Below are positions 1-64,000 of a stretch of 64,000 nucleotides of DNA, one piece after another. How positions within the stretch are numbered: position 1 is the stretch's first letter; each line of letters begins with the position of its first letter. The stretch is from a virus (taxonomy: Duplodnaviria > Heunggongvirae > Uroviricota > Caudoviricetes): IMG/VR virus record IMGVR_UViG_3300014205_000176. The stretch is one strand, 5' to 3'. The position numbers were made by a program, and so were the translations under genes. The notes under the pieces were generated by a model. The model had not been told where the DNA came from. It made no database searches and worked only from the letters and a program-made list of their open reading frames with translations.

Positions 1-178
1 AAAGAAGTGCGAGAGATGTGTGATAGGATCAAGAAAACCGCGATATGAATATGGGCTTTCTATATATTGCAAACCAGCTATCAAAAAAGGATCCTTCATT
101 CCATCCAATGACTCCAAGGGAACTGATTGGAATTTTGGTGGTGGCTTTCATAATTCTCTTTTTAGTGTGGCTATTGTA

Positions 179-277
179 ATGTCTAATTTATGGATTGATG
201 ATGAGCGCAATCCGCCTGATGGTTGGATATGGGTAAAGACTGCGCTTGACGCTATAAAGGCAATTAGGACATGTTAG
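179..277 (+). pseudogene. N-terminal half of a cyclic-phosphate-processing receiver-domain protein, cut by an inversion
   Basis: MSNLWIDDERNPPDGWIWVKTALDAIKAIRTC matches the N-terminus of this family (LWxDDxRxxPxGWxWVKT); it stops at 277 and its continuation lies on the - strand. Confidence 0.75.
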
Positions 278-504
278 CGAGGAGTGATGAGTGTAAAAGA
301 AATGGTTGGAGGCGAGCTTCTTTATTGATGCTATCGATGGCTTGTTGCATTCGCTGGCGGCCTACGGGATTCGCCGAATGGATCAACATCTTTGGACATC
401 GGTACTTTGCGAAACACTTCAGCTTCCAAGTACAACAGCACCTCATAACCAGTGCCACCATCCTCCCCTAGATCATGATCGAAGGAGATTGTGTCGAACT
501 GAAC
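264..504 (-). pseudogene. C-terminal half of the same receiver-domain protein (inverted, frameshifted)
   Basis: - strand from 504 reads VQFDTISFDHDLGEDGGTGYEVLLYLEAEVFRK, then in a shifted frame YRCPKMLIHSANPVGRQRMQQAIDSI; these are the DHDLG and IHSANPVG family motifs. Confidence 0.75.
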
Positions 505-572
505 ACAATTACTCCAAGACATCTCCCAGGTTCGGCGAAAGAACAATATGTAATTGAACGCATGACAAACTC

Positions 573-899
573 CTATCGAATAGGATCTTTGGCTCGGCGA
601 ACTTCAGGCTTTGGCCCACCCGTTTCCTGCTTCTTGATCTGAACGCCCTTCCCCACCACCTCCAGCTGCTCAACATCAAATGCCTGAGCATCTTTCGGTG
701 CGCCTTCCTTAGTCATGGTCTGAGGTTGTAACGTGAAACGAATACACCCGCTCAACCAATCGGTCTTCGCAACCGCAATTCCCTCAAAGCCAGTGACGAT
801 ATCTCGACACAGAACGCCAAGCTTAACCTCCCTCCCCATAACCTTGTCCACGGCTCGGCGAACAGCACTCTTCTTCACAGTCTTCTTTGCAGTTGTCAT
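573..899 (-). CDS. conserved phage hypothetical protein
   Basis: 108 aa; the pattern KLGxxxRDIVTGFEGIAVAKTDWLSGCIRFTLQP is typical of phage hypotheticals; tightly packed in the - block. Confidence 0.75.
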   Translation of the reverse strand: MTTAKKTVKKSAVRRAVDKVMGREVKLGVLCRDIVTGFEGIAVAKTDWLSGCIRFTLQPQTMTKEGAPKDAQAFDVEQLEVVGKGVQIKKQETGGPKPEVRRAKDPIR

Positions 900-908
900 A
901 TCAATCTC

Positions 909-1586
909 CTATCTAGCAACCCAACCTTCGCGCGAATCCAAAACCCATTCAGTTGGTTTTTGATAATCCGCCACGATACTCCACTCATCAACGTCAGCTG
1001 CGATCTCTCGTGCCTTCGTTCGAATCTCATCCCCACTCCACGCAAGCGCTTCATGGTTCCCGCCCGCCAAGTTCTTCACGAAACGGTACGGAGAAAGCCT
1101 GGATGGTACACCCGATGCCGCCAACACTGCAACTAAGATGTGCGTGTCGTAGACTTGAGAACGAATGCGCTCGGCCTCTGCAGGATCCTCGTCAATGTCA
1201 GGATCTGCCAAATACGCATCCCGAGTGTATACCACCACATGACAATTAGTCACAGGCTCGGCAAACTCACGCTTCAGATACGCATGAACCTTACCTCTAT
1301 ATGAGCACAATACGTAATCATTAGGGTTATTTCGATTGCGCCCCATCCCACCAGACACAAACGGGACGGCTTTTGGCACATGAATTAATGCTTGTCCAGG
1401 AATACGCTCTGCTCCAAAGTCATGACCCAACATTGCTAGTGTTACGCAGTCCATGAACCGGCCAGCATTTACGACTTTGGTTCCAATCGTAACCCGATCA
1501 AATGCAGTTACAATTGTACTGATAGCTACGCACAGGCGCACTTTACCAGTGTCAAGGTCGTAGCTAATTTTCTTTACATCGACCAT
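909..1586 (-). CDS. phage hypothetical protein
   Basis: 225 aa ORF on the dominant strand, tightly packed. Confidence 0.75.
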   Translation of the reverse strand: MVDVKKISYDLDTGKVRLCVAISTIVTAFDRVTIGTKVVNAGRFMDCVTLAMLGHDFGAERIPGQALIHVPKAVPFVSGGMGRNRNNPNDYVLCSYRGKVHAYLKREFAEPVTNCHVVVYTRDAYLADPDIDEDPAEAERIRSQVYDTHILVAVLAASGVPSRLSPYRFVKNLAGGNHEALAWSGDEIRTKAREIAADVDEWSIVADYQKPTEWVLDSREGWVAR

Positions 1587-1738
1587 ACTGAGTTCCTCGA
1601 ATGTTCAAGTTCACAATCATCAACTATAATCACATGGTCAATTCCAGGATCGCTCTCCGCCAAGGAAACCAACTTCCTTAGCATAGCAATTTCCTTGACC
1701 TTCCTAATATAAACTGGAACTATAAGGACATTCATCAT
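1574..1738 (-). pseudogene. N-terminal fragment of a GT2-type glycosyltransferase
   Basis: MMNVLIVPVYIRKVKEIAMLRKLVSLAESDPGIDHVIIVDDC resembles the GT-A start (IVPVY...VIIVDD) but ends after 54 aa. Confidence 0.55.
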
Positions 1739-2154
1739 CGCTCCATGTCAGATAGAGCTATATCAATAGCCCCAGTTGACAACCATACCTCGTACAGAGA
1801 TATGAGTAATGAAACTATCAAGCTGCCAATACTTGCCCCAAAGATAATCCGCCCAGCAATATTCCACTCAAGAAACATTGACAGCATCGATATACTACAA
1901 AGGATGAATGCAATCACGCCAAACAATTGCATCGTCTTCATCAAATGAAGTCTTCTGCGCAAACTGTCTATCTGACGATTGTTGATTGAATGATCGCTAG
2001 GACAGGTAGTTTCCCCAAAACGTACCCCAAGCTCTACCTTGCGAAGATTACGGATCAGATTCGCCAACGCCAAGAAGCGCTGAGTGTACGCCAGGAACAG
2101 CAAAGAGATTGCCGGGAAGAGCATCGCTGGAGTGGTGAGAGCTACTGTGTTCAT
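1735..2154 (-). CDS. DUF2721-like membrane protein
   Basis: TPAMLFPAISLLFLAYTQRFLALANLIRNL ... SLxEVWLSTGAIDI is the DUF2721 pattern; three hydrophobic segments. Confidence 0.75.
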   Translation of the reverse strand: MNTVALTTPAMLFPAISLLFLAYTQRFLALANLIRNLRKVELGVRFGETTCPSDHSINNRQIDSLRRRLHLMKTMQLFGVIAFILCSISMLSMFLEWNIAGRIIFGASIGSLIVSLLISLYEVWLSTGAIDIALSDMER

Positions 2155-2236
2155 AACCAACGATCTAGAATGATAAGTAAAATTCCCAGCATCAACCAAA
2201 TCCAAGATTTAGTGATTGGTGTATGGATTTCGTAGC

Positions 2237-2797
2237 TCATTGTAGAATCAGTTCAACAAGTGCCCTAGACGCCTCTAGCAATGGTGCTCGTGCCTTATCA
2301 CCAATCTTCACAATTGGATTGCACCCATTCTCTTGTGTTCGGTTATCAAATGCCGTCCACAAAATCTCGTCATTGTCACCATACACTCCAGGAGTTAGCC
2401 AACCAACCTTCTTGCCGTTCAGGTGGAGAGCTGGAAGGCCGATGCCAAGAAAATCGCCGGCAACCCAGGACAAGCCGCTGCCTTCCGGCAATGCGCACAG
2501 CTCTTCTGGAGGAGACGGCGGAGCTTCGGGCACAGGCCCTTTATCGGCCGGTGGAGTCCCGCGCCAAGTAGCCAACTTCTCCATATCGGTATGAGTGACT
2601 TGCTCGGTTTCCAAGGCGGCATCATACAACTTTTGGAGCAATGTGACTACCAAACCCGATGCCAACGATCCGTGAATGCACCAATCCAAGACCTCCAGGA
2701 TCTCGATAGCCTTCGCTGGAGATGACCACTTCTCAATCAGCGGCTTCATAGACGCATCAAGTTGACTATCTGGTGCTTGTAGAAGTATCTCTTTCAT
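2237..2797 (-). CDS. hypothetical protein
   Basis: 186 aa ORF on the dominant strand. Confidence 0.7.
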   Translation of the reverse strand: MKEILLQAPDSQLDASMKPLIEKWSSPAKAIEILEVLDWCIHGSLASGLVVTLLQKLYDAALETEQVTHTDMEKLATWRGTPPADKGPVPEAPPSPPEELCALPEGSGLSWVAGDFLGIGLPALHLNGKKVGWLTPGVYGDNDEILWTAFDNRTQENGCNPIVKIGDKARAPLLEASRALVELILQ

Positions 2798-3099
2798 TTA
2801 GGATCCTTTTTCTGCTTCTCCCTAGCGTCACCATCGTCTTTGAGCATCTTCCAGCAAACGGCACATACCTTATCGTTGCTAGGTCTGCCGCAAAAATCAC
2901 ATTGATATTTCATTACCATACCTTTATTAGTGTCTGATCCAAACCCGCACCACTCCCATCAGTCTTAACATCCGTCGGCGGCCTTCTGGGAAATGGAACG
3001 AACCTAATCGTCCAATGCCCGTCCTTCTGCACACGCTCGCTAGGAGGCCATCTACCAGGACAGTACTGAACCGCATCGTGCCGAAATGAAATGTTGGTA

Positions 3100-3351
3100 T
3101 TAGTATTCATTCTTCTTTGGTAAATCATTAGGTGCTAAATCAACCTCTGACCACTTACCAACCCCTATATTATCCAATCGACCTTGAATGTACTTCACTA
3201 CTCGGGCCTTGGCATCCTCTTCAGAATCACCAAGCATTCGTATTGGGGCGTGACTAACCCAAGGCGGTACGAAGCAGATCGCCTCATGAGTATGACCAGT
3301 AGCGATAGCTTGCATCTGGTCAATGCTATTGGTGAGTATTTGGAACTTCAT
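3100..3351 (-). CDS. hypothetical protein
   Basis: 83 aa, packed 2 nt from the neighbouring gene. Confidence 0.65.
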   Translation of the reverse strand: MKFQILTNSIDQMQAIATGHTHEAICFVPPWVSHAPIRMLGDSEEDAKARVVKYIQGRLDNIGVGKWSEVDLAPNDLPKKNEY

Positions 3352-3353
3352 GA

Positions 3354-3869
3354 CTACTTAGTCCCGTGGATCTTTTCAATTAGATCAAGGACTGCGTAAT
3401 ACTCTGGTGAAATTAGGTATGTTATACCCCAGTACAAAAACAATGGAGTTAGGACAGTTGTGGCCAAACCAAAAACTACACAAAAGGCCCAACCCCAACC
3501 TTGTGCGGTCTCATCTTTTGATGCCCACAACCGAGGCACAATGAAGTACTTGTACCAAATCCAGAATATACAAGGAACCATTATAGCCCCGAGTATGTAG
3601 AAGGCTCCCTCGGCTCTCTTTTGCCGAATCATGCACTCCCAGGCGTATAGACTGACCTTTCTAAGTTCAGCCGCCATTTGAGGAGCTATCTGATCTATGC
3701 GAGATATTACTGTTGAAGCGAACTTCTCGGCATCAGTTACCAGATTTCCAAGACCATCAGATATCTTATCAAGAGCCTTGTCAGCGACTCCAGCAAAAGT
3801 AACTTGAGCACTTGAAGCAGTAGAAGCCGCGCTTGAGGCAGCCGAATCTGCAGTAGATGGATCTGCCAT
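3354..3869 (-). CDS. membrane protein
   Basis: 171 aa; Ala/Ser-rich N-terminus and two hydrophobic helices. Confidence 0.7.
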   Translation of the reverse strand: MADPSTADSAASSAASTASSAQVTFAGVADKALDKISDGLGNLVTDAEKFASTVISRIDQIAPQMAAELRKVSLYAWECMIRQKRAEGAFYILGAIMVPCIFWIWYKYFIVPRLWASKDETAQGWGWAFCVVFGLATTVLTPLFLYWGITYLISPEYYAVLDLIEKIHGTK

Positions 3870-3876
3870 ATATTTC

Positions 3877-4359
3877 CTAACTGTGAATCAATTCCCTATT
3901 CTGTAAGTATATCTCAACCCCTTCGGATACAAAGGAACTAATATCCCCTTTATACCTGAGGACTTCTTTAACCATAGAAGATGACACGAATGAGTTCTCA
4001 GTCTCCGTCACCAAGAACATCGTATCTACCGAAGGTGCAAGCTTCCGATTCACATGAGCCATCGATAACTCAGACTCGAAATCTAAGGTAGCTCGTAACC
4101 CTCGAACCATAATCCCAATATTCATCAACTCACAGATTGATACCAACAATCCGCCAAATACAATAACCTCAACATTTGGTAGGTCTTTGCAAATAGCCAT
4201 CAACAAGAACTTCCGTTCATCTGTGTGAAGAAGTGGGGTCTTTGAACTGTTCGTCCCAATTCCTACATAGAGCTTATCAAAGACCCTTGCCGCTCGATGG
4301 ATAATGTCTTCGTGGCCTTTGGTAGGCGGATCGAAACTTGCAGCAAATATAGCGTTCAT
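3877..4359 (-). CDS. coaD: phosphopantetheine adenylyltransferase
   Basis: SFDPPTKGH (HxGH-type motif), VRGLRATLDFESE, SFVSSSMVKE; 160 aa, the usual CoaD length. Confidence 0.92.
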   Translation of the reverse strand: MNAIFAASFDPPTKGHEDIIHRAARVFDKLYVGIGTNSSKTPLLHTDERKFLLMAICKDLPNVEVIVFGGLLVSICELMNIGIMVRGLRATLDFESELSMAHVNRKLAPSVDTMFLVTETENSFVSSSMVKEVLRYKGDISSFVSEGVEIYLQNRELIHS

Positions 4360-4971
4360 AATTACCTCGTACGCCGGAATCTAATACACGCATAACTGGC
4401 CATTCTAATATGGCTCCACCTACTAAGTATCCTAAGATAACAAAGATCTGTCCAATATGTTCCAATTCATTTGAAACTTTAAAGGGGTATCAGCGAGAGA
4501 AAACATTTTGTAACCGCACATGTCTTGGTAAGTCAAGAATTGTAGATACACCAGAAAAACACATAAGCGGAAAACAAAGAGCAAGAGAGTATCGAAAAAA
4601 CCATCCTGATTTGTATAGAAAATGTAAACAAAAACAGATGAAGAAATTGAAGGAGAACAATCCTGCGCAACTAATATGCATGGAAGTAGGGAAGCGCGCC
4701 CGAAAGCGTGGCATTCCATTTGATCTCAAACCATCAGATATTATTGTTCCTAAGACATGCCCTATACTTGGGATTGATCTGAGCTTTGGGGTAGGTAGAG
4801 TTCATGATGCTTCGCCGTCGCTTGATAGAATCATTCCAGATAAAGGTTACGTCAAAGGTAATTGTTTCGTCATCTCATCTAAGGCTAACAGAATGAAACA
4901 AGAGAACACGCTGGAGACGTTGGAGAAGATTGTGTTGTACATTAAGGATAGACTGCCAGCATAGCGTTCAT
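4349..4971 (+). mobile_element. HNH endonuclease cassette flanked by 11-bp direct repeats
   Basis: ATAGCGTTCAT occurs at 4349-4359 and 4961-4971; the enclosed ORF is antisense to all neighbours. Confidence 0.7.
4410..4964 (+). CDS. HNH/His-Me-finger homing endonuclease with N-terminal Zn finger
   Basis: CPIC...FCNRTC, ARKRGIPFDL, CPILG, SPSLDRIIPDKGYVKGNCFVISSKANRMK. Confidence 0.85.
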   Translation: MAPPTKYPKITKICPICSNSFETLKGYQREKTFCNRTCLGKSRIVDTPEKHISGKQRAREYRKNHPDLYRKCKQKQMKKLKENNPAQLICMEVGKRARKRGIPFDLKPSDIIVPKTCPILGIDLSFGVGRVHDASPSLDRIIPDKGYVKGNCFVISSKANRMKQENTLETLEKIVLYIKDRLPA

Positions 4972-5147
4972 TACCAACTCCATCCAGACTTTACTTCAAA
5001 CGGGGCTTCTTTCCTGAGCTTCCAAGCTATCAATTTAACCAATGATTTCTTGCTCATAGTATCCAGATCTTTGCGCAGACCTAAATACTTAGCAAAACGA
5101 ATCAATGATAAGATATCCGATTCTCTCAGTTGATCTTTATTGACCAC
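4971..5147 (-). CDS. small hypothetical protein (58 aa)
   Basis: GTG-start ORF VVNKDQLRESDILSLIRFAKYLG...SGWSW read manually; it fills the gap in the - block. Confidence 0.55.
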   Translation of the reverse strand: MVNKDQLRESDILSLIRFAKYLGLRKDLDTMSKKSLVKLIAWKLRKEAPFEVKSGWSW

Positions 5148-5153
5148 GCAAAC

Positions 5154-5402
5154 TCATTCAGGGTTCAAATGTTCCTCGATCAAAATCAGAAGCTCTCGCG
5201 TGAAAGAACCAGGAATGAATGAGTGTATCGATTCCGCAGACTCCCCGCCCTCAAACCACACATCGAGAACACCTTCACGATCAATTTCAAGCTTGGAAAT
5301 TGATCGCAGAATTTCGATCACCTTCTCAGGCGAGTGACGATCTGGGGGCGGTGCGCTATCGGTCATATCAGTCCCTGTCCCACTCAGCTTTTGGAGTGGC
5401 AT
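5154..5402 (-). CDS. hypothetical protein
   Basis: ORF on the dominant strand. Confidence 0.6.
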   Translation of the reverse strand: MPLQKLSGTGTDMTDSAPPPDRHSPEKVIEILRSISKLEIDREGVLDVWFEGGESAESIHSFIPGSFTRELLILIEEHLNPE

Positions 5403-5562
5403 TTGTATAAGACTCGATAATGGTGTAGTAGACCGTAGACATCAAGTCAGGTTGAATTGCATTCTTCACAACATTCTCCGCCTTCTCGCGCGTCGAACGT
5501 GTAGCAACAACAGACCACTCATCTTGCATCTCAATCTTAACTACCTGGAATACTTTGATCAT
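5368..5562 (-). CDS. hypothetical protein
   Basis: 64 aa; its start overlaps the upstream stop codon. Confidence 0.6.
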   Translation of the reverse strand: MIKVFQVVKIEMQDEWSVVATRSTREKAENVVKNAIQPDLMSTVYYTIIESYTNATPKAEWDRD

Positions 5563-6131
5563 GGATACAAACTCCTAACTTCCGAACTGATTGCTTCAAC
5601 CATCTCTACACTAAGTCCGTACTTCTCAGCGATCTTGGCAATGCCATCATTCACATGTTTGCTGAACGCTTCACCTTTAGCCCGTACATCGGCAATGTGC
5701 TCATCGTGCTTTCTCTTAGCATCAATCCAGCACTGCCCACGTTCTGGTTCTAAACAATCAATCGGTACAGCCCCACAACCTCCTAGAAAGCTGTCCAAAT
5801 GCAATGTCTGAATTTGGGCGTATGGAACATCTCCCTCTACAATCTCATCTATGAAGCCAACCTCACCAACAAGATGTACGTGTTGATTCGGAGGTTGCTT
5901 TACGACCTTCACCAAATCCCCCGCGGAAAACTTCACAGTTTCCTTCGGTATCATTTCCTCCAAATCCTTCTCCTTGAACTCCTTGAATGGAACCTCTCCA
6001 TCAGCTACCATCTCGTATACATGACCAACTGGAAATGCAATTGATAGATGTGGACCAGGATACACCAGATGAACCATACTATCATCGGTTAGATTGCGAA
6101 TGTATCCTATAGCTTTTGGTTTAGTAGACAT
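5559..6131 (-). CDS. hypothetical protein
   Basis: Likely ATG at 6131, overlapping the upstream stop codon. Confidence 0.65.
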   Translation of the reverse strand: MSTKPKAIGYIRNLTDDSMVHLVYPGPHLSIAFPVGHVYEMVADGEVPFKEFKEKDLEEMIPKETVKFSAGDLVKVVKQPPNQHVHLVGEVGFIDEIVEGDVPYAQIQTLHLDSFLGGCGAVPIDCLEPERGQCWIDAKRKHDEHIADVRAKGEAFSKHVNDGIAKIAEKYGLSVEMVEAISSEVRSLYP

Positions 6132-6376
6132 TAATACCAATCCTTCTTGAGACATGTGAAACAAGAAGTCCCCGCACAACAAACCTTCAATCCACACCCG
6201 GTAATGAAGAAGGTAAACCCATCTTCGCTCCTGGACGTCATCGTCACTTGCGCCGTTGGACAGTCTATCAAGTACCTACTCCACTTGGTTAGATGATCCT
6301 TCTGCGCTGCCATTTGTTGATCGGGCGTCAATTGCTGGCACCCAAACAACATCAACCCAATCAACAAATGTTTCAT
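6131..6376 (-). CDS. Cys-rich putative lipoprotein
   Basis: MKHLLIGLMLFGC is a lipobox-like signal; several Cys follow. Confidence 0.65.
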   Translation of the reverse strand: MKHLLIGLMLFGCQQLTPDQQMAAQKDHLTKWSRYLIDCPTAQVTMTSRSEDGFTFFITGCGLKVCCAGTSCFTCLKKDWY

Positions 6377-6378
6377 AA

Positions 6379-6591
6379 CTACCTCTGACCAAAGCTTCGA
6401 GTGTCAATCGCAATAATGATGCCTTCTGGTACGTGCTTCAACATCACGTTCAACTTGTGATCGTCAAATAGCTTGCGCGCTATTCCTAAAGCATCATCAA
6501 GAGTTCCTTCGAATGGCTTGTTGTGCATGTACTCCCACTCAGTTCCCTGAAGGCCGCCACACCCACACCAATCATAGATAGTTATTTGCAT
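6379..6591 (-). CDS. hypothetical protein
   Basis: Likely ATG at 6591. Confidence 0.6.
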   Translation of the reverse strand: MQITIYDWCGCGGLQGTEWEYMHNKPFEGTLDDALGIARKLFDDHKLNVMLKHVPEGIIIAIDTRSFGQR

Positions 6592-6720
6592 ATCGCTCAC
6601 AAAAATTTTGCCATAATAGACACACAAACAAAAATCCAAAAGATGATTAGAAATACCTTTTGCCGCTTCTCTTCTCTGTAAGCCTTTAGAATTCTGGCAT
6701 CTATCTCTTCATTTGTCATC

Positions 6721-7387
6721 TTACCACTCCCCTCTAGACCACTTCGAGAGTTTCCATACCTTGCCAGTTCGATGGTCAGTTACCCGATCATCCTGTGCTC
6801 GATATGTCCGAACCTTGTCTCCGCGCATTCCACTGCCAACCTGATCGCGCCGAGCCTTGTCCTGAGTGTTCTTGCTCATCTCTAAATTCTCAGAGTATAT
6901 CTTCGCCGTCAATATTCGAACAGCCATCGAACGACTCTGGAATTGAGAACGCATATCCACACGGACAGTTACCCCAGTTGGAATGTGAGTTGCCGTTATG
7001 CATGACTCGGTCTTGTTCCGATGTTGCCCTCCAGGCCCCGAACCGCGAGATGGCTTGATCTCTATGTCCGATTCTGGAACACTAAAACTTCTTGGGACAT
7101 CAGGATTCATCACCGCAACTGTTATCGTGGAGGTTTGCACTCGTCCACGCTTCTCTGTTGGTGGTATTCGCTGATATCTGTGGCCTCCAGGTTCGTCTTT
7201 GAAAATAGTGCTGACCCTTTTGCCAGTCACTATCATCGACAGATACCCAGGCCGAGAATCTATTACCTCCGCTTCAAAGACACTCCCGCCCAGCTACTCG
7301 CAGGTATGTTCCAGCGTGGTCCTCTACCAACAGCTTCGCATCATCTCCACCTTCTGCCGCCCGTATCTCTATCACTATGCTTTCCAT
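6721..7387 (-). CDS. truncated class-I peptide chain release factor (PxT + GGQ), expressed by +1 programmed frameshift, 221 aa
   Basis: ATG at 7387 with AAGGAG RBS; frame 0 gives MESIVIEIRAAEGGDDAKLL...ECL then TGA; the +1 frame continues EAEVIDSRPG...GGHRYQRIPPTEKRGRVQTST...GSGPGGQHRNKTES...RGDKVRTY. Confidence 0.9.
7273..7290 (-). promoter_or_regulatory. prfB-type +1 ribosomal frameshift signal
   Basis: - strand GGCGGGAG-TGT-CTT-TGA-A: internal SD, 3-nt spacer, CUU Leu codon, UGA; same geometry as E. coli prfB AGGGGG-UAU-CUU-UGA-C. Confidence 0.85.
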
Positions 7388-7537
7388 TTCATTTCTCCTT
7401 CTTTGGTAATATAACCTAAAGACACTCATCCCTACATTCACGTCCTACTCTCTTACATTCCGCATGACAATCATCCCACGTTCGAGACGCAGCCCTGCAA
7501 ATCTTCACCGCAGTATCATATGAAAAAAGAACCAAAC

Positions 7538-7660
7538 TCATGAATTCTTCTTCAAGTAATCATACCCCGCCGCTCCAATCAATGCTCCAATAACACCACG
7601 GAAGCCAAAGATTACCTATGCGAATAATCCAATGATAACGTACTTTGCCAAATTTGCCAT
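7538..7660 (-). pseudogene. small membrane peptide with in-frame TAG
   Basis: MANLAKYVIIGLFA*VIFGFRGVIGALIGAAGYDYLKKNS; TAG at 7618-7616. Confidence 0.5.
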
Positions 7661-7701
7661 ATCCTTAACCTTTATTCCTGATGATCGTCAGAATTCATGA
7701 G

Positions 7702-8148
7702 CTACCTTCTTCCCACCTTAGATAGATGAGATAACGCTTCCACCTCAGCCTCAAAGTCCTCTAATGATAACCTACCGTCGATCAGCTGTTTTTTTATTTC
7801 CTCACAATAGTTCAACTTCTCTCGGTATTTAGCCCTTCTTTTTGGGCCTGGAAGATATCTATACGGAACCTGGTAGGAGGCAAAATATATAAGGAACGCA
7901 CCCACCCCCACAACACTCATTAGCACGGACCACGCCAAATCTTTGATCACCCAGTTGAAAATGGTCAGGCCCACCATTAGAATACAGTAAAATAGGAACA
8001 CAAAACGATCAATGCTGTACCAAAGCCCGATTCGCTTTGAGTAGAAATATACAAGTTCATCTAATTTAACAAGAGGCTTATGCCAATTAACAAGAGGCTT
8101 ATGCCAAGCTAGGTCAGGGGTACTAATGTGTCTTATCTCAGATGTCAT
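7702..8148 (-). CDS. membrane protein with a 7-aa tandem duplication
   Basis: Two TM helices; WHKPLVN-WHKPLVK comes from a 21-bp tandem repeat. Confidence 0.7.
   Translation of the reverse strand: MTSEIRHISTPDLAWHKPLVNWHKPLVKLDELVYFYSKRIGLWYSIDRFVFLFYCILMVGLTIFNWVIKDLAWSVLMSVVGVGAFLIYFASYQVPYRYLPGPKRRAKYREKLNYCEEIKKQLIDGRLSLEDFEAEVEALSHLSKVGRR
8066..8107. repeat. 21-bp perfect tandem duplication
   Basis: TTAACAAGAGGCTTATGCCAA x2. Confidence 0.95.
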
Positions 8149-8197
8149 CTGAACTCCGGGTCTTCACCAATACTTCCATCATAACTTAATCTTCTGT

Positions 8198-8372
8198 TTA
8201 CTTCAACACAAACTTTCGAGGGAACCAATCACATCGCCTTACACCTAGCGATGTGTCCGCAATCTCCGCACGTCTTGCCTTTCGGCAATTGCATGCAAGT
8301 CTCTTCAGTACAGCCTTTGCCATACTTCTTATCAACGCAGCAGCCTAACATACTCAAAATCGACAATACCAT
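8198..8372 (-). pseudogene. Cys-rich phage protein with an internal frameshifting deletion
   Basis: CMQLPKGKTCGDCGHIARCKAM* continues in another frame as CDWFPRKF. Confidence 0.5.
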
Positions 8373-8626
8373 TACGATATAACCCATTTCATAATCTTCA
8401 ACATCACCAATATCACATATGCCTGCCAAAACCCAACCGCCGGCACACTTGGGAACAAATCAATAAAACAGTTGTTCCATAACCACTGTATCGGTAATGC
8501 CAACACCAATCCAAACATAATGGCATTTGCAATCCCCCCAATTACTATAGATAATATCCCAACGATAAATTGGGCTCCCGTCTTAAATGTGCGGTGAATT
8601 ACAGACGGCCGATACTCATTATACAT
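8372..8626 (-). CDS. membrane protein
   Basis: 84 aa, hydrophobic. Confidence 0.7.
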   Translation of the reverse strand: MYNEYRPSVIHRTFKTGAQFIVGILSIVIGGIANAIMFGLVLALPIQWLWNNCFIDLFPSVPAVGFWQAYVILVMLKIMKWVIS

Positions 8627-8703
8627 ATTTTTGTCCTTTGGTAAAACAACTAACGTAATCCATTTCTCTGAATCAACTAATGCTTCCTTATCCTGGTCAT
8701 TAC

Positions 8704-9090
8704 TTATCCCCCTTCAGATACCTGACCCAACATCTCCCGAGCCTTTCCCAAAGCTTCCCTCAATACCTCATTCTCCCCACTCAAATCCGGCGCATCTACC
8801 ATCCCTTTATAACACTTGTAGACAATCCACCCACATGCCATCGAAATCCCAACTACCGAAAATACCGATAGGATCAATTGGTATGGATGGAATATCAATC
8901 TAGAATCTCCACAGAGAACAATTACAAGAGATACCCAATGAGCTAAACAATACGGACATGAAAATAGATTGCCTAGAAATTCTCCCCTATTCCACATCCA
9001 ATCTCTCAACCACCCAAATAAACTACCACGAGTGATCGTTACCACAATAACCCCAACCACTAATCCTAGTTCCAATAGTTTGTACATCAT
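8704..9090 (-). CDS. DUF1360-like membrane protein
   Basis: LGNLFSCPYCLAHWVSL (CPxCxxxW) between TM helices. Confidence 0.6.
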   Translation of the reverse strand: MMYKLLELGLVVGVIVVTITRGSLFGWLRDWMWNRGEFLGNLFSCPYCLAHWVSLVIVLCGDSRLIFHPYQLILSVFSVVGISMACGWIVYKCYKGMVDAPDLSGENEVLREALGKAREMLGQVSEGG

Positions 9091-9167
9091 TTCAGATTCC
9101 AGTCGAGAACCCTTACCAACATCCCGTAATTCCGGGGCTAAAAGGGGGATCTTTTTTTCTTGTCCTT

Positions 9168-9203
9168 AATATTAAGATCTTAATATTTTCAGATCTTAAT
9201 ATT
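9168..9203. repeat. AT-rich 20-bp palindrome plus a repeated half-site
   Basis: AATATTAAGATCTTAATATT (9168-9187) is a perfect palindrome; AGATCTTAATATT repeats at 9191-9203; intergenic. Confidence 0.85.
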
Positions 9204-9316
9204 TAAAAATAGAATTAATAAACATCAATTGCGACGTAGGAGCAATTGATCGCTGGGTTTAGAGCATGTTTTTACCAAAGAATGGGGTTTATATTACCCA
9301 AATTTAGTTTGTGTTA

Positions 9317-9724
9317 TTATCCCAAATCTTTCATTATGGCATCCAGCGCATCTTCTGTCTTCAGATCCTCAGATCGAAAATCCTTCAACTGCCTTTCAAG
9401 AGCTGTAAGTTTCTTCCTCTCAATATCCCACTTAAGAATCTCCACACGAAGCTTTAGATCAGCCAGTGCATCATCAATATCTGTCCCCGCAACCTCCACC
9501 GCTAATCCCAAAAACTCACATGCCTTCTCATAAGAACCTTTCCTCATAAGAAGACCGGCAGCAAGAGAAATACAAACCTCAATAGATGAGATCGTATTGA
9601 TGTTCTTCTCTTCAATTACCCCGTTAGTTCGCCAAACTGCCCGAGGCTTCGTTCCCATCTGCTCCTTCTTCGTCTCAATGGTTTGAAGAAGGGCTTTGAT
9701 CTTTGCGTCATTTTGAGTTGCCAT
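9317..9724 (-). CDS. hypothetical coiled-coil protein
   Basis: 135 aa, coupled to the upstream gene. Confidence 0.75.
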   Translation of the reverse strand: MATQNDAKIKALLQTIETKKEQMGTKPRAVWRTNGVIEEKNINTISSIEVCISLAAGLLMRKGSYEKACEFLGLAVEVAGTDIDDALADLKLRVEILKWDIERKKLTALERQLKDFRSEDLKTEDALDAIMKDLG

Positions 9725-9725
9725 A

Positions 9726-10799
9726 TTATATCCTTATGTCGATTCCTGTGCCTGCCGGCGTTTTAACCTTCAACTTGTAGAACTTAAACTTCTTCAATTC
9801 ATCCCACCCAATTGATCTCTTTTCACAATTTGCAATGGATGGTACCTCTACCTTGTTGTCCTTCATCTCAGGTACAAAGGCTGCGGACTTCTGAATCGAA
9901 TACCCGGAAGTAGAACCTAGATAATTCCAACTTCGACGAATATGAATCACGTGATACTTACTGCCATCCTCTGAGACTAGGAATTTACCCATTATATGTT
10001 CTTCATCCGGTATCATCTCTCGTAAACTGTACCCCACTATCTCCCCATACCACTTCGATGCCTTGAACTTATCTAACTCGTCAGGAAATGTAGGTAACGC
10101 AGCAGGAGATACTGCCTCTGCCAACCGCGTAAATCCACTATCAACTATGTACGGTGAGTTGAACTCCAAGTCCCCATTTTGGTCCAAGTCCAAAAAGATG
10201 TGCCGGTTCCCTATCGGTGTGAACCCCGTCCAACTATTCGTTGTACTGTATGGATACTTCCCTAAGTACAATACGTTGGTCCCATTCTTCATCCGATAAG
10301 TAAACCCTGCCTTAACATCCTTCGCCCCAATCTTCTTGCTCTGCCGCGCCGTATGCTCAGTACATAAACCATACTCTGCACTGTCTACAGGTAACAATAC
10401 CAGCTCCGTACCTTCCCATGCATACACAAACTCACCCTCAAGACCCTTGCCCTTGATTGATGAACTCTCTTGTAGGATGAATAGAAGATTGGCTACCGAT
10501 ATCTCAAACTCAAAATCCCGCGGATCATATACCCGGATGTACTCATTCCTAGCGTTAGAACTCCAAGACCCACGAACCCCTCCTACACCTCGGTTCAATA
10601 CAAACCCAGATAAAGGCTCGTTCGTAAATTCCTTGGCCGCTATCTTCTTGTCCCGCCACCCCTCCCATGACTTCTCCTTGCGAAGTACTCCCTTGTTGTC
10701 GAAATAGATGACGTAAGCCAGCCTCTTCGTATACGTATCTTCTCGCTTCTGATACCCTACCTTTATCTTGGCGGGTACGAACATCTGGCTATTACTCAT
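9726..10799 (-). CDS. conserved large-phage hypothetical protein
   Basis: IRVYDPRDFEFEISVANLLFILQE...GEFVYAWEGTELVLLP; likely ATG at 10799. Confidence 0.8.
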   Translation of the reverse strand: MSNSQMFVPAKIKVGYQKREDTYTKRLAYVIYFDNKGVLRKEKSWEGWRDKKIAAKEFTNEPLSGFVLNRGVGGVRGSWSSNARNEYIRVYDPRDFEFEISVANLLFILQESSSIKGKGLEGEFVYAWEGTELVLLPVDSAEYGLCTEHTARQSKKIGAKDVKAGFTYRMKNGTNVLYLGKYPYSTTNSWTGFTPIGNRHIFLDLDQNGDLEFNSPYIVDSGFTRLAEAVSPAALPTFPDELDKFKASKWYGEIVGYSLREMIPDEEHIMGKFLVSEDGSKYHVIHIRRSWNYLGSTSGYSIQKSAAFVPEMKDNKVEVPSIANCEKRSIGWDELKKFKFYKLKVKTPAGTGIDIRI

Positions 10800-11004
10800 A
10801 ATAAATATCTTCTTTGGTAAAATCAACTATTCAAAACCAACCAACATCAATACTTACATGGATCGTAGCGCTCAGGAACCTTCTTCCTAAGCAATTCATC
10901 TATCTCACCAAGTAGGTCGTCTATCTTCGGTGCCTTAATCTCAGGAGAGGGAGTGTGAGCTACAGGTACTCGATGCTGCTCCTTCTTCCTCTCTCTAATT
11001 TCCT

Positions 11005-11448
11005 CTAACATGACATTACCTTCCTTCCACTTCCACTCACCAACTTCTCTATCACAGAATCTTGTTCAACCAGCTTTGCCCGAGCTGCCTCTAATGCACG
11101 CCGAAATTGATTGTTCTGAAACTCAAGAACACCATTAACCTCATCAAGTTTAGCGTAAGCTTCTCGCGCCATATTCAACTTGCGAGCGAAATAACCCATT
11201 GTCGTTACATTATCTAGATTTGCATATCTAGCATTCAACAATAGCTCATTCTGATCCTCAAGTACCGCTATCCGCCGCCGCCCCGCCGGCTCCCACGCCT
11301 CCCACGCCTCCCCACGTGGTCCAAAATCATGACCCGCCGGCCGTATCACATGATCTACCCCAAGCCCCATCGCCTCCATCATCTCCCGTACCAGATTCTT
11401 AGGCTTAGACATAACTTCCCATCCCCCTTCTACCACCTTTCTCCCCAA
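11005..11448 (-). CDS. hypothetical coiled-coil protein
   Basis: ORF on the dominant strand; true start uncertain. Confidence 0.6.
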   Translation of the reverse strand: MGRKVVEGGWEVMSKPKNLVREMMEAMGLGVDHVIRPAGHDFGPRGEAWEAWEPAGRRRIAVLEDQNELLLNARYANLDNVTTMGYFARKLNMAREAYAKLDEVNGVLEFQNNQFRRALEAARAKLVEQDSVIEKLVSGSGRKVMSC

Positions 11449-11594
11449 ACTTGAAGCCCTTTCTGCTCTAAACTACATCTCCCCACTCAACACTGCCCAA
11501 CTTCCCGCCCAATCATCCTCCCTCCTAACTCCGCCCGCTTCTCCCTTATCATCTCCTCCATTCCTGCCGGCGGATGTACCCACCCCATCTTAAC

Positions 11595-11861
11595 CTACTC
11601 TTCATCACACTTCATCATCCTCAACATACCTACTCTCGTTGGCATCCTTATAAACTCCTCCAAATCCGCCCTGAAATCTTCCGGCGCATCTTCCATCATC
11701 TCCCGCAATGTCCCCTCATTACATACCACCGCTATCGACTCCGTCACAAATCTATACAACTCCTCTATCCCATACCCTGCTATCCGCGCCGTAATATACC
11801 TCACTCCCAATTCCCGGTTCAATGGATCCCCTGCGCCCAATAACTCTCCTATGTGTTTCAT
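11595..11861 (-). CDS. hypothetical protein
   Basis: 88 aa with ATG start. Confidence 0.6.
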   Translation of the reverse strand: MKHIGELLGAGDPLNRELGVRYITARIAGYGIEELYRFVTESIAVVCNEGTLREMMEDAPEDFRADLEEFIRMPTRVGMLRMMKCDEE

Positions 11862-12668
11862 CCAAATATCCCTTCTATAATTTCCCCAATGAATTCAACT
11901 ATTCCCTCTATTACTTCACCCACAATATCCACCAAACTCCACTCCCTCATCTCCCCATTCTATCACCTTACACCCCGATCCGTCAATGCTTACATCTAAC
12001 TACGCAATATCATTCACCTTTTCTCTCCTTTCCGAATTACCCCGGACGCACGGCATAACGTAGTTATTCTGGGACAACCATCTATTGTGAGATATGGTAT
12101 TGTTCAATTGACATCGCTCCTTTTACCAAAAAACCAAAGACCTAGACCAATTTCCTTCCCACCAAGCCCCACTTCATCCCATTTTACGACATTCAGCCCT
12201 CAAACATCAACACCAAACCAATCGCATCCAACCCAATAAATAATCTTCTTTGGTAAAAATAGGTAAGACAAAAACACCCACCATCATCAACATCTGCCTA
12301 TGATAACAACACAGGAGAATACAAGAACCCGAAGGTAATGATAACAACAGCAGCCAGAAGAAGAGAGGTGGTAGAAGAAGCATAGGGAGAAATAGCATAC
12401 AAGAAGATGGACCAGAGGAGAACCGCAGCCAGAAGACAACAGGGAGATTTGCCAGTAGTAAGATCTGCCAGATGTACCTTTTAGGGTGGCCCGGCCGGTC
12501 AGCCAGCCCGCTCACCCTATACCCCCTACAATCCATCCCGCCAGCCGCTTTCCCTATCTCCGATTCATCGACCGAAGATTCCGAGGGAAAAGTATTGGTG
12601 AGACGACGGTTCGACTGATTCACTTTCGTTCTGTTTCGTTTCATAATTTATGTTTTGGAGTTATCACC

Positions 12669-13124
12669 ATGACCAAGAAGAATACTGCTTCGAAGTTCGC
12701 CTCGTCAGTTGCCCCCACCCTGACCGCTTCCAAGCCGGCTCCGACCGCAGTTGTTGCTCCCGCTACCATCGGCAACATGACCCAAGCTGACCTCGTGGCG
12801 CTCATTGCCCAGACCGTTGCTGCTACCCTGGCTGCCTCGGCAACTCCAGCTAAGAAACCTGCTGCGGCCAAGAAGCCAGCGGTTGTTCCGGCCACCAAGC
12901 CTGCTCCGACCGCGAAGCCTGCTGATGGGCAGTCCAAGTCGGCCGCCTATATCGCACGCTGCAACGTTGACCCCAAGGTCGTCAAAGGGCACTTGGCAAA
13001 CGCGTACCGTGCAGGTCAAGCAGCGCAAGCTGGTGACCGCACTGCAATCGGCTCCGGTCGCTACAAGAACGCCTACAATGCAACCCTGATCAGCGCCGGC
13101 CTCCCAGCTTTCTACGCCGCATAA
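12669..13124 (+). CDS. Ala/Lys/Pro-rich basic protein
   Basis: ATG at 12669 after GGAG; PAKKPAAAKKPAVVPATKPAPTAKPA; strongly biased codons. Confidence 0.8.
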   Translation: MTKKNTASKFASSVAPTLTASKPAPTAVVAPATIGNMTQADLVALIAQTVAATLAASATPAKKPAAAKKPAVVPATKPAPTAKPADGQSKSAAYIARCNVDPKVVKGHLANAYRAGQAAQAGDRTAIGSGRYKNAYNATLISAGLPAFYAA

Positions 13125-13143
13125 TTGCAACATACCCCACTCG

Positions 13144-13186
13144 AAGCCACCTGCCTTGTGAGCAGGTGGCTTTTGGCGTTTAAGAG
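13144..13186 (+). promoter_or_regulatory. hairpin + TGGCGTTTAAGAG cassette 1
   Basis: 11-bp stem (13144-13172) followed by the motif at 13174-13186. Confidence 0.7.
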
Positions 13187-13222
13187 GGCTTCACTCGCCT
13201 TTTCACACACAAGGAACACACC

Positions 13223-14368
13223 ATGAAACCTGCAATGACCGATGTTACTTTAGCTCTTATCGCCGAAACCGAAGAGAAGCCCGTCAAGGAGCTGGCTCCG
13301 TTCGCTACGGCACTCACAGTTTTCCGTGCGCGCGATACCGAAGGCAATCCAATTCCCCGCCGCTTCACCTGCACCGCCGAAGGTTATGACTTGCACGAGT
13401 ACAGTGCTACTGCCGGAACGCAATTCGCTGCTGAACGTGGGCTTCGCCGCCAGTTCGAGATGCTAGGCTGGTCGGTTGTTTGGACGGCCGTTCGTGATTA
13501 TACGAACGGCGAACCTGAGATTGAGTCTGTCGAGTCGGTCTTCGTTGCACCGCGCGAAGTTCCGAACTTGGAGCCAGGCAAGAACCTGCACACTCCGGCC
13601 ACCGACACTGACGAACCCGGTGAGCACGAAGCTCCGGAGCATGGGCTGACACACCGGCTCCCCAAACTTGACAACGGCCGAGTGACTCCGGTCTCCGACC
13701 CCGAGTGCTACAAGGCCATCTACTTCGCCGCGTTCACGCTTGCATCCAATGGGTTCGTAAGCCCGTTCACGCAGGATAAGGCACTTTACGATCTAGGCGA
13801 AAAGTCAGGCGTAGAGGGGCGTGGACGTACGCTCCGAAGGCACATTGCTCAGGTCATGGCATCCGGTGAAGCTGGCGTAAGCGTTGGCATCCCGGCCGTA
13901 GCGGTTGACCCTTGGGCACTGATTGACGGTCAGTCCGATGCACGCTGGATCCGAGTGTTGCATCTACCGGACCCTACAACCAAAGGCGCACGCAAAGGTG
14001 ACGGAGAACGCCGCGAAGCATTCTCAACCAACCTATCCGGATTGCCTGCTACCGAACGTGCACGCATGTGGCTGGAACGCCGCGAGGCGAATCGCTACGT
14101 AGGCACCAAGGGCCGGAACACTGTAGGAGCCAAAGCCGAACGTACTCAGATCCGGTTGCAATGCCACTTGGCTGCCAAAGCAGCCAAGGATATTGCGATA
14201 GCATCTGGTGAGGATGAGGGGACTGCCGACCTACAATACAAGTGGGTGTATGCAGCGACCGCCCGGAACCTCGGAGAATTGCACACAGTGTTCGAAACTC
14301 AACTAGCCGAACAAGGCGTAACCGAGCAGATGATTCTTGACTACGCAGCTGCGCAAAAAGCAGCATAA
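13223..14368 (+). CDS. hypothetical protein (381 aa)
   Basis: AAGGA RBS; long ORF with no recognised motif. Confidence 0.85.
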   Translation: MKPAMTDVTLALIAETEEKPVKELAPFATALTVFRARDTEGNPIPRRFTCTAEGYDLHEYSATAGTQFAAERGLRRQFEMLGWSVVWTAVRDYTNGEPEIESVESVFVAPREVPNLEPGKNLHTPATDTDEPGEHEAPEHGLTHRLPKLDNGRVTPVSDPECYKAIYFAAFTLASNGFVSPFTQDKALYDLGEKSGVEGRGRTLRRHIAQVMASGEAGVSVGIPAVAVDPWALIDGQSDARWIRVLHLPDPTTKGARKGDGERREAFSTNLSGLPATERARMWLERREANRYVGTKGRNTVGAKAERTQIRLQCHLAAKAAKDIAIASGEDEGTADLQYKWVYAATARNLGELHTVFETQLAEQGVTEQMILDYAAAQKAA

Positions 14369-14469
14369 GTAGGAGTCAACTATGGCAACCATTGAGAGTG
14401 TGAGCGTTCTCGGATGGATCGGTTTCGCAGTTTATTTGATATTTGCTACGCAGTAAAGGAATAGGTCAT

Positions 14470-14700
14470 ATGAAGCATAACGTATACACGGTATCAGAGG
14501 ATGGTCGGATCGTCATCGATGGCGTACCTCACACACTTGCTGAGGCGCGAGAGTTCAAGGATAAGATCCTAACTGAGGTCTGTGCGCTGGAGGTGCTCGC
14601 AGGCTCGCGTGGGTTTTCTCATTCAGACTTGCATGAGAAAACCCAGGAATCGCGAGGTCATGCCTTCACCGATTGGGTAAGACGATGCCTGCGTAGTTGA
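14470..14700 (+). CDS. hypothetical protein
   Basis: ATG at 14470 after AAGGA/AGGT. Confidence 0.65.
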   Translation: MKHNVYTVSEDGRIVIDGVPHTLAEAREFKDKILTEVCALEVLAGSRGFSHSDLHEKTQESRGHAFTDWVRRCLRS

Positions 14701-14735
14701 TAATACTAATTGCTTGTGTGTGAATCATGTGATGC

Positions 14736-14778
14736 AAAGCCCGGAACCGTAAGGTTCCGGGCTTTTGGCATTTAAGAA
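14736..14778 (+). promoter_or_regulatory. hairpin + TGGCATTTAAGAA cassette 2
   Basis: 13-bp stem with GTAA loop (14736-14765); motif at 14766-14778. Confidence 0.7.
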
Positions 14779-15053
14779 GTATGTAACATCACACCTCGGG
14801 AACAAAATATGAATATCCTCATCAGGCTACCTATTCAGGAATTGTAAATAGTTCCGGTGGGCCGAAGATAGGATATTCGGTTGGTGGGATGAGTACCCCC
14901 GGGGGTCGAAAGGAAAAGTTTTCGTTTTTGCCCAGAATATCCCAGGTACCTAGGTCCACCACCCCAAGCCTAATACCCCCTATCCACTACAGTAGGCGCA
15001 TGTAGGCAAACACACAATCTCCGCATAGTTCAGCAATATAGGAAGGACACACC

Positions 15054-15278
15054 ATGTCAATCATTCTATTCCCGTTCAAGTTGTTAGCGATGATCTTCGG
15101 CGGTTTGGGCAAGGGCATCGGACTGGTAGTTGCCGGTCTGGTAGCTGCAGTCATCGTCCGCTATGCCTTATGCGTGTATGCTTGGAACGCAGGCGACGCA
15201 CACATCACTGGCCCGGTTCTGTTCTGGTCAATGGTTGCGGCATTCGTGCTGACGCTGATTGCCGGGAACTCGAAGTAA
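15054..15278 (+). CDS. small membrane protein
   Basis: AAGGA RBS; hydrophobic helices. Confidence 0.75.
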   Translation: MSIILFPFKLLAMIFGGLGKGIGLVVAGLVAAVIVRYALCVYAWNAGDAHITGPVLFWSMVAAFVLTLIAGNSK

Positions 15279-15444
15279 CATGGTCCCGCAGCAAACAACA
15301 GCGGAAACGATTCGGGCGGAGATGCCTGAGTTGGGAGCGAACATGGCGCAGGCGTTAGCAATCCTGGCCAAGGTGAGTGTGGCTGTGCAGTTGCAAAAAT
15401 CTAAATCACTAGGAGACCCGAGAATTTGATCTCGGGTTCGAAAC

Positions 15445-16242
15445 ATGAAAAAGCCAATTGAATCAATCGTTCGCGGTACTATCGAGATCTCGTCCTTCCA
15501 ATTCAGCCTTGAGGTCACAGAGAATGTGGTGTGGTTGTCACGTACGATGCGCGGCGTCGTGTCCGGGCTACTCGGTGTGTCTACAGGTGACATTGACGTC
15601 GTGGTAATTGATGACTTCTTCGTTGGTCGGGGCCGATGGGTCCAGGTTTTGGAAGTTTCGAACAAGACTGGCAAGTTTGACGGCGCTCAACGTATTCGTC
15701 TGCTATTCCGTTTGCTCCCGGAGGAACAGGCGCGCGATTTGAGGCCTGTCACTATTGACGTATCGGCCGATGACACGGTTCCTTGCACGGTCACCGTGCG
15801 TGACAGATTTGCTGGGAAAGAGGTGCTCTGGCAGCAGTCCTTTGCTCGCTACTCGCACCGACTCACCGATCCGGTTCGTGCCGCGGATATCTTGACGTGG
15901 CACTGGACCAGATACTATCGCTTTCTCCCGTGGTGCGACGTTGAGGACTTGGCGCGTGACTTTGGGGCGGAGGCTGTTGGCCTTACCTTGAGCGAGGCCA
16001 ACCGATTCGCTTCGCGACAGCTCTATCAGAGGGCTCGTGATCAGGGATGGCATAAGTTGACTCTGCGTGAACAGTCTCGCTGGGGACTGAAGGGACAGTG
16101 GCATCGAGATGAAGATTATGTTGCCGCGCACGCAAAGGTTGGGGAACCAAACGGAGCATCAGAAGCCACAAATCGGGCCTCGCGTACCAACGGTAGGCTC
16201 GACGCCTACGAAGACCACCAAGGCCACTTTACCTTGAGTTAG
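15445..16242 (+). CDS. hypothetical protein (265 aa)
   Basis: Long ORF on the dominant strand. Confidence 0.75.
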   Translation: MKKPIESIVRGTIEISSFQFSLEVTENVVWLSRTMRGVVSGLLGVSTGDIDVVVIDDFFVGRGRWVQVLEVSNKTGKFDGAQRIRLLFRLLPEEQARDLRPVTIDVSADDTVPCTVTVRDRFAGKEVLWQQSFARYSHRLTDPVRAADILTWHWTRYYRFLPWCDVEDLARDFGAEAVGLTLSEANRFASRQLYQRARDQGWHKLTLREQSRWGLKGQWHRDEDYVAAHAKVGEPNGASEATNRASRTNGRLDAYEDHQGHFTLS

Positions 16243-16369
16243 TTCAATTCTCTCGACGAAAAAGGACAAGTAATTGAATTCTTTGGAAAATTCCAGGGTA
16301 CCTGGTTAGCAGACCCCAATCCTTAAAGGGCTTAGCGTAAGAAACATTAACACCAAGAGGGAGGTGCTC

Positions 16370-16573
16370 ATGTCAAACAAGGCACCAGATTCAGCCTGTG
16401 AGCATTGTGAGCGTGCCAGTGAACGATTGAGAAAGGCTGCGGAACTACTGGAAAAAACCGATGAGCTTAGATTGTCCGTGGCACGTATAAATGTCAGCTT
16501 GCCACCACCGAAGCGTACATCATCAGTTGTTCTGATTCGAGACGTAAATGGAGACTTGAGAGTCAAAGATTGA
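16370..16573 (+). CDS. hypothetical protein
   Basis: GGAGG RBS before ATG at 16370. Confidence 0.7.
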   Translation: MSNKAPDSACEHCERASERLRKAAELLEKTDELRLSVARINVSLPPPKRTSSVVLIRDVNGDLRVKD

Positions 16574-16611
16574 AACCTAGAGCCCTGAACTGAGAGTTTG
16601 GGGCTTTGGGC

Positions 16612-16657
16612 ATGCCTGCTTCCCGTAACAAGGAAGCAGGCATTTGGCATTTAAGAG
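16612..16657 (+). promoter_or_regulatory. hairpin + TGGCATTTAAGAG cassette 3
   Basis: 12-bp perfect stem (16612-16643); motif at 16645-16657. Confidence 0.7.
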
Positions 16658-16730
16658 AAGGATGAAGCCGAAATAATAAAACTTCTACCTTCTTTGATAA
16701 CATACCGCAAACATTGGAGATAACAACATC

Positions 16731-17243
16731 ATGTCAAAGCACAATCGTCCGGTTCTCACGCAGTCAGCAATCATCGACCTCAAGGGGCGAAAGGTTGGGA
16801 CAGAGGATCTTGAGCAAGCTGCTCTACTGCTGCAATGGGCGGAACAATCTGGCTACAAGGGCAGCGACCTGACTGTTGCAACGGCAGTGGCGGGAGGGCT
16901 TCGCGTTGCTGTTGAGATGGCAGAACGCGGCGAACATGAGAAGGCAGCTAAACAAGCAGGGAACTGTTTGTGGACGTTGAAAAAGAACCGCGAACTCTGC
17001 ACTAAGCAGAATCGTCGCAATCTTGGGAGAATTGATGTGGTGTGCCGCGATGATCGAACGAGAAAGCTCGGGAATATTGTGGAGTGGTTTGCTGGGGTAC
17101 ATTCACGCATTCACGATCAAATTGAAGCGGCGAAGGCTACCGAAGCCGAGGAGTTGGCGAATCTGGAGATGGAATCTTTGCAGTTCGCGGCGAGTGTTGC
17201 AACGGGTGTGGAGCTTCAGGAGAACAAGGTCAAGGCCGCCTAA
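16731..17243 (+). CDS. hypothetical protein
   Basis: GGAG RBS, 170 aa. Confidence 0.8.
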   Translation: MSKHNRPVLTQSAIIDLKGRKVGTEDLEQAALLLQWAEQSGYKGSDLTVATAVAGGLRVAVEMAERGEHEKAAKQAGNCLWTLKKNRELCTKQNRRNLGRIDVVCRDDRTRKLGNIVEWFAGVHSRIHDQIEAAKATEAEELANLEMESLQFAASVATGVELQENKVKAA

Positions 17244-17402
17244 TGGCCAAGTTCATCATCGACTTGGAGTCTGAGCCTAGTGAAAGCGGGTTTAGTAAGC
17301 TGATGAAGTTCGTATTCTGGATGTGCGTCATTGGGGCAGTGCTTCGGATATGTGCACATTAGCACTCGCACACTACTAGCAAACCAGGATAGCTCAAGCC
17401 CG

Positions 17403-17444
17403 GCTCGTTGCATTCAGTTGCAGCGAGCTATGGGCATTTAAGAA
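17403..17444 (+). promoter_or_regulatory. hairpin + GGGCATTTAAGAA cassette 4
   Basis: 10-bp stem (17403-17428); motif at 17432-17444. Confidence 0.65.
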
Positions 17445-17487
17445 GGGCACGGGAGCCCTAACAACAATTCGTGAAAGGTTTAGGATC

Positions 17488-17889
17488 ATGAACAAGTACA
17501 TTGCGATTTTGAGTATGGCGGTTGGAATTGGCGTGTTTGCGGGAGCAGTTACCATCGCAACGCCTAGTCCAGTGTTGAGACTGACCGAGGATAGCAAGCT
17601 AAGCGCCGAGTATGATGCACCGATTGCAAGCTTCCTGGGCAGTGTACCTAATAGCAAGGGCATGGCGCATCCGGTCCGCACAGCCAAACGTGTTGATAGT
17701 GCTAGCGTCTCGGCGCAGAGTTCTGATGAGCCAACATTCGGTCAGTTTTCAACACGCGAAGCGATGAATTATCAAACGGTGAGTCATCATTCTCGCACGC
17801 CAACGGTCCGCCAAGCAGTGCCAGTGAAGCGAGTAGTTCCAATTGTGCACGTGATAATTGGTGAGATCACATATGGAGCAGGGCTGTAA
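17488..17889 (+). CDS. putative secreted or membrane-anchored protein
   Basis: N-terminal hydrophobic signal-like segment. Confidence 0.7.
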   Translation: MNKYIAILSMAVGIGVFAGAVTIATPSPVLRLTEDSKLSAEYDAPIASFLGSVPNSKGMAHPVRTAKRVDSASVSAQSSDEPTFGQFSTREAMNYQTVSHHSRTPTVRQAVPVKRVVPIVHVIIGEITYGAGL

Positions 17890-18034
17890 CCATCTGGCCC
17901 CGGAAAGGAACTTCATTTCGTCGTGATCCGCCGCGACTGCCTACCGAGTTCGAAATAGCGGCAGTCTGGATGCTGGAGAGTATCTAATGATTGACAATCA
18001 ACTGACTACATGGTCTGTCAGGAGGTATAGATTC

Positions 18035-18355
18035 ATGCAATTTCCAACGATTCACAACAACGGTTCTGACCCTGCCAAGTTGATTGAAGAGTTTCTCGAT
18101 GCGTCCGAAGCGCTTCGCGAAGCAATCGACTTTCTAGAAGGTGGTTGCGGGCCACATGCTCGGGACTACTTCGACATGCAACCCACGGCAAACTTCGAGG
18201 CTGCGAGTGCAGAGCATACGGCACGGCTTCAAGCGCTCATCAAGGTTCGTGGGGAGTTGCTATCTCTTGCTGACAATGTGCAGGCTCAAGTAGATGAACG
18301 GGAAGCGGCTCGGTTGGTTCATCGGGCAGAGCTGAACACGGTAGTAGACAAGTAA
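18035..18355 (+). CDS. hypothetical protein
   Basis: AGGAGG RBS before ATG at 18035. Confidence 0.75.
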   Translation: MQFPTIHNNGSDPAKLIEEFLDASEALREAIDFLEGGCGPHARDYFDMQPTANFEAASAEHTARLQALIKVRGELLSLADNVQAQVDEREAARLVHRAELNTVVDK

Positions 18356-18367
18356 CAAGTGATTGCC

Positions 18368-18410
18368 AAGGCTCGTTCTCGAAAGGGAGCGGGCTTTCGG
18401 CATTTAAGAG
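18368..18410 (+). promoter_or_regulatory. hairpin + CGGCATTTAAGAG cassette 5
   Basis: 13-bp stem with several G-U pairs and a GAAA loop; motif at 18398-18410. Confidence 0.7.
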
Positions 18411-18444
18411 AAGGCAACATCGCCTCTCTAAGGAAAAGGTAACA

Positions 18445-18678
18445 ATGGCAAACGGCAACACGAAGATTCAAGAGCAAACTATCACGGTTGGCAATCGCCG
18501 GATGATCATCTCTGAGGAGGGCATCTGGGTAGATAGCCTGAATCCGAACGGTACGGTTGATAGTTCGGTAGCGGTTGCATGGGAAGAGTTGGCAACTCAC
18601 GAAGCTGACTCGTACATGAGCTTGTACGAGGTCATCCGGGGTGAAGACAATCTGCCGGCACTTCGCAAGGCAGGGTGA
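18445..18678 (+). CDS. hypothetical protein
   Basis: AAGG RBS, 77 aa. Confidence 0.75.
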   Translation: MANGNTKIQEQTITVGNRRMIISEEGIWVDSLNPNGTVDSSVAVAWEELATHEADSYMSLYEVIRGEDNLPALRKAG

Positions 18679-18679
18679 A

Positions 18680-18976
18680 GTGAAGTTCAAGTTAGATGGT
18701 GGGGAGAAGTATCCTTACTACTTTCTTGTGGATAGGAAACGCGCCACTGAGTACGGTTGAGAAAAGGAAACCTGTAGGGAGCTGACCCAAGCTGAGAAGG
18801 ACGCAATCTTCGATAGGGAAGCAACTGAGTTCACTGATGCTGAGGTAGCAATTGTGAACTTATACAATGCTGCTTGCAATGAGTTTGATGCTCTTATCAA
18901 GCGGAAGCAGGCGGAGAACAGGGAGAAGCATGGAACGTCTTTATGTAGAGATTGCTCGCACGGTGCGGGCATATGA
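18680..18976 (+). pseudogene. hypothetical gene with in-frame TGA
   Basis: GTG at 18680; VKFKLDGGEKYPYYFLVDRKRATEYG*EKETCRELTQ...; TGA at 18758-18760 and the frame stays open afterwards. Confidence 0.5.
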
Positions 18977-19313
18977 GAACTGTTGCAATTCACCTGGGCA
19001 TGAAGAGTGGAAACTCAAACATGCCCAGAGCCTCGGCGAACTCGTACATGAACACATGCCCAGCGGTTCAGGTGTGGACAATGGGACGAGTTTGAATCTT
19101 GAGAAGAGCAATGGTGAGAGGCTAGTGTTTGAGACTAGTTATCATCATATGAACGAAGGCGGAGTGTATGATGGTTGGACTGAGCATACGGTGGTGGTGA
19201 CGGCATCGCTTATGTTTGGTGTGAACATACGGATCACGGGGCGCAACCGGAACGACATCAAGGAATACCTTCACAGTCTTTTTCAGGAGGCGTTGTTGAA
19301 GGAAGTGGAGTAG
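18930..19313 (+). CDS. conserved phage hypothetical protein
   Basis: MPSGSGVDNGT...SYHHMNEGGVYDGWTEHTVVVTASL...GRNRNDIKEYL. Confidence 0.8.
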   Translation: MERLYVEIARTVRAYENCCNSPGHEEWKLKHAQSLGELVHEHMPSGSGVDNGTSLNLEKSNGERLVFETSYHHMNEGGVYDGWTEHTVVVTASLMFGVNIRITGRNRNDIKEYLHSLFQEALLKEVE

Positions 19314-19338
19314 GTGGTTGTTACCAAAGGAGGAAGTT

Positions 19339-19590
19339 ATGAATTTGATATTTGCGATTCTTTTCATGGCTTTCTCCGTTGGGGCGGCCGAAGAATCATC
19401 AATACTTTACTCGGCGCTACCCAAGGATGGTTGTGCTGAGGGGCGAAAGCGGTGTGAAGGGATCTGCCATCGCTGCATAGCTGAGGGGCGGAGACCTGAT
19501 GGTTGTTACGGGGGAGTGGTATTCAACATCTGTTGCGATGGCAATGGAGGACGCACGGACGGGAGTTCGTGTGAATGTAGGGCAAAATGA
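19339..19590 (+). CDS. Cys-rich secreted protein
   Basis: Signal peptide plus about 9 Cys; AAGGAGG RBS. Confidence 0.75.
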   Translation: MNLIFAILFMAFSVGAAEESSILYSALPKDGCAEGRKRCEGICHRCIAEGRRPDGCYGGVVFNICCDGNGGRTDGSSCECRAK

Positions 19591-19781
19591 AAGAATTAGG
19601 AACTGACCCATTGTGTTTGCTTGAGCATGACGAGTTTGCCTACGAGGCGTTGCCTGAGTGCTACAAGAATGATCATTCTCTCAAGTTCTTCTTGGATGTG
19701 AATGGTAACTTATGTGCGGAACATACTCTTTATCCCGAGGAATACTTGTGGGTGAATGGGGAGTGGTCGAGGATCAAATGA
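19587..19781 (+). CDS. hypothetical protein
   Basis: ATGA overlap with the upstream gene. Confidence 0.7.
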   Translation: MKELGTDPLCLLEHDEFAYEALPECYKNDHSLKFFLDVNGNLCAEHTLYPEEYLWVNGEWSRIK

Positions 19782-20017
19782 AAGTCCAAGTTGACAACAA
19801 GGTAGTAACGATGGTTCTTGTATCTCGGGAGGCACATCAATCGAACAAGATTGTGTATCACGAGTTGAACGAGCATGGGCAACCGATGACAGAACATTCG
19901 TTTTCGAGGGACTTCTTACAAGGTGATGGATCGTTCTGGGTGAATGGCCATCACTACAGAACGGGCAACATGGTAGGTGTGGAGTGTGAGATGACGGAGT
20001 GTGATTGTTGCTCTTAA
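19778..20017 (+). CDS. hypothetical protein
   Basis: ATGA overlap with the upstream gene. Confidence 0.65.
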   Translation: MKVQVDNKVVTMVLVSREAHQSNKIVYHELNEHGQPMTEHSFSRDFLQGDGSFWVNGHHYRTGNMVGVECEMTECDCCS

Positions 20018-20059
20018 AGTTTGGAGAGTGTAAACCTGAATTGAGAAAGAGGCAGACCA

Positions 20060-20404
20060 ATGTCTGTTGATCTACCCACCACCGAACATGCTACGGCGCA
20101 AGAGTTGGCAGTTTGGTGCAGTGATGTGCAATTGGCCCGAGCGATTACTTACTTAGAGTTAGTTCACTTAAAGCAGATCCAACCAGGGCCGGAGATTGAG
20201 AAGCTGCTTGGTGAAGATTCATTACTTACTTGGAATGAATGGGAAGTAGATGCAGTGCAGCGCCGGATATCGTTGGCGTTGTATATAAAGAGGACCTTGA
20301 AGGTTGATCGTCGCAAGGCGAGCTACCCGATAACTCGAATCATTCACAATTGTGTTGAGTGTCATCGAGGCGAGGTACTGAGTTCCTACAACACACGAAG
20401 GTAA
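20060..20404 (+). CDS. hypothetical protein
   Basis: AAAGAGG RBS. Confidence 0.7.
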   Translation: MSVDLPTTEHATAQELAVWCSDVQLARAITYLELVHLKQIQPGPEIEKLLGEDSLLTWNEWEVDAVQRRISLALYIKRTLKVDRRKASYPITRIIHNCVECHRGEVLSSYNTRR

Positions 20405-20407
20405 CTG

Positions 20408-20680
20408 ATGGACAAGCCAAGTGTAGTTCGTATTATTAGAATTGCCAGGGCCGAAGCTAGGAGTGCTTTCAAACTATCAAAGCATCATGATGGGGCCTTG
20501 GCAGCCAACAGCTCGAACGATGCTTATACAGCAGCAGAAAAGTTAGTACTGGATGGGTCTCTCGGGTGGAAATCCGAGGCTCTTAAACAGCTCCAACATA
20601 CTGCCAAGCTAGAATACTTAGTATTAGGCAGCAATAGCAATGCGGCAAAAGCAATAGCCGCACTGGAGGGACTGGAGTAA
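20408..20680 (+). CDS. hypothetical protein
   Basis: Packed ORF. Confidence 0.7.
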   Translation: MDKPSVVRIIRIARAEARSAFKLSKHHDGALAANSSNDAYTAAEKLVLDGSLGWKSEALKQLQHTAKLEYLVLGSNSNAAKAIAALEGLE

Positions 20681-20682
20681 CA

Positions 20683-21300
20683 ATGGCAAAGACATCAACG
20701 GCAAATAATATTTCCATACCAGCTCCGAGAATTCATCCGGAGTTAGTTCAGGAAGCCAAGAAGCGGGAAGTCAAGAAGAACACCAAGGCTCGGCCGGCGC
20801 AGCAACGTAGCGACCGACAACCTTCGGTTGTTAAAAAGCCAACGGCCAAAGCTGCACCGAAAGCAGCCGCACCCAAGAGCAAGCGTGTGCAGTTGTTATC
20901 AATCAAGGATGCAAGTTCCGTGATTGACCAGATACGGATAGCATTCTCGGTCTCGGCGATTGGTTCGCTAGTGGGCATCGTGTTAGGGGCATCAATACCG
21001 CTGACAACGTTCATGATAGCACACCATGAAGTCAAGGAGTTCTGGTCATTCTACACGGCATTGGTAGCCGGCGGTCTGATTTTTTCAGCAAACAGTGTGT
21101 TCTTCTGGACCAAGGCAGCATTCAGAAGTTCTGTCAAAGCTCTAGGATTCGTTGTTCTAATTGAAGGGGCAATGATCTTGAGCAAGATTGAGTGGCTTGG
21201 ATATCTTGGGTTGGGAATTCTAATTGCTATCAATGCGGTAGCGAGTGGAGCCAACCTGGTCATCAAGCCGGCAGTTCCGAAGAAGCCGAGCTGGATATAG
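20683..21300 (+). CDS. membrane protein with a basic Lys/Ala-rich N-terminus
   Basis: KKPTAKAAPKAAAPKSK followed by about four TM helices. Confidence 0.8.
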   Translation: MAKTSTANNISIPAPRIHPELVQEAKKREVKKNTKARPAQQRSDRQPSVVKKPTAKAAPKAAAPKSKRVQLLSIKDASSVIDQIRIAFSVSAIGSLVGIVLGASIPLTTFMIAHHEVKEFWSFYTALVAGGLIFSANSVFFWTKAAFRSSVKALGFVVLIEGAMILSKIEWLGYLGLGILIAINAVASGANLVIKPAVPKKPSWI

Positions 21301-21512
21301 CCGAAACCGCTTTTGGGTCGTTACTTACAGAACAAGGAAACTGAAATGTCAAAAAATATCAAAACACAGTTTGATTTGTACAAGGCTGCTGATAATAAGG
21401 TTCAGGAATGCCGAGCGGCTCTTGAGGCATCGATGCGGGAGCGTTCGGTTATAGTGGAGCAGATTGTTAGTGAGTTGAACAGAATCCAGAAACGGCTGGA
21501 AGGAGAAGGACG

Positions 21513-21755
21513 ATGAATGTAACGAAGGTATCTAGTACATTATATATTGCTCACGTGGAAGTACACGTACCGAATCAAGATAGTGAGGCGGGTTGGGTAC
21601 TTGATCGATTTGAGGGCGAGCCATGCCCGAGCGGGTTTGACTCCTGGGAACAATTGAAGGCTCGGTTATTGGAAGCTGGTTTTGAATATGACCCCAGCTT
21701 AGTGAAGCTGACTCGGTATGATCTAGGCACCACGAAATATCTATTCTTGATTTAA
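21513..21755 (+). CDS. hypothetical protein
   Basis: AAGGA RBS, 80 aa. Confidence 0.7.
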   Translation: MNVTKVSSTLYIAHVEVHVPNQDSEAGWVLDRFEGEPCPSGFDSWEQLKARLLEAGFEYDPSLVKLTRYDLGTTKYLFLI

Positions 21756-21882
21756 ACGCCACGGACCAACCAACCCGTTTCGAAGTCACCTTGCAAATGA
21801 TTAGCCTGTCTTCGAGGTACTCAGGCCGGTCTCTTTCCCCAGTTCCGAAACCCAACGGAATAGCCGACCTAATTCAACAGCC

Positions 21883-21911
21883 TTGACAGATAGTGGAAGG
21901 TTTAGTATTGT
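21883..21911 (+). promoter_or_regulatory. sigma70-type promoter
   Basis: TTGACA-17 bp-TATTGT. Confidence 0.7.
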
Positions 21912-21916
21912 GCATG

Positions 21917-22195
21917 AGACTTGCCATCGGTTCACCACCTACCGAGGCAATGCAGTGTGGAAACGTAGTTTCCCCTGCGTATGCAGTTGAGCGAGCCCAA
22001 TCCCCCTTGGGTTAGCTTGGTGCCGGTCTGCAAAGGTAGCATAGCTGACTGCGCCGCTGAGAAGCGGCAGAAGCGGCGAGAGCTGCTGAATCAAAACCGG
22101 CAATTTTTCAGATGGCCCGCTAGACAATTGATGGGCCGTATTTTCCTGGGTCGGCCGGACGTTTTAGATGGAGCCGGAGACCCAGGTCTCTTTTT
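21917..22195 (+). ncRNA. candidate structured ncRNA or long structured leader, family unknown
   Basis: Consecutive stems, a multibranch closed by TGCCGGT/ACCGGCA with two GAGA-tetraloop hairpins, and a final stem with a T-rich tail; starts just after the promoter. Confidence 0.55.
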
Positions 22196-22235
22196 ACCCA
22201 AAACCCAGGCCTATCACCCGGCCGGAAAGAAGAGT

Positions 22236-22589
22236 ATGAACCGCTGGCATTTAGACGATAAGTTCTGGAAGGTTGGCAAGATCGTAGTGATCATCGATTC
22301 CAAGGGCAACGGAGAGGCAGTTCTGACTACTATCACGAAGATAGGTCAGAAGTATGTCACGGCTCTTAGCAAGCGATTCTATGTCATGGGGTCCTGCATA
22401 CCAAGGCAGATAGGTTCGGCCAAGTTAGAGAACCCATTAGTTCTCTACACCATGGAGCAGATTAGCGAGTTAGTGTACATGCCTCAAGTTCAATCAGCTT
22501 TGTTGAAACTTATGATGGGTGCTCAACTCCTTCAAATTGGAGATGTTCTAGGAATTGAACGACCACAGCATTTGCGGAAAGTTAGGTAA
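22236..22589 (+). CDS. hypothetical protein
   Basis: Likely ATG at 22236; the longer ORF from 21981 has no credible start. Confidence 0.65.
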   Translation: MNRWHLDDKFWKVGKIVVIIDSKGNGEAVLTTITKIGQKYVTALSKRFYVMGSCIPRQIGSAKLENPLVLYTMEQISELVYMPQVQSALLKLMMGAQLLQIGDVLGIERPQHLRKVR

Positions 22590-22591
22590 CC

Positions 22592-23386
22592 ATGGCAGAC
22601 TATAAAGACAACGACCCCAAGGGATGCGGAGACCTCTCGGGAGGAGCTGCGTTGGGCCGCTCCACGATTCAAGGCGAGCTAGGTAAAGGCGAAACGCTAA
22701 CGGTAGTCCGCAAGCAATTGGAAGGTGACTACGATGAGAACGGGACATACTTCGGTGGTGGGTCTGGTACGCAGCCGTTGTTCTGGGTCTCTTCGGAGGA
22801 CGGTGGTATTGACTACATGATCCGAGCGAAGGACATTGGCGATGCACGAGCACAGGTTGCTGCCAAATATCCTGGAGCCAAGATTGCTGGAGATTCATAC
22901 AACGTGAGTCTCGATCTGGACACTCTGCAACAATTTCTCGACTGCGAAGTTGAGAGTTTGGAATGCGACCCGAACGTAGTTGCCACAGTGAACGATGAGA
23001 TAAAGACCGCTGCAGAGGAATTCGAGACGGCGATATGGCGCACACTAGAAACCTGGGTGAGTGCCAATCTCGGGTTGCTTGATCTTGACGGATTCGAGCC
23101 GGACGCAGACGGGTTGGTTACCGGGTCGATTGTGCGGGAGATGTCAATTCTCAGCGGTGGTGCTGGATACCTGTACTACCAAGAGCATGAGGGTGCGGGT
23201 GTAGGAACATGGGATGGTGATTGGGATCATCTTTTCAAGGACCATCGTGTTACGCTCCGGGCGTTATCTGAAGTGGTGAAGAACGCAACGCATGCTGAGT
23301 ATCACAAGCTCAAGACGGCGTTGGAAAATTGTGCGTTTTCGAGCGTACCTGAAGAAGAGGATGACGAAGATGAAGACGAAGACTGA
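22592..23386 (+). CDS. acidic hypothetical protein (264 aa)
   Basis: Long ORF with an acidic tail. Confidence 0.8.
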   Translation: MADYKDNDPKGCGDLSGGAALGRSTIQGELGKGETLTVVRKQLEGDYDENGTYFGGGSGTQPLFWVSSEDGGIDYMIRAKDIGDARAQVAAKYPGAKIAGDSYNVSLDLDTLQQFLDCEVESLECDPNVVATVNDEIKTAAEEFETAIWRTLETWVSANLGLLDLDGFEPDADGLVTGSIVREMSILSGGAGYLYYQEHEGAGVGTWDGDWDHLFKDHRVTLRALSEVVKNATHAEYHKLKTALENCAFSSVPEEEDDEDEDED

Positions 23387-23633
23387 TGAAAGCAAGTTGT
23401 TCAACATTCTCGACGGCAAGGACGAGAATGTATTAGGGGGTTCGGTACCCCTTGATAATTGTTACATCTCGCAATACGGTGCAATCCAAGCAGGTGAGAA
23501 ATTGCCGAAGGATTTGGAAGTTGGCGAATCAACCCGAGCCGAATACAACATGGGTGGTGGTAGCAAGCCCCAAGCTACGGCACGCTCGCGAAAGTCAAAG
23601 CGACACATCTACCGCATCGTGAGGGTAGCATGA
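23370..23633 (+). CDS. hypothetical protein
   Basis: Packed ORF; start uncertain. Confidence 0.6.
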   Translation: MKTKTDESKLFNILDGKDENVLGGSVPLDNCYISQYGAIQAGEKLPKDLEVGESTRAEYNMGGGSKPQATARSRKSKRHIYRIVRVA

Positions 23634-23944
23634 TAACGCACGAGACTCCGGCAGAAGCACTGGACTCGATGATGAGCATGACCCGTACATTGGGTGCAGC
23701 TCAGTGGCGTCAGCTTGGCGAGGATGCTTCCAACGATGGTGCGGCTTGGTTAGGTTGCATTGACAGGGCGATTGAAGCGGTGAAGGTCAAAGACATAGCT
23801 AACGCAGAAGATAATTTGTGGTTGGCTCACGAGATTGAATCGAATTGGAAAACTTTCAACGAGGTAGCTCTGAGAATCATTCGGGTATTGGAGCAGCTCC
23901 ATAGCCCTGAGTCTTTAGAGAACTACCTTCTGAACGGAGTTTGA
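23630..23944 (+). CDS. hypothetical protein
   Basis: ATGA overlap with the upstream gene. Confidence 0.7.
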   Translation: MITHETPAEALDSMMSMTRTLGAAQWRQLGEDASNDGAAWLGCIDRAIEAVKVKDIANAEDNLWLAHEIESNWKTFNEVALRIIRVLEQLHSPESLENYLLNGV

Positions 23945-23945
23945 T

Positions 23946-24341
23946 ATGTCAAGACATGGAATGTTACTTGCGAACGTCAAGAACATGAAGTCCTTTTTCG
24001 AGGATTACATGGCGCATGACGGTGATTGGGATGTCAAGAGTTTGAAGGCACTTGACCAAACCTTCCGGGCCACAACGAGTGCAATCTCGATGCGTCCGGT
24101 ACGTGCAGCGATGGAGCTTGCAGACAAGACCATGCACGGTCACGGAGTCGAAGAGATTGTCGGCTTCAAGAACTCGTCGAAGGAGATGACGACGGTTGCT
24201 CATTACGTGAACATGGGTGACACGTACGCATCGACAATCATCTATGATTGCCTAGCTGACAAGTTCTATGTTGGAACGTACGGCGATTGGTTGGAGTGGC
24301 GGGAAGGGAACGAAGACTATGGACTCGGCGAGAATGACTAA
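23946..24341 (+). CDS. conserved phage hypothetical protein
   Basis: HGHGVEEI...YVNMGDTYASTIIYD...FYVGTYGDWLE. Confidence 0.75.
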   Translation: MSRHGMLLANVKNMKSFFEDYMAHDGDWDVKSLKALDQTFRATTSAISMRPVRAAMELADKTMHGHGVEEIVGFKNSSKEMTTVAHYVNMGDTYASTIIYDCLADKFYVGTYGDWLEWREGNEDYGLGEND

Positions 24342-24885
24342 TCCCAAGCCGGAGGATATTCTCTGGGAGGGGGTAGCGGACAGTAGGTTATCTCGGATAG
24401 TACGGCATGGCAGCAGAGGTTGTTATGCCGAGGTATTCGAGGATAATTCGGTAGATAGTGGGTATCGGGCAGCGATTGGTGAGATGGAAGATAGCGCTGT
24501 GTATCAGGTCGCTTTCTTAGACATGAAGAAAAAACTTGATGAGATACTTGAGTTACGGGCCAGTATTAATACCAAGGCGCTGGCACGAGGGCGAGTCTCA
24601 GAACTGGCACAGTACGGGCCTTATGGTGGAAAGGGCATTCGGAGACGACGGGAATTTGAGGGCTATATTGCAAATCACTTGCCAAAAGAATATCGGTATG
24701 GTCAGATGTATCTAGCTGAGGTTCCTGGAGGATCTCATCGAGCACTTGTAGAAACCAGAGTGTACTTAGCGAATCTGGCAGCGGACGAGCTTAGAGCGCT
24801 TCTTCCAAAAGAGGCTCTTGATAACATACCGGATGTGTTCTTAGGTGACATTCCAAGAATTCAGGATATTGGAAAGAAAGGATGA
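24334..24885 (+). CDS. hypothetical protein
   Basis: ATG at 24334. Confidence 0.7.
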   Translation: MTNPKPEDILWEGVADSRLSRIVRHGSRGCYAEVFEDNSVDSGYRAAIGEMEDSAVYQVAFLDMKKKLDEILELRASINTKALARGRVSELAQYGPYGGKGIRRRREFEGYIANHLPKEYRYGQMYLAEVPGGSHRALVETRVYLANLAADELRALLPKEALDNIPDVFLGDIPRIQDIGKKG

Positions 24886-24894
24886 TGTAGTAAC

Positions 24895-25210
24895 ATGGCA
24901 CAAGGCAGAATATCACCACCCGAGATGTGGACAGCACGGTATTTCACGAGCTGGTTCATTCCACGGGGCACAGCATGTGAGTTTTGCAAGCCATGCGTAC
25001 TCGCAAGAGGAATTGGTAGCTGAGTTTGGAGCTGCGATGCTCTGTGGGAAGGCAGGGATTGCAACGAAGACAATCGAGAACTCGGCGGCGTATATCAAAT
25101 TATGGGAAAGGAAATTGACTCCTGAGATGTTGATTTTTGGAAGCCGGGAAGCGCGGAAGGCATTTGACTACGTGATAGACAAGGCTGCTGAGGAAGAAGT
25201 TGCAGCATAG
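24895..25210 (+). pseudogene. ArdC-like zincin metallopeptidase relic
   Basis: STVFHELVHSTGH (HExxH) lies in one frame and YSQEELVAEFGAAMLC...ENSAAYIKLW in another; the N-terminal ssDNA-binding domain is absent. Confidence 0.7.
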
Positions 25211-25218
25211 GAGGATCA

Positions 25219-25413
25219 ATGAAGGTAATAATTGGGATTCAATGTGACAATTCGGCATTTGAAGACAACATGGTAGGCGAGGTTCAGCGCATTCTCAGAG
25301 CAGCTGGCGCAATATTCGCTGAGTTAGTAGAGGGTGACGAAGCGGCTAAACATAATCTTCGCGATTGCAATGGGAACAATGTTGGTGTCATTGACGTTGA
25401 TTTTGAAGGATGA
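25219..25413 (+). CDS. hypothetical protein
   Basis: GGAGG RBS; DNSAFED...EVQRILR...LRDCNGNNVG. Confidence 0.75.
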   Translation: MKVIIGIQCDNSAFEDNMVGEVQRILRAAGAIFAELVEGDEAAKHNLRDCNGNNVGVIDVDFEG

Positions 25414-26105
25414 CGATGCTGAGAGCAAAGACGGTGGGTGATTGGTTCTTTGACAGGGATGGGCGGTTATCGTTCCGAGGTGTATTTGTGATAGCGGTGG
25501 TAGAGATCAGCGTGTTAGCGAGCTGGGTTATCTGGAGCGTATGAAGACGGGGGCTCTTTCGGGAGCCCTTGTTTTTACCAAAGAAAGAAGTTTTGTCTTG
25601 GGATTCCAAACGAAGTTGATATGGACACTGGGGTTGAGTGGTCATGTCACATCGAGATTGGCGAGAAGATTGAGGAACTACGGTTGGAGCTTTGCAAGCA
25701 GCTGTATACGGACCTTGAAGCTGATTACTATTCGAGCATCAGTGATGAAGAGTGTTTGAATTATCTTCGTGCTCGTCGGTTCGTGATACGAGACGGATTG
25801 GAAAAGCTCATAACGGATCAAGTTCCCTGCGAAGGAGTACAGGTCATATGAAACGGGTACAGGAGTGGTGCCAACAGCATGGGCATCAGCAGTTCTACTT
25901 GACCGAAGGTGGCCTAACGTCTACGCTGTGAAAAGTGCAACGAGACGTTCAACGGTCGGTTCACGGTTGGTGAGTTGTTGATAATTGCAGCGGCTCACAA
26001 GGCGTGTGAATGGGATTACTACCCAGACCAATGGACGGAGCAGCAGATTGCCGAAGCTATCATGCACGGCACGGTTCCTGAGTGAGAAGAGAAGTAAAGC
26101 TGATG

Positions 26106-26145
26106 GGGGTTGCTCGAAAGGGCAGCCCCTTTTGGCGGTTAAGAG
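26106..26145 (+). promoter_or_regulatory. hairpin + TGGCGGTTAAGAG cassette 6
   Basis: 10-bp stem with GAAA loop (26106-26129); motif at 26133-26145. Confidence 0.65.
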
Positions 26146-26190
26146 ACTCGCAAAGGCGAGCATAACAATTTCGAAAGGTTGGATAACACC

Positions 26191-27363
26191 ATGGCAAACA
26201 TCAAAGAAATCATTGCAGAGATGTTGACTGAGGATTGCGGAACGCACATGCTCGATTCGGGTGGTGCTTACGGCCGACATTTCCAGCGCAACCAAGGTCG
26301 AGACTTTGAATCCGAGAAGAGCACGGAGGTGAAGTTTGAGATATACAATGGCAAGCTTGATATCTCGATGACTCACAACGTGTATCACTGGTTGGTGAAT
26401 CGTCTTGAGTTGGCAACGGAACTCGACGGCATCTTCCACGGAATCTACCTCACGAAGAATGGCGCGAGGAAGCCTGAAATCATTCTCGGGATGAATGTTC
26501 GTGATGAGGAAAAGTGTTGGGAAGAGTTGGCGGCAGAGTTTCCGGCTTGGGTAGCTGAGAATATTGCAACGGAAGACTACAGTCTTGTTAGTGCATGCCC
26601 TCCGGAGCCAAAGTTTCCACGAGAACCGAAAGAGCCGAAGCTTGGCAAGACTCGCAAGGCTCGGAAGTATGCCAAGGCGCAGTACGCTAAGGAGATGGCA
26701 GCGTACCGAGTCAAGCTAGAAGCGGCGCGGGATGCTAACGCCAAGTACCGAGAGCGCAAGGCAACGTTGTGTAGATCAAAAGGAATCTACAACGAAGGCG
26801 AGCCGATGACGGTCAACACGTACAACGGCGAAGACATGTTGAGTCAGGTGTTGTTGTATACATACTTCACTTGGAACAACGAGGCGTACATCGTTCTGCA
26901 GATTCACGGTGGAGCTGACGTTCGCGGAGGTTACACGAAGCCTCGGGTATTCAGGGCTGACGGTTGTGGTGATGAGACAGAAATCTTTGACAATGCGAAG
27001 GGTCACATCTTCTGCACAGGCAAGGATCATCATCCGGCAGCTTTGAAGCGCAAGGAATTCCAAGAGAGTCAGTTGGCGTTGCCTGATATCCATGTTGAGA
27101 CAATCAACTTTGATGACTGCAATGCTAATTGGTACACGGATGACAGCTGCAACTTCTACCCTGACGGGTGTTGCGGTAGCAAGTACGTGAACTTGGAAGA
27201 CGAGCCGTGCGTTGATTTGCAGAAGGAGATTGACGAGCACGAGGGCGAGGTGCTGGAAGTTGGCGCTTTGGTACCTGGTGGCTGGCGGCCTGGAGTGGTG
27301 TGTGTCCTGGACGGCAAAGCATACTGTCCGAAGTGTGGTGCGTTGTTGGGAGCAGGAGAATAG
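26191..27363 (+). CDS. conserved phage hypothetical protein with C-terminal Zn ribbon
   Basis: MLTEDCGTHMLDSGGAYGRHFQRNQ...LQIHGGADVRGGYTKPRVF...CPKCG. Confidence 0.85.
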   Translation: MANIKEIIAEMLTEDCGTHMLDSGGAYGRHFQRNQGRDFESEKSTEVKFEIYNGKLDISMTHNVYHWLVNRLELATELDGIFHGIYLTKNGARKPEIILGMNVRDEEKCWEELAAEFPAWVAENIATEDYSLVSACPPEPKFPREPKEPKLGKTRKARKYAKAQYAKEMAAYRVKLEAARDANAKYRERKATLCRSKGIYNEGEPMTVNTYNGEDMLSQVLLYTYFTWNNEAYIVLQIHGGADVRGGYTKPRVFRADGCGDETEIFDNAKGHIFCTGKDHHPAALKRKEFQESQLALPDIHVETINFDDCNANWYTDDSCNFYPDGCCGSKYVNLEDEPCVDLQKEIDEHEGEVLEVGALVPGGWRPGVVCVLDGKAYCPKCGALLGAGE

Positions 27364-27740
27364 GACTTGGAAGGCCGGGGAGTTTTTCATGGTGTTGGCT
27401 CCCCGGTCTTTCGCTAAGGGGGCAAGATGGATGAGTTGAGGTTGCTGAGAGAAGAGAATGTTCTGCTCAAGGTGGAGATTGCTGGATTGAGGTCGCTCGT
27501 TGAAGAGCTGCGCAAGATTGTCAGAGTGGCAATCGCATATTTAGAGGGACGTTGGTAATTGATAGAAAGGTTACGTATCATGTCAGATTCAAATAGAAGC
27601 TTGGTTGCTCGGAACGACTTCATTCGACGGGTGGTCACGGCGAGCAAGATACCGGCGGACAAGTCTACTGAGCTGGCGACAGAACTTTGGAAGCTTCCGG
27701 AGCTTGCTGACAACTGGGATGGATTGACAACTGGCTGCGG

Positions 27741-27959
27741 GTGAACAACGAGGTGCAAGTAATGGAACGCGAAACACGAATAGAGATAGTTGACCATGCG
27801 GTTCGGTGGGCAAACAACATGGTGACGGAAGTGCAATGCAATCACGGAGGGCAGTTGGGTAAGCGAAAGCGTGTTGCTCTCCGAGCCATCGTAACTGCAC
27901 TGGGCGACTACCTACAAGGAGAACAACCTGGTGATGACAAAGAAGAACCTACTGGCTAG
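27741..27959 (+). CDS. hypothetical protein
   Basis: Packed ORF. Confidence 0.6.
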   Translation: MNNEVQVMERETRIEIVDHAVRWANNMVTEVQCNHGGQLGKRKRVALRAIVTALGDYLQGEQPGDDKEEPTG

Positions 27960-28158
27960 CATACTAAATCTAGCTTTTTTGGTAACAATGGTTGGTTGTG
28001 GAGTTGATAAACCAAAGGTGGCGGACATTGTTGTTTGTCATGACAGCTGCAACAAGGCTTTGAAGGCTTGTGTGGATATTTCGGCCGTAACTGATAAGAC
28101 AATGTGCTTCCAAACCAACAATGAATGCATGGCTGCCTGTGCGAAGGTAACGAAATGA
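27934..28158 (+). CDS. Cys-rich putative lipoprotein
   Basis: LAFLVTMVGC lipobox; CxxxCxxxxxxC repeats. Confidence 0.7.
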   Translation: MTKKNLLASILNLAFLVTMVGCGVDKPKVADIVVCHDSCNKALKACVDISAVTDKTMCFQTNNECMAACAKVTK

Positions 28159-28568
28159 CCGACGCAGAGAAACCGGTAATCAAGAAAGATTACCACTGGG
28201 TCAAGATAGATCAAACGAAGCAATGGAATAAGCAGTTCCTTGCAATGATTGGCTCGGACGCCAAGGTCATCGTAACGTTTGTATTCGATCACAACTCGTT
28301 TACTAACTGTTGCGAACTGACGCCATCGTACGAACTTCATCTTGCCGGAACGGAGTTCACAACCTCTCGCGAATTGAGCGAGGCCGAACGCGAGGAGCTT
28401 GAGGACAGGATTCGGGTTGGTGAGTCCGAGTGTGATGACGTTGAGTATCACCATTGCAGTTCGATTGATGACAAGAAGCGGTCAAAGCCGATTCGTCAGT
28501 TCGAGAATTGCGAAGATGATGTGACGATTGAAGATGTGATTGAGTACTACAAAGGGAATCCGTGGTGA
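28155..28568 (+). CDS. hypothetical protein
   Basis: ATGA overlap with the upstream gene. Confidence 0.75.
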   Translation: MTDAEKPVIKKDYHWVKIDQTKQWNKQFLAMIGSDAKVIVTFVFDHNSFTNCCELTPSYELHLAGTEFTTSRELSEAEREELEDRIRVGESECDDVEYHHCSSIDDKKRSKPIRQFENCEDDVTIEDVIEYYKGNPW

Positions 28569-28656
28569 AGGACACTCGCATTCGGGTAGCTTATTACTAC
28601 CGAGGGATTCAGGAAGGCATCCCCGTCTACAGGTTGCAATAGTTGAAAGGGAAGTT

Positions 28657-29007
28657 ATGAGCAAAGAACATTTACTACACATCTTGAGGGACAGCAAACC
28701 AGACAAGGCGGATCGGTTGAAGAACGCCCTGGAAGACTATAATGGTTCGTTCGCCGTCAAGTTCTACTTGGAGGCAATGCTGGAGTTGTTGAACCCGCCA
28801 GTCCAATGCCAAGGTTGCGATGGCGGATGCTGCACCGAAGAGCATGGCGAGCTTCGGAAGTTGCCAGTGGGCGGAGGTAACCTGATCCTTTGCCGGCCCT
28901 GCTTCGACCATGAGATGAGATATCGGCACGATGAGGTCATGCGCGGCATCCAGTTCGAACTGCCTAGTTGGGAATCGCTGGAGATATATTCTAGTCAGGA
29001 AAGTTAA
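28657..29007 (+). CDS. hypothetical Zn-finger-like protein
   Basis: CQGCDGGCC...LCRPCFDHE. Confidence 0.7.
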   Translation: MSKEHLLHILRDSKPDKADRLKNALEDYNGSFAVKFYLEAMLELLNPPVQCQGCDGGCCTEEHGELRKLPVGGGNLILCRPCFDHEMRYRHDEVMRGIQFELPSWESLEIYSSQES

Positions 29008-29161
29008 CTCTCGACCACATTATACAGGCCGATTGTTAGGCCTGGAACTCACTGGAAGTTTACGATCTCAGTGAATAGCAGTGGATTATTTGCCGGACGG
29101 ATAGAATGGGTTTATCTGTCTGGTACTTCTAGCTTTTCTTTGGTAAAACGAGGAATTAGAT

Positions 29162-29347
29162 ATGAATGATGCAGAACGTGAAAATTGGGTTGACAACGAT
29201 GAGGGCCTCTATAGTATGTGGAGATCCAGCCGAACGTCAAAGCGTAAATTCGTCAGGGCAAATAGGCCACTGATTGATAAGGCCATAGCAAATGTCACAA
29301 CCGGTACGCAACCGGCCCACTATCTGAAGTACGGAGGACGATCATGA
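29162..29347 (+). CDS. small hypothetical protein
   Basis: GAGG RBS; WVDNDEGLY. Confidence 0.7.
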   Translation: MNDAERENWVDNDEGLYSMWRSSRTSKRKFVRANRPLIDKAIANVTTGTQPAHYLKYGGRS

Positions 29348-29513
29348 AGTTCATCAAAGAGTTCATTACGGAATGGAAGTGTCAGGTTGGTTGGATGCAG
29401 GCATTCGGTTGCGTGTTCCCGTGGGAGCGTATTTTGAAACCCAAAGCCAGAGAGGACCTTAGGACTGCCATTAAGGCTCTTGGAGACTGTCTATTCCACA
29501 TCAGTGAAGGTTC

Positions 29514-30200
29514 GTGACCAAGAAGATGACCACCAAGGGCCTCATCAAAGAGGCCCTGTCTCGGGAGTACTTCCAACCCATAGAGGGTGCGGTTGCAATT
29601 CCAGTGACTTGCTTGCCTGGCAAGGGCCCTCTGGTTCTTGCCGTTGGTGATAATGCTTCAGGTAAGAGCTTCTTTCGACGCATTATCCAAGGCCTCTGCG
29701 GTTTGAATCACCTCGAATGCATCCACCTATCAATGGAAGGTCGGCGTAACGTTGCCTACAACCCAGGCTTGTGCTTTGTCTACGGCTCTGAGGAGTACCA
29801 AAGTACCGGCCAGAACTCGACGGAGACCGTCCTCGGGGCTATCAAGACTACTAAAGAACGTGAAAACCTTCACGTAATCTTCTGGGACGAACCTGACTTC
29901 GGTCTGTCTGAGAGTTGGTCAGCTTCGATGGGCGTCGAGATCGCCAAGGGATTGTCCACCAAGGTGAACCCCAACCTAGTAGCAGCCTTCGTGGTGACCC
30001 ATAGCCGCCCCTTGATGAAGCCCTTGCTTGACCTGAACCCTCACGTCCTCATCTTCGACGAGAACGCTCCTACGAGCCTCCAGGAGTACCTAGACCGCCC
30101 GCTCGTTATCCGTCCACTCCAAGAGCTGAAAGACTTGGGTCACCAACGATTCAAGCGTATTCAGAAGGTGCTGGACCTGCGTAAGGCAAAGAGGAAATGA
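29514..30200 (+). CDS. ABC/AAA-type P-loop ATPase
   Basis: Walker A GDNASGKS, Walker B IFWDEPD, H-loop VVTHS. Confidence 0.8.
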   Translation: MTKKMTTKGLIKEALSREYFQPIEGAVAIPVTCLPGKGPLVLAVGDNASGKSFFRRIIQGLCGLNHLECIHLSMEGRRNVAYNPGLCFVYGSEEYQSTGQNSTETVLGAIKTTKERENLHVIFWDEPDFGLSESWSASMGVEIAKGLSTKVNPNLVAAFVVTHSRPLMKPLLDLNPHVLIFDENAPTSLQEYLDRPLVIRPLQELKDLGHQRFKRIQKVLDLRKAKRK

Positions 30201-30228
30201 ACTTCCAAGTGAGGAATACTCGATAATC

Positions 30229-30594
30229 ATGAAAACAACAATTCTATCAATGTTCGCAGTTCTTCTCGTGGCTTGTGGTGGAGGTTCTAATACCTCAGAA
30301 GATCCTGAGTCTGGTGTCACAGAAACTGGGATAACTGCATGCCACTTGAAAAATGGGGCTACAGCCGTGATCTCCTATAATGGACAAGGAATGTGCTGGG
30401 AGAGCGATGGAACCGCAACCCCACCAGTCCAACTTACCTCTGACTACTTCGATGTCATAATCAGTGACAAGCCCTGCGACCGAACCGATCTTGAGTACAC
30501 CGGTTGCTGTGTCAATCCGAACGTTGTCTGGTTCAGTTACAGTTTCTCATCATGTGGGAAGAACAACGTTGGGGACTGGCATAACTTACCGTAG
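30229..30594 (+). CDS. putative lipoprotein
   Basis: MKTTILSMFAVLLVAC lipobox. Confidence 0.8.
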   Translation: MKTTILSMFAVLLVACGGGSNTSEDPESGVTETGITACHLKNGATAVISYNGQGMCWESDGTATPPVQLTSDYFDVIISDKPCDRTDLEYTGCCVNPNVVWFSYSFSSCGKNNVGDWHNLP

Positions 30595-30628
30595 CCTGGT
30601 GGACAGAGTGCTTTAACTTCGAGTATGC

Positions 30629-30868
30629 TTGCAGGTTCTCAGTATACGCGAAACGAAGTCCAGCGATGATCCGATAGCCAACGCGCTAGTTGAGTTGGCT
30701 GACTACTGCGAACAGCTATCGGAGAAGGTTGAGCAGCTGGACGGCAAGGCCTCGGATGCTGAGCACGACCTCAGGGAGGATGTGCGTAGGCTACAGAACG
30801 ATGTGTCGGGCCTTGAAAGCAACTTGAGTTCATTGACAGGTGACGTTCGGGACTTGGAAAGAAGGTAA
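30629..30868 (+). CDS. coiled-coil hypothetical protein
   Basis: Heptad-rich ORF. Confidence 0.65.
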   Translation: MQVLSIRETKSSDDPIANALVELADYCEQLSEKVEQLDGKASDAEHDLREDVRRLQNDVSGLESNLSSLTGDVRDLERR

Positions 30869-30873
30869 GCGAG

Positions 30874-31095
30874 ATGCCTAAGGGTGACTTGGTAGAGATT
30901 GAGGGAACGATTGCGAAGGCTTGCGGCGGTGGATTGTATGATATCCAGCCCGATAAGGGAGGGGCCGTCATACAGGCACGGCTCTGCGGGCAGATGAAAC
31001 AGCGGCACATTCGAGTGCTGCCTGGGGACAAGGTGAAGGTTGGGATTTCGCCGTACGACTTGACGCATGGCCTCATTCAATGGCGGTTCAAATGA
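30874..31095 (+). CDS. infA: translation initiation factor IF-1
   Basis: EIEGTI...ARLCGQMKQRHIRVLPGDKVKVGISPYDLTHGLIQWRFK; 73 aa. Confidence 0.92.
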   Translation: MPKGDLVEIEGTIAKACGGGLYDIQPDKGGAVIQARLCGQMKQRHIRVLPGDKVKVGISPYDLTHGLIQWRFK

Positions 31096-31289
31096 CCTGG
31101 CGAGATGTGGAGTACACACCATGAACTTAGTAGTTGCTGCGCTCCTTGACGTACACGCGAAGATTGCCGCTGAGACACGCGGCGAGAAACCACAACCTGA
31201 AGCCAAATGGGCACTCAGAACGGAAGTAAAAAATGGTAGCTCGGAAGACACGGACGAAGACATCGAAGCCAATCGTCAAGTGCGGCTTT

Positions 31290-31667
31290 ATGACGAACAA
31301 GGACAACGCTAACCTACATTCGGTGGCGTTCAATAACATCACGAGCGGCGAAGTTCTGGCTCTGATTCATGCGCTACATTCGGTGGCGTTCAATAACATC
31401 ACGAGCGGCGAAGTTCTGGCTCTGATTCATGCGCTACAGATTGCAAGGACGATTTCGCCGGTTGCATTGGACCTGAGTTCATTGGACCTGAGTTCATATC
31501 TCAGCAATGCGTTCACGGCATTTCAGTCAACAACCGGTGACCAGAAGGCGCAAGAATTCTGGACAGAGCTTGCTGGCGAGATGAATGTGGTCGTAACGCA
31601 GGTTGGTGAGCAGGGCGGATGGTTGGTTACCTGGATCAACTCCCATGACCTGAAGGATCAAGGGTAG
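31290..31667 (+). CDS. mosaic hypothetical protein with internal duplications
   Basis: Carries 20-aa and 5-aa in-frame duplications and a C-terminus copied from the next gene. Confidence 0.6.
   Translation: MTNKDNANLHSVAFNNITSGEVLALIHALHSVAFNNITSGEVLALIHALQIARTISPVALDLSSLDLSSYLSNAFTAFQSTTGDQKAQEFWTELAGEMNVVVTQVGEQGGWLVTWINSHDLKDQG
31314..31438. repeat. 60-bp perfect tandem duplication
   Basis: 31314-31373 is identical to 31374-31433, plus a 5-nt partial third copy. Confidence 0.95.
31465..31497. repeat. 15-bp tandem duplication
   Basis: CATTGGACCTGAGTT x2. Confidence 0.95.
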
Positions 31668-31680
31668 CTGAGAGGTAATT

Positions 31681-32049
31681 ATGAATTTAGACATACGAAC
31701 ACTTCCTACCATTGACGCCGGAATAACAGAATTCCGCAAAGAAGATAGAGAGGTTATGTTTGTATCGTACAGCCCACAGAACGGCACTCTGTACAACCTC
31801 ATCTTCACGGACATCAAGGGTTCGGATGAGGTTGGGGAGCAGGGAGGTTGGTTGGTAACCTGGATCAACTCCCATGACCTGAAGGCGATGGTGGTGACTG
31901 ATAATGGTGGCTTTCTAGCTTGGCAATACGTCATGGAAAAGATGCGGGCAAGCATTTCGGATGCTGTCTGCCTGGCGGAAATCATCGGGCATTGCACTGG
32001 GCGTGAATACGACACCTGTGAAGAAGTTGCCCGGCAAGCAGAGGAGTAG
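31681..32049 (+). CDS. hypothetical protein
   Basis: GAGG RBS, 122 aa. Confidence 0.75.
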   Translation: MNLDIRTLPTIDAGITEFRKEDREVMFVSYSPQNGTLYNLIFTDIKGSDEVGEQGGWLVTWINSHDLKAMVVTDNGGFLAWQYVMEKMRASISDAVCLAEIIGHCTGREYDTCEEVARQAEE

Positions 32050-32054
32050 GTACT

Positions 32055-32390
32055 ATGTGTGTAGGCGATGAAGTCGATGAATCAGATTTCGATTTTGAGC
32101 CTGACATCCAGAATTCTCCTACCAAGCCATACACTCTGGATGATCGCATGTCTGTGGTGAAACTGAGACTTGAGGTCCAGGAAACACTACGGCAAGATAC
32201 CAGACCTACCACTGGTTACAGCATTGATGAACGTATGAAATGCGTTCGGTTGAAGATTGAGACTGAAGAGCAGCGTGCCAAGATTCGCTATCTTGAGGAA
32301 GTTGATAGGTTACTTCAAGGCACGCGGCCAACCAAGGACCCACAATCCATACTCCAGGAATGTCTGACTCCAGAATCCTGGGATCCATAG
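32055..32390 (+). CDS. hypothetical protein with internal repeats
   Basis: PTKPYTLDDRM / PTTGYSIDERM repeats. Confidence 0.65.
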   Translation: MCVGDEVDESDFDFEPDIQNSPTKPYTLDDRMSVVKLRLEVQETLRQDTRPTTGYSIDERMKCVRLKIETEEQRAKIRYLEEVDRLLQGTRPTKDPQSILQECLTPESWDP

Positions 32391-32400
32391 GAGAAATATC

Positions 32401-32652
32401 ATGTGCATAGGCGATGAAGATTGCGATTGCCACTTGGAAGAAGATGAAGACTTCGACGATGATGAGGAGCTAATTGACTGGGTTGGGTTTGCTGACCCCG
32501 GTGGAACATCGGCTCTTCGGGCAGCCACAGTGGACAATCCGAGGATGTATCCCTGTCCTACCTGTGGAGTTGCCAACCGCTTGACGCCGATTGATGTGGC
32601 GCGAGGGTACCAGTGCGATTCCTGCAGTGATAGAGATGAGTTTGGTTGCTAA
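32401..32652 (+). CDS. acidic Zn-ribbon protein
   Basis: CPTCG...YQCDSC. Confidence 0.75.
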   Translation: MCIGDEDCDCHLEEDEDFDDDEELIDWVGFADPGGTSALRAATVDNPRMYPCPTCGVANRLTPIDVARGYQCDSCSDRDEFGC

Positions 32653-33002
32653 TGGCCACTCAAGTCAAGGTGAAGCGAACGCGGGAAAAGCATGAGAAGG
32701 TCATTTACTTGTCCCGCCAGGAAACGGTGGGGTTGATACAGAACCTCATCGTACTTCTCACTGACCCGATAGGCGGTGGGGTTACCAACATGATGGTGTA
32801 CTGCGAGGACCGGAGAAAGAACCCTTACCGGTTGTTCCTGATTCCTCGCAGACCCGAACCTGTGGCGGCGAAGAAGCCATACCGATTCACTGTCAACGGG
32901 GTAGTTGTGGAAGCGGATTCCAAAGATGCAGCCACGGCGCTAGCCCAAGAGATACGGAAAGGTAAGAAAGTTGTCATACGTAAACATAGACGGCGCGCTT
33001 AA
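32652..33002 (+). CDS. hypothetical protein
   Basis: TAATG overlap with the upstream gene. Confidence 0.65.
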   Translation: MATQVKVKRTREKHEKVIYLSRQETVGLIQNLIVLLTDPIGGGVTNMMVYCEDRRKNPYRLFLIPRRPEPVAAKKPYRFTVNGVVVEADSKDAATALAQEIRKGKKVVIRKHRRRA

Positions 33003-33214
33003 GCGAATGCGGGCAATCCTTTGGTAAAATGAGTGATGCCATATCATTTATGATTAGGCACTCTGCGGGCAAGCTTGATAATGATGGGCTCTCAAAAATT
33101 GTTTTCTGGATTTACACTCAAGACAACCCCAAGGCATTTACGCTACCATCCGTCCCCATCGAGTTGGATTGGAAGGTTTTGGTAACTGACTAGCAAATGA
33201 GGGAGAGATAGAGC

Positions 33215-33616
33215 ATGGCACAGATAGTACATGAATTCACAATCAGGCGCAAGGATGAGGAAATCGAGCTGAAGGCATCTTTTGAGGTGACTCCGGTGAC
33301 AGGTGAGCGAAGACGGCCGCGGGCAGGGCATCGGTTGAACATTGACCAAACTGAAGGCGGTCATGCGGTGCTGGATGGTAAGATATTCTTGGTTGATAGT
33401 GGTCTTCCTTGGGATGGCCATCTTACAAAGAGGGAACAGGAGAGAGTTGAAGATTCTGCTTGGGAAGTCTACGTAGAATCTGAGCCCGAAGACCGCAACA
33501 ACCGCTTAGCTGACGATTGTTGCTTTATTGACGGTGCTTTTGATGATGGCATCGACGGGTTTGATGATGACCAGGCTTTGAAGTTGGCAGGTTGCCGCGG
33601 CACGATACATTGGTAG
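33215..33616 (+). CDS. hypothetical protein
   Basis: 133 aa. Confidence 0.7.
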   Translation: MAQIVHEFTIRRKDEEIELKASFEVTPVTGERRRPRAGHRLNIDQTEGGHAVLDGKIFLVDSGLPWDGHLTKREQERVEDSAWEVYVESEPEDRNNRLADDCCFIDGAFDDGIDGFDDDQALKLAGCRGTIHW

Positions 33617-33623
33617 GAGATGT

Positions 33624-34163
33624 ATGGGTTGGGATTTTAGAACACTACCCTGTGACAAACAGGAAATCATTGAAGAGTGTGTGAAGAGCATTTGCAGTAT
33701 GGAATGCCTCAAGCACTCGGTTCAGGGCAACGAACTCTGGTCGGTTTGGGAAAAGAAGGATGGGTCTAGGGTCATCCTTTTGTTCTTGTTGGCCTCGAAA
33801 GATTTTTGTTGGGGTTACAAGGAGATTGCTGAGTTATCTGGGCCACATTACTACAAGTGTCCGATGGGATTCTTGGAGATGGCGGCGGTCGCGAACAAAG
33901 AATGGCGCGACAAGGTATACGAATATCACGATAGGCGACTTCGAAACCTGTCGGCATTGAAGAAAGTCAGATTGGGAATGATCGTGACGCTTGACATTCC
34001 TGGCAATGATTTCAGGGTGACGCACATGAACCCGTTTCTAGGGGTTAGTTCAAAAGATGGAAGGGTGTATCGCTTGGTGAAGAGCCGAGTGATAGCTGTC
34101 AGGGAAGGCGAGCCGGTGAAGGTGTTGAAACTGCCGGCCTCAATCGAACAAGTAGGGCTATAG
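33624..34163 (+). CDS. conserved phage/MGE hypothetical protein (WGYK..E..GP.YY.CP motif)
   Basis: WGYKEIAELSGPHYYKCPMGFL...EWRDKV. Confidence 0.8.
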   Translation: MGWDFRTLPCDKQEIIEECVKSICSMECLKHSVQGNELWSVWEKKDGSRVILLFLLASKDFCWGYKEIAELSGPHYYKCPMGFLEMAAVANKEWRDKVYEYHDRRLRNLSALKKVRLGMIVTLDIPGNDFRVTHMNPFLGVSSKDGRVYRLVKSRVIAVREGEPVKVLKLPASIEQVGL

Positions 34164-34166
34164 AAC

Positions 34167-34496
34167 ATGAGCGATGATCAGATCAATACAGCCGTAGACA
34201 ATATAGTACCAATCAAGTCAACGGTGACGATTTTCAAGTACCGCATTGACCCGTTCAGTATGGACGATAGCTACGTGAAGATGCCGGAGGGTGCCGAGAT
34301 CATTTGTGCTCACGGTGATTTTATCTGGGCACGGGTGGATACGAGCAAGCCGGAGGTTGAGCGGCGCATTGTAGTTCTTTGCACTGGTGAACCGATACTA
34401 CCTGACGAGATGGGCGAGCATATTGCAACCATCTTTCAAGGTGGGCAGGTGCGGCACTTGTACGATTGTGGAGTAACGCGGCATAAGGGCTACTAA
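34167..34496 (+). CDS. conserved phage hypothetical protein (DUF7352-like)
   Basis: IFKY...MPEGAEII...IWARVD...RRIVVLCTGEP...RHLY. Confidence 0.7.
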   Translation: MSDDQINTAVDNIVPIKSTVTIFKYRIDPFSMDDSYVKMPEGAEIICAHGDFIWARVDTSKPEVERRIVVLCTGEPILPDEMGEHIATIFQGGQVRHLYDCGVTRHKGY

Positions 34497-34560
34497 GATC
34501 TTCCAGAGAATCACTAACCAGCAAAGAGGGGTTGCAACCGTTCTGGGATGAAGAGGTCTG

Positions 34561-34893
34561 ATGGATATGGTAACAATCAAAGTTTACAGGTACCATATAG
34601 AGCCATTGAATTGGTTCTGCCGGCTGCTACCGAGGTGGAAGTGGCTGGAACGATGGACTTGTGAAGAGGTTGTAGACGAGCTGGAGGTTGAGGCTCAGGG
34701 CGTGTTCTACAAGGGCGAGCAGATGAGCTTTGACGGTCCTGGTGAGCCTGGCTACGTCGAATTTGAAGCCGCATATTTGGATGGGAAACCCTTCATCTTG
34801 ACCAAGGATGAGGTGTTTATCGCGGAAGAAAAGATATTGAAAGTTATTCGCGATGAGACTCCTAAAAACTTGAGAAAGCGATGGGCAATATGA
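34561..34893 (+). CDS. hypothetical protein
   Basis: GAGG RBS. Confidence 0.7.
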   Translation: MDMVTIKVYRYHIEPLNWFCRLLPRWKWLERWTCEEVVDELEVEAQGVFYKGEQMSFDGPGEPGYVEFEAAYLDGKPFILTKDEVFIAEEKILKVIRDETPKNLRKRWAI

Positions 34894-35224
34894 TTATCGA
34901 TGCAACTATGCAACTAGCATTCACTTTTGTATCATACGAAGCCAATCCGAACACCTCACCTGAGGGCTTTAGGTAGCATGTGCAAACGCGAAGGCGAGCC
35001 ATTTGAATACTCAAGGTCACTGCTGCCAGCATCTGGTGTTCCTAATAAAGTAACATTTGAAGAAGCGGTAGTTTTGATAACGTTGAAATTGAATTCTGAC
35101 ACAGTACTGTCGTTATACAGGCAGACGGGCATACCAGTCAGGACGATCAGTCGCATTTTAGACAATCTGATAGCCTCGCACCAAGTTCAGTGCAAAGGCA
35201 AAAACTACGAGGCAGTGATATCTA

Positions 35225-35617
35225 ATGAACAATCTAACACCCGCACAACAGGATGTTATTCGCATGGCACGCAGTCTCATTCGGGATAATGCCATGAACT
35301 GGGCACGGGACGAACTAGCTGCGGATCCAGAGACGGTCTGTGCACAACTCTCTAGAATGATTGGTGAGGATTATAACTTCGAGAATGGCGAAGCAAAATC
35401 AAATCACAAACTGACGATCTTTGTAGACACTGTACTTCGAAAGAACAGTGCTGGTGAGCTATTCTTGATGAATCGTCAAGAAGCTGGTTGGAGTTCATCT
35501 GCCATTCCGGTTCCAAATGAAGAGTATGTCTTGGAACGCTTCAATGTTACGCTTGGTAAGTGGACTTCGGATAAGTATGGTGAATGCTGCCAAGTTCACA
35601 AGGAAGAGTCCAAGTGA
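35225..35617 (+). CDS. hypothetical protein
   Basis: 130 aa, packed. Confidence 0.7.
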   Translation: MNNLTPAQQDVIRMARSLIRDNAMNWARDELAADPETVCAQLSRMIGEDYNFENGEAKSNHKLTIFVDTVLRKNSAGELFLMNRQEAGWSSSAIPVPNEEYVLERFNVTLGKWTSDKYGECCQVHKEESK

Positions 35618-35955
35618 ATCTTGACCAATTCATAACTCAGGTTCTGGAACACGGGGTGCGCAATGCCTATGTTGAAGAGCCTGGTTTTGATACTCTATAC
35701 GTTCGGGTTGCAATTCGCTTCTTTGATGGTCAGCAAATGCGCACAATTGACCTAGCAACCATTGGGGCAAGCAATCCTGGCGGTGGGGCGTTCACGAAGC
35801 TGGTAGCGAGGTTGAGGGAGAAGTACCCCACGATGACAATCTTTGTAGAGAGCGTACAAACAGAGTGGTTTCGAAATAAGCTTCGTGCGATGGGATTTGT
35901 CGAGCGCGATTTGGAGCCTTACAACTTCTATCTGCTACCAAGGAAAATGGAATGA
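35614..35955 (+). CDS. GNAT-fold acetyltransferase-like protein
   Basis: IDLATIGASNPGGGAFTKLV...IFVESV...RAMGF resembles GNAT motifs A/B. Confidence 0.5.
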   Translation: MNLDQFITQVLEHGVRNAYVEEPGFDTLYVRVAIRFFDGQQMRTIDLATIGASNPGGGAFTKLVARLREKYPTMTIFVESVQTEWFRNKLRAMGFVERDLEPYNFYLLPRKME

Positions 35956-36587
35956 GAACATATCTCTCGGTGGATGTTGATTTTTGGTTCGAACCAACGC
36001 GAGCTCGTAAGCAGTTGGTTCTTCTCATGCAGCGAGTTGGAAAGAATATACCAATCATCGCTGTTATGAATCACCAACAAATGTTAGCATCGGTCAATGC
36101 TTCGAATGCACAACGTCTGATTAATGTTGATGCGCATTCTGACCTGACCGAGAGCAGTGTTAGAAGGCTCAACTGTGGAACTTGGGTATCGTACGTCACT
36201 TGGCGAAAACTAGGTGAATACATTTGGATTCGGCCCGATGCAGGCTTCCAAAATTCATGCAACGGTGATGATAGAGCAATCTGGAATGCTGGAACGGATT
36301 GGAAGTACAGCGTATCTAGGTACATCTCATCAAAGAATTTGAAGCTCACTACTTACTTGCAAGGCTGTGTAGGGCTTGGATTATGTATGAGTCCTGCATA
36401 TGCAACTACAGGAGTTGTTGAAGTCTTTCGGGAGATAGTTGATAGGTACGGAATACCGTATCACAAAGGTAGATTGAGTGAACTCAATACTAAATACGCC
36501 AGACCTTCAGGATTTCCTCGACCACCTACCAAAGCGGCAGAGCGAAAGTTGATCCTCGAAGAGTATGGACATAGAAAGAGCGAATAA
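35952..36587 (+). CDS. UPF0489/arginase-fold-like metalloprotein
   Basis: YLSVDVDFW, MNHQQ, INVDAHSDL, LNCGTWV. Confidence 0.65.
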   Translation: MRTYLSVDVDFWFEPTRARKQLVLLMQRVGKNIPIIAVMNHQQMLASVNASNAQRLINVDAHSDLTESSVRRLNCGTWVSYVTWRKLGEYIWIRPDAGFQNSCNGDDRAIWNAGTDWKYSVSRYISSKNLKLTTYLQGCVGLGLCMSPAYATTGVVEVFREIVDRYGIPYHKGRLSELNTKYARPSGFPRPPTKAAERKLILEEYGHRKSE

Positions 36588-36898
36588 CAATGCTAGCTAA
36601 TTCAGACCACAGACAAGACCTTGTGAAGCATTGCCTCGGAACAATGATGTTAGCTATGCATTGCGCCAGGCACTTAGGGATAGCTAAGTATTGATTCAAA
36701 TCCCTTCCGATAAGTGAAGGGGCTGACAGGTCGCGCGCACGCACTCCTTAAGATCTTACGCGCGAGGCTTTGGCCGGATGACCGTACAATGTGGCGAGAG
36801 AACTGCCGATATAATTGGTAACCTCAAACCGTCTTGATACATATTCACTACTTAAATTACCCTTTTCGATTAGCGATAGTCGAATTTGAAAAAACTTG

Positions 36899-36926
36899 TT
36901 GACTATCAAATGTCAATAAGTATAAT
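36899..36926 (+). promoter_or_regulatory. sigma70-type promoter
   Basis: TTGACT-16 bp-TATAAT, 60 bp upstream of the AT-hook gene. Confidence 0.75.
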
Positions 36927-36986
36927 CGATAGAGCCAATAGGGCAACAGCCCACCATCAACAGCAGAAAACAAAGGTACATACAAA

Positions 36987-37571
36987 ATGAACACTTCCAA
37001 GAATATCAACGCAGCAGCAGTTCTCGATAGCCTCAGCCCCCAGTCCGTCGCGGCCCTCGAATCACATTTTCGTAATGAGATCCTCTCGACCCTGACCGCT
37101 ACGCTCGGCTCCCCCATTGCCGCCGTTGCTACCGCTACCGCCGTTGCAGATACCTCTGATGATTCGTCTCCCGTGAAGCGCGGCCCTGGTCGTCCTCGCA
37201 AGAACCCCGAGAAGGTCGAGGAACCTGCGAAGCGTGGTCCTGGCCGTCCTGCTGGTTCCAAGAACAAGGCGAAGGCGGATATTGGTCCGAGTGGTCGTGC
37301 GAAGGCTGCTAAGGCTGCTGCTAAGGCTGCTGCCGCCGGCCCCACTCCGCGCATTCGATTAGCTGATGGACGAACGGCTTCTCAGGTTATTCGTGACTTT
37401 GATGAGAAGTACAACACGAAGCACGAGGAAGAAGCACAAGCCAGTTTGGTGGTTGCTCATTGCGCGAAGCTCGGCTTGGAGATCAAACCGAGTTTGGTCT
37501 ACAATTGCCGTCAAAATGTAAAGAAGGCTGCTGCCAAGGCCTCCAAGAAGGCCAAGAAGACTGCCAAGTAA
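36987..37571 (+). CDS. AT-hook DNA-binding / nucleoid-associated protein
   Basis: KRGPGRPRK and KRGPGRPAG AT-hooks, Lys/Ala-rich linker and tail, small helical C-terminal domain. Confidence 0.8.
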   Translation: MNTSKNINAAAVLDSLSPQSVAALESHFRNEILSTLTATLGSPIAAVATATAVADTSDDSSPVKRGPGRPRKNPEKVEEPAKRGPGRPAGSKNKAKADIGPSGRAKAAKAAAKAAAAGPTPRIRLADGRTASQVIRDFDEKYNTKHEEEAQASLVVAHCAKLGLEIKPSLVYNCRQNVKKAAAKASKKAKKTAK

Positions 37572-37946
37572 GTAGCTTGATGGTGGTTGCGCCCCGCGGC
37601 GATTGACTAGAGAGAATGGTCGGACCTAAAAATCCGGCCATTCTTCTAGGCATATTTTCTATGCCTATCTGGCAATATCATTGTGGAGCATATGGAACAG
37701 TTATTTGCTGATACTGCAAGCGCCGCCGAGAAGCTTTTCAAGGGGTTGCCTATCCGAGTTTGGGTGGTCAAGCTCGGTGAACGCTCATGGAAATGCCTCA
37801 TCATCAACACTGACAACTTGATCAAGTTGTCAGTGGGGCCTAAGAGAACAACAGCCGTAGCATCGTTGGTTACAATTAAGGCTCAATTGGAAAGTATCGT
37901 CGGCAAGATGAAGAAAGCCGATTAACCTATCAACGAAAGATACGAC

Positions 37947-38705
37947 ATGCTCGTAGGATATACTCGTGTTTCTGAGAATGCGAAGACTGGTCCGATTCCA
38001 ACCAGCATGACAGAGCAAGCGAGCTGTCCAAACGCCTGCCCTTTTAAGGCTGGGAAGCTCTGTTACCCTTACTTTTCTCCATTGGGATTCATGTGGGAAG
38101 CATTGATGAACAACGGTTACCACCCGAACTCGCCGAAGTCAGCAACTCAGACAGGTCGGCGTTCCATAACACCAATCACCTGGGATGAGTTTTGTATAAA
38201 CATTAGCAAGCTGCCTCACAACCAACTCTGGAGGCACAACACTGCAGGAGATCTTCCTGGTGAAGCTGATTCAATTGATATCAAAGCATTACAACAGCTT
38301 GTAGATGCCAATAAGAAATCTAGGGCATGTGGTTTTACATATACTCACAAGCCTGTAGGGTACTCTGGCCAGGCACTGGTAAATGCCAGGGCAATTTACG
38401 CTGCAAACAAGTCAGGGTTCAGGATCAATCTCAGCGCTGATAGTTTGCATGAGGCTGACGAGCTAGCTGTTTTGGGCATTGCCCCTGTCGTAGTGGTTGT
38501 TGATAGCCAGGCACCAAAGAAGATGCGCACTCCGCAGGGAAGATATGTAATTGTATGCCCTGCCGAGACTGGTAAGGATGGTAATGGAATTCAATGTGAC
38601 CGATGCCAGCTATGTGCCAAGGACCACAAAGCAATTGTAGCCTTTCGAAGCCACGGAACAAGAAGAAACAAGGTCAATGCACTTCTAAAAGTGTTGAACC
38701 AATAG
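37947..38705 (+). CDS. Gp88/DUF7227-like Cys-rich protein (radical-SAM-like)
   Basis: NAKTGPIP, SCPNACPF...CY, RHNTAGDL, GFTYTH, INLSAD, VCPAE...CDRCQLC. Confidence 0.75.
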   Translation: MLVGYTRVSENAKTGPIPTSMTEQASCPNACPFKAGKLCYPYFSPLGFMWEALMNNGYHPNSPKSATQTGRRSITPITWDEFCINISKLPHNQLWRHNTAGDLPGEADSIDIKALQQLVDANKKSRACGFTYTHKPVGYSGQALVNARAIYAANKSGFRINLSADSLHEADELAVLGIAPVVVVVDSQAPKKMRTPQGRYVIVCPAETGKDGNGIQCDRCQLCAKDHKAIVAFRSHGTRRNKVNALLKVLNQ

Positions 38706-38731
38706 TGTTTGGTCGTTTACAAAAGTCGTTT
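38691..38731. repeat. 41-bp perfect inverted repeat, left copy
   Basis: Exact reverse complement of 42427-42467. Confidence 0.95.
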
Positions 38732-38747
38732 ACCAAAGAGGTTTATT

Positions 38748-39065
38748 ATGGGTTTCAACTCAACAGTTATCGTTTGTTTGGATCAGCTTGATTCGATTGA
38801 AAAGGATCCTGGTGTTGGGCAAAGCTTGGCGCTAGCGGTTTACCGGAGCAGTATATCAAACCGACCAATTGATGGTCCGCATGGGATGATGGTAGTTGAA
38901 ACCCATCACGCGGATCATTTGGTGCCGGTGATAGTTGGTGGTAATTCTGGCACAGTGATTCCTGTGTACATTGGAATTAATCCGAATGAGGCTAGGGAAG
39001 AAACCAACATTAGAGTATTGAAAGAGATGGCTCGGGTGTTGGGATATCGTGTCAGATTCCAGTAA
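38748..39065 (+). CDS. hypothetical protein
   Basis: AAAGAGG RBS before ATG at 38748. Confidence 0.75.
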   Translation: MGFNSTVIVCLDQLDSIEKDPGVGQSLALAVYRSSISNRPIDGPHGMMVVETHHADHLVPVIVGGNSGTVIPVYIGINPNEAREETNIRVLKEMARVLGYRVRFQ

Positions 39066-39124
39066 GATTCCAGAAAAGAAAACAGATGCCTGAGCCGCAG
39101 AGAATGTGGCACTAAGGATACATC

Positions 39125-42100
39125 ATGATCGTCAACAAGTACGCCAAGAAATGCCAGTGTTGTGGTAGGCCAGTTGGCGTTGGTAAGGGCTGGGCCTACA
39201 ACAATGGAAATGGATGGTTCACAACCTGTGCATCATCCGCTTGTCATCGTCATCTCGGCCTTGAAGTTCCTCAGAGTGTCACGGCGAACGCCAATGTTCG
39301 CAAGCTCACTGAGGATGGCAAGGTCTACATGGCATATGATCGCGATGCGGTACCGCTGCTTCGTGCAATGCCGGGTGCGAGCTTCAATCCAGAGAACCTT
39401 CCAAAGGATCAGGTCTACTGGCAAGTGAGTATAAAGCCAGCTGACCTTCCGCGAGTGGTTGAGATTGCTGATCAACTCAAGTTGGAGGTTCATGAATCGC
39501 TTCGTGCGTTGGTTGAAGCGGGTACTGCGGAGAGTCGCGAAGCAGTTGCTCGTGCGACTGCGATTAGCGTCAATGGAAAGACTCTGTTCGGCTTCCAGAC
39601 GGATGGTGTCAAAGCCCTAGCGTTGCACGACAGGTTCTTCCTAGCCGACGATATGGGTTTGGGCAAGGCGCAGCCTGTTTCAGAACCAGTTCTCACACCA
39701 AAAGGATGGGTTCCAATCGGGACTTTGAAAGTTGGTGATTTTGTAATTGGTTCCAATGGAAGACCAACTAGAGTTGATGGGGTGTTTCCCCAGGGTGTAA
39801 AGGATATCTTCGAGATCGTCCTTTCTGATGATGCTCGTACTCGCTGTTGTGAAGATCATCTTTGGGCTGTTCAAACTCCAAATGATCGTGTTCGCAATCC
39901 AGGCAGAATTCGAGTGCTTTCATTGAAGGATTTGAATGCATTGGGTTTGAAAGATAGGAATGAAAATCATAAATTCTTCATTCCAATGGTACGGCCGGTT
40001 GAGTTTGAAGAAACAGACCTTCCGATGCACCCCTACTTATTGGGTGCGTTGATTGCAAACGGCGGATTGTGTGCAACTACAATAACTCATGCTGGTGATG
40101 ATGAACAACGAGGTGCATTCAAGGAGTATCTTCCAGTTGGAATTTACCTATCACAGAGTGACGATTACACATACCGTCTTTCGTATCTAGGCCCTGAAAA
40201 TCAAGATACCAATCCAATTACCCAAGTACTTGATAACTTGTGCCTGAAAGGACTGCAAAGCCAAGATAGATTTGTTCCAGAAGAGTACATGCTGGCCTCA
40301 GTAGAGCAAAGGCTTAGTCTCCTACAAGGCCTATTGGATAACGATGGAACAATTTCTAAAGACGGAATGTGTATTGAATACAATACAACCTCCCCTGTTC
40401 TTGCAAGTCAGGTTTGTTCTTTGGTGCGAAGCCTCGGTGGTATCGCATTGATGTCAAGCCGGATTCCGCTCTTCACACATAACGGAGAAAAGAAAGCTGG
40501 GCTGCCAGATTTTAGAATTCGTATCAAACTTCCTAGTGGAATGGTGCCGTTCAGAATTCCGCGCAAGGTAGAGCGGTTCATTCCTCCTACAAAATACCCA
40601 TCGACACACGCCATCACAGATATCTTCCCAGCTGGTCAGGAGGATTGTGTTTGTATTCGTGTCGAAGCAAAGGATCATCTATACGTTACACGAGACTATA
40701 TTCTAACGCACAACACGGTCCAGGCAATCGTAGCGCTGCCTGATAACGAAAGGGTATTGGTGATTTGCCCGGCGTCGCTGAAGTACAATTGGCGCGACGA
40801 AATTCAGATGTGGCGTCCGAGTTACCGAGTTACAATCTGCAGCGGCAAAGAAGAGACGGTTGCAAAGACATTGGCCGAAGGTAAGAAGACCAAAGCGATA
40901 CCGTTCAAGATTCCCGAGCCTGGTGAGATTGTGATTTGCAACTACGACATCCTTCCGAACTACCTCGCACCGAAGAAAGACAGCGGCAAGGTATCGAAAA
41001 AGGGCAAGCCGATTCTGGTAGCCAATCTCACACCGGAGCAAGAGCAAGCGCTGAGCGAAACGAATGTGATTGGAGATGAATTTCACCTCGTCAAGAACTA
41101 CAAGACGGCGAGAGCCCAGAAGGTTGGACAGGTAACAAGAATCAGCAAGCGTGTATGGGCTCTATCGGGCACGCCATTGATGAATAACCCTCTGGACTTG
41201 TTTGGAGTTCTATCAGCTGGCAACATAAATGTGTTTGGTAGCTGGGACAACTTCCTGAGGTTGTTCAATGGGTACAAGAATCAATGGGGCGGATACGAAT
41301 TCGGGATGCCGCTACCTGAGGTACCTGAGCGAATGCAGCGGGTCATGCTGCGGCGGCTAAAGACCGAGGTGTTGAAAGACCTACCGCCCAAGGTGTACCA
41401 GGACATCGAGGTTGATGACGGAACGCTGACCAAGACACTTAATACATTTCTTGGTAAAGTAACCGGCAAGAAAATCGACGATGATTTCGACTACGAGGCT
41501 GAGCTTGACATCGAAGAGCTTCCAGACTTCAAGGAGTTCTCGGAGATTCGTGCAATGCTGGCCAGGTCACGCATCCCAGCGATGCTTGAGATGGTTGAAA
41601 GCTACGAAGATTCAGGAACGCCGCTGGTAGTGTTCAGCGCTCACAAGGAACCAATCGAAGCACTGCAGGATCGTGCTGGTTGGAGAATCATCACTGGGGA
41701 TACTGACCCAGAAACCAGACGCAACTTCGTCAAGGAATTCCAAGACGGATTGTTGAAGGGAATTGCCCTAACAATCAAGACTGGTGGCGTAGGGTTTACG
41801 TTGACTCGGGCAACGAACGCTCTGTTTGTTGACTTGGATTGGACGCCTTCATGGAACATTCAAGCTGAGGATCGTCTTGTTCGCATCGGAGCTACTGGCA
41901 GCCACGTTTTGATCATGCGAATGCGGTCAAATCATCCGCTAGATCGACACATCCAAAAGCTACTTAAACACAAGATTGCTCTTGCGTACTTGGCACTGGA
42001 AGCCAGTATCAAATTCAAGCCACCACCGCCTCGGCTACCAGGAGTTGCGGTGATTCAAGAGACTGATGACGAGATGATGGCTCGCATTCAGGTGGCTGGC

Positions 42101-42493
42101 GATGAGGTTGAGCGAGAGATAGCACTGGATAGGTTGCAAGGAGTGCTTGCTCGTGAATCGGCGAAGGTCAATAACGTCCCGGAACCTGAGTTGACTCCAG
42201 GTCGCAAAGAGATGCTGCGGGATGCGCTGGAATACATGATCAGCGTATGCGATGGCGCTGAGACACGAGACCAAATGGGGTTCAATAAGCCGGACGCCTT
42301 TATGGCTCGATGGGTTGGAATGTGCCTACGAGAAGAAGACGAGGTTTCATTTAGGGTTTTGGAAAGGATCCTGGTGAGGTATCGCCGGCAACTCAAGGGT
42401 AGGTTTGAAGAGATTTGGAAACCAGCAAACGACTTTTGTAAACGACCAAACACTATTGGTTCAACACATGTTTGGGTAGACGGAGGTAAGTAA
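39125..42493 (+). CDS. SNF2-family (SMARCAL1/HARP-like) helicase with intein
   Basis: LADDMGLGK|T, ICPASLKYNW, DEFH, LSGTPLMN, VFSAH, GGVGFTLT, QAEDRLVRIG; N-terminal Zn finger and HARP-like region. Confidence 0.92.
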   Translation: MIVNKYAKKCQCCGRPVGVGKGWAYNNGNGWFTTCASSACHRHLGLEVPQSVTANANVRKLTEDGKVYMAYDRDAVPLLRAMPGASFNPENLPKDQVYWQVSIKPADLPRVVEIADQLKLEVHESLRALVEAGTAESREAVARATAISVNGKTLFGFQTDGVKALALHDRFFLADDMGLGKAQPVSEPVLTPKGWVPIGTLKVGDFVIGSNGRPTRVDGVFPQGVKDIFEIVLSDDARTRCCEDHLWAVQTPNDRVRNPGRIRVLSLKDLNALGLKDRNENHKFFIPMVRPVEFEETDLPMHPYLLGALIANGGLCATTITHAGDDEQRGAFKEYLPVGIYLSQSDDYTYRLSYLGPENQDTNPITQVLDNLCLKGLQSQDRFVPEEYMLASVEQRLSLLQGLLDNDGTISKDGMCIEYNTTSPVLASQVCSLVRSLGGIALMSSRIPLFTHNGEKKAGLPDFRIRIKLPSGMVPFRIPRKVERFIPPTKYPSTHAITDIFPAGQEDCVCIRVEAKDHLYVTRDYILTHNTVQAIVALPDNERVLVICPASLKYNWRDEIQMWRPSYRVTICSGKEETVAKTLAEGKKTKAIPFKIPEPGEIVICNYDILPNYLAPKKDSGKVSKKGKPILVANLTPEQEQALSETNVIGDEFHLVKNYKTARAQKVGQVTRISKRVWALSGTPLMNNPLDLFGVLSAGNINVFGSWDNFLRLFNGYKNQWGGYEFGMPLPEVPERMQRVMLRRLKTEVLKDLPPKVYQDIEVDDGTLTKTLNTFLGKVTGKKIDDDFDYEAELDIEELPDFKEFSEIRAMLARSRIPAMLEMVESYEDSGTPLVVFSAHKEPIEALQDRAGWRIITGDTDPETRRNFVKEFQDGLLKGIALTIKTGGVGFTLTRATNALFVDLDWTPSWNIQAEDRLVRIGATGSHVLIMRMRSNHPLDRHIQKLLKHKIALAYLALEASIKFKPPPPRLPGVAVIQETDDEMMARIQVAGDEVEREIALDRLQGVLARESAKVNNVPEPELTPGRKEMLRDALEYMISVCDGAETRDQMGFNKPDAFMARWVGMCLREEDEVSFRVLERILVRYRRQLKGRFEEIWKPANDFCKRPNTIGSTHVWVDGGK
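39668..40714 (+). mobile_element. class-3 intein with LAGLIDADG endonuclease (349 aa)
   Basis: Starts AQPVSEPVLTPKGW (Ala1) and ends ILTHN|T; WCT signature (HLW, VCI, THN); LLGALIANG and LLQGLLDNDG blocks. Confidence 0.9.
42427..42467. repeat. 41-bp perfect inverted repeat, right copy
   Basis: AAACGACTTTTGTAAACGACCAAACACTATTGGTTCAACAC, inside the helicase 3' end. Confidence 0.95.
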
Positions 42494-42618
42494 TGTTCAC
42501 TCCCGGGATCAACAGCTCCTACGGAGAACCACTGTTGGTGCAGTAGAGCTCGCCAAATCTCAGCAATGAAAGTATTGCTATCGATTGTGAATGCGGTTGT
42601 AAGCAGAGAGGAAACACA

Positions 42619-42837
42619 ATGTACATCAAAGACACCAAGAACCACCCCGTCGGCACCACCTACACCGTGCTCGTTCCTGCGCACGCGGCCCGTCGCCGTG
42701 ACGTCTCGCTAGATGATGCCATATCTGCGTTGCAAACTATGGAGTCCGAGGGGCTCGATGCTGTCATGCACGCGACATTTCCTGATGGTACCAGGGTACT
42801 CGGGTGCGTCGGTGACTGGATGCACTGGGTCCCGTGA
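42619..42837 (+). CDS. hypothetical protein (GC-rich, foreign-looking)
   Basis: GAGGA RBS, C/G-ending codons, its own terminator. Confidence 0.7.
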   Translation: MYIKDTKNHPVGTTYTVLVPAHAARRRDVSLDDAISALQTMESEGLDAVMHATFPDGTRVLGCVGDWMHWVP

Positions 42838-42880
42838 GAGACACCCTTCCAGTCACGCTCCTCCGACTCAGGTTGGTGAG

Positions 42881-42911
42881 AAGGGCTGCGGAAACGCAGC
42901 CCTTTTCTTTT
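42881..42911 (+). terminator. intrinsic terminator
   Basis: AAGGGCTGCG-GAAA-CGCAGCCCTT followed by TTCTTTT. Confidence 0.85.
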
Positions 42912-43168
42912 GTCTTGACAGTTTGGAAAATGCAGCCAAGGCTGTTTCGATAGAGGAATGTATGAGAGGAATGTATGAGAGAGAAGCAAGAACTTACCGT
43001 AACGCCCGTACCAGTCGAAAGCACGCTAGTAATTTGGGAGGAGAATCCAGAAAGAATTCGGTTTTCCCTCATAGGGGCCCTGTTATTTGATGGGGTTTTG
43101 ATTACTCGGGTTTGTCAAACTGGATTTTTATTGTAACAATTTACCAACGCACTCAGAAAGATTCTCAC

Positions 43169-44110
43169 ATGGCATCAAGATCAGTCGGACGAGTAGTTCT
43201 CAGTTTCGGGATGGCTCAAATTGCCGTCAAACTCTACAACGCCACGGGCTCAGAAGCCGTGAGCTTCAACATGATCAGTCCCAAACGCAATCGGGTTGGT
43301 CAACGCCTGTTCGAAAAGTTGCCAGGGTCCACAGAGGACACTGTGATTTGGGGGGAGGAGATCAAGGATCGGAGCAAATTGCTGAAGGGTTACGAATACG
43401 CCAAGGATCAGTTCGTCTACTTCACCGACGAAGAAGTGGCGAACATGCAAGCCGGCAAGAAAGACTCTCTGAATATTGCCGAATTCGTTCCTGTCAGCGA
43501 AATCGATCCGCTGCACATCGAGAAGACGTACTATACAGCGCCTGACAAGGGCATGGACAAGGGGTACCGATTCTTGTACGAACTTCTCAAAGCTCACAAT
43601 CGCGCCGCCATCGGGATTTACGTAGCACGTGGCAAGGAACATCTCGTTGCAATCCAGGCGTTCCAACACGGCCTCGTCCTGTACCAGTTGTTCTACAACA
43701 CGGAGGTTCGGGCATTCGACAATAAGTGTGCGAACATTCCGGTCTCGCCAGTTGAGTTGGCAATGGGCAAGGTGCTGATGGATACGCTGTTCAAGTCGAC
43801 CTTCGATTCTTCCAAGTACTCAGACAAGTTCATCGATAAAGTGAATAAGGCAGTGGCAGTCAAGCTAGCGGATCCGATGGCTACAATCACAGAGGTTGCG
43901 GTTCCGGTATCAACTGGTGGCATGGCTGACACGCTTCGAGCATCGCTGATTTCGATGGGTGTGCCGGAAGACCAAATCGATGCGATGATTGCCAAGGCGA
44001 TGGGCGATATACCAGCAGTACCGAGTGGACCAGCTGCAGCTGAACCTCTGGTGCTCACTGCACCTGCAGCAAAGTCTGCACGTAAGCAGCGGGCCAAGCA
44101 AGCTAGCTAG
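43169..44110 (+). CDS. ku: prokaryotic Ku end-joining protein
   Basis: SFGMAQIAVKLYNAT, LLKGYEY..DQFVYFTDEE, FVPVSEIDP...KTYY..P, LYQLFY..EVR, FDSSKYSDKF. Confidence 0.9.
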   Translation: MASRSVGRVVLSFGMAQIAVKLYNATGSEAVSFNMISPKRNRVGQRLFEKLPGSTEDTVIWGEEIKDRSKLLKGYEYAKDQFVYFTDEEVANMQAGKKDSLNIAEFVPVSEIDPLHIEKTYYTAPDKGMDKGYRFLYELLKAHNRAAIGIYVARGKEHLVAIQAFQHGLVLYQLFYNTEVRAFDNKCANIPVSPVELAMGKVLMDTLFKSTFDSSKYSDKFIDKVNKAVAVKLADPMATITEVAVPVSTGGMADTLRASLISMGVPEDQIDAMIAKAMGDIPAVPSGPAAAEPLVLTAPAAKSARKQRAKQAS

Positions 44111-44117
44111 GGTTGTG

Positions 44118-44145
44118 GTTGAGGGCTCGAAAACGAGCCCTCAAC
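44118..44145 (+). terminator. 12-bp hairpin after ku
   Basis: GTTGAGGGCTCG-AAAA-CGAGCCCTCAAC; no U-tract. Confidence 0.55.
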
Positions 44146-44233
44146 GACCTGAGTAAGTCCTGCCGATGTAAAATAACTGACCTTCAATCGCGCGTTGTCA
44201 GGATTTATTCTGGTCGTTACTGTTGAGATAACT

Positions 44234-44494
44234 ATGTCAGACCCAATATACACTTTGAAAGTGGGAGATATCCTCGTTGCAGTAGATGGAAGCAAGTATG
44301 GTGTTATAGTTTTGGACGTTACTAAATATACCAAAACCGAGGATGTTATTGTTCGTCCGTTTGACTCTCATTATGTTGAGAAAACAACGGATTTGATGGA
44401 TGTTTTTAGGCTCATCTACAGATTCCGATTGGTAGGGGACAAAATTCCAGAATGGGTACCACATGAAGCGAAGATTAACCATCGAGCTACTTGA
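44234..44494 (+). CDS. hypothetical protein
   Basis: ATG after GAGA. Confidence 0.65.
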   Translation: MSDPIYTLKVGDILVAVDGSKYGVIVLDVTKYTKTEDVIVRPFDSHYVEKTTDLMDVFRLIYRFRLVGDKIPEWVPHEAKINHRAT

Positions 44495-44682
44495 TAGAAT
44501 GATAGTAATCGCCCAAAAGGATCCTGATAAGAATGAAGCCGAATGGAACTTTTTTCATGGGGTTCTCTGGGGCGAAGAAAAAAATGATCCAGGCATCATA
44601 TTTGACTTGCTCAAGATGGCAAGGCGAATATTGGTATGGCGAAGCCAAGCTACAGCTACTTTAACAAAGCTACAAAAGGCAA

Positions 44683-45204
44683 GTGTCTGTGAAAATAAAT
44701 GATATTATCAATGGGGCCTCTGTGAAAGTAAATGATGTTATCGATGGGGAATACAAAACCTACATCAAAATAAGAACTGGTACGGTTTATCAAAGCATTG
44801 GGCCTGGTTCAAACATCATTAGCTATTTGGAAAAAGATGCTAGGATATGGGTAGGTTCGGTATCTGCTGAAGTTACCCGGGCCGCTCAGACTCTGGTGGG
44901 TATTTGGGAAACATCCACAGAGTTACGAAAGTTACGAGAGGCTCTTCCGGTAGTAGAAGATAGCGATAGTGATAACTGTCCTTCCTGTGGGCATTCATCA
45001 GTCACGCTAAGTGCCGTTAAATATACGTTTGAATATGGCCAGGATGATCGCATCGTGATGCTAACGGCAGTCGTTCCTGTATTCACGTGTGGTCGCAAAG
45101 ATTGTAAGTTGAGTTGGTTGAATGAGTGTGGCCAAGCCTTGATAGAATATGCCATTACTCAGTATTTGGAATCTCAAGAATCCGAAGTTACCAGAGTCAC
45201 CTAA
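44683..45204 (+). CDS. hypothetical protein with C-terminal Zn ribbon
   Basis: CPSCG...VPVFTC...C. Confidence 0.65.
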   Translation: MSVKINDIINGASVKVNDVIDGEYKTYIKIRTGTVYQSIGPGSNIISYLEKDARIWVGSVSAEVTRAAQTLVGIWETSTELRKLREALPVVEDSDSDNCPSCGHSSVTLSAVKYTFEYGQDDRIVMLTAVVPVFTCGRKDCKLSWLNECGQALIEYAITQYLESQESEVTRVT

Positions 45205-45345
45205 ACTGATAGTTCCAACTGGTAGAACAATAATTGTTGCAGATGAGCAAAACAAAAAGTTCAAGGTCATCAAAGGTCCAGCGATCATAGATGACTGCGG
45301 TCTGGAGATCATAGATGACTGTTTCTGCCATCCGCCGAGCGCACA

Positions 45346-45771
45346 ATGAAAATACTAATACAAGTCAATACAATTGATGGAGAACTCGAAACAGACATTC
45401 AATATGCCGTCGTTGAAGTGAATCCCGAGATGCAGCAATACCTAACTCAGCGGCTGGCGTTGTTCAACGCTTCCAAGCAATTTGCAACTGATCTATCAGA
45501 CATGCGGTTCTGGGGTTGTGCTTTCATCACATTCCACAGCAACATCGACCTCGATACGTTGCTAGGTGAAGATGAGCAGCACGTGTTCGATGAGCAAGGC
45601 TACTGGGCAGTGGTTGATGACTTCGCGAACGATGAGGAAGCATCTGAATGGGAGTTCGAACAAGTGGTGCTCGATGGTGATGGCTGGTACGTCACGGCGA
45701 ATGAAAAGGATACTGGGGTCGAGATTAAGACTCGGGAGATACCATATGACCTGTCCCAATTGTCAGCATAG
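45346..45771 (+). CDS. acidic hypothetical protein
   Basis: 141 aa. Confidence 0.7.
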   Translation: MKILIQVNTIDGELETDIQYAVVEVNPEMQQYLTQRLALFNASKQFATDLSDMRFWGCAFITFHSNIDLDTLLGEDEQHVFDEQGYWAVVDDFANDEEASEWEFEQVVLDGDGWYVTANEKDTGVEIKTREIPYDLSQLSA

Positions 45772-46435
45772 CAACATTGAAGGTGCACAGTTTTGTGCGG
45801 TTTGCGGAACAACACTTAAGGAAACTACAATGACCGAAGAGATTAAGGACAACCTGGAAGAAGTTACCAATGAGCTGGCGGAGGCATTGGCGGCTATTCA
45901 AATCGAAGGGTCCAGGCATAAAAGGGAAGCGCAGAGCTACGTTATCCTGCAGAAGTTTGGAACCGATTGCAACATCGAAGCTCGCTACGATGTGCGGTCA
46001 ATCTCTGAAGTAATTACCGATAACTACGGTAACGAGTTCGTTCCGATGGACTTACATGTGATGGTAACCTATCCATCACATGGTGGAGATGAGGTAGAGT
46101 TGGTTTATGATCGCACTCGGTTCTTAAAAAAGTGTTGCATAGAGGCCTTGAAACTTAGAAACGAATTCACACCGAAACCGGTCTTCTGCCTACTACGTTC
46201 GGCAGCGCAAAAGCGACAGCGCGAACATGAGAAGAGTGCCGAGGTGGTTCGCTTGACCATCGTCATCAACTGCAAGGGTATGCGGATTGGTGCTTCGAAA
46301 AGGTTTTGCGACAGGCACTTCTCTGACCAATTGGTACCCGGCATTTACGATATCAGCATTGACAAGAGGCGCTACACCGCAGACGTCAGCGATAGCAAGG
46401 TTGTTACGGTAGTTCGAAGGCCATTGGAGTCCTGA
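45746..46435 (+). CDS. Zn-ribbon-containing hypothetical protein
   Basis: MTCPNCQHSNIEGAQFCAVCG at the N-terminus. Confidence 0.7.
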   Translation: MTCPNCQHSNIEGAQFCAVCGTTLKETTMTEEIKDNLEEVTNELAEALAAIQIEGSRHKREAQSYVILQKFGTDCNIEARYDVRSISEVITDNYGNEFVPMDLHVMVTYPSHGGDEVELVYDRTRFLKKCCIEALKLRNEFTPKPVFCLLRSAAQKRQREHEKSAEVVRLTIVINCKGMRIGASKRFCDRHFSDQLVPGIYDISIDKRRYTADVSDSKVVTVVRRPLES

Positions 46436-46465
46436 GATGGTAGCCGGCGTTGATGAGATACCAAA

Positions 46466-46813
46466 ATGACCAAGCTGGCAAGGATCCCCACGCCAGAAGA
46501 TTTGTGGGGTGACTGCGAAGTAACTGGTTGGGACGAGCGACACACGTCCTTATGGAAACTTTGGCTACGAGGGATTGCTGCCATCATCGTATTTGCTGAG
46601 CAAAGTGTGATTGACCGGGTTGAGGAGGTAGTTAGATTAACCACGGCAAAAGCGAAGGCTGGAGATCTGACGGCTGAGGAGGCGGTATGGCTGGTGAGCC
46701 CGCTAGTCCTGATATCCTCGAAGGAATGGGACACAATAAATGCTATAGCAAGGGAGCAAGGCCAGATGGTAGGGAATTTTTTCCTATCAGATGAGTTCAC
46801 TAGCAATAATTAG
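46466..46813 (+). CDS. hypothetical protein
   Basis: 115 aa. Confidence 0.65.
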   Translation: MTKLARIPTPEDLWGDCEVTGWDERHTSLWKLWLRGIAAIIVFAEQSVIDRVEEVVRLTTAKAKAGDLTAEEAVWLVSPLVLISSKEWDTINAIAREQGQMVGNFFLSDEFTSNN

Positions 46814-46848
46814 TCATGTATTCATCAAGGTAACACTTAGAGGAATAT

Positions 46849-47463
46849 ATGACCAGAGAGACAGCATCAATTCAAAACTTCCTTATTTCAGCTGAACAAT
46901 CCATTCCTAATTTGGATGGACACAAAATCCGAGTGGCTGAACGTCGAATTCTCTGGTCGAAATTAGCACAGCAAGCGCCTGCTTCGGCAGGCGCTCAACC
47001 TCCTCGAACGTATGAGGAGTGGGAAAAACAACAGAAGTACAAGACACCAATTAGTAATCAGCAGCTGATGGATCAACAGGCATGGCAGCAAGCAAACCCA
47101 GAAGATGAATTGGGTAAGTTGCTGCGTCCACAGGGACCTCGGCCACCACAGCAGGGAGTTGCTCATGCGCCTACGCAGCAAGTAAGACGCCCAGCTCCAA
47201 AGCCAAAGCCGGTAGCACCGGCCGCTAATCCGGTAGTCACACCAGTACCGAAATTTGACCTACGGCAGACAATGGATAGTCCAACTGGAATTCTGCCACC
47301 GCAAACGTACACACCAGGTCCCGGGGATGTAAACTACGAAGACGATGAAAAGTCTTTGGGGTATACTCCAGGGCCTAACGATCCGAACTATACCGGAGCA
47401 AGCAAGAGCATTTCTGGCCTGCTCAAGATTGCGGACTACCTCAGCAAGAAGCGGACATCCTAA
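46849..47463 (+). CDS. Gln/Pro-rich hypothetical protein
   Basis: GAGGA RBS; low-complexity middle region. Confidence 0.75.
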   Translation: MTRETASIQNFLISAEQSIPNLDGHKIRVAERRILWSKLAQQAPASAGAQPPRTYEEWEKQQKYKTPISNQQLMDQQAWQQANPEDELGKLLRPQGPRPPQQGVAHAPTQQVRRPAPKPKPVAPAANPVVTPVPKFDLRQTMDSPTGILPPQTYTPGPGDVNYEDDEKSLGYTPGPNDPNYTGASKSISGLLKIADYLSKKRTS

Positions 47464-47476
47464 GAAAGAATAGAAA

Positions 47477-48340
47477 ATGTTATTGTGGACAAATGATATA
47501 CACCTGAACTTCTTGAAGCAAGATGACGGGGCGTTACGATTTGCTCAATATCTAATGGAAGAAAATCCGACGGCGGATGGATTGATAATCGCTGGAGATA
47601 TTTCTGATGGCAATCTTCTTGAGACTCATTTAACTCAGTTAGCTCAAGGGTTTCCTAAGCCAATATACCTAACCACTGGCAATCATGATTACTACCACAG
47701 TTCATTTGCCAAGATAGATGAATTAGTTACTGGTCTTACCAAGAAGTTTGATAATTTACATTGGCTCAATCAAGGCAATCATACTTACGAAGGCATCAGC
47801 ATCGTAGGTGTAGGTGGGTGGTATGATTCTCGTCAAGGAAATTGTAGGACTCGGGTTGAGCTTTCTGACTTCACGGCGATTGAAGACCTGTGGGGTGGAC
47901 TCAACTGTCGAGATCTGATGATTGACTTGGTACGAAAGCGAGCGGCCAAGGAAGCTGAGCGGCTCGACGAATTACTTTTTCAAGAAATGGTCGACGTTGA
48001 TGAAGATGTCGTTTTGGTAGCAACACATATCTCGCCGTATCCTGAGTCTTGCTGGCATAAAGGCAAACAGAGTGATCGCGAATGGTTGCCATGGTTCTGC
48101 AGTCACGTTACCGGAGAGGTCCTTGACAAATATGCCGAGAGCTTTCCTGGGAAGAAATTCGTAGTATTAGTAGGGCATGGTCATTCTCCTGGTATTTATG
48201 AAAGGCGTGATAATTTGATTGTGTATACTGGCGGCGCTATATATGGCTATCCAGATGTGGCAGGCACGATTGATGTCGTGTGTGGAAAAATTGTTTGTTA
48301 TAATTCTTTTGGTAAGAAAGTTGAAAGGACATTTCCATAA
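47477..48340 (+). CDS. calcineurin-like metallophosphoesterase
   Basis: NDIH, AGDISD, GNHDYY, THISP, GHGH. Confidence 0.9.
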   Translation: MLLWTNDIHLNFLKQDDGALRFAQYLMEENPTADGLIIAGDISDGNLLETHLTQLAQGFPKPIYLTTGNHDYYHSSFAKIDELVTGLTKKFDNLHWLNQGNHTYEGISIVGVGGWYDSRQGNCRTRVELSDFTAIEDLWGGLNCRDLMIDLVRKRAAKEAERLDELLFQEMVDVDEDVVLVATHISPYPESCWHKGKQSDREWLPWFCSHVTGEVLDKYAESFPGKKFVVLVGHGHSPGIYERRDNLIVYTGGAIYGYPDVAGTIDVVCGKIVCYNSFGKKVERTFP

Positions 48341-49219
48341 TGGGGAAAATATCGCAGTAATGACGGGGCGTTACGATTTGCTCAATGTCTAATGGAAGAA
48401 AATCCGACCGTGGACCTGAGCGGGGTTCCGGTAAGCAGTCATATCGAAAGTCTACAACAGAAAGAGGTCCCTAGTGGCAACTACAATCACTCTCAGCGCG
48501 GAATCAAAATTTGGATACAGAGGGCAATACATCGCTCGATTGCGAGGACGGGCGGCAAAGTTCGAGTTCGACCGTGATTTCATCGGAAACAAGTATGGTA
48601 AGCGGCTCGATTGCACTACCGTAGAGACCGACGAAACGGGTCTCTATGAAACTTGCGACGTCGGAAAGCACGGCAAAGACAAGTCGTACTACCTCGTTTT
48701 GCCGTGGAATGATGGCATCGTGCGTTTGGTGTCGGACCATGAGGACGCCTTGGCAATTGCTAAGCGCATGAGCGCTGGCGAGTGCATCGCAGACATCGTT
48801 GCGGTCGAACGTGGCGATGTCGTCATGGTGACGACCTACCCGCGGATTTGCGGCGCTTGCGGCGCAACGTGCGACGGGTGGACTTGCGCGTGTGGCTCGA
48901 CAGACGTTCATCAGCAGACGGTCCAGACCGCGAAACTCAAGGAAGACGGAAGCGAAGTCCACTCACTCGCCTACGTCATTCGCGGCAAATGCGAAGCGAA
49001 AAAGGCGATTGCAGCGGCTACGATCGATGGTGCAGCCCTGGCTATCGCCAATGTGCTTGTGGGGTTGCCGGCAGCGCAGCAGAAACAGGCCTTGGCGGCC
49101 GCAAAAGCTCGACTATTCCCAAAGGCCGAACCCCAACATGAAATTGTGAGCGAAGAATGAAACTTCGAGCCAATGGCACCGCGCGGTAAGTGAGGCAATC
49201 ATGGGGAAAATATCGCAGT
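48340..49219 (+). mobile_element. inserted gene cassette flanked by 19-bp direct repeats
   Basis: ATGGGGAAAATATCGCAGT at 48340-48358 and 49201-49219; encloses a 49-bp copy of 47523-47571 and a GC-rich ORF. Confidence 0.7.
48474..49160 (+). CDS. hypothetical protein with Zn ribbon (GC-rich)
   Basis: AAAGAGG RBS, GTG start; CGACG...CACG. Confidence 0.75.
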   Translation: MATTITLSAESKFGYRGQYIARLRGRAAKFEFDRDFIGNKYGKRLDCTTVETDETGLYETCDVGKHGKDKSYYLVLPWNDGIVRLVSDHEDALAIAKRMSAGECIADIVAVERGDVVMVTTYPRICGACGATCDGWTCACGSTDVHQQTVQTAKLKEDGSEVHSLAYVIRGKCEAKKAIAAATIDGAALAIANVLVGLPAAQQKQALAAAKARLFPKAEPQHEIVSEE

Positions 49220-49407
49220 TCTTACAGGCAGTAAAGGCAGGTCTGGTTCAAGAAATTCCACCTGAGTATCAAGCTTGTGAATCTTGTCGGCGGCCGAATT
49301 GCGATTCTGCAACGGCGGCAATGTGTGAACAACGGATTCTTGGAGAGAGGCAAGAGTCTCAGCGAAGGGTAGAATTGGTAGACGGAAAGGATAAGATTAT
49401 TGACTGA
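49201..49407 (+). CDS. small Cys-containing hypothetical protein
   Basis: ACESCRRPNC. Confidence 0.7.
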   Translation: MGKISQFLQAVKAGLVQEIPPEYQACESCRRPNCDSATAAMCEQRILGERQESQRRVELVDGKDKIID

Positions 49408-50164
49408 TTTTCTATTAGCAAACCGATGGGATAGAATATTGGATCCTACAGGGTGGTGGGTCTCTATTAAACTTGATGGTCACCGTGCTCATTGGGATGG
49501 CAAGCATTTTCGTAGTCGTGGCACAGATGGAAACTTCGGGCGTGTTATAGAGGCACCGGAATGGTTCATCAAAGGACTTCCTTATGAAGTGCTGGATGGT
49601 GAGTTGTATGCTGGGCGCGGTGAGATTGGAAAGGTAACTTCGGCAGTCAGTGGTAAGCGCGAACTTGATTGGAAAGCACTTACCTATTCAGTTTACGACG
49701 CCCCCGATTACCTGCAAGGATTTGAGCTACGTATTGCATATGCAAAGATGATCTTGAACCGAGCGGTTAACGCAAAGGTGATCGATTTTTGGGTATGCGA
49801 AAGTAAAGAGCAACTACTCGTACAGCTTGACAAGATTGTAGCTGAGGGTGGCGAAGGTTTGATGCTTCGCAAGCCTAACTCACGCTATGAGAAGAAGCGA
49901 AGCAACACACTGCTCAAGGTGAAGAAGCGATTCGACGCCGAGGCGGTAGTGACAGGACATATTGAGGGAACGCGCCCTGGACTTTGTGGTGCTCTGCAAG
50001 TGATGAACAAAGCAGGGCTGCAATTCAAGGTAGCGTCTGGAATGACCGAGGCAATGGCACACAATCCGCCGCCGATTGGAACGGTCATAACGTATGAATG
50101 GGAACTGCTGACTAAGGAAGGAATTCCGCGGCCGGCTATATTTGTAAGAATTCGGCAGGGTTAA
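49400..50164 (+). CDS. minimal ATP-dependent DNA ligase
   Basis: Motif I SIKLDGHRA, LDGELY, EGLMLRK, KRSNTLLKVK, C-terminal OB fold. Confidence 0.92.
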   Translation: MTDFLLANRWDRILDPTGWWVSIKLDGHRAHWDGKHFRSRGTDGNFGRVIEAPEWFIKGLPYEVLDGELYAGRGEIGKVTSAVSGKRELDWKALTYSVYDAPDYLQGFELRIAYAKMILNRAVNAKVIDFWVCESKEQLLVQLDKIVAEGGEGLMLRKPNSRYEKKRSNTLLKVKKRFDAEAVVTGHIEGTRPGLCGALQVMNKAGLQFKVASGMTEAMAHNPPPIGTVITYEWELLTKEGIPRPAIFVRIRQG

Positions 50165-50376
50165 TATGGAATTCGACGCACTCGTATTCAATCTCTTTGG
50201 TAATAAGACGATAGCTAAAATGATGGAACGCGATGGACTGCCTCACAATCGTTTGGTCAAGATGACAGCAGAGCGATTGTTTGAGTTGTCCAGGTTATAC
50301 GATGTGACGGTACGTATTCATACGACGACGCACATCTTCCTGGCACTACAAGCCACCTACCTACCGGGAGACTACA

Positions 50377-50895
50377 GTGAATAAGGGCGAAACTAAACTA
50401 CTTGATACATTCAAGCCGTTCATCAATGCCGCACAGGCTTTCGTTGATGAACATATTGTAGGCAATACTACAATGACGGTTCCAGATATTACTGCTGGGT
50501 TCATGGCCATCAACCAGTCACTTATTGGTGGAACAATCACACCGGTCGAGTTCGACAAGGGCTTTCGCCTAGCGATTCGTGAGAAGCTCATCACCGGTCT
50601 AGAGGTGGCTCAAGGCAAGGGCAAAGGTTACAAGAGAGAGGGAGTTGTCCTTCCGCGATCGGTAACCATCAGTCCGAAAGATTGGGATACGATACGTTAC
50701 CGGCTTCATCTCACATCTTCCGATGACTTGCCTGAAGTACTGGCCGCACTAGAGGCGGTTGCTCCAATAATCGAAGCTGCAATCGTTGGAGTTTCGGCAT
50801 TGAAGAGAGCTGGGATGCCACGATGTCTCTGCCCTGGTCCTGCCGGTCGTCATCATGAGACATGGTGTCCTTCCTACAAGTGTGTTGTTGAATAA
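50377..50895 (+). CDS. hypothetical protein
   Basis: 172 aa. Confidence 0.7.
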   Translation: MNKGETKLLDTFKPFINAAQAFVDEHIVGNTTMTVPDITAGFMAINQSLIGGTITPVEFDKGFRLAIREKLITGLEVAQGKGKGYKREGVVLPRSVTISPKDWDTIRYRLHLTSSDDLPEVLAALEAVAPIIEAAIVGVSALKRAGMPRCLCPGPAGRHHETWCPSYKCVVE

Positions 50896-50957
50896 TCGGC
50901 TAGCCGGCACAATCCAGCCATCCGATTTGTATCGCTAATCATCAGTCTTAATTAGCA

Positions 50958-50985
50958 TTGACAAATCTTCTGTTCCGCAGATAAT
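50958..50985 (+). promoter_or_regulatory. possible sigma70-type promoter
   Basis: TTGACA-16 bp-GATAAT upstream of the FtsK-like gene. Confidence 0.5.
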
Positions 50986-51001
50986 GATTGGAATAAGTGC
51001 C

Positions 51002-52060
51002 ATGTCTATCCAAGCCGAAATGAATAATGTATTGAATGAACTTGGCATTGATGGAGAATGCATCCGTGCAGAAGCCCACCGCCATCTAGCCTACTACGAC
51101 ATCAAGCTGGCTTGCCGACCATCAGCGCTCGGCAAGCTACAGCGCAGTGCCATGGCCATTGCATTAGCGATCAAGTCACAGACTGTCCCTCTAATGCGGC
51201 TCGTGCCCGAGAAAGGAATTGTGCGGTTGCAGGTAGCACTCAGCAAAGCTCAGCCGATTCCGTTCACTAATCTTCTCAAAGGCGAACAGATCCCGGACCA
51301 TATGGTGTTCCCGATGCTTCTGGGAGAGAGTGATGAGGGCAGTAAGTTGTGGATGGATATGAATAACAATCCACATCTACTGATTGCTGGCAGCACTGGG
51401 TCCGGCAAGTCAACTCTGCTTCATGCGCTGATTGCGAATGGTTTGATTCTTCATGCCAAGAACGTTCGCAACGTACATATCTACCTCAATGACCCAAAGA
51501 AAACTGAGTTTCAAGAATACACCAGTGACCTTAGCGACACCATCAAAGAGGTTGCCTCTACCTATAGCGATACGTTGAGTCAATTGAATTATCTTGCACA
51601 AGTAATGGAAGACCGGTACGCTTTGATGAGTGAGATTAAGATACGCAGCATTGAGGAGAACCCTCGGCGTCTACCTCTCATATTGTGTATTGTTGATGAG
51701 GTTGCCGACCTGATGCTACAGGACAGGGGCCGCAAGCTCGAAGCCTTGATTGTCCGGCTTGCGCAGAAGGGTCGCGCTGCTGGCATCTTCATGGTGTTAG
51801 CAACGCAGCGCCCGAGCGTCAAGGTTATCACTGGTGAAATCAAAGCCAATTTTCCAGGACGAATTGCTTGCAAGACCGCATCTAAAGTTGACAGCATGGT
51901 GATTCTAGACCGTGTTGGCGCAGAAACCTTGCTGGGCCGAGGCGATGCGGTTCTCAAGAATCAACAATTTGAAAGCTTGCGTTTCCAAGTAGCGTATACC
52001 ACCCCAACCATTAACAAACTAATTTTCAAAAGTTTCCTAGAGAGAAGGACACACTCATGA
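51002..52060 (+). CDS. FtsK/SpoIIIE-domain ATPase (no membrane domain)
   Basis: PHLLIAGSTGSGKS, DPKKTEF, IVDEVADLM, GRAAGIFMVLATQRPS, GAETLLGRGD. Confidence 0.9.
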   Translation: MSIQAEMNNVLNELGIDGECIRAEAHRHLAYYDIKLACRPSALGKLQRSAMAIALAIKSQTVPLMRLVPEKGIVRLQVALSKAQPIPFTNLLKGEQIPDHMVFPMLLGESDEGSKLWMDMNNNPHLLIAGSTGSGKSTLLHALIANGLILHAKNVRNVHIYLNDPKKTEFQEYTSDLSDTIKEVASTYSDTLSQLNYLAQVMEDRYALMSEIKIRSIEENPRRLPLILCIVDEVADLMLQDRGRKLEALIVRLAQKGRAAGIFMVLATQRPSVKVITGEIKANFPGRIACKTASKVDSMVILDRVGAETLLGRGDAVLKNQQFESLRFQVAYTTPTINKLIFKSFLERRTHS

Positions 52061-52674
52061 CCACAGTAAAGATCCATTACCTCGGAGAAATTGAAACCGC
52101 AACGGGTAAAGCGCACGATGGTTGGACTGGTGGATTTAAGTACAATGGCCACCGCGTAGATGTTCGGCGCGTTGAGCCAACTACCTTGGAGCTTGACATC
52201 TGTCCATTCACTAAACTGAGCGTGGGCTGGGGAGATCGTGGTGCATCAGCTGCCGATCTGGCTATCTGGGGTGAGACCGCCAATGGTAGTGTAGAATATT
52301 CGGCGAAGCATGGCCTGTGCATCAACGGTTACTTCGTGAAAGATTCTGTGTTGGAATTGCGAGCCATGGAGATTCACTCGGCAATAGTTGCGGCGGCTCA
52401 ATTGGCGGAAGAGACACGGCCGAATGTATCTGCCGTCTGCGCACAGTACCGCTCCATTTTGAAGTCAATTGCTGAAGAGCACGAGCGGCATTACGCGCAG
52501 TGGAAATCTAACCTTCCCAAGATTGCTCGTAAGTTCCGACGCAAGAAGGTGCTGGTTGGAGAGCAAACCGTTCCTGGGAAATGCTGCGTAAGGAGTGTTC
52601 GTGGGAACCTACTCGGTTACGTTGATATTTGGAACGGCAAGTGGCTTGAAACTGTGGAAAGAATTACAGCCTAA
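52057..52674 (+). CDS. hypothetical protein
   Basis: 205 aa, ATGA overlap. Confidence 0.7.
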   Translation: MTTVKIHYLGEIETATGKAHDGWTGGFKYNGHRVDVRRVEPTTLELDICPFTKLSVGWGDRGASAADLAIWGETANGSVEYSAKHGLCINGYFVKDSVLELRAMEIHSAIVAAAQLAEETRPNVSAVCAQYRSILKSIAEEHERHYAQWKSNLPKIARKFRRKKVLVGEQTVPGKCCVRSVRGNLLGYVDIWNGKWLETVERITA

Positions 52675-52890
52675 CGGAATCACCATGAACAAAACACTAG
52701 CACTCATCAAAGCTTCGCAGCTGAGGGAAGAGGCAGAGCTTGCTCTCTCGGCTATTGATTGGAAAGCCCTGCCACTGCTGTTCAAACAGCTAGGTAGTCA
52801 GCTAGCGGCTGTGCGTGGGCTTTGCTCCGAGATTGTTGGCCGGACCGGAGCGTGGCTGGCTCTCACTGATACGGTTGATAGGGTGATGTC

Positions 52891-53157
52891 ATGATTCACT
52901 GGAGCATACGCAACGTACAGATTCGTTCTCGAAAATTGAATGAACAGCTTGTGCAGAAGTTGCAAGAAGCTCACGTCGTATTCGTTCAGATGACGGAAAT
53001 CCAAGAGAAAGTACGGCGTGGAGAGTTGGCCGCTGAGAAAGCGAAAGCATCCTTGGAGCAGGCGGAGGCGTTTCATGCGGCGGCGATGAATGCCTGCTCA
53101 CAACTACTGGTTGACAGAGTGGCTCTATTCGACCCGTTCATAAAGGTCGAGCCATGA
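52891..53157 (+). CDS. hypothetical protein
   Basis: Packed ORF. Confidence 0.6.
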   Translation: MIHWSIRNVQIRSRKLNEQLVQKLQEAHVVFVQMTEIQEKVRRGELAAEKAKASLEQAEAFHAAAMNACSQLLVDRVALFDPFIKVEP

Positions 53158-53423
53158 TCACTTCGGTCAAAGAGCTACACACCACAATTGAACGCGCCGA
53201 CTACCAATTCTACAATTACTTGATTTGCAAGGTACGAACTGGTGGATCAATTCGGTACGATCTCTATCGAGTTTGGTTGAGCAATCGCAGCGACAGAACT
53301 CTGCTCAAACGCCTTGGATGTGCGCTGCCCCTGGGTCACTGCCGAAGATTGATTCGTGAGCAAGAACCTAATGGAACTGTGGTTGTTTCTCACCGAGCCT
53401 CGCCACAAAGGATTTCAAGATGA
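53154..53423 (+). CDS. hypothetical protein
   Basis: ATGA overlaps on both sides. Confidence 0.65.
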   Translation: MITSVKELHTTIERADYQFYNYLICKVRTGGSIRYDLYRVWLSNRSDRTLLKRLGCALPLGHCRRLIREQEPNGTVVVSHRASPQRISR

Positions 53424-53950
53424 CACGCTATCTTACTATCGAACAAGATATCACCACAATGAAGGTTGACTGCATCGTCAATGCGGCCAACAACCGAATG
53501 CTAGGTGGCGGCGGAGTTGATGGATCAATTCATCGTGCTGCCGGTACAAACCTGGTAGAGGCCTGCTCAATCATCCCCGAAGTATCCAAGGGAGTTCGGT
53601 GCCCTACTGGCCATGTGCGAATCACTCCAGCGTTCAAGCTGCCATGCAAGTTCGTGATCCATACCGCAGGCCCCATATGGAAAGATGGAACGCACAACGA
53701 AGCTGAGTTTCTTGCTTCGTGTTATCGGCGGTCATTGCAGTTGGCGGCGCTGCATGGAAAGTCGGTAGCGATACCGGCAATCAGTACGGGTATCTTCCAG
53801 TTCCCGATTGAGCAAGCTTGTCACATTGCGGTGCGTGAAGTGGAAGCGTTCATGCAATGCGACTCGGACCTTGAGGATATCTACTTGGTGACATTCATGT
53901 CCGATGAAGTCTCGGAGTGCTTTGCGGAGATGGGAGTACAACATGGCTGA
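53420..53950 (+). CDS. MacroD-type macrodomain (ADP-ribosyl hydrolase / O-acetyl-ADPr deacetylase)
   Basis: IVNAANNRMLGGGGVDGSIHRAAG, VIHTAGP, AIPAISTGIFQFP. Confidence 0.92.
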   Translation: MTRYLTIEQDITTMKVDCIVNAANNRMLGGGGVDGSIHRAAGTNLVEACSIIPEVSKGVRCPTGHVRITPAFKLPCKFVIHTAGPIWKDGTHNEAEFLASCYRRSLQLAALHGKSVAIPAISTGIFQFPIEQACHIAVREVEAFMQCDSDLEDIYLVTFMSDEVSECFAEMGVQHG

Positions 53951-54242
53951 CGACAAAGATAAGGGCTTCATTGTAATGGGTCCTGAGTTGCCAAATGGCG
54001 GGCGCGCTGCCATTCATGTTGACAAGGAAGGGGTTCACCACGGCGAGATGTTCCGCGAAGGCGAGGCTCCCGAATGTGCAGAGGGAGAACTCACCAGGAT
54101 CAGGACCGAACAAATTGCCGGGCCAATCTATCAAGTCACCGAAGAAGAGCCGATTGGAAAGCCTTTGATGGTAAACTCTTTGGATTATCGAAATAATTGG
54201 AATAACATCTTTGGTAAGAAACAAGACGTTGGAGAAGCATAA
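53943..54242 (+). CDS. hypothetical protein
   Basis: GGAG RBS before ATG at 53943. Confidence 0.7.
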   Translation: MADDKDKGFIVMGPELPNGGRAAIHVDKEGVHHGEMFREGEAPECAEGELTRIRTEQIAGPIYQVTEEEPIGKPLMVNSLDYRNNWNNIFGKKQDVGEA

Positions 54243-54736
54243 TGTTAGAAATACAACTTCGAAAAATCGAGAACGGTCGCGAATACCACCTGACTGGTGC
54301 TCACATCGAGTCGCTCCCGCAAATGTTTGGTATACAGCTCGCCAACACAAAATACGCTTTGGTACACGCAGAGCCTGAGCTGGCGGTGCTCTACGAGTTT
54401 CGCGGGCTGATGTTGCGCGGACACGGAGAGGCCTGGGGTACGTCGCTCACACTTTATGGACCAGTTGATCCGCGAATCAACTCGCAGATCGATCCCGGCG
54501 GTAGCCGGCCAAACATGCCGGCGACGATCGTGTGGCACGACGAGATCTGGGATCGCGATGCGATAAACCGCCTCGGCACGAAAGGCGCGATATGTAGTGT
54601 GCCAAATGATGAACGAATCGAGGAAGCGCGTAAACAGCTATTTGCGCGGGCCGAACAATATTCGAGGACTGGTGGTTGGCCGCACTGGTTCGACAGGACC
54701 GAGCTTGAGTTAGCGAATAACGATAACGATGAATAG
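54242..54736 (+). CDS. hypothetical protein (GC-rich)
   Basis: TAATG overlap; C/G-ending codons. Confidence 0.7.
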   Translation: MLEIQLRKIENGREYHLTGAHIESLPQMFGIQLANTKYALVHAEPELAVLYEFRGLMLRGHGEAWGTSLTLYGPVDPRINSQIDPGGSRPNMPATIVWHDEIWDRDAINRLGTKGAICSVPNDERIEEARKQLFARAEQYSRTGGWPHWFDRTELELANNDNDE

Positions 54737-55132
54737 TTCCCAGGAAGAAAAACAATGCCGAAGTTCGACGGCTGCTGCGTGAAGCTAATAGTTCTAGAGC
54801 ATTGTCTTCACGGAATTGGGCAGAGCAAAATTTGAGATTGTCGCTGAGGCACTTGATCATCTGGTCTTGAAGAAACGCAAGAAGAACATTTGGAGCGCGC
54901 AGAACCTACTTGGGTAGTGAACTTTGTTATTGTATGGAGAGGCTTCTTGTGATAAGGTATTCTGGATTAGCGAAATGGTCTTTGGCTCAGTGACCGACAA
55001 CGGACCTGGGTTGTTGTGATCCTCGGATGTCTGGCGCATCTCGGGCTCATTCATTATGTCCTGAGGGGAATGGTTCATATGAAGCATATCACTTACATGC
55101 CGTGTAGTTGGGTCTCAATGGAGAAGTAATTA

Positions 55133-55393
55133 GTGACGCAGCGCAAACCCAACGACAGCTCGAAGCATCCAAGGATCGTAGGCCCCGATGATGAAGGACG
55201 GCTCTGCGTCAAGTATTCACGGAAGTTTTGGACGCTGATGGGTGCTTGGTGCAATTTCGAACTCAGTGCAGATCTCATCAGTCTGCGTCACTACCGACAC
55301 CTTTACACCGAAGGTAATCCCTGGAATCCAGTACATACCAAGGACTTCTGGGCTTGGTACCAAGAGAAGAACAATGGCAAAAGTAAAAGCTGA
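55133..55393 (+). CDS. hypothetical protein
   Basis: 86 aa. Confidence 0.55.
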   Translation: MTQRKPNDSSKHPRIVGPDDEGRLCVKYSRKFWTLMGAWCNFELSADLISLRHYRHLYTEGNPWNPVHTKDFWAWYQEKNNGKSKS

Positions 55394-55733
55394 ATCAACC
55401 GTATCTACCTCCATGCCAAACGAAGAAGCTGTCATCCCGGTCGTTGGAATGGGCGTCACTGGCTTGGGCTACACCGATCGCTACCCATATACGGTGATCG
55501 AAGTCATCGACGACAAAACCCTTCGCATCCAAGAGGACAAGGCCACTCGCACCGACACCAACGGCATGAGCGAGAGCCAATCATACGACTACGAAGCCGA
55601 CCCAAAGGGTAAGATCTTGACCATCGTCCTTCGGAAGAACGGCCAATGGCATGTGAAAATCCCGAAAGTCGTCCCCGAAGCTACTCGCTTCCAGGTGGGC
55701 GTCCGTCGCAAGTATCACGACTACAGCTTCTGA
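55374..55733 (+). CDS. conserved phage hypothetical protein
   Basis: VGMGVT..GYTDRYPYTVIEV...GVRRKYHDYSF. Confidence 0.8.
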   Translation: MAKVKAESTVSTSMPNEEAVIPVVGMGVTGLGYTDRYPYTVIEVIDDKTLRIQEDKATRTDTNGMSESQSYDYEADPKGKILTIVLRKNGQWHVKIPKVVPEATRFQVGVRRKYHDYSF

Positions 55734-55787
55734 AAAACTATCATTCCAAACTCTATCAGAATATAGCTGTGTTCAGAAAGAAAACAA

Positions 55788-57308
55788 ATGGTAAAAGTTA
55801 AAACTAATAAGCAGGCATCTTTTACTGATTATGAGGTTCCTGTTGGGTGGGTTGTCGAGCTTAATTTCTTTGACATGACTGGCGAAAAAGCTAAGACGTG
55901 CGGAACTTCAGCGAAGATGTATCACCTTGAGATCCAAGCATCGAAAGACGGCACACAATACCAGCTCTATTCGGAGTATGGCCCAACTGGAAAAGTTGCG
56001 GCTTGTGATTGGCGTTACTTTGGGGAAGATAAAAGTTCTGCAGAGGCCGAGTTCAATTCAATTAAGAAATCAAAGATTCGCAAAGGCTATGTTGAAATCG
56101 ATGTAGCTCAGCGCACCCTTGGTAGTGATGAGGCTAAGAAGCAAGTCAAGGCTGTTACACTAAAGAATGCCGAAGCACTTCCAACTGCGCCGAAGTCTAC
56201 CATGACCACGGCACAGCAATCCATCGTATTCCTGTTCTTCAATGCACAGGATACTTGGGTTGCCCAGAACCTCAAATGTCCACTAGGTCAGTTGACAAAC
56301 AACCAGATTGATCTCGGCCGTGCTGCTTTGAATGAAGCCAAGGTAATCATCAATAAAAATTCAACCTTGTCGGATGAAGCTCTCAAAGAACTCACCAGGC
56401 TTACAAACAGCTTCTATGGGCTCATCCCTCACAACCTAGGGTCTGGTGCTCGTGGTCAGATGTTGGAGCTTCGCCTCGATACCCTAGACAAGATCGTAGC
56501 CAAGGAAACTGACTTGGATACGCTACTCGATGCCAAGCAGGTCAACGCAGTCCTCAAGGCAGACTCCACGCTGGATGACAAGTACCGTTCGCTCAACTGC
56601 GATTTCGGCGAGGTGGAGCAGGGCACCGACCTCTGGAAGTTCCTGGTCAGCTACTTCGCGGAATCCAAGGTCAATGGCCACGGCTACCACTCCAGCAGGG
56701 TCACCCGCATCTGGTCAATGAAGCGCAAGGACAGCAAGGAAGCTGCCTTCATGCGCAATATGGAAGGTATTGCGAAGCAGGCGGGTAGTCATACGTTCGC
56801 CGCTGACACTGCTGATATCAGTGGAGGCAAGAGCAAGCTGTGGACACCTGACCAGCGCCCCGATCTTAACAAAGAAGAAAGGGATTTGTACAAGCGGGCA
56901 AATGTTTGGCTTTGCTGGCACGGCACTCGTTCAGCAAACTTGGTAGGTATCACTCGCCGTGGTTTGCTAATTCGTCCTGCTGGTGCGGCGTATACTGGAA
57001 GTCTCTTTGGTGACGGAAAATATTTCGCGTGGCAATCGACGAAATCGCTAAATTACAGTGACGGTGGATATTGGACTGGTGGTGGTAAGGTAGATAAACG
57101 TTATATGTTCTTGCTAGATTGTGCATTCGGTAAGATGCACCATACGTGGAGTAACCAGTTTTTTAGCGGCCCACCCAAGGGACATCATAGCGTTTATGGT
57201 CGTTCGGGTCGTGGTAGTTCATTGCGTAACGATGAGATGATCACGTACGACAGGGACGACAAGGATAACCAAAGTGGCATTCGCTACCTATTTGAGATTA
57301 CTGGGTAA
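55788..57308 (+). CDS. PARP-like ADP-ribosyltransferase (WGR-like + regulatory helical + catalytic domains)
   Basis: EYGPTG (WGR-like); PLGQLTNNQI...LTNSFYGLIPH (PARP_reg); WHGTR, LFGDGKYFA, KSLNY, NDEMITYD (H-Y-E triad). Confidence 0.9.
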   Translation: MVKVKTNKQASFTDYEVPVGWVVELNFFDMTGEKAKTCGTSAKMYHLEIQASKDGTQYQLYSEYGPTGKVAACDWRYFGEDKSSAEAEFNSIKKSKIRKGYVEIDVAQRTLGSDEAKKQVKAVTLKNAEALPTAPKSTMTTAQQSIVFLFFNAQDTWVAQNLKCPLGQLTNNQIDLGRAALNEAKVIINKNSTLSDEALKELTRLTNSFYGLIPHNLGSGARGQMLELRLDTLDKIVAKETDLDTLLDAKQVNAVLKADSTLDDKYRSLNCDFGEVEQGTDLWKFLVSYFAESKVNGHGYHSSRVTRIWSMKRKDSKEAAFMRNMEGIAKQAGSHTFAADTADISGGKSKLWTPDQRPDLNKEERDLYKRANVWLCWHGTRSANLVGITRRGLLIRPAGAAYTGSLFGDGKYFAWQSTKSLNYSDGGYWTGGGKVDKRYMFLLDCAFGKMHHTWSNQFFSGPPKGHHSVYGRSGRGSSLRNDEMITYDRDDKDNQSGIRYLFEITG

Positions 57309-57310
57309 TG

Positions 57311-58102
57311 TCACTTCCACTTATAGCTCAGACTTTTGACCAGAGGCTTCCCGATGAGGTCGTAGAAGTCATTGGCCTGAGCTTGTGGAAGTTTGATTCG
57401 GTATCCTGTTCCATCTTTAATCTTCTCCAGTCCAAAACGCAATCCCCATTTGGCATTCATCTTTTCGCAGATCATTTCTTGATTGCTGGGAGAGAAACAT
57501 TGAGACGACAGCGTAATGACTATCTGTCTAGTTTTACGCTTTCGTTCGTACGAAGATCCATCGTCTAAGAACCAGTGATGCAGCATGGTTGGTGTTGGAG
57601 TCAACGTATCTGGGATTACTTTGATGCCATCCTTGTACCACTCGGAATATGTAGAGCTTAGTTTACTTGTGGCGAATGTAGAGAACTTAAAATAAGAGAA
57701 GCTTTTTCCATTCAGATACGATGTATCAGTTTTAATTCTACTCTTCCAATCTCCGGAGAACAACTTGCTAGCAACCAATGATACATGGTCGTAATACTTG
57801 TTCTTCTTGTAGAAGTATGGAACAGTTAGAATCGAATCATTCGATCTTCTAAGCCCAGCATCACCAAGCAAAGAACCAAAGACAATATCGGTGTCAAAGA
57901 CAAATGAATCATCATTTCCAAGGACTTGTGCTTCACTTCTGTTCCGTATAGGAATCCCGAAGTGTATCAATGCTTGTCTTACCGAGTTGCCTGTGGCGGC
58001 TCCAATTTCTTCAGAGATTTGCTTTGCCGATTTTCCAAGTGTAATATATTGGTTTGTCAGCCAATCAAGGTCGTTGAGTTGAGTGTACTTTCTAGATGTC
58101 AT
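57311..58102 (-). CDS. free-standing LAGLIDADG homing endonuclease with N-terminal HTH
   Basis: FGSLLGDAG and HWFLDDGS motifs; AT-rich and antisense to its neighbours. Confidence 0.85.
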   Translation of the reverse strand: MTSRKYTQLNDLDWLTNQYITLGKSAKQISEEIGAATGNSVRQALIHFGIPIRNRSEAQVLGNDDSFVFDTDIVFGSLLGDAGLRRSNDSILTVPYFYKKNKYYDHVSLVASKLFSGDWKSRIKTDTSYLNGKSFSYFKFSTFATSKLSSTYSEWYKDGIKVIPDTLTPTPTMLHHWFLDDGSSYERKRKTRQIVITLSSQCFSPSNQEMICEKMNAKWGLRFGLEKIKDGTGYRIKLPQAQANDFYDLIGKPLVKSLSYKWK

Positions 58103-58141
58103 ACATCAATGGAACTATATTGATAGATGGGATGTACTAAT

Positions 58142-58390
58142 ATGAAACTACGACAGCACCGTGGTGGTCTTGCCGAATCGATGGCCACCACGATTGAGAT
58201 CGAGCCAACAATGGAGGCGCTTCTTGTAGCAATCAGGGAGCGCTACAAGGGATTGATGGATGTGGCTGACGATGCTGTGAGTGTGAATCCTCACGGTCAT
58301 CATGATAAGCGAAATAATTGGAACACTCATATCGTTGTTATCCAGGGCTTTGGGGTCTATGGTTTTACGGATGGGCCATTATCATGCTAA
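58142..58390 (+). CDS. conserved phage hypothetical protein
   Basis: RQHRGGLAESMAT...DKRNNWNTHIV...GFTDGP. Confidence 0.75.
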   Translation: MKLRQHRGGLAESMATTIEIEPTMEALLVAIRERYKGLMDVADDAVSVNPHGHHDKRNNWNTHIVVIQGFGVYGFTDGPLSC

Positions 58391-58653
58391 GCGAATACCA
58401 ACAAAAAGATCTAGAAATCATCCTTCTGGTCAGTGAATGGCCATCTATAATCTTTGCCATGGTCAAGAGGAGTTGTGAGGCTGGGGAGATGCCTCAATGC
58501 GCCTTCTTGGTAAAGGGGCATGGGCCAAAGCTATACCACAAGAACATGTTCGCACTTGAAAGTGGTTTGCTATCTCCGCAGTTGGATGGAATTCCCACCA
58601 CGGAATTCGAGAGTTTCGAGGCTATGTTGGAAGCGGGTTGGGAAGCTGATTAA
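58384..58653 (+). CDS. hypothetical protein
   Basis: Ends FESFEAMLEAGWEAD. Confidence 0.7.
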   Translation: MLSEYQQKDLEIILLVSEWPSIIFAMVKRSCEAGEMPQCAFLVKGHGPKLYHKNMFALESGLLSPQLDGIPTTEFESFEAMLEAGWEAD

Positions 58654-58673
58654 TTCTGGTTGAAAGGATATCT

Positions 58674-58970
58674 ATGAAACAAGCAGTAGTTCTAGTAATC
58701 TTCGAAGGTGTTCCAGACGAGAATAAGGTTGCCCTTATCCCCTCTGCCGAACTGAGTCCAGAGCTTCGGGGAGCGTTCGATCTCCTGGATGGCAAGATGG
58801 TCAATGGCGACTTTGATCTAAGTGCAGAAGTCAACCGAAAGGCTTGCGGCCTTATGTGTGAAGAGATCTACAACGGGCCTATAGCCAAGTACTTCGTCGA
58901 GCGCGGTACCACCTTGCCAGAGCGTGACATCCAGGTCGAACGCATCTACCGCCTTGGGCAGTATCTTTAA
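58674..58970 (+). CDS. hypothetical protein
   Basis: AAGGA RBS. Confidence 0.75.
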   Translation: MKQAVVLVIFEGVPDENKVALIPSAELSPELRGAFDLLDGKMVNGDFDLSAEVNRKACGLMCEEIYNGPIAKYFVERGTTLPERDIQVERIYRLGQYL

Positions 58971-59205
58971 GGCCTGGTATTGTAGTGGCTTATCACTACA
59001 TCGAACCTGGCTATAGCTTAATTGAAATTGGCTATATCTATGCATCAAATCTTGGGTCATATGCCACGAAGGCAAAACTCAAGAGAGTCAACCATGCGAC
59101 AGGGACCTGCGTCCTAACTTACGAGTTCGGTGGAGGCACCCTCTACCTTTCAATAGCTCGGCTATCAAACTGGCATCGAATAGGAAAGCCACCGGAGTAA
59201 AAGTT

Positions 59206-59940
59206 ATGGAACTAACACCATCTCACATTGATGCAATCATCATGCACGTGCGGTTTGCAGAAGGGGATTTGATGGGATGTTTTCTAGTCTCTTCTCCGCC
59301 AGTTGCCAATCTTGGTGGCGCTATTGGTCGTTTGGAAGCTGCTCTATTGATTGCTAGGGAGTGTTATGCGGAGGCAAAAGCATTGAGTACGGAGCAGATT
59401 TCGCACCGTCCTAGCCGCCTGCTAAACCCCTGTCGCGCCTCGAAGGAGCATGTAGCGGGGTGGTTGCAAGGTTCTAGTCGAGATAAAGAGACGCCTGCAA
59501 TAATGAAGAGCCTTGATACCATTGTCAAAGAATATGGTATCAAATATGTTTTTGTTGAGAGCGGTAGGTCGTCTGTTGAGCAGAAGTGTATTGAGTTAGC
59601 AATCAATCCTAACGACTATCCTGATGCGAAGTTTTGGTGTGAATTATCTTGGGGGTCTGGTGATGGCGATAAATATGACTTCGCCTACAACTCTATCGGC
59701 GATACTCTTGGAGAGGCAATTCAGAATTGTCTTGACGATTTTCAATCGGCTGTGAGATGCCAATATCCAGACCAAGTGAATGCGGCAAAGGATGCTGGTA
59801 TCTATTCAAAACTGATCGGTGAAGAGCCTGAGGAATCGCCTGATAGTGATGAGATAGCTGCCGCAGAAGCTGCCGATGACCTAGTGGCGTTATCAAACTC
59901 TGTGGCCAAGCTTGGTGCATATTCACCTGACGAAACATGA
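59206..59940 (+). CDS. hypothetical protein (244 aa)
   Basis: GGAG RBS. Confidence 0.7.
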   Translation: MELTPSHIDAIIMHVRFAEGDLMGCFLVSSPPVANLGGAIGRLEAALLIARECYAEAKALSTEQISHRPSRLLNPCRASKEHVAGWLQGSSRDKETPAIMKSLDTIVKEYGIKYVFVESGRSSVEQKCIELAINPNDYPDAKFWCELSWGSGDGDKYDFAYNSIGDTLGEAIQNCLDDFQSAVRCQYPDQVNAAKDAGIYSKLIGEEPEESPDSDEIAAAEAADDLVALSNSVAKLGAYSPDET

Positions 59941-60314
59941 ACCGGCATATCAGTTCAGAAACGTTGCAAGACTTCTTCAATACACTTGGAGAGTCCGAGG
60001 CTGTAGATTCTATGACGCAACAGAAGATTGAGTTCACCATCCAAAAAGGTTCTCGTGTTCGAGCTGAGTGGTTTGAGGTAGACCTCTTCAAGGCGTCACT
60101 AGCTGGCGTGCAGCTCAAGACAACCGGCAGACCCAAAGAGATTACCGGCACGATACGCCACATGAGAACCAATGATCCGAATTGGGCACCAGAGAACGTG
60201 GTGCTGTTCGTTGAGCTAGATGAGGATGATGGAACCGGACAGCACTGCGACAAATGCGGGGTGAAGGAAATCCAAATCAAACCTAGCTGGATTAGAGAGG
60301 TGATAGCATTATGA
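59937..60314 (+). CDS. hypothetical protein
   Basis: ATGA overlap. Confidence 0.7.
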   Translation: MNRHISSETLQDFFNTLGESEAVDSMTQQKIEFTIQKGSRVRAEWFEVDLFKASLAGVQLKTTGRPKEITGTIRHMRTNDPNWAPENVVLFVELDEDDGTGQHCDKCGVKEIQIKPSWIREVIAL

Positions 60315-60691
60315 ACACAATATACAAATTCCTGTATTGGTTTTGTGGAGTTGTACTGGGTAACCCAATCTACATCTGCAAGCTATACATTTTGGAGCTG
60401 AAAGAATATGAACTAAAACTTGAGAAGTGTCGCTCTCAACTGACGGCTGCACATACCACACTCAAACCATATTCAGATTACCTCTCTTTGAAATGCGGAT
60501 CTGTGAGGGTGGTTGTGTTTCATATGGAAGAAGTACTAACGCGCATAAGCATTCATGCTAGAGGTATTCGTTGTGATATATCAGAAACGGAAACAGCGAT
60601 AGCTATGTTGATCAAGGCAGGTCACAGCCTCAACCACGAGACTGCCATGAAAGAGGTATATCGTTTGCGGAAAAGCAAAGGACTTATATGA
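60311..60691 (+). CDS. hypothetical protein
   Basis: ATGA overlap. Confidence 0.65.
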   Translation: MNTIYKFLYWFCGVVLGNPIYICKLYILELKEYELKLEKCRSQLTAAHTTLKPYSDYLSLKCGSVRVVVFHMEEVLTRISIHARGIRCDISETETAIAMLIKAGHSLNHETAMKEVYRLRKSKGLI

Positions 60692-60978
60692 GCACGAATG
60701 ATGATGCTATGGACAAGGCAATAGTTGCCGCTGCTGAAGCTGCTGTTGATGACTGGGAGCGTGGGCTCAAGGCACGAGAAAATGGTGACGTTCTAGCGGT
60801 GCGCAATATCCAGCGAGTACAGCAAGCGGTTAATTCGAAGCGAGATGCGCTTAGCCTAACCGAATTGGTAAGACTGCTTAACCGAACTATCGATACGGCA
60901 GCAAGTCTCGACGCTATAACGGATGAAGAGATTGTGATCCTTCGAGCTTTCGTTGGGACTATCCACAGCAGGGGGTGA
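60688..60978 (+). CDS. hypothetical protein
   Basis: ATGA overlap. Confidence 0.7.
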   Translation: MSTNDDAMDKAIVAAAEAAVDDWERGLKARENGDVLAVRNIQRVQQAVNSKRDALSLTELVRLLNRTIDTAASLDAITDEEIVILRAFVGTIHSRG

Positions 60979-60981
60979 GGT

Positions 60982-61305
60982 ATGTTTTCATGTCCAGCGA
61001 AAGCTCCCATAACACTACGCAGCGAGACTAGCAAAGAGCACACGATGATACCTGGCTCGGAGAAGTATTCGTTCTGCGAGTCAACGACAGCGATACGCAA
61101 CCATTGGCATATTCGCCAACTGGACGAGTCAGGTAAGCACTCTGGTGGCGGCATCACTACCCCTTCACTCTGCGGCATGGTCAAGCCACTACCTGAGGGG
61201 ATGGGCGGATGGGATGTGACAGTGGACATCACGCCGCACCATGTAGAGCACAACTGTCAGAAGTGCTGGGAGCAGTTGCAGGTAGAGCTTTCGAAAGGTT
61301 CTTAA
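60982..61305 (+). CDS. Cys/His-rich hypothetical protein
   Basis: WHIR...LCG...WD...CQKC. Confidence 0.7.
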   Translation: MFSCPAKAPITLRSETSKEHTMIPGSEKYSFCESTTAIRNHWHIRQLDESGKHSGGGITTPSLCGMVKPLPEGMGGWDVTVDITPHHVEHNCQKCWEQLQVELSKGS

Positions 61306-61306
61306 C

Positions 61307-61606
61307 ATGCATATTGATCTTGACAAGTATACCTGGAAGATATTGCCCGGAAGAAAGGTGTGCCATGCCGTTCATAGGTATAATTTCGAAACTGCCTTGC
61401 ATGGCATTTGTGGCCAAACCAACAGCTATAAACATACTGTTCTACTAGATCCGTTCAAGGATACTAGGAAATGTGAGCATTGTTTGATAGCGATTGTCTA
61501 TCGCGAAATTGGGTACAACAAAATATATTGGAGAGAGTTCTTGGAAGAAAACCCTGAGTATGGACCTCCATCTTGGAGAGATCACTCCGTTGGTATAGCT
61601 GTATGA
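61307..61606 (+). CDS. Cys/His-rich hypothetical protein
   Basis: CHAVH...ICG...CEHC. Confidence 0.65.
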   Translation: MHIDLDKYTWKILPGRKVCHAVHRYNFETALHGICGQTNSYKHTVLLDPFKDTRKCEHCLIAIVYREIGYNKIYWREFLEENPEYGPPSWRDHSVGIAV

Positions 61607-62550
61607 AACTTGAAGATATCGGATTTTTAGAGGTCGTTGAGGAGCGGGCAAAAAGGATTGAGCCTGGGAAGATTTCGTATTGCGAATGGATCATCACATC
61701 CAATTGCAACTTCAACTGTCCCTATTGCAATCGCCTTGAGCCAAGAAACACAAAGGACTTAACCCTAGATCAAATCCGATCCTATACAGAAATTCTAGCT
61801 GGTATGGGTTGCAAGTATATTCACCTTACAGGTGGTGATCCTACTACTCGCCCAGACCTTCTAGACATTGTGCGGTTGATTAGGAGCTTCGGCATCAGGG
61901 TCGGAATATCAACCAATGGATCTCGAAGGCTAACTTACTATGAGGAATTGGTCGAGGCAGGTATTGAACTGTTCTCCCTCTCACTAGATGTTCACCAGCG
62001 AGATCTGAATAACAAGTTCACAATGGTACCTTCGCGTGTCTTTGATGTGGTAGTCTCAAACATTCGAGAACTATCAAAAATGGTATACACGAATGTTGGC
62101 GTCGTATTCAACGATGACAATGCGGATAAGTACCGAGAGATCATTGAATTCATATCCGGTTTGGGGGCTCATGATATCCGAATCATGACAGCTACAAAGT
62201 ACAACAAGATTCTAGCTTTTGAGCTGGATAGCGACTTGCTGGACAAGCATCCCATTTTGAAGTTTAGGGTTGAGAACTTCAATGCCGGCAGGAACATGAG
62301 GGGTTCTGGACTAGCCCAAACGCCAAGGTGTCATTTGGTTAGGGATGACATCACGATCTTTGGAGAGGACTTTTATTCTTGCGCCGTATACGTTCGCGAG
62401 GGAGGTTCTCCAATAGGCAAGTTTGGTACTGGTAACATTGAACTTCGAGAAGCGTGGTTTGATAGTCACAACTCTCATCGTGATGAGTTGTGCAGTACAT
62501 ATTGCATGGACTTCAAATGTCAATTCAATGACAGAGTAGAGGCGGTCTAA
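61603..62550 (+). CDS. radical SAM protein
   Basis: CNFNCPYC (CxxxCxxC), LTGGDPT, STNGS. Confidence 0.9.
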   Translation: MKLEDIGFLEVVEERAKRIEPGKISYCEWIITSNCNFNCPYCNRLEPRNTKDLTLDQIRSYTEILAGMGCKYIHLTGGDPTTRPDLLDIVRLIRSFGIRVGISTNGSRRLTYYEELVEAGIELFSLSLDVHQRDLNNKFTMVPSRVFDVVVSNIRELSKMVYTNVGVVFNDDNADKYREIIEFISGLGAHDIRIMTATKYNKILAFELDSDLLDKHPILKFRVENFNAGRNMRGSGLAQTPRCHLVRDDITIFGEDFYSCAVYVREGGSPIGKFGTGNIELREAWFDSHNSHRDELCSTYCMDFKCQFNDRVEAV

Positions 62551-62819
62551 TGGCAACTCGCAAGAAGGTTCCAACTTCAACCAATCCAAATCCCCCTCCG
62601 CCCAAAGTAGGGACAGTGATCAAAGGACGCAGCGACATAGCACCATGTGAAGTGCGCGCTGTTGTAGATCATGTTAAGGACGATATGTACGGCCACTTGT
62701 ATCAATTGGTTGTTAGGTCGCAAAGTATAAAGCATCCTGGTTCGTACAGCTATTCGTTGGTTGATGCTCATGCTATTGGCCTTGGTCTTTATGTTGTTGT
62801 GAAAGGTAGCGTCAAATGA
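62550..62819 (+). CDS. hypothetical protein
   Basis: TAATG overlap. Confidence 0.65.
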   Translation: MATRKKVPTSTNPNPPPPKVGTVIKGRSDIAPCEVRAVVDHVKDDMYGHLYQLVVRSQSIKHPGSYSYSLVDAHAIGLGLYVVVKGSVK

Positions 62820-63946
62820 TTCTTTTCCCAAGTCATCCGTCATTCCCCAGGCAACCCGATCCTTCTTTCGAAGAAGAAATTGAGGCTGCTAAAGCCGCGG
62901 GTTTCAAGATTGGATTGGTGGATGTTGATCAAAAGATCTTTGCCGGTAGCCAGATCCCATGCCTGTATCGCGGCTGGATTATGACACCAGATGGGTATAT
63001 CGATTTGTGGCATAAGGAACCTAAGTTGATTATAAATCCAGGCGAGTACGAGAACAGTTACAACTTTCCTGCCTGGTATAATCAAGTAAGGGCTTTTGAT
63101 AACTCTCTTACGCCTCGGTCTGTTAGTCACCAACTTTCACCAAACATACCAATCAGCGATATTTTCGATCAGCTTGAAGAGGACTCTTGGTATGAGGCAT
63201 TGACCGGTCCAGTAATAGTTAAGGATTGGGTAAAGAGTCGGAAACACGAATGGTTTGACGCTTGCTACATTAGCGACATTCGCGATAAAGCTGAGTTCAA
63301 GCGCGTCGTAACCAACTTCCTCAATGGGCAGGGTGATGACCTTGCCGGCGGCTTAGTGTTCCGAGAGTTCGTTAAGCTCAAGTCAATTGGAGTTCATCCC
63401 CAGAGCAAGATGCCTCTCACCAACGAGCATCGCTTCTTCGTGTTCAAGGGACGGATATTCTACTCGGCCCCTTACTGGGATAGGAGTTTCTACGGCACCT
63501 CAAACTTGCCAGACAAGAAGGTCATCATCGATCTGGTTCCGCACATCAAGAGCAACTTCTTTGCGATTGATGTTGCCGAGAAAGAGGATGGTGGATGGAT
63601 TGTGGTTGAGGTGAATGATGGAGGGACGGCTAGCGTTCCTGATGGCGGAAACATTGCTGAGTTCTATCTCAAATTGAGAGTTGTTTTAGCCATGACTAAA
63701 AAAGAAGAACGTGAGTTGACCGCCATCATACAGGATGCATGGAAACTACTAGAGCGTCCAGGGTGCGACTCGCAACAAATCCCTGATTACTTACACATCA
63801 AAAGCGGGAATGAGTACGAGATAACATCTGTGGCTCTTAGAGAATCTGACTTGATGCCTCTAGTGATCTATAGAAGGAAAGGTCATACCGTTCAATTCGC
63901 CCGATCTATATACGAGTTTCTGGAGAAGTTCAGATCCATGGGGTAA
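62816..63946 (+). CDS. ATP-grasp (R2K/DUF4343-like) protein with a C-terminal DUF1653-like extension
   Basis: YRGWIM, VKDWVKSRKHEW, EHRFFVF, FFAIDVAE...VVEVNDG; tail YLHIKSGNEYEI...LVIY. Confidence 0.8.
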   Translation: MILFPSHPSFPRQPDPSFEEEIEAAKAAGFKIGLVDVDQKIFAGSQIPCLYRGWIMTPDGYIDLWHKEPKLIINPGEYENSYNFPAWYNQVRAFDNSLTPRSVSHQLSPNIPISDIFDQLEEDSWYEALTGPVIVKDWVKSRKHEWFDACYISDIRDKAEFKRVVTNFLNGQGDDLAGGLVFREFVKLKSIGVHPQSKMPLTNEHRFFVFKGRIFYSAPYWDRSFYGTSNLPDKKVIIDLVPHIKSNFFAIDVAEKEDGGWIVVEVNDGGTASVPDGGNIAEFYLKLRVVLAMTKKEERELTAIIQDAWKLLERPGCDSQQIPDYLHIKSGNEYEITSVALRESDLMPLVIYRRKGHTVQFARSIYEFLEKFRSMG

Positions 63947-64000
63947 GGTTATGACAATTGCGCAAGTAAGGTCCGATACATTAGCAGACTTGCTAGCTGA

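Follow-up and report, generated by a model that had tools for sequence, protein, structure and literature searches.

Autoregulatory recoding has its textbook example in bacterial prfB, whose +1 frameshift at SD-N3-CUU-UGA-C was reportedly described by Craigen and Caskey in 1986 and by Baranov et al. in 2002. A survey from 2025 that covered more than 12,000 bacterial genomes recorded neither a programmed frameshift in prfA nor a UAG form of the cassette (PMC12421855), and a 2016 review of recoding gives bacterial release-factor genes with an early in-frame stop, after which the same frame continues, as unknown and cites a giant amoeba virus as the sole viral case (PMC5009743). In the phage family described here all of these occur: the prfB-type cassette is found in a gene of the RF1 type, it also exists with UAG, and other members have an in-frame UGA instead. 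Papers on huge and recoded phages mention RF1 and RF2 genes and do not mention recoding inside them; we found no published description of an RF1-type gated phage family in a search that most subscription journals lay outside, so that its absence is not proven. Our analysis of one such gene in a 64-kb stretch of phage DNA (the window, meaning the whole stretch that was analyzed), and of its relatives, leads us to a model that we consider probable though well short of assured: the gene encodes a 221-aa RF1-type factor, expressed through a programmed prfB-type +1 frameshift whose gate reports RF2 activity and does not serve autoregulation.

The locus occupies positions 6721-7400 of the window, and all of its features lie on the minus strand. 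A Shine-Dalgarno (SD) sequence, AAGGAG, read from the sequence at 7395-7400, stands 7 nt 5' of the ATG (7387-7385) and recurs at the same position in close relatives; with this as the release-factor gene's own ribosome-binding site, the host evidently uses SD pairing. The first frame (ORF1, frame 0, 7277-7387) runs for 37 codons (MESIVIEIRAAEGGDDAKLLVEDHAGTYLRVAGRECL) through the CTT at 7279-7277, which together with the following TGA (7276-7274) forms the shift site CTT TGA (7274-7279), CUU being the putative P-site leucine codon and TGA the 0-frame gate. An SD-like stimulator, GGGAG (7283-7287), lies 3 nt before the shift codon, separated from it by the spacer TGT (7282-7280). The second frame (ORF2, frame +1, 6724-7275) opens with GAA (7275-7273) and extends over 184 codons that hold the rest of domain 2 with the tripeptide PPT (residues 75-77, 7164-7156), domain 3 with GGQ (residues 119-121, 7032-7024), and domain 4, up to the TAA stop of the full-length product (6721-6723). 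When CTT-T is taken as one step, a 221-aa product with the junction ...RECL-EAEV... results, and no further interruption is met. The standard ORF list splits the gene into a 55-aa ORF ending at the gate TGA and a 171-aa +1-frame tail (6721-7236). An earlier note on this DNA had proposed an AAGGAG-ATG start at 7387 opening a 37-codon frame, an ORF track restricted to the last 171 aa, and prfB geometry at codon 37 (TGT-CTT-TGA-A) with the +1 frame completing 221 aa, and our minus-strand reading agrees with it on each of these points. The site also has features of its own. The weak context typical of prfB, with C after UGA, is absent from the window, where position 7273 is an A and all four close relatives have C, a substitution that may make shifting at the window site less or more efficient than at theirs; and the T run at the shift site is only three long, for which reason transcriptional slippage was set aside.

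Does the interruption reflect a programmed event, or a 1-nt assembly error or recent frameshift mutation that has left a pseudogene? Gene callers do split the gene, and the pattern by itself is not improbable in 64 kb, the bare motif GGAGNNNCTTTGA occurring once in the window against 0.27 copies expected by chance. Since the motif count is itself weak, the case rests on the placement of the frame junction and on conservation. A blastn search of the locus against the phage collection gave no match, and the comparison was made with four independent assemblies from three samples, whose proteins are 77-95% identical to the window factor and all of which retain GGGCGGGAG-(T/G)GT-CTT-TGA. Compared with these relatives, 0-5 of the 37 ORF1 residues differ. 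Against L087, the most distant of the four, 22 of the 28 differences in the first 37 codons fall at third positions of frame 0, and 115 of the 175 differences after the site fall at third positions of frame +1. A third-position bias that follows frame 0 before the site and frame +1 after it indicates that both parts are translated, each in its own frame, and, as judged from these substitutions, both frames are shown to be under purifying selection. The independent assemblies and the codon-position bias led us to reject sequencing error or pseudogene formation, and with the site present at the same codon in about 66 distinct distant relatives, an artefact or a decaying gene is now exceedingly improbable. 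That the +1 shift is programmed we hold with high confidence.

The joined product matches both Pfam PCRF (profile positions 101-194, of which ORF1 covers 101-131) and Pfam RF-1 without a gap across the junction, so that the resemblance of the upstream segment to PCRF, pointed out in the earlier note, holds for the protein as a whole. The NCBIfam RF1 model NF001859 is aligned over positions 105-324 of 347, again gapless across the junction, and neither Pfam nor NCBIfam profile searches returned a match to domain 1 in the joined product. The RF1 model gives 199.8 bits, a score that lies below its curated cut-off of 400, so the protein falls outside the full-length RF1 equivalog class; RF2 (TIGR00020) follows with 118.7 bits and PrfH (TIGR03072) with 75.8, against a PrfH cut-off of 166.65. 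Assignment to RF2 is opposed by the tripeptide, PPT and not SPF, as well as by the lower RF2 score. Matches to solved chains rank in the same order (RF1, 1e-41; RF2, 1e-24; PrfH, 1e-11). An AF2 model has a pLDDT of 87 overall and of 92-96 over residues 1-40, superimposes on domains 2-4 of ribosome-bound Thermus thermophilus RF1 (70S) with a TM score of 0.94 and an rmsd of 1.5 Å (Foldseek), and has the junction in the loop that connects the first helix to the following strand. In the alignment to solved RF1 chains, which is likewise unbroken, Leu37 occupies the conserved Trp column. As judged from these profiles and the model, the gene product is an RF1-type class I release factor of domains 2-4 that lacks domain 1. 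The PPT tripeptide in place of SPF, the intact GGQ and the missing domain 1 had all been noted before, and the sequence and profile matches confirm them. The earlier note had also entertained a ribosome-rescue role, for which we see no particular evidence: the scores of the PrfH and ArfB models are far lower than that of RF1, the ArfB (YaeJ) model covering residues 97-131 with 28 bits against a cut-off of 100 in a protein whose codon-recognition domain is present, and no rtcB-like neighbor occurs at the locus, the upstream ORFs of 41 and 148 aa having no Pfam match.

What would the first exon contribute to the factor? ORF1 encodes the first strand and the helix bearing the stop-codon-recognition tip EIRAAEGGDDA, and the equivalent helix tip of RF1 contacts the first stop-codon base. 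Because the tip is encoded in the first exon, the 171-aa tail alone is expected to be defective. RF3 stimulation requires domain 1, which codon recognition and hydrolysis can do without (PMC1586002). Within the recognition region, the window protein has Q72, the Thr of PxT and T85, the first and last being the equivalents of Gln181 and Thr194; these three are kept in most family members, and none has SPF. At the His193 position the window protein and many relatives have Gln, and about ten frameshifted members, in one subclade, have Asn instead of the Thr of PxT; these changes may alter recognition. Tripeptide variants in the family include PPN, SPT and SPL. One frameshifted gene on a 485-kb phage (L001:1501-2158, LR745208.1) has lost the PxT loop, with QRTSNGRIHSS in the place of QRIPPTEKRGRVQTS elsewhere, a loss that may set it apart from the other members in how it recognizes codons. 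In a CTT-TAG-gated IMG/VR member (L059/L060), SPL replaces PxT and no SD-like element lies upstream; its SPL is the only clear RF2-like tripeptide drift that we observed.

To what extent is the gate a property of the family? The first set consisted of 80 IMG/VR loci, the window and three GenBank huge-phage records (84 in total, many on contigs of 300-460 kb), and a second sample of 78 genes on metagenome contigs. A +1 shift exactly after codon 37 is needed in 35 of the 84 loci, at CTT TGA in 32 and at CTT TAG in 3. The remaining 49 are continuous in one frame. The earlier note had considered that homologs of this kind would speak against a programmed shift; continuous ones do exist, but most keep an in-frame UGA in the same stretch, 46 of the 49 having one or two in-frame stops at codons 37-52, nearly all TGA, and 28 of these 46 having TGA at the codon aligned with the conserved Trp of bacterial RF1 ('RGW'), the column of the window's Leu37. 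The metagenome sample contains 43 frameshifted genes (36 TGA, 7 TAG), 25 with in-frame stops and 10 that are uninterrupted. Ungated members make up about 10% of the family (3/84 in the IMG/VR set, 10/78 in the metagenome sample), and their existence indicates that gating is not obligatory for function. Conservation of CTTTGA in homologous phage genes, suggested in the earlier note as a check, is borne out by the pooled samples: among 66 distinct frameshift sites the shift codon is CTT in every case (66/66) and the stop is TGA in 58, TAG in 8 and TAA in none. Among in-frame gates UGA accounts for 53 of 54, and UAA is found in 0 of the 120 pooled frameshift and in-frame gates.

The sequence surrounding the gate is constrained on both sides. 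GGAGG or GGGAG lies exactly 3 nt 5' of CTT in 25 of the 32 distinct IMG/VR sites, and some G-rich SD-like motif is present upstream in 27 of the 32. At frameshift sites the base after the gate UGA is C in 38, G in 15, A in 5 and T in none. No T follows the UGA in any of 111 distinct gates, whereas among ordinary TGA stops T follows 14 of 43 in the window and 47 of 146 in a complete 364-kb relative, G001 (IMGVR_UViG_3300021963_000021). The gate avoids the strong-termination (+4U) context.

Rooting the tree with bacterial RF1 places the phage factors in a single clade with a support of 100, on which the gate states are clustered, 8 changes being needed to account for them; the window falls within a clade of 18 rows, all frameshifted, with a support of 97. 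Frameshift and in-frame UGA variants interchange within the family. Two IMG/VR sisters nested among frameshifted genes, L011 and L022, have regained a single frame and kept a stop, at codon 38 (TAT TAG and CTA TGA, respectively). Their retention of the stop after the frame had been restored suggests that it is the gate that is conserved, and not the slip as such. Among the best 80 loci from a scan of genome contigs, in which canonical RF1 predominated, the matches in Myxococcaceae, Corallococcus, Hyalangium and Archangium are full-length RF1 of the canonical type, and the short frameshifted form is found on only three MAG contigs, assigned to Hydrogenophilales, Sandaracinaceae and an unclassified proteobacterium. 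On the first of these (L089:3001-3650, NCIF01000008.1) the site reads CTT-TGA-C with GGGGG 3 nt upstream, and the cassette lies about ten codons further downstream than in the window, at a place where a sister clade has an in-frame TGA; by its position and sequence it looks like a second, independent origin of a prfB-like cassette in the same gene family. A metagenome member of the in-frame-UGA group (L219, Ga0187858_10016260) has an additional in-frame TAG at about codon 144 that is missing from near-identical relatives, and may be a decaying copy.

These findings correct the annotation of a widespread phage gene. The best protein-database matches are N-terminally truncated calls in 107 of 120 cases, and many of these start out of frame, with a stretch that has GGVFD or GGVFE at its end and corresponds to the cassette read in +1. 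The truncated calls miss the exon that encodes part of the stop-codon recognition site.

If TGA were a sense codon throughout these genomes, it would not constitute a gate. Such a reading could draw on the frequent location of the relatives' in-frame TGA in the conserved Trp column of RF1, and on the known existence of TGA-recoded phages with an RF1 (bioRxiv 10.1101/2021.08.26.457843). However, decoding the window's TGA as sense still leaves the wrong frame, so that the +1 shift would be required anyway, and TGA ends 43 of the 115 predicted genes of the window (37%). The same-frame junction test for TGA recoding showed no excess in the window, nor in the pooled flanks of either the frameshift or the in-frame-TGA group. 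The complete phage G001 has an in-frame TGA at codon 37 of its factor, and it shows neither genome-wide TGA recoding in the junction test nor a tRNA(UCA). We accordingly rejected genome-wide TGA reassignment on the junction tests in the window, the pooled flanks and G001, and consider an alternative code very improbable. Several other genes of the window are intact under code 11, among them those for an SNF2-type helicase (1122 aa), Ku, an FtsK-like ATPase, a metallophosphatase and a WGR-PARP-type protein (39125-57308), and an R2K ATP-grasp protein and a radical SAM protein are encoded at 61.5-64 kb. The SNF2 helicase, used as a query for counting in-frame stops in related genomes, had no match there.

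The in-frame TGA at codon 37 of G001, in a genome without genome-wide recoding, identifies the in-frame form as a gene-specific gate too. UGA is known as a leaky stop codon, and on this basis the in-frame UGA would most simply be passed by near-cognate insertion of Trp. The tRNA-Trp(CCA) of G001 is an ordinary one. We considered whether its anticodon stem might have 4 bp and so offer a route to reading UGA, and rejected this, as ARAGORN draws 6 pairs (two G-U counted). In G001 the UGA-gated factor gene is the immediate neighbor of a 28-gene tRNA array, and a tmRNA and a tRNA with the amber-reading anticodon CUA are encoded as well (features at 231.2-237.9 kb and 339.5 kb; loci L179, L184); nevertheless, no genome-wide signal of TAG or TGA recoding was detected in it. 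Five complete related genomes contain exactly one RF-domain gene each and no RF2.

In conjunction with the prfB precedent, from which kinetic competition at the gate follows, we propose the following mechanism. Ribosomes would initiate at ATG 7387, read 37 codons and pause, the P site holding peptidyl-tRNA-Leu on CUU and the A site holding UGA, during which time the internal GGGAG, 3 nt upstream, could pair with the anti-SD of 16S rRNA. Two outcomes would then be possible: termination at UGA by host RF2, yielding a 37-aa fragment, or slippage of the tRNA from CUU to UUU, placing the ribosome in the +1 frame and yielding the whole factor. Slow termination at UGA would thus give more phage factor, and the cassette would function as a cross-wired reporter of RF2. 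The product, lacking domain 1, would not need RF3 recycling for peptide release at UAA and UAG. The RF1-type determinants (Gln, PxT and Thr), taken together with the lack of a phage RF2, point to host RF2 as the reader of the gate, and we infer that, as a rule, members of the family encode an RF1-type factor whose UGA gate is read by host RF2. Sensing of RF2 activity by the gate, put forward in the earlier note as a cross-wired sensor in place of autoregulation, is plausible and fits both the RF1-type residues and the strong preference for UGA.

One may instead consider that the short factor reads UGA, or all three stops, despite its PxT, and that the site senses the factor's own level in true autoregulation. 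UGA dominates the gates (58/66 frameshift, 53/54 in-frame) as if it were the factor's own codon, the gate of prfB is always a codon that RF2 reads (PMC12421855), and the recognition region departs from canonical RF1 in His193->Gln, in the tripeptides PPN, SPT and SPL, and in the loop deletion of L001. Yet the window protein and most relatives retain the counterparts of Gln181, the PxT Thr and Thr194, no member has SPF, the RF1 models score far above the RF2 models, and the tripeptide variants in the family are distributed without regard to whether the gate codon is TGA or TAG. We therefore regard autoregulation through UGA as quite improbable and retain the RF2-reporting gate as our preferred reading for UGA-gated members. 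The 8 of 66 frameshift sites with a UAG gate are another matter: UAG is readable by an RF1-type factor itself, so that cross-wiring is not universal, and this minority would be autoregulatory if the factor reads UAG.

Could the gate act without sensing anything? It might be a fixed attenuator, holding a factor that is harmful in excess at a low, near-constant yield or setting a fixed ratio of the 37-aa to the full-length product. The prfB cassette shifts at about 30-50% (values quoted in bioRxiv 10.1101/2025.10.02.679949), excess release factors lower fitness (PMC12421855), and the interchange of frameshift and in-frame UGA variants looks as if any leaky stop suffices. A weak ribosome-binding site or promoter would, however, be a simpler means of attenuation, and the strong preference for the RF2-specific UGA over UAA (0/120), together with the avoidance of T after the stop, suggests selection for a passage that depends on competition with one particular factor. 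An attenuator of this type therefore seems unlikely to us, and a gate responsive to RF2 remains the reading that we favor.

What would a phage gain from such a switch? We suggest, with considerable reserve and as a possibility that we would not yet call probable, that large phages have built a sensor from two host systems, an RF1-type, RF3-independent factor that is made only when UGA is decoded slowly. If so, the gate may take the form either of a prfB-like +1 shift or of leaky readthrough at the codon of the conserved RF1 Trp, and the state of host RF2 would be linked to the infected cell's capacity for termination at UAA and UAG. Such a switch would be without precedent in two respects, as recoding by which one release factor governs how much of another is made, and as a programmed frameshift in a gene of the RF1 type. 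The cassette, relocated within the protein and connected to a codon that its product is not expected to recognize, offers a directly testable example of one termination factor regulating another, and suggests that host termination capacity is monitored or exploited by large phages.

Compared with bacterial prfB, the phage genes have the SD-like element 3 nt before CUU, the 0-frame UGA and a class I factor continued in the +1 frame in common, and in both cases the strong termination context is avoided and the cassette is widely conserved. The phage gene differs in being carried by a phage and in being of the RF1 and not the RF2 type. In prfB the site is found at about codon 26, within domain 1, whereas the phage site follows codon 37, in domain 2, at the conserved-Trp column of RF1; the base after UGA is C in prfB and A in the window. 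The UAG form, seen at 8 of 66 phage sites, is found in 0 of 8,164 prfB genes (PMC12421855). Unlike RF2, the phage product is not expected, from its recognition residues, to read the gate codon, so that the arrangement is probably not autoregulatory.

The factor itself is closest to bacterial RF1 (prfA), with which it shares the fold of domains 2-4 (TM 0.94), PxT, GGQ, the Gln and Thr residues and the best HMM match. It differs from RF1 in length (221 versus about 360 aa), in lacking domain 1, with no coupling to RF3 expected, in scoring below the equivalog cut-off, in the His193->Gln replacement and in the recoding gate, no programmed frameshift having been found in bacterial prfA (PMC12421855; PMC5009743). 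PrfH (RF-H, paired with RtcB2) is of similar size and likewise consists of domains 2-4 without domain 1, but the phage factor reaches 75.8 bits against the PrfH cut-off of 166.65 and a TM of only 0.69, keeps the RF1-type residues and has no adjacent rtcB-like gene.

Among viruses, the Mimivirus and Megavirus factor is reportedly likewise a virus-encoded termination factor whose synthesis needs recoding at stops (PMC3521657; cited in PMC5009743). It is reported to be an eRF1-like, eukaryote-type protein of amoeba viruses that depends on other signals and needs readthrough as well as a frameshift. The TGA-recoded Jade-clade phages resemble the present system in that a phage RF1 is tied to UGA decoding in the infected cell, but there TGA is reassigned genome-wide and the genes for the code change are written in standard code (bioRxiv 10.1101/2021.08.26.457843). 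In the window phage the genome is in standard code, and it is the RF1-type gene itself that carries the only recoded UGA.

Follow-up and report, generated by a model that had tools for sequence, protein, structure and literature searches.

T4-type phages have the closest described counterparts of the elements reported here, the PeSL (promoter-early stem-loop) units, in which a terminator and a promoter are joined in one cassette (Arbiol et al. 2010, PMC2839356; Comeau et al. 2014, PMC4122927). Another element that combines a hairpin with a promoter is that of N4 vRNAP, in which the template strand carries a hairpin with a 5-7-bp stem and a 3-nt loop, its centre at -11 (PMC4496689). Almost nothing is known about expression timing in uncultured giant phages. 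Here we report putative terminator-promoter cassettes that resemble known phage cassettes, are conserved in related giant phages, and divide a block of small genes of no known function. The DNA analysed was a 64-kb stretch of the virus record IMGVR_UViG_3300014205_000176 (Caudoviricetes), hereafter the window.

Results

A conserved block recurs in one gene region

The pattern GGC(A/G)(T/G)TTAAGA (GGCRKTTAAGA) had exactly six matches in the window, all on the + strand and all intergenic, starting at positions 13175, 14767, 16646, 17433, 18399, and 26134. Shuffled sequences gave a mean of 0.12 and a maximum of 2 matches, and allowing two mismatches brought only background-level additions (29 found vs 18 expected). 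These results bear out a first-pass annotation, which had noticed a conserved 11-mer 0-4 nt after a 10-13-bp hairpin at six sites; its sites were right, its coordinates were one base low, and the stems measured 10-14 bp. A position matrix showed that the conserved block is longer than the 11-mer and covers ca. 21 nt, GGGC-TTTT-GGCATTTAAGA-RG. This block was contiguous and asymmetric and held roughly 30 bits, an upper bound because the instances had been chosen by the core pattern. Outside the block, including upstream, the matrix was flat, and the interval from the hairpin to the start codon had no other conserved element besides the motif. The three positions after the stem carried T in 22-25 of the 26 units, as in intrinsic terminators. 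The motif was restricted to a single 13-18-kb block of orphan genes adjoining the divergence point of two gene arms.

The earlier statement that the motif is neither a sigma70 nor a sigma54 consensus holds. When it was considered as a sigma70 promoter (TTGACA, TATAAT-like), no hexamer of the motif had both the A in second and the T in sixth place that mark a -10 element, no partner element was conserved, and a sigma70 scan stayed at background (17 found, 16 expected). A sigma54 promoter (TGGCAC-N5-TTGC) needs GC at -12, ten bases from the GG at -24; TTGGCA agrees with the -24 element, but no GC is conserved at -12, columns +11 to +13 being A/G, G/A, and mixed.

Cassettes in the window and their genes

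A covariance model of hairpin and motif detected only the six sites in the window and had no match in 34 unrelated viral contigs bearing the exact 16-mer. All cassettes lie on the + strand. Cassette 1 (13144-13187; 40.0 bits with the covariance model) is located between the stop codon (13124) of the first + strand gene and a conserved 381-aa gene (ATG at 13223), and consists of a hairpin (13146-13170), TTTT (13171-13174), and the motif GGCGTTTAAGA (13175-13185), followed by GG. Cassette 2 (14737-14779; 58.2 bits) contains a hairpin with a GTAA loop (14739-14762), TTTT, and the motif GGCATTTAAGA (14767-14777). In cassette 3 (16612-16658; 38.8 bits), the hairpin (16612-16643) and the motif (16646-16656) precede a 170-aa gene (ATG at 16731). 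Cassette 4 (17401-17445; 29.6 bits) has a hairpin (17402-17429), the spacer ATG in place of a T run, and the motif (17433-17443), and stands before a 133-aa gene (ATG at 17488). In cassette 5 (18369-18411; 53.8 bits), a hairpin with a GAAA loop and four G.U pairs (18371-18394) is followed by TTTC and the motif (18399-18409); a 77-aa gene (ATG at 18445) comes next, and then a tightly packed, cassette-free gene run of ca. 7.6 kb. Cassette 6 (26104-26146; 46.5 bits), with a GAAA-looped hairpin (26106-26129), TTTT, and the motif GGCGGTTAAGA (26134-26144), lies before a 390-aa gene (ATG at 26191).

Immediately before cassette 3 lies a remnant cassette (16582-16611, + strand), in which a hairpin (16582-16604) is followed by TTTGGGCAT. 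In the relative L005, some 200 nt separate the same two hairpins, and this interval includes an intact motif and a small gene. This degenerate seventh unit and the ca. 21-nt extent of the block were absent from the first-pass annotation.

The start codon was 37-75 nt downstream of the motif at five of the six sites; at 14767, ca. 280 nt lack a conserved ORF before the next conserved gene. In the window and the closer relatives, each gene has its own ribosome-binding site, and four of the six motifs have a purine run without a start codon after it. These arrangements make it very unlikely that the motif is a translational operator or enhancer, at which a RegA-like phage repressor or the ribosome would bind the mRNA and so control an early-gene set. 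Such a role would suit the relative L018, where the spacing from motif to ATG is constant at 9 nt and the purine end of the motif makes up AAGGAG, supplying the Shine-Dalgarno sequence, and the 381-aa protein was nearest to T4 RegA-type clusters in a language-model search, at 0.76, which is below the meaningful level. The AAGGAG of L018 also suggests that the 3' end of the motif is in the mRNA, and hence that transcription starts inside or upstream of the motif.

The hairpins are conserved as RNA structures

In all six units and in ca. 45 units of relatives, the hairpin ended 0-4 nt upstream of the motif; the stems were 10-14 bp and the loops 3-8 nt. The folding energies of the six window hairpins ranged from -19 to -25 kcal/mol (z -2.9 to -5.7 vs shuffles), with 0-4 G.U pairs per stem and with GNRA loops at three sites (GTAA at 14767, GAAA at 18399 and 26134). 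Stem positions covaried: 96.8% of cells were paired vs 68.8% after shuffling, double-sided changes occurred in all ten stem pairs, and pairing collapsed when partners were slid. Of 49 units, 46 folded more stably as sense than as antisense RNA (mean -20.3 vs -14.7 kcal/mol, p 6e-9), and G.U pairs averaged 2.3 per stem. The stronger sense fold and the G.U pairs imply that the hairpin is transcribed in the sense direction. Comparison of the sequences thus indicates that these are terminator-like RNA hairpins of the upstream transcript and not DNA hairpins of the N4 type. A hairpin-assisted promoter as in N4 vRNAP, one of the readings first proposed, is disfavoured, since the stem and loop sizes differ, the hairpin lies at least ca. 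13 nt upstream of any plausible start, and the G.U pairs weaken the opposite strand.

Cassette 4 and its orthologs have kept the hairpin even though their T run has degenerated to ATG, TTG, or TCG, suggesting that the hairpin may have a role beyond termination. A second small hairpin, which had been reported for most copies, was evident at three sites (17433, 18399, and 26134); it was weak at 13175, and the candidates at 14767 and 16646 were poor. The one after motif 4 (17444-17459, + strand; AGGGC-ACGGGA-GCCCT; -8.7 kcal/mol, z -2.2) is conserved in L002 and L005 and is possibly the 5'-terminal stem of the downstream transcript. The second hairpin at cassette 5 (18408-18428, + strand; -9.2 kcal/mol, z -2.6) takes in the GAGA of the motif, and the one after motif 6 (26147-26160, + strand) has the sequence CTCGC-AAAG-GCGAG (-7.2 kcal/mol, z -1.6); both may likewise be 5'-terminal stems. 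In most units of the window's clade, the small stems start 1-5 nt past the G of AAGA.

Endoribonuclease sites classically consist of a single-stranded, AU-rich stretch flanked by two stems, and RNase E has a loose preference for RN/WUU. The main rival explanation, already raised in the first-pass annotation, is an RNA processing or stability site: long transcripts of the arm would be cut by a sequence-specific endoribonuclease (host RNase E-like or phage-encoded) in the single-stranded GGCAUUUAA between the stems, leaving a protective 3' hairpin on the upstream message and a 5' stem on the downstream one. The sense-specific, RNA-level hairpins, the motif core predicted to be single-stranded between two stems, the compatibility of GC/AUU in the motif with the RNase E preference, and the hairpin retained where the T run is lost at cassette 4 are consistent with this explanation. 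The conserved 381-aa protein after cassette 1 has an N-terminal beta-beta-beta-alpha-beta domain with weak, non-significant RNase H-like matches (fold matches at E>0.02, on a model with pLDDT 65). However, the strictly conserved 11 to 21 nt go far beyond the requirements of RNase E, RNase III would call for longer stems, and the strong conservation of the T run is left unexplained, so that we regard processing as improbable, though deserving of weight. A related idea, in which the motif is the target of a trans-acting or split self-cleaving ribozyme, received no support from the scans run. No Rfam ribozyme family was found at E<=10 in 11-28 kb and nothing reached the gathering score in the 64 kb; a pattern scan limited to hammerhead geometry found no hammerhead core with motif-matching arms in the window or in a 392-kb relative; and no complementary guide RNA was found, the duplex of a conserved upstream block with the motif being at the shuffle level.

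Relatives keep the units but differ in the genes between them

Conservation in related phages, on which the earlier proposal depended, is present: the hairpin-motif unit is kept in relatives down to ca. 38% protein identity, and in relatives at 90, 80, 52, 49, and ca. 40% identity the motif is conserved while the hairpin sequences are replaced. The 392-kb, 91%-complete relative has eight units detected by the covariance model, on one strand and all within an 18-kb stretch (114.1-132.3 kb).

The genes between cassettes are one to three orphans, and a gene-order map of seven loci, a comparison proposed in the first-pass annotation, showed that their identity and order differ between relatives. 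Empty tandem cassettes also occur, as does the fused remnant at 16582-16611, and L005 has near-identical hairpins at two sites of its genome (13276 and 14329). In L007, a + strand gene following an inserted - strand gene has no cassette. The variable gene content, the empty tandem units, and the repeated L005 hairpins would fit a DNA-level recombination site, attC-like or other, that moves gene cassettes and has no primary expression role. This explanation is nevertheless hardly probable, as the sense-specific G.U pairs indicate RNA, the surroundings of the array showed no integrase, and the sole deletion junction inspected did not run from motif to motif. An integron attC site, with paired core and inverse-core sites at the hairpin base and an integrase nearby, was rejected in particular: the motif is outside the stem, it has no conserved complementary partner across the hairpin, and no integrase was present among the proteins scanned.

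Candidates for the factor that reads the motif

ECF-like sigmas normally read two separated elements. A search for a phage sigma factor or RNA polymerase, as the first-pass annotation had suggested, was run in the 392-kb, 91%-complete relative, and the only sigma found was ECF-like; the single contiguous block of the motif counts against this sigma as its reader. No polymerase gene was detected: T7-like RNA polymerase (PF00940) had no match at E<=1 (positive control, phage T7, 1e-109), and neither an Rpb1 nor an Rpb2 domain of a multisubunit RNA polymerase was matched. The large orphan virion proteins also gave no match, and no giant polymerase gene was recognised. The motif may be read by the host RNA polymerase with a phage factor or by an unrecognised phage polymerase.

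Discussion

The best-supported reading remains the one first suggested, a terminator fused to a phage-specific promoter. With moderate confidence, we favour a unit in which an intrinsic terminator overlaps a phage-specific promoter, neither sigma70 nor sigma54, and which works like PeSL cassettes. Against it stand the polymerase searches in the 91%-complete relative, which found no enzyme that would read a 21-nt promoter, the ECF-like type of the only sigma, the degenerate T run at cassette 4, and the gene without a cassette in L007. Each unit would form a composite transcription boundary. The GC-rich hairpin and T run would make the 3' end of the upstream message, most likely as an intrinsic terminator and also by protecting that end, and the T run, GGCATTTAA, and then GARG would serve as a compact phage-specific promoter, from which transcription resumes into the one to three small genes that follow. 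Use of the T run in both functions would explain the fixed spacing of hairpin and motif. The probable start of transcription is the G of AAGA, either within the motif or at its 3' edge. A small protective stem would often open the new message; in the relatives that are furthest removed, the Shine-Dalgarno sequence would come first. The confinement of the motif to one 13-18-kb orphan-gene block suggests that it defines one temporal gene class.

Such hairpins occur in series of six to ten. If they terminate transcription, the motif is the only candidate restart signal, given that no other element is conserved. Serial terminators could also be served by read-through. In that case, the box after each hairpin would be a boxA- or nut-like RNA site that loads the host Nus complex or a phage factor, and one upstream promoter would serve the whole arm in a regulated manner. 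The order of a free-sequence hairpin and a conserved box is that of boxB-boxA in rRNA leaders, and UGGCAUUUAAGAR matches UGCUCUUUAACAA, a boxA consensus that may not be the host's, at 9 of 13 positions in our alignment. However, low-complexity UUUAA accounts for most of the shared positions, and the motif lacks the GCUC of boxA. Known antitermination systems have one or two sites per operon, before terminators, and six to ten sites directly after terminators are unlike them; we consider antitermination quite unlikely.

Within the terminator-promoter reading, it is conceivable, if doubtful, that the 21-nt block serves a transcription machine missed by current profiles as its promoter. This could be a highly divergent phage RNA polymerase, possibly virion-delivered and hidden among the orphan structural proteins of 1,400-2,300 aa, or a new specificity factor through which one contiguous element suffices as a start signal for the host polymerase. 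In both cases this giant-phage clade would have an early-gene programme of its own, and its short, orthogonal promoter would in addition make a useful tool. A compact, high-information signal offers a handle for annotating a temporal gene class in metagenomic phage genomes, and a 21-bp DNA or RNA oligo could be used as bait for the motif-reading factor in a genome that has no recognisable RNA polymerase.

Among known systems, N4 vRNAP promoters are similar in placing a partly free-sequence hairpin beside conserved bases upstream of early genes; they differ in their smaller stem and loop, and here the hairpin is located further upstream and sense-strand G.U pairs stabilise it. T7, T3, and SP6 promoters are contiguous blocks of ca. 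23 bp over the start site (-17 to +6). The 21-nt block, whose start site is a predicted one, resembles these single-subunit RNA polymerase promoters in length, contiguity, asymmetry, and high information content, in the AT-rich stretch before a purine-rich start (TTTAA/GARG vs TATA/GGGAGA or TATA/GAAGAG), and in predicted transcripts that open with a small stem. Two points set the units apart from T7-type promoters: searches of the near-complete relative detected no T7-like polymerase gene, and the G is preceded by 2 to 4 A residues, depending on the relative. As in Rho-independent terminators, a GC-rich, sense-specific RNA hairpin with a 10-14-bp stem and stable tetraloops is followed by a U run shortly past stop codons; unlike in them, the T run has just 3-4 residues before GGC and is lost at cassette 4, and eleven more bases that no terminator needs are conserved. 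The rRNA-leader and lambda boxB-boxA sites share the free-sequence hairpin and the conserved U-rich box with UUUAA, while the missing boxA core, the copy number, and the placement after terminator-like hairpins do not fit.

The first-pass proposal of PeSL-like shuffling cassettes stands as an analogy and not as membership. PeSL promoters are sigma70-like (-35, about 17 nt, -10), whereas the promoter part here would be one contiguous block of ca. 17-21 nt without a -35/-10 pair; hairpin and promoter part have the T run in common, so that the spacing is fixed; and the array lies within one 13-18-kb block of an uncultured phage of roughly 400-460 kb. The likeness lies in a stem-loop immediately upstream of the putative promoter (the hairpin ends 0-4 nt before the motif) and in repeated units before small orphan genes in a plastic region whose gene content varies among relatives. 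Indels between close relatives fall at the units, as seen in the seven-locus map and in the remnant compared with L005, and the empty tandems and fused remnant fit the description of PeSL (PMC4122927). The cassettes may provide a second, independent example, beyond T4-type phages, of terminator-promoter units that mark the gain and loss of small genes.

Hairpin–motif units in the window and in related phages

GGCRKTTAAGA was found six times in the window, always on the + strand (starting at 13175, 14767, 16646, 17433, 18399 and 26134), whereas shuffled sequences gave 0.12 matches. All six copies lie between genes, 0 to 4 nt 3' of a strong hairpin, and are oriented toward the next gene, confirming the six hairpin–motif cassettes described in the first-pass annotation. 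In a motif-anchored alignment of 26 units (window plus four relatives), conservation spanned −8 to +12 nt relative to the first G and comprised GGGC, TTT(T), GGCATTTAAGA and RG. The matrix was flat upstream of this block, except for the hairpin composition, and downstream as far as the start codon. The hairpin–motif unit is, as an observation, solid and conserved. A literature search with the motif string retrieved only unrelated primer sequences.

The gene following cassette 1 (13223-14368) encodes a 381-aa protein, the most conserved of the rightward arm, with metagenomic homologs at 90 to 38% identity. Every homolog contig retrieved carried the unit repeatedly and on the gene strand; the conservation in related phages on which the first-pass annotation had made its proposal depend is thus present. 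Its remark that the hairpin sequence differs from copy to copy holds also for orthologous units, whose stems are wholly different among the relatives. A metagenome scan gave five loci only; samples containing these phages include JGI 3300021077, 3300021090 and 3300063078. A near-complete relative, an IMG/VR contig of 391,957 bp rated 91% complete, was analysed in full. A covariance model built on hairpin and motif together found precisely the six known sites in the window and eight sites in this relative, all on one strand at 114.1-132.3 kb and none outside. The same model gave no match on 34 unrelated viral contigs of IMG/VR containing an exact 16-mer; these were rejected as cassette carriers, being chance matches in which the hairpin is absent. 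An exact 41-mer was absent from IMG/VR. Based on the distribution of the covariance-model matches, the unit is a clade-specific signal confined to a single small-gene block adjoining the point at which gene direction diverges.

Genomic setting

The window is a portion of a very large uncultured phage genome of ca. 460 kb and codes for Ku, a WGR-PARP, an FtsK-like ATPase and a SNF2 helicase that carries an intein. Gene direction is leftward as far as ca. 12.6 kb and rightward beyond; a DNA search of the 13-27 kb region against GenBank phages and plasmids gave no match. The cumulative GC skew reaches its minimum at ca. 12-14 kb, at the switch of gene direction, with a skew of −0.45 across 10-12 kb; at 11400-12450, the + strand is strongly C- and A-rich, with short ORFs on the − strand. 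A non-coding block of ca. 170 nt (12462-12625) lies 5' of the first rightward gene. Its conservation exceeds that of the neighbouring proteins: it was found at the same position in five related loci (L002, L005, L007, L009 and L016) and is still recognisable in a relative with 40% protein identity. Of its 35 pairs, RNAalifold found covariation in just one, so the block appears to act at the DNA level; it might serve as a promoter or regulatory region, or as an origin, at the divergence of the two arms.

No Pfam or PHROG family and no homolog in GenBank phages was found for the 381-aa protein, and its Atlas score was under the meaningful level. The AlphaFold model was mediocre (pLDDT 65), with a confident beta-beta-beta-alpha-beta fold in the N-terminal domain. 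A fold search with this model gave no significant hit, the best non-significant ones being RNase H-like and dsRNA-binding domains.

The hairpin as an RNA structure

In an alignment of 54 units, 96.8% of stem cells were paired as compared to 68.8% in shuffles, figures that are somewhat favoured because the alignment was model-fitted to the structure. Double-sided changes occurred at 10 of 10 stem pairs, and the signal collapsed when the partners were slid. Independently of the alignment, the 40 nt 5' of the motif had mean folding energies of −20.3 kcal/mol (sense RNA) and −14.7 kcal/mol (antisense), and for 46 of the 49 units the sense fold was the more stable (p 6e-9); the stems of these 49 units contain 2.3 G·U pairs on average. 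The hairpin is an RNA element, in line with the selection on RNA structure with G-U pairs proposed in the first-pass annotation. The difference between the strands is as expected for an RNA hairpin formed by the message of the upstream gene and argues against a DNA cruciform or an N4-type template-strand hairpin.

Because of its GC-rich stem, its tetraloops and the T run after the stem, the hairpin resembles an intrinsic terminator, which is its most likely role. Its T run is short; cassette 4 and the orthologous units have lost it but retain the stem. Persistence of the hairpin where the T run is lost would be accounted for if RNA were processed between the two stems, with a cut within GGCAUUUAA; we consider this less likely than the terminator–promoter reading. 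No Rfam ribozyme family was found. A pattern scan for a hammerhead with arms matching the motif found none, and the conserved upstream block showed no more than shuffle-level complementarity to the motif, so that a guide RNA was also rejected. For an RNase III site the stems lack the necessary length and are fully paired, and this reading was rejected.

The motif as a probable start signal

Hairpins of this type follow one another six to ten times, and from each of them to the downstream start codon nothing but the motif is conserved. Should they act as terminators, the motif would be the only candidate for restarting transcription. As the first-pass annotation had stated, the motif is neither sigma70- nor sigma54-like: it did not resemble a sigma70 promoter, and for sigma54 there is a good −24-like TTGGCA, but GC is missing at −12. 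An integron attC site was also tested and rejected, as was the N4-type promoter, which is defined by a template-strand hairpin (PMC4496689); the sense-strand folding bias speaks against the hairpin-assisted variant that had been suggested. In its length, its contiguity and its AT-rich stretch before a purine run, the motif is like the promoters of single-subunit phage polymerases. Variants of the motif with AAG, AAAG or AAAAG occur among the relatives.

In L018, the most distant relative, the motif (GGCATTTAAAGG) stands a fixed 9 nt 5' of the ATG and its end supplies the ribosome-binding site, so the 3' end of the motif belongs to the message. In the clade of the window, a small stem usually starts 1 to 5 nt past the G of AAGA, and a primary transcript initiating at this G would carry the stem at its 5' end. 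These features are consistent with a transcription start inside the motif, which is most likely a phage-specific promoter. A boxA-like antitermination site fits fewer of these facts and is improbable; a RegA-like translational operator, which likewise fits fewer, is more improbable still.

As for what might read the motif, the search for a phage sigma factor or RNA polymerase proposed in the first-pass annotation was run on the near-complete relative. It encodes a single ECF-like sigma factor, with regions 2 and 4, distant from the array, and polymerase profiles were unmatched. PF00940 gave no match there even at E ≤ 1, with a T7 control at 1e-109 in the same search, and PF00623 and PF00562 (Rpb1 and Rpb2 domains) were absent. 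Large ORFs of this relative, compared with Pfam, PHROGs and PDB sequences, gave only structural or replication proteins, or were orphans without match; the orphans include proteins of 1,423, 1,691, 1,708 and 2,265 aa. No family was assigned to the inter-cassette genes in Pfam or PHROGs.

Other repeated elements

At 42878-42925, TTGACA immediately follows a strong terminator hairpin (−24 kcal/mol) and its long T run; joints of terminator and start signal therefore also occur with other motifs in this phage. By far the most over-represented 10-mer was T(T/A)ACCAAAG(A/G), usually with TTT in front, with 13 copies in the window (e.g. 25575, 38730 and 19321 on the + strand; 12256, 10820, 8644, 7409 and 3123 on the − strand) and 52 in the 392-kb relative (L055-L074), where TTACCAAAGA occurs 41 times vs <1 expected. 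It is present on both strands, mostly in the direction of the genes. About 10 copies lie 8-11 nt 5' of an ATG, overlapping the ribosome-binding site; most lie away from starts (35% near vs 29% background). One copy, at 25548-25585, is placed behind a terminator-like hairpin in the manner of the GGCATTTAAGA motif. A k-mer count also revealed a CRISPR-like array in the 392-kb relative (ca. 91.9-92.6 kb, L069-L070), with ca. 15 repeats at a 73-nt period that contain CGCTCCTGAGAAGGAGCG and are unrelated to the cassette motif.

Cassette plasticity and comparison with known systems

The gene-order comparison suggested in the first-pass annotation was carried out on seven loci, and the gene content between cassettes differed among relatives. 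The backbone is conserved in part, with one to three orphan genes between cassettes; some of these genes are present in certain relatives and missing or relocated in others, and empty tandem cassettes occur. A remnant cassette on the + strand (16582-16611), a hairpin followed by TTTGGGCAT, is fused to the following cassette; in L005, a gene separates the counterparts of these two hairpins, which are spaced by ca. 200 nt. In L007, a DUF723 gene is inserted on the − strand within the rightward arm (11835-12563), and no cassette precedes the rightward gene that follows it. Two cassettes of L005 (13246-13288 and 14299-14341) have identical hairpins. Such identical or near-identical hairpins in separate cassettes of a genome, with the sequence ctcgcttcctcg(c/t)aagggaagcgggc (these two and L002 9516-9558), suggest copying or gene conversion between cassettes.

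Past cassette 2, ca. 280 nt (14778-15053) contain no conserved ORF. The position is also non-coding in relatives (L007 11183; L012 4022; L013 588 and 1804; L009 11221-11689), often with a stem bearing a TTTTTACCAAAGA motif in the loop, and 14778-15053 may encode a small RNA whose expression is driven by cassette 2.

If the motif is a phage-specific promoter, the units would represent a non-sigma70 variant of terminator–promoter cassettes. Variable gene content, empty cassettes and remnants are shared with the promoter-early stem-loop cassettes (PeSLs), for which corresponding behaviour has been described in T4-type phages (PMC4122927). The PeSL-like character proposed earlier thus holds for the variable genes between units in the seven loci and not for the promoter part, which is non-sigma70.

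Follow-up and report, generated by a model that had tools for sequence, protein, structure and literature searches.

A predicted structured non-coding RNA gene, conserved behind its own promoter in a small clade of huge phages

Introduction

Small regulatory RNAs of bacteria such as RsaE/RoxS, LhrC and cuckoo/CcsR use C-rich loops as seeds. The genomes of huge phages are known to encode tRNAs, tmRNAs and translation factors, and their non-coding RNAs are, to our knowledge, almost uncharted; nor do we know of any role ever found for RNAC and RNAD of phage T4. These two T4 RNAs (species 1 and 2 RNAs) are small and stable, of unknown role, and encoded in the tRNA gene region of the phage (PMC3014915), at 70908-71171 in the T4 annotation, and they are classed as late RNAs (PMC9697503).

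Here we describe RNA X, a predicted RNA gene of a very large phage, located in a 64-kb stretch of DNA (64,000 nucleotides; the whole stretch analysed, hereafter the window). Like RsaE/RoxS, LhrC and cuckoo/CcsR, X has its own promoter, several hairpins with exposed C-rich, G-poor loops and a 3' stem followed by a U run, but it shares neither sequence nor covariance-model similarity with them, has no CCUCC or UCCC seed conserved to the letter and shows no enrichment of pairing at the ribosome-binding regions of the phage itself; furthermore, its most conserved part is a putatively pseudoknotted 3' domain that these RNAs lack. The T4 RNAs differ from X in position, lying at the distal end of the tRNA cluster whereas X comes first in its cluster, after a promoter of its own, and that promoter is of the host type, in contrast to the late RNAs of T4 (PMC9697503). 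A search of T4 69000-75000 with our covariance model R2, with filters off, gave a best score of 7.4 bits, and the whole T4 record yielded no match at E<=1.

Two other kinds of described RNA invite comparison. The SAM-II, preQ1, fluoride and guanidine-III classes resemble the predicted fold of X in the b-a-b'-a' order of their helices, the lack of a spacer between a and b', and an A-rich third loop (GAAUCAAA in X), and H-type aptamers and conditional terminators likewise combine invariant junctions and covarying peripheral helices with a U run after the closing helix. However, X matches no Rfam riboswitch, precedes no constant regulated gene and suggests no candidate ligand, and it carries two extra 5' hairpins that an H-type pseudoknot switch does not need. 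The put RNAs of phage HK022 and the boxA of rRNA leaders are similar to X in being structured RNA that immediately follows an early promoter and precedes terminators or untranslated RNA genes; in X, no boxA-like motif was recognised, and R2 found no match at E<=1 in the HK022 genome (NC_002166).

Results

The window comes from the genome of a very large phage (the corresponding public gene call sits on a 463-kb contig), and from about 12.4 kb onward its genes are on the plus strand only. X occupies a 480-nt gap between an 80-aa open reading frame (ORF) ending at 21755 and a 117-aa gene that starts with the ATG at 22236. The features of this gap are as follows.

21883..21911, plus strand: sigma-70-type promoter TTGACA-17-TATTGT, from a consensus scan, with the same geometry before every homologue
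21916..22108 (approximate), plus strand: conserved RNA unit X (P1, P2, P3/P4 domain and U run), delimited by BLAST, covariance model and folding
21921..21950, plus strand: P1 hairpin, 10 bp with one bulge, loop UCACCACCU; helix in five of five variants
21950..21980, plus strand: 31-nt hairpin insertion that duplicates AUGCAG, in the window only
21982..21986, plus strand: linker UGCAG, 5' strand of a candidate pseudoknot, pairing with 22028-22032
21989..22018, plus strand: P2 hairpin, loop UCCCCC, kept in four variants with one-sided changes
22021..22027, plus strand: P3 5' strand UGCCGGU; GCCGGUCUGC identical in five of five variants
22028..22032, plus strand: CUGCA, 3' strand of the candidate pseudoknot, with the pairing present in the variants; also the 5' half of the CTGC-AAAG-GTAG hairpin
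22033..22069, plus strand: insertion of about 40 nt including the first GAGA hairpin (22053-22068), common to the window and the L001 lineage only
22072..22087, plus strand: P4 hairpin AGCGGC-GAGA-GCUGCU, covarying and always paired
22088..22109, plus strand: invariant junction GAAUCAAA, P3 3' strand ACCGGCA and AUUUUUC tail; GAAUCAAAACCGGCAA identical in five of five variants
22112..22199, plus strand: a stretch that is not conserved and folds as two hairpins, 22112-22139 and the terminator-like 22145-22186, the latter followed by a U-rich tail
22236..22589, plus strand: downstream gene of 117 aa, borderline similarity to PF24203, the phage ProQ C-terminal-like domain

The preliminary description of this locus, made from the letters of the window, had proposed a structured non-coding RNA of about 280 nt with a promoter and a terminator of its own, and this reading is supported by the sequence comparisons, with the boundaries and the architecture corrected as follows. 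The promoter is present at its proposed site, with 10 of 12 consensus matches, as are the stems at 21921-21950, 21950-21980 and 21989-22018, the helix TGCCGGT (22021-22027)/ACCGGCA (22096-22102) enclosing CTGC-AAAG-GTAG and the GAGA-capped hairpins at 22053-22068 and 22072-22087, the hairpin at 22112-22139, and the pairing of CCTGGGTC (22145-22152) with GACCCAGG (22179-22186) followed by TCTCTTTTT. The proposed extent to 22195 fails: the conserved RNA is only about 190 nt long and ends at the U run after ACCGGCA, at approximately 22108. The terminator-like hairpin at 22145-22186 and its T-rich tail exist, but lie outside the conserved unit. Similarly, the hairpins listed as one unit hold together only in part, with the core kept and three hairpins being lineage-specific insertions.

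Database searches at the DNA level did not reach any relatives of X. The blastn search of INPHARED phages gave no match, and scans for the exact core in IMG/VR, JGI metagenome contigs and 185,579 species genomes produced chance matches only. Homologues of X were reached solely via the neighbouring proteins. Through homologues of the downstream protein we arrived at contigs L001 and L002-L005 (a tblastn search of INPHARED phages with this ProQ_C-like protein found none), and the membrane protein encoded at 20683-21297, with 33 homologous proteins, led to contigs L230-L238. A covariance model (R1) built from the first three variants matched at the syntenic place in L233, L230 (80 bits) and L235-L237 (43.8 bits), always on the plus strand; the scores are 191.5 bits for the window and 183, 114, 80 and 44 bits for the relatives. 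Altogether, five distinct sequence variants of X were found in more than 10 contigs, at the syntenic place, all from environmental assemblies. The covariance model did not detect X in L240 or L241, even with filters off, in the 484-kb phage LR756508.1 or in 151 sampled Myxococcota genomes.

As the preliminary description had suspected, X fits no known RNA family: Rfam 15 gives no match at the gathering score in the whole window and none at E<=10 in 21600-22400, and no Rfam match overlaps X in L001, L002, L230 or L235. ARAGORN and Rfam find true tRNA-Thr and tmRNA genes beside X in the relatives, and never X itself. An origin of X as a tmRNA-derived fragment was considered and set aside, the 10-11-nt identity to one tmRNA (E 0.04-0.2) and the 7-mers shared with others being treated as chance. 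For the record, the tmRNA of L235 (9305-9325) and the 3' domain of its X (8481-8499) have GGCCGGUCUGC and GAGAUAG in common (E 0.04), probably by chance, since other tmRNAs share no more than GCCGGUC with X.

Judging from these comparisons, X represents a previously undescribed family of structured RNAs, belonging to a small clade of huge phages, that matches no catalogued family. The similarity between the window and L001 is limited to 21872-22107 (BLAST), and the size of X is about 190 nt in the window and 125-170 nt in the relatives. The 85 nt that follow in the window, with the hairpins at 22112-22139 and 22145-22186, are specific to it and resemble neither L001 nor L002. All five variants share a core that consists of P1, a GCAGUU linker, P2, P3 (GCCGGU/ACCGGC), an internal loop with CUGCRGA on one side and GAAUCAAA on the other, P4 and a tail AAYUUUU. 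The P1 helix persists although its bulge shifts, L002 has lost one complete base pair and L235 has an extended helix; at the place of P2, L235 has a different hairpin. Entire hairpins have been gained or lost across lineages without disturbing this core: the 31-nt hairpin at 21950-21980 is missing from L001, L002, L230 and L235 (alignments A4 and A7), and the insertion of about 40 nt, which also holds the 3' half of CTGC-AAAG-GTAG and shows one compensatory pair between the window and L001, is missing in L002, L230 and L235.

Conservation is strongest in the 3' domain and the linker, and not in the loops. The sequences GAAUCAAAACCGGCAA, GCCGGUCUGC and GCAGUU are identical in all five variants, and the invariant blocks of 16 and 10 nt (26 nucleotides) stand against only 54-81% identity in the nearby membrane protein. 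A run of four or five U follows the GAAUCAAAACCGGCAA block in every variant. P3 is a GC-rich stem of 6-7 bp, and in each variant an A and then four or five U come after it; a scan with the terminator consensus makes no call at P3 and the U run, the stem enclosing 30-70 nt.

On the plus strand, the segment 21916-22200 has a minimum free energy (MFE) of -121.3 kcal/mol (z -4.63), and none of 200 shuffles was as stable, compared with a z of -2.19 on the minus strand. For X itself, the plus-strand z is -4.0 in the window and -3.3, -1.3 (L002, weak), -3.3 and -2.6 in the other variants, and the independent MFE folds of the five variants yield the same architecture, with the minus strand weaker where compared. 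In one respect the fold departs from the preliminary description: the letters for a multibranch with separate hairpins are there, but in the window MFE favours nested helices over three hairpins in 22028-22087 by 4.6 kcal/mol (-39.7 vs -35.1), and the relatives are compatible with both.

Compensatory changes were found across the five variants. In alignment A7, 94.7% of the cells are standard pairs and 7 pairs have changed on both sides; the covariation score is 0.226, compared with 0.145 +/- 0.019 for shuffles, none of 500 reaching it, and no more than 0.085 when the partners are slid by 1-3 columns, but given that A7 is a model-fitted alignment of five related sequences, these values indicate consistency and carry no formal significance, and the shuffle statistics overstate independence. 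The main source of the signal is P4, in which 5 of 6 pairs change on both sides while 100% remain paired, under loops that vary among GAGA, GAAA, GACA and GUGCAA. The P3 helix shows zero covariation, its sequence being invariant. The internal loop of the P3/P4 domain, as read from the sequence, would be able to form tandem G.A pairs.

In all five variants, (U/C)GCAG of the linker is complementary to CUGC(A/G), the segment immediately downstream of the P3 5' strand, and in L235 the sole substitutions in either segment (CGCAG with CUGCG) replace U-A by C-G and are thus compensatory. This one compensatory event is suggestive of a candidate 5-bp H-type pseudoknot between the linker and the post-P3 CUGC. 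The strand order would be b-a-b'-a' with no spacer, placing P2 in loop 1, and P4 and the A-rich GAAUCAAA in loop 3. In the window and L001, the same CUGC can alternatively form the small CTGC-AAAG-GYAG hairpin.

The site TTGACA-17-TATTGT is the best promoter-like site in 19-25 kb, and TTGACA-N17-TAnTGT has a single exact occurrence in the 64-kb window. All five variants are preceded by TTGAC(A/G), a 17-nt spacer and TAnnGT, with diverged spacer sequences. Transcription of X is probably early and by the host RNA polymerase, from this conserved sigma-70-type promoter. In the window, a 127-nt spacer (21756-21882) that separates the 80-aa ORF from the promoter has no counterpart among the relatives, in which the gene upstream of X ends at or beside the -35 hexamer.

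Also borne out is the non-coding nature of X. No reading frame is open across all five variants, and coding by the 35-, 40- and 202-aa ORFs that overlap X was rejected, no frame being conserved: in L001 a stop comes four codons past the ATG equivalent to 21981, and the remaining frames are interrupted by indels of 1, 31 and about 40 nt. The 202-aa ORF from 21981 is a mere upstream extension of the ProQ_C-like gene, the start of which is fixed at the ATG (Met) at 22236 by its homologues; the PF24203 match of the 117-aa product has an E of 1.6e-5 and 26 bits against a cut-off of 27. Public gene calling lists this gene as a 200-aa protein (P0001) that starts inside X (window 21981-22235), and, going by the homologues, the N-terminal 83 residues of this call are an artefact. 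Taken together, comparative sequence analysis supports X as a real, non-coding RNA gene with a predicted fold, kept by very large phages of five or more related lineages.

Upstream of the start codon of the ProQ_C-like gene, AGGCC-N8-CGGCCGGAAAG is kept in L001 and L002. Within 22187-22235 of the window, base pairing is predicted between UCUCUUUUU, the U-rich tail after the terminator-like hairpin, and GGAAAGAAGAG, the ribosome-binding region of the gene.

In four of the five lineages, X is the first element of a cluster that also has tRNA-Thr and/or tmRNA genes. The order of elements after X is as follows.

L001: tRNA-Thr(UGU) at 47 nt, Y block, tmRNA, non-coding sequence, tRNA-Leu, terminator, ProQ_C-like gene
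L002: Y, tmRNA, terminator, ProQ_C-like gene
L230: tRNA-Thr at 26 nt, tmRNA with its own TTGACA-17-TATAGT promoter
L235: 118-aa ORF, tRNA-Thr with its own promoter-like site, Y, tmRNA
Window: no tRNA or tmRNA; non-conserved hairpin, terminator-like hairpin, ProQ_C-like gene

Neither ARAGORN nor Rfam at the gathering score detects a tRNA or tmRNA in the window, and the window lineage may either have lost these genes or never had them. There is no promoter-like site between X and tRNA-Thr in L001 and L230, so that the U run after P3 would not be a fully efficient terminator there. The intact state of X in the window, which has no tRNA or tmRNA, and the varying downstream neighbour argue for a function of X itself and not for a dedicated leader. 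A functional pairing of X with the ProQ_C-like gene was not retained: three lineages have them side by side or within one island, but in L230 and L235 X lacks this neighbour, and more distant homologues of the gene have neither the gap nor X upstream.

Several other elements were observed in these islands. The Y block (L001:3345-3470, L002:2990-3110, L235:9056-9150; GGUGGUCGCCCC..GCAAGGAUG...CCUUGC) is conserved, non-coding and located directly 5' of the phage tmRNA genes; its Rfam matches, to permuted tmRNA, are all sub-threshold. Y is absent from the window, and in L230 its place is occupied by the TTGACA-17-TATAGT promoter. Unannotated non-coding stretches of 180-240 nt extend from the tmRNA to the terminator before the ProQ_C-like gene in L001:3860-4100 and L002:3485-3670. 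A promoter-like site, TTGACR-17-TAnAnT (CATGAT in L001), is found inside the tmRNA genes at the same position in L230:6405-6433, L001:3757-3785 and L235:9426-9454. Larger syntenic RNA islands with tRNA-Leu, -Met, -Lys and -Thr and tmRNA, and without X, are present at L240:8379-10455 and L241:9488-10320.

Discussion

Our preferred reading, to which we tentatively assign a probability of about 0.35, is that X is a trans-acting small RNA that acts via its C-rich loops, while the 3' domain would terminate and stabilise it and offer a handle. X would be a stand-alone gene for a small stable non-coding RNA, transcribed early by the host polymerase from the sigma-70-type promoter and predicted to fold into an invariant 3' domain, made up of P3, the internal loop, P4 and a probable 5-bp pseudoknot, preceded by two hairpins whose loops are rich in C and poor in G. 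The exposed C-rich loops may pair with G-rich stretches in target RNAs, for example, the ribosome-binding regions of host messages, and the invariant pseudoknot domain would combine a leaky terminator with stability and a handle for proteins. In the relatives, read-through followed by an RNase P cut at the 5' end of the tRNA could free X from the tRNA-Thr precursor.

The composition of the loops is in accord with a trans-acting RNA: the apical loops of P1 and P2 contain 54% C and 4% G (48 and 4 of 89 nucleotides), compared with 27% each in the whole RNA. The P1 apical loop is C-rich in all five variants, and P2 follows with the exception of L235, where the loop is not C-rich. In four variants the apical loops are unpaired in both the MFE and the centroid folds, and in L002 three bases of the P1 loop are paired. 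By eye, the loops UCACCACCU, GAUCCCCUCUA and AUCUCCUU resemble the 3' tail of 16S rRNA, and the canonical CCUCC is not found in any loop. When the two X loops of the window were compared with 89 phage start regions, pairing was no better than with gene interiors (Mann-Whitney p = 0.4 and 0.18), and they had no advantage over shuffled loops; an anti-Shine-Dalgarno action on genes of this phage is accordingly not supported, the loops of the window showing no enrichment at its ribosome-binding regions.

The distribution of conservation, with its peak in the 3' domain and linker, is unusual for a seed-driven small RNA and would fit at least as well a protein- or ligand-binding RNA, of which it is more typical. 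X might thus be a protein-binding decoy or a ribonucleoprotein scaffold, which we consider possible if somewhat doubtful, with P3, the internal loop and the pseudoknot as the putative binding site of a protein from either the host or the phage, such as a factor of translation, RNA decay or termination, and the C-rich loops as secondary contacts. None of the five variants departs from the others in the 16- and 10-nt blocks, whereas P4 next to them covaries freely and the neighbouring proteins are only 54-81% identical; P3 lacks covariation, as though the sequence itself were read, and the potential for tandem G.A pairs in the internal loop points the same way. However, no known protein-binding RNA motif was recognised in X, and the ProQ_C-like gene is unlinked to X in L230 and L235, its distant homologues having no X upstream.

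We regard a role for X in cis, as a control element that opens an early transcription unit, as unlikely. In one version, the P3 stem, stabilised by the pseudoknot, would be a conditional terminator akin to a riboswitch or attenuator; in the other, X would modify the polymerase or Rho, in the manner of put or boxA, for transcription through the untranslated structured RNA genes and terminators downstream. The position of X directly after the promoter, the A and four or five U after P3 in all variants, and the usual aptamer signature of invariant junctions, covarying helices and a candidate pseudoknot are all compatible with such control. Furthermore, the tRNA-Thr 26-47 nt downstream in L230 and L001, with no promoter-like site before it, would have to depend on read-through, and in the window the terminator-like hairpin is only about 40 nt from the start codon of the ProQ_C-like gene. 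Against this, the neighbour to be controlled varies, being tRNA-Thr, Y and tmRNA, a 118-aa ORF, or a terminator and the ProQ_C-like gene; promoter-like sites of their own precede tRNA-Thr in L235 and tmRNA in L230; and X has no similarity to Rfam riboswitches or leaders, nor does anything in the HK022 genome match the model.

Quite improbable, in our estimate, is that X represents a new pseudoknotted sensor RNA that gates its own P3/U-run terminator, or else a new self-processing RNA freed from a tRNA precursor. If X were such a sensor, a small molecule or a host factor would set the rate of stopping and thereby gate the early phage tRNA-Thr, tmRNA and downstream genes.

Least probable of all is a mere structured 5' leader that protects or processes a tRNA/tmRNA precursor and survives in the window as a relic, because, even though X heads a tRNA-Thr and/or tmRNA cluster in four of five lineages, the window keeps the promoter, the core and the invariant blocks without any tRNA or tmRNA, the 26 invariant nucleotides and the covarying hairpin exceed what a leader needs, and the tRNA/tmRNA islands of L240 and L241 lack X.

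The X family is small, with five variants from environmental assemblies only, so that its reach is limited for now, and in public gene calls X is misannotated as the N-terminus of a protein. Nevertheless, X is a clean case, with a conserved host-type promoter, covariation, a likely pseudoknot, 26 invariant nucleotides and a place at the head of a tRNA/tmRNA cluster, and it echoes RNAC and RNAD of the T4 tRNA region. Should X act on translation or on transcriptional read-through, it would add an RNA layer to the takeover of host gene expression by these phages.

Follow-up and report, generated by a model that had tools for sequence, protein, structure and literature searches.

The plus strand of the window, a stretch of 64,000 nucleotides from IMG/VR virus record IMGVR_UViG_3300014205_000176, carries co-located genes for Ku, a metallophosphoesterase (MPE), a Lig E-type DNA ligase, an FtsK-like ATPase, a MacroD macrodomain and a PARP. 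An intein-bearing SNF2 helicase gene precedes this set, which is followed about 10 kb downstream by a PARG gene of the bacterial type. The cluster spans about 18 kb on a single strand, and no strong terminator was found between Ku and PARP. A 392-kb IMG/VR contig (G007) that contains portal, baseplate wedge and tail sheath genes is collinear with the window, whose DNA can therefore be assigned to a phage. G007 (91% complete) and contig G003 (78% complete) are near-complete relatives. The joint presence of Ku, ligase, PARP, macrodomain, MPE, FtsK and helicase reported in the initial annotation was confirmed with Pfam, and also with NCBIfam for Ku and the ligase, at the coordinates given below. 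Among 50,697 GenBank phage records, Ku was found in 53 and PARP in 16, with no record containing both; therefore, their co-occurrence here is not trivial.

Genes from the helicase to the FtsK-like ATPase

The conserved block opens with an SNF2-family helicase (39125..42493, + strand; Pfam SNF2-rel_dom and Helicase_C). Within its P-loop is an intein, about 348 aa long, that occupies residues 182-529 (roughly nt 39668-40711), as indicated by a weak Pfam match to LAGLIDADG_3, by matches of helicase residues 154-534 to intein-bearing PHROG families and by the alignment to the intein-free orthologue in contig G014, which breaks between GLGK and TVQA. This gene had been described as SMARCAL1-like; the SNF2 assignment holds, but the sole basis for the SMARCAL1 label was a sub-threshold HARP match. 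A strong terminator-like hairpin (42878..42907, + strand), with a stem of 13 bp and a T run after it, lies between the helicase unit and a bacterial-type Ku of 313 aa (43169..44110, + strand; Pfam Ku, E 6e-32). The latter scored above the Ku_bact equivalog cutoff (NCBIfam TIGR02772, 168.5 versus 150 bits), has a basic, conserved C-terminal tail and is 46 to 71% identical to its orthologues in G007, G014 and G003. Translation of Ku starts, as initially annotated, from the ATG at 43169; a TTG upstream was rejected as the start.

The calcineurin-like MPE (47477..48340, + strand; Pfam Metallophos, E 5e-12) retained all metal-binding motifs in the alignment, and its predicted fold is generic, closer to phosphatase-type structures (TM 0.52 to 0.60) than to Mre11 (TM about 0.44). 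In G007, G014, G003 and locus L123, the MPE gene is found upstream of the ligase gene, adjoining or overlapping it. Here, an ORF of 228 aa (48474..49160, + strand) is inserted between the two, for which we found neither a Pfam or PHROG match nor a counterpart in the G007, G014 (L086) or L123 loci. The ligase (49400..50164, + strand; Pfam DNA_ligase_A_M, E 9e-9, and DNA_ligase_OB_2, E 6e-17) is a minimal ATP-dependent enzyme of the Lig E class, scoring above the cutoff of the Lig E-type model (NCBIfam NF006592, 240.8 versus 200 bits). It consists of a nucleotidyltransferase and an OB domain, keeps motif I KxDG (SIKLDGHR) and motifs III to V, and matches Lig E structures 8u6x, 4d05 and 6gdr over its full length with the same two domains (E 1e-44 to 3e-35). 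Unlike Lig E, it is linked to Ku and has no N-terminal leader peptide (the alignment begins at residue 23 of 8u6x and profile position 30), which suggests a cytoplasmic enzyme. The last member of the block is an FtsK/SpoIIIE-family P-loop ATPase (50984..52060, + strand) reduced to the motor domain (Pfam FtsK_SpoIIIE, E 4e-36; phrog_1358, E 3e-67), with orthologues in G003, G007, G014, L107 and L123 (52 to 79% identity).

ADP-ribosylation genes

The MacroD/YmdB-type macrodomain (53420..53950, + strand; Pfam Macro, E 8e-42), a predicted ADP-ribose hydrolase, is encoded in a frame that overlaps the flanking small ORFs on both sides. Motifs NAAN...GGGVDG and GIFQFP are present, and the best PDB match was Escherichia coli YmdB (5cb3/1spv, E 1.5e-40), from which it differs in being phage encoded and next to a PARP. 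Only in the window, G007 (78% identity) and L107 (74%) does MacroD lie beside the Ku module, at the same position in all three; it is absent from G014, and the MacroD of the window found no match in L123.

The PARP (55788..57308, + strand) has a WGR-HD-ART organization (Pfam WGR, E 4e-6; PARP_reg, E 2e-12; PARP, E 4e-18), bearing out the PARP1/2/3-like architecture proposed earlier. Its H-Y-E triad (H378, Y412 and E483) is invariant in 12 homologues, and its best PDB matches, by both sequence and fold, were PARP1 and PARP2. The putative enzyme shares the WGR, PARP_reg and catalytic domains and the triad with clade-1 PARPs (the WGR-HD-ART core of human PARP1, PARP2 and PARP3), but it has neither zinc fingers nor BRCT, is a recombinant of two alleles (see below) and displays Y-G-P in place of the W-G-R signature, so that its activation by DNA breaks is not assured. 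Bacterial and phage PARPs have been annotated before, in Herpetosiphon, C. difficile CD160, Xanthomonas phage XacN1 and Cellulophaga phages (PMC5966428, PMC4245714, PMC7824862).

With the PARG_cat_microb gene, similar to the bacterial-type PARG of T. curvata and D. radiodurans but phage encoded, the genome to which the window belongs has a complete writer and eraser set (PARP, MacroD and PARG). The eraser partners vary among relatives, since G007 lacks PARG and G014 lacks MacroD. Judging from their sequences, all parts of the locus look active.

The PARP gene is recombinant. Its WGR portion (nt 55787-56173) is native and resembles those of G007 and G002, while the remainder (HD and ART) is foreign and resembles G004, G001 and G003, as established by sliding-window identity, DNA breakpoints and split trees (support of 100/96 and 99/99). 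A free-standing LAGLIDADG homing endonuclease (57311..58102, - strand; Pfam LAGLIDADG_2, E 1e-20) abuts the PARP stop codon, within a segment (57305-58140) missing from the closest relative, L107. Its homologues adjoin PARP in L001, L056/L114, L116 and L119.

Conservation and mobility in related phages

Among the related huge phages, four lineages keep the helicase, MPE, ligase, Ku and FtsK genes in one neighborhood. Gene order in G007 is that of the window, and L123 shows the order MPE-orf68-ligase-FtsK. G014 (locus L086) has SNF2 at 2672-4846, MPE at 7994-8854, a ligase at 8817-9563 that overlaps the MPE gene, Ku at 10001-10906 and FtsK at 12123-13169, with a tight MPE-ligase-x-Ku operon, while G003 contains SNF2, Ku, FtsK and an adjacent MPE-ligase pair inside 23 kb. 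This conservation makes it plausible that the five genes form a module for the binding and sealing of DNA ends. Ku and ATP-ligase genes also overlap, by 4 nt, in an unrelated phage (G017) whose Ku is only 26% identical.

The Ku of mycobacteriophages Omega and Corndog reportedly uses the host LigD to circularize the phage genome, work attributed to Pitcher and colleagues in 2006. The Ku described here is also of the bacterial type (27 to 29% identity over about 75% of its length), and we presume a common role at phage DNA ends. However, it travels with a minimal ligase and an MPE of the phage itself, which should make host LigD dispensable, and it belongs to a huge myovirus-like phage rather than to a 110-kb siphovirus (for the mycobacteriophage clusters J and O, see PMC3706429 and PMC4351075). 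The resemblance to bacterial nonhomologous end joining (NHEJ; Ku plus LigD) lies in a Ku that passes the Ku_bact model, an ATP-dependent ligase in an operon-like block and a hydrolase that might process ends. The ligase itself was rejected as a LigD, falling far below the NCBIfam models for that enzyme (38.5 versus 227.75 bits and 27 versus 373.2 bits); both the primase-polymerase and the LigD-type phosphoesterase domains are missing from it, and the MPE has an unrelated, calcineurin-like fold.

PARP shows a different distribution. Its neighbors in 8 of 13 related IMG/VR PARP loci form a conserved nucleotide-metabolism block that encodes a flavoprotein, an RNase T-type exonuclease and an IMPDH/GMP reductase, and the distance between PARP and Ku is 110 kb in G003 and 160 kb in G012. 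The nucleotide-metabolism block of G007 (237-248 kb) contains no PARP; the sole copy of this contig, at 66.5-68 kb, is beside Ku, ligase and macrodomain. PARP thus moved next to the Ku module in only one lineage, comprising the window, L107, G007 and L123. Outside the clade, no Ku was found within about 2 kb of any of 27 distant PARP loci, and in the GenBank phage records PARPs occur without Ku and Kus without PARP. Nevertheless, both genes occur somewhere in every well-covered huge-phage relative (the window, G007, G003, G012 and probably G014 plus G002, which probably make up the two halves of a single genome), so that the two genes could be functionally coupled even when far apart.

Interpretation of the locus

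On balance, we lean toward two separable gene sets lying side by side within the accessory arm of a myovirus-like huge phage, a conserved DNA-end module (set A) and a mobile ADP-ribosylation system (set B). The sequences themselves establish what the genes are, that their catalytic motifs are intact, that set A is conserved and that PARP is both mobile and chimeric; the biochemical steps, and any cross-talk between the sets, are inferred. In set A (SNF2 helicase, Ku, MPE, Lig E-type ATP ligase and FtsK-like ATPase), a Ku dimer would thread onto linear phage DNA ends and shield them, either at injection or after cuts by host nucleases. The MPE would remove blocking phosphate groups, and the minimal ligase could next seal the annealed ends, resulting in circularization or repair without host LigD; this ligase probably doubles in replication. 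Set B would be a self-contained, reversible system with a PARP1/2/3-like writer, which DNA breaks would probably activate via the WGR domain, and two erasers, MacroD and the bacterial-type PARG. The ancestral home of PARP was the nucleotide-metabolism block far from Ku, from which it translocated beside set A in the single lineage above, its catalytic half being exchanged later by recombination with the allele of another phage.

The initial annotation proposed a eukaryote-like break-sensing and end-joining kit and named independent distribution of its genes in relatives, together with a lack of interaction or end joining, as the result that would speak against it. Independent distribution was found in part, for PARP and the macrodomain but not for the Ku-ligase block: the parts exist and one block is conserved, but PARP and MacroD are separable from it. 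In its strongest form, PARP would sense breaks in phage DNA, ADP-ribosylate Ku, ligase or DNA ends and organize their joining, with MacroD and PARG resetting a single circuit like the eukaryotic PARP-Ku-ligase response. We regard this as unlikely, although the compact one-strand arrangement, shared by G007, L107 and L123, the genome-level co-occurrence within the clade and the presence of PARG or MacroD close to the Ku module of the window, G007 and G014 agree with it, as do three unrelated lineages (Cellulophaga phi17:2, L150 and L169) in which PARP directly adjoins an ATP- or NAD-dependent ligase. The co-localized genomes all trace to one translocation and count as one observation, PARP and Ku are far apart or mutually exclusive elsewhere, and the Y-G-P motif weakens the sensing step. 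The retention of PARP in this region after the allele replacement, beside two erasers, does argue against full independence of the sets and could reflect selection.

Rather improbable, in our opinion, is a locus without end joining, in which Ku would cap ends against RecBCD-type exonucleases as Mu Gam does, the ligase would be a replicative nick sealer, the MPE would act on a small molecule and the linkage would reflect shared early expression. Enzymes of the Lig E class do seal nicks, and exonucleases are blocked by Mu Gam, which is related to Ku. No second DNA ligase was detected in G007 or G003, so this enzyme need not be dedicated to repair, and its link with Ku might be one of early DNA-metabolism co-expression. 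G012 has Ku with neither MPE nor ligase nearby (an NAD-dependent ligase is 28 kb away), no ATP ligase was found in the smaller Ku phages G016 and G018, and the MPE fold points toward phosphatases. However, the repeated Ku-ligase pairing, in the overlapping MPE-ligase-x-Ku operon of G014 and as overlapping genes in the unrelated G017, is what a shared pathway predicts, and the score of Ku is that of a complete bacterial NHEJ protein, conserved C-terminal tail included.

A role in host takeover or counter-defense unrelated to DNA ends, with PARP modifying host proteins or draining NAD+ while MacroD and PARG strip ADP-ribose placed by host enzymes (DarT-like or other ARTs) from phage DNA or proteins or degrade ADP-ribose-derived signals, agrees with survey proposals of host modification by phage PARPs and of ADP-ribose signal breakdown by phage macrodomains (PMC7824862, PMC9503650), with the usual nucleotide- or NAD-type context of PARP (including a radical SAM enzyme and an anaerobic ribonucleotide reductase in Klebsiella phage 05F01, and NUDIX genes in the vicinity of 2 of the 27 distant PARP loci) and with the G014 contig, where the Ku module and PARG are present and no PARP was found, even in the Ku region, but seems very unlikely given a full WGR-HD-ART fold that matches PARP1 and PARP2 as bound to DNA breaks, an autoinhibitory HD typical of DNA-activated PARPs and the probable union of G014 with G002, which would provide the PARG of G014 with a cognate PARP.

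Gene content of the region and identity of the phage

Sequence searches against Pfam, NCBIfam, PHROG and PDB identified a series of plus-strand genes between 39 and 58 kb of the window, coding for an SNF2 helicase (39125-42493), Ku (43169-44110), a calcineurin-like metallophosphoesterase (MPE; 47477-48340), a 254-aa ATP-dependent DNA ligase of the minimal Lig E class (49400-50164), an FtsK/SpoIIIE-type ATPase (50984-52060), a macrodomain of the MacroD/YmdB type (53420-53950) and a 506-aa PARP with WGR, PARP_reg (HD) and PARP-catalytic (ART) domains (55788-57308). A LAGLIDADG homing endonuclease lies on the minus strand, opposite to the other genes, at 57311-58102. All the enzymes of the region have intact catalytic residues. 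The whole 64 kb was collinear with a 392-kb IMG/VR contig (G007), with identities of 93% for SNF2, 83% for the ligase, 78% for the macrodomain, 74% for FtsK, 66% for Ku and 62% for the MPE. Since genes for a portal (E 1e-46), a baseplate wedge and a tail sheath were also matched in G007, the window genes do lie side by side in the genome of a huge tailed phage, and the clustering of Ku, ligase, PARP and macrodomain within 14 kb of phage DNA that had been noticed in the initial annotation is borne out. No terminase was detected in G007 with the Pfam terminase model, and the GenBank phage collection contained no DNA nearly identical to the window. One exact 40-mer of the window had no occurrence in IMG/VR.

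The Ku, ligase and phosphoesterase block

The Ku protein scored 168.5 bits against the equivalog model TIGR02772 (Ku_bact; cut-off of 150 bits) and 111 bits against Pfam PF02735 (cut-off of 25), and an alignment built from its true start served as the query for the IMG/VR search. The ligase reached 240.8 bits with the Lig E model NF006592 (cut-off of 200) and consists of two domains, NTase and OB_2. Its PDB matches (8u6x, E 1.4e-44; 4d05; 6gdr) ranged from E 1e-44 to 3e-35, and the alignment showed that KxDG (motif I) and motifs III to V are retained. While the Lig E enzymes of bacteria have an N-terminal signal peptide and are periplasmic, the phage ligase lacks a leader, as its residues 1 to 3 align at residue 23 of the 8u6x chain and at position 30 of the profile. 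It also differs from the LigD-type ligases of nonhomologous end joining, which carry or act alongside primase-polymerase and LigD phosphoesterase domains, in having only NTase and OB, and it gave just 27 and 38.5 bits with the LigD models TIGR02776 and TIGR02779 (cut-offs of 373.2 and 227.75, respectively).

The MPE retains every metal ligand in the alignment and had no PDB sequence match. Its predicted fold is generic, with TM scores of 0.52 to 0.60 to purple acid phosphatases and PptH. An assignment to Mre11/SbcD was rejected, as the scores to these nucleases were lower (0.41 to 0.46), and no match to a Rad50/SbcC-type partner was found among the neighboring ORFs. The FtsK-like ATPase (358 aa) scores above the Pfam FtsK_SpoIIIE domain cut-off but comprises the motor domain only, in contrast to full FtsK with its membrane, motor and gamma domains (163 bits with NF007615, for which the cut-off is 1566). 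PDB sequence matches of the SNF2 helicase were generic SNF2 remodelers, and a match to HARP, the domain that precedes the SNF2 ATPase in SMARCAL1-like annealing helicases, stayed under the 25-bit cut-off at residues 65 to 110 of the orthologue in the contig G014 (20.1 bits; E 4.5e-4). The SNF2 gene is interrupted by an intein of about 348 aa (39668-40711), whose insertion point falls precisely within the Walker A loop (GLGK / intein / TVQA). Both the window and G007 carry the intein, and it is missing, by alignment, from the 724-aa G014 orthologue; that of the related phage G003 (751 aa) is, by its length, short enough to be intein-free.

To follow the conservation of these genes, five related IMG/VR contigs were taken whole and all window ORFs were mapped onto them. 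The block of SNF2, MPE, ligase, Ku and FtsK is kept in four lineages. In G007 and the metagenome contig L123 it is arranged as in the window. In G003, SNF2 and Ku come first, followed by FtsK and by MPE and ligase side by side, over a span of at most 23 kb. In G014 the genes are closely packed and point the same way; the MPE (7994-8854) overlaps the ligase (8817-9563), and these are followed by a 94-aa ORF, Ku (10001-10906), a 314-aa ORF and FtsK (12123-13169). The pairing of MPE and ligase recurs in every member. The distant relative G012 retains Ku alone. An independent case of Ku-ligase pairing is found in an unrelated phage of 179 kb (G017), whose Ku is 26% identical to that of the window and where the Ku and ATP-ligase genes overlap by 4 nt. 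After this pair (L090, 11917-14259) come a DndB-like gene and an MrpR-type recombinase.

Two further features of the block concern its layout. The MPE and ligase genes, neighbors elsewhere, are separated in the window by an inserted 228-aa ORF (48474-49160) that matched no family, and in L123 by nothing but a 68-aa ORF; the insertion fits a separate earlier claim of a captured foreign gene at this place. A strong terminator-like hairpin is found just upstream of Ku (42878-42907), inside a doubtful ORF (42713-43090), and a second hairpin, which has an 11-bp stem and lacks a T tract, directly follows the Ku stop codon (~44117-44143). Ku may be transcribed as a unit of its own. Sites predicted in promoter and terminator scans were no more frequent than in shuffled sequence, and no 9-mer was common to three or more intergenic regions, so these scans did not delimit transcription units.

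Taken together with the SNF2 and FtsK-like motors, Ku, MPE and ligase would most likely bind, clean and seal phage DNA ends. The precedent is the Ku of mycobacteriophages, which works with the LigD of the host, whereas the phage described here supplies its own ligase. No DNA ligase other than the Lig E-type one was found in G007 and G003, and the enzyme therefore probably also serves replication. This status as sole ligase, the solitary Ku of G012 and the generic, non-Mre11-like fold of the MPE are the caveats under which end joining is the most likely role. The conserved Ku-ligase-phosphoesterase module is a new form of known end-joining systems, and the PARP itself is a new member of a known group. 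In a full-text search of a limited literature, neither an operon of Ku, Lig E and phosphoesterase in a phage nor a phage PARP-Ku set was the subject of any paper. If the operon does join ends, it would represent a three-gene, host-independent end-joining system with a build unlike bacterial Ku-LigD, informative about circularization and nuclease survival in huge phages and possibly useful as a compact tool.

PARP, its eraser enzymes and the recombinant PARP gene

The initial annotation had assigned the PARP a PARP1/2/3-like architecture. The domain order agrees, with WGR (27.4 bits; cut-off of 22), PARP_reg (48.1; 26.8) and PARP (66; 26.7) detected by Pfam in the order WGR-HD-ART, as does the catalytic triad H378, Y412 and E483, invariant in 12 homologous sequences. 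The WGR domain was confidently predicted in the structural model, and the best full-length fold matches in PDB were WGR-HD-ART chains of PARP1/PARP2 bound to DNA breaks (E 2e-18). What does not hold is the Trp-Gly-Arg signature itself. PARP1/2 have WGRVG at this position, and the window protein reads YGPTG. Activation of the PARP by breaks is suggested only by its architecture.

The macrodomain scored 142 bits with Pfam Macro, matched YmdB (E 1.5e-40) and MacroD1/2 (E 4e-33 and 2e-32), and its translation contains the N-x(6)-GGG-V-D and G-I/V-F/Y-x-F/Y-P motifs. A bacterial-type PARG (PF10021, 296 aa) was found about 3.1 kb past the R2K gene of a contig whose R2K protein is identical to that of the window's genome, from which we infer a PARG at ~67081-67971 on that genome, beyond the window and about 10 kb downstream of PARP. 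In G014 and in the closest relative of the window, the metagenome contig L107, a PARG follows the radical SAM gene at the corresponding place, and G007 has none. We read the region as two modules, one being the Ku block with its motors and the other PARP, MacroD and PARG, a self-contained set of ADP-ribose writer and erasers. Jumbo-phage and viral NAD/ADP-ribose surveys mention phage PARPs and macrodomains, in passages where modification of the host is proposed (PMC7824862, PMC9503650), and none of the best 12 passages retrieved from them in each term search tied PARP to Ku or ligases.

Although the two phages are close relatives, the PARPs of the window and G007 were only ~45 to 47% identical, and the window protein was 63 to 67% identical to the PARPs of the phage contigs G001, G003 and G004. 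Sliding-window identity switched near residue 120. When the trees were split, the WGR part grouped with G007 and another relative, G002 (support 100/96), and the HD and ART part with G004 (99/99), inside the other PARP clade (100/100). At the DNA level, homology to G007 is lost at 56173 and regained at 58142. Judging from these alignments and trees, the gene (in the region 55787-58141) is a recombinant in which the WGR is native and the HD and ART domains were acquired from a different PARP clade. It is a clear example of phages exchanging alleles at the level of single domains, beside a homing endonuclease. In L001, L056/L114, L116 and L119, homologues of the endonuclease lie directly at the 3' end of PARP, which suggests a homing site at this end. 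Endonuclease-driven co-conversion is a plausible origin of the chimera. The stronger claim, that the endonuclease drove the allele swap, was withdrawn, because L107 has the same chimeric PARP (89% identical in amino acids and 82% in nucleotides) without the endonuclease, which leaves such a role of the endonuclease as only a possibility; in L107, the segment corresponding to 57305-58140 is absent and 214 unrelated bases are found instead.

Location of PARP relative to Ku and ligase genes

In 8 of 13 IMG/VR PARP loci, including both PARP subclades and the distant G012, PARP is located in another conserved block, together with a flavoprotein, an RNase T-type exonuclease, IMPDH/GMP reductase and several unknown genes. 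G007 retains this nucleotide block (237 to 248 kb) with the PARP slot empty, and its single PARP is at 66.5 to 68 kb, adjoining FtsK and MacroD. The empty slot and the PARP near the Ku module indicate that PARP moved beside this module in a single translocation, in an ancestor shared by the window, L107, G007 and L123. The distance between PARP and Ku is 110 kb in G003 and 160 kb in G012.

G014 has the Ku module, with PARG 10 kb downstream, and neither PARP nor MacroD, and had been considered as a PARP-free phage with the Ku module. This was dropped, as its gene content complements that of the PARP-bearing G002, which comes from the same sample and lacks the part of G007 that G014 covers. The two (loci L098-L106 and L045-L055) correspond, at similar identity, to 40 to 240 kb and 220 to 392 kb of the G007 gene map, respectively. 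Probably they are one genome of ~380 kb with PARP in the nucleotide block on G002, which makes the label of G014 as an inverted terminal repeat contig, 100% complete, doubtful.

Co-occurrence of the genes across jumbo phage genomes was proposed initially as a check, and the interpretation is partly supported. All genomes of the clade with enough coverage carry both genes, which are neighbors in one lineage only; among 50,697 GenBank phage records, PARP was matched in 16 and Ku in 53, with no overlap. The smaller Ku phages have no PARP. Around distant metagenome PARPs, examined with tblastn run locally and with Pfam on the pooled neighboring ORFs, none of 141 ORFs within ~2 kb of 27 PARP genes was a Ku and no family was dominant. 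Outside the clade, Ku and PARP are independent. Backing for the cluster as an integrated, eukaryote-like break-sensing kit thus ends at one lineage, with PARP and Ku apart elsewhere and a single translocation event behind their proximity. The comparison corrects an over-reading: PARP is a mobile gene, only sometimes beside repair genes, so the claim of a PARP-Ku pathway needs biochemistry rather than gene proximity.

A DNA ligase does adjoin PARP in three unrelated lineages, Cellulophaga phage phi17:2_18 (L097, 5239-8285), L150 (10001-13050) and L169 (10001-12238), either directly downstream or one small ORF away. Two of these ligases are ATP dependent and one is NAD dependent; the 154-aa ORF between PARP and ligase in the Cellulophaga phage had no Pfam match. 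The adjacency, although recurrent, hints only weakly that PARP is linked to DNA joining. Cross-talk between the Ku and ADP-ribose gene sets is possible, but its basis is a single translocation event. It seems unlikely that PARP was recruited to the Ku module as a break sensor that would mark proteins or 5'-phosphorylated DNA ends and so hold or release joining, with MacroD and PARG resetting the system, but if such a circuit were true it would amount to complete PARP-regulated end joining in a virus of bacteria.

One more difference between the two close relatives lies just downstream of PARP. In G007, the PARP gene overlaps a 526-aa gene (64969-66549; minus strand of locus L068, 4969-6549) whose product has a CapR homology domain as well as a DUF4379 treble-clef zinc finger; the window has the homing endonuclease in place of this gene.
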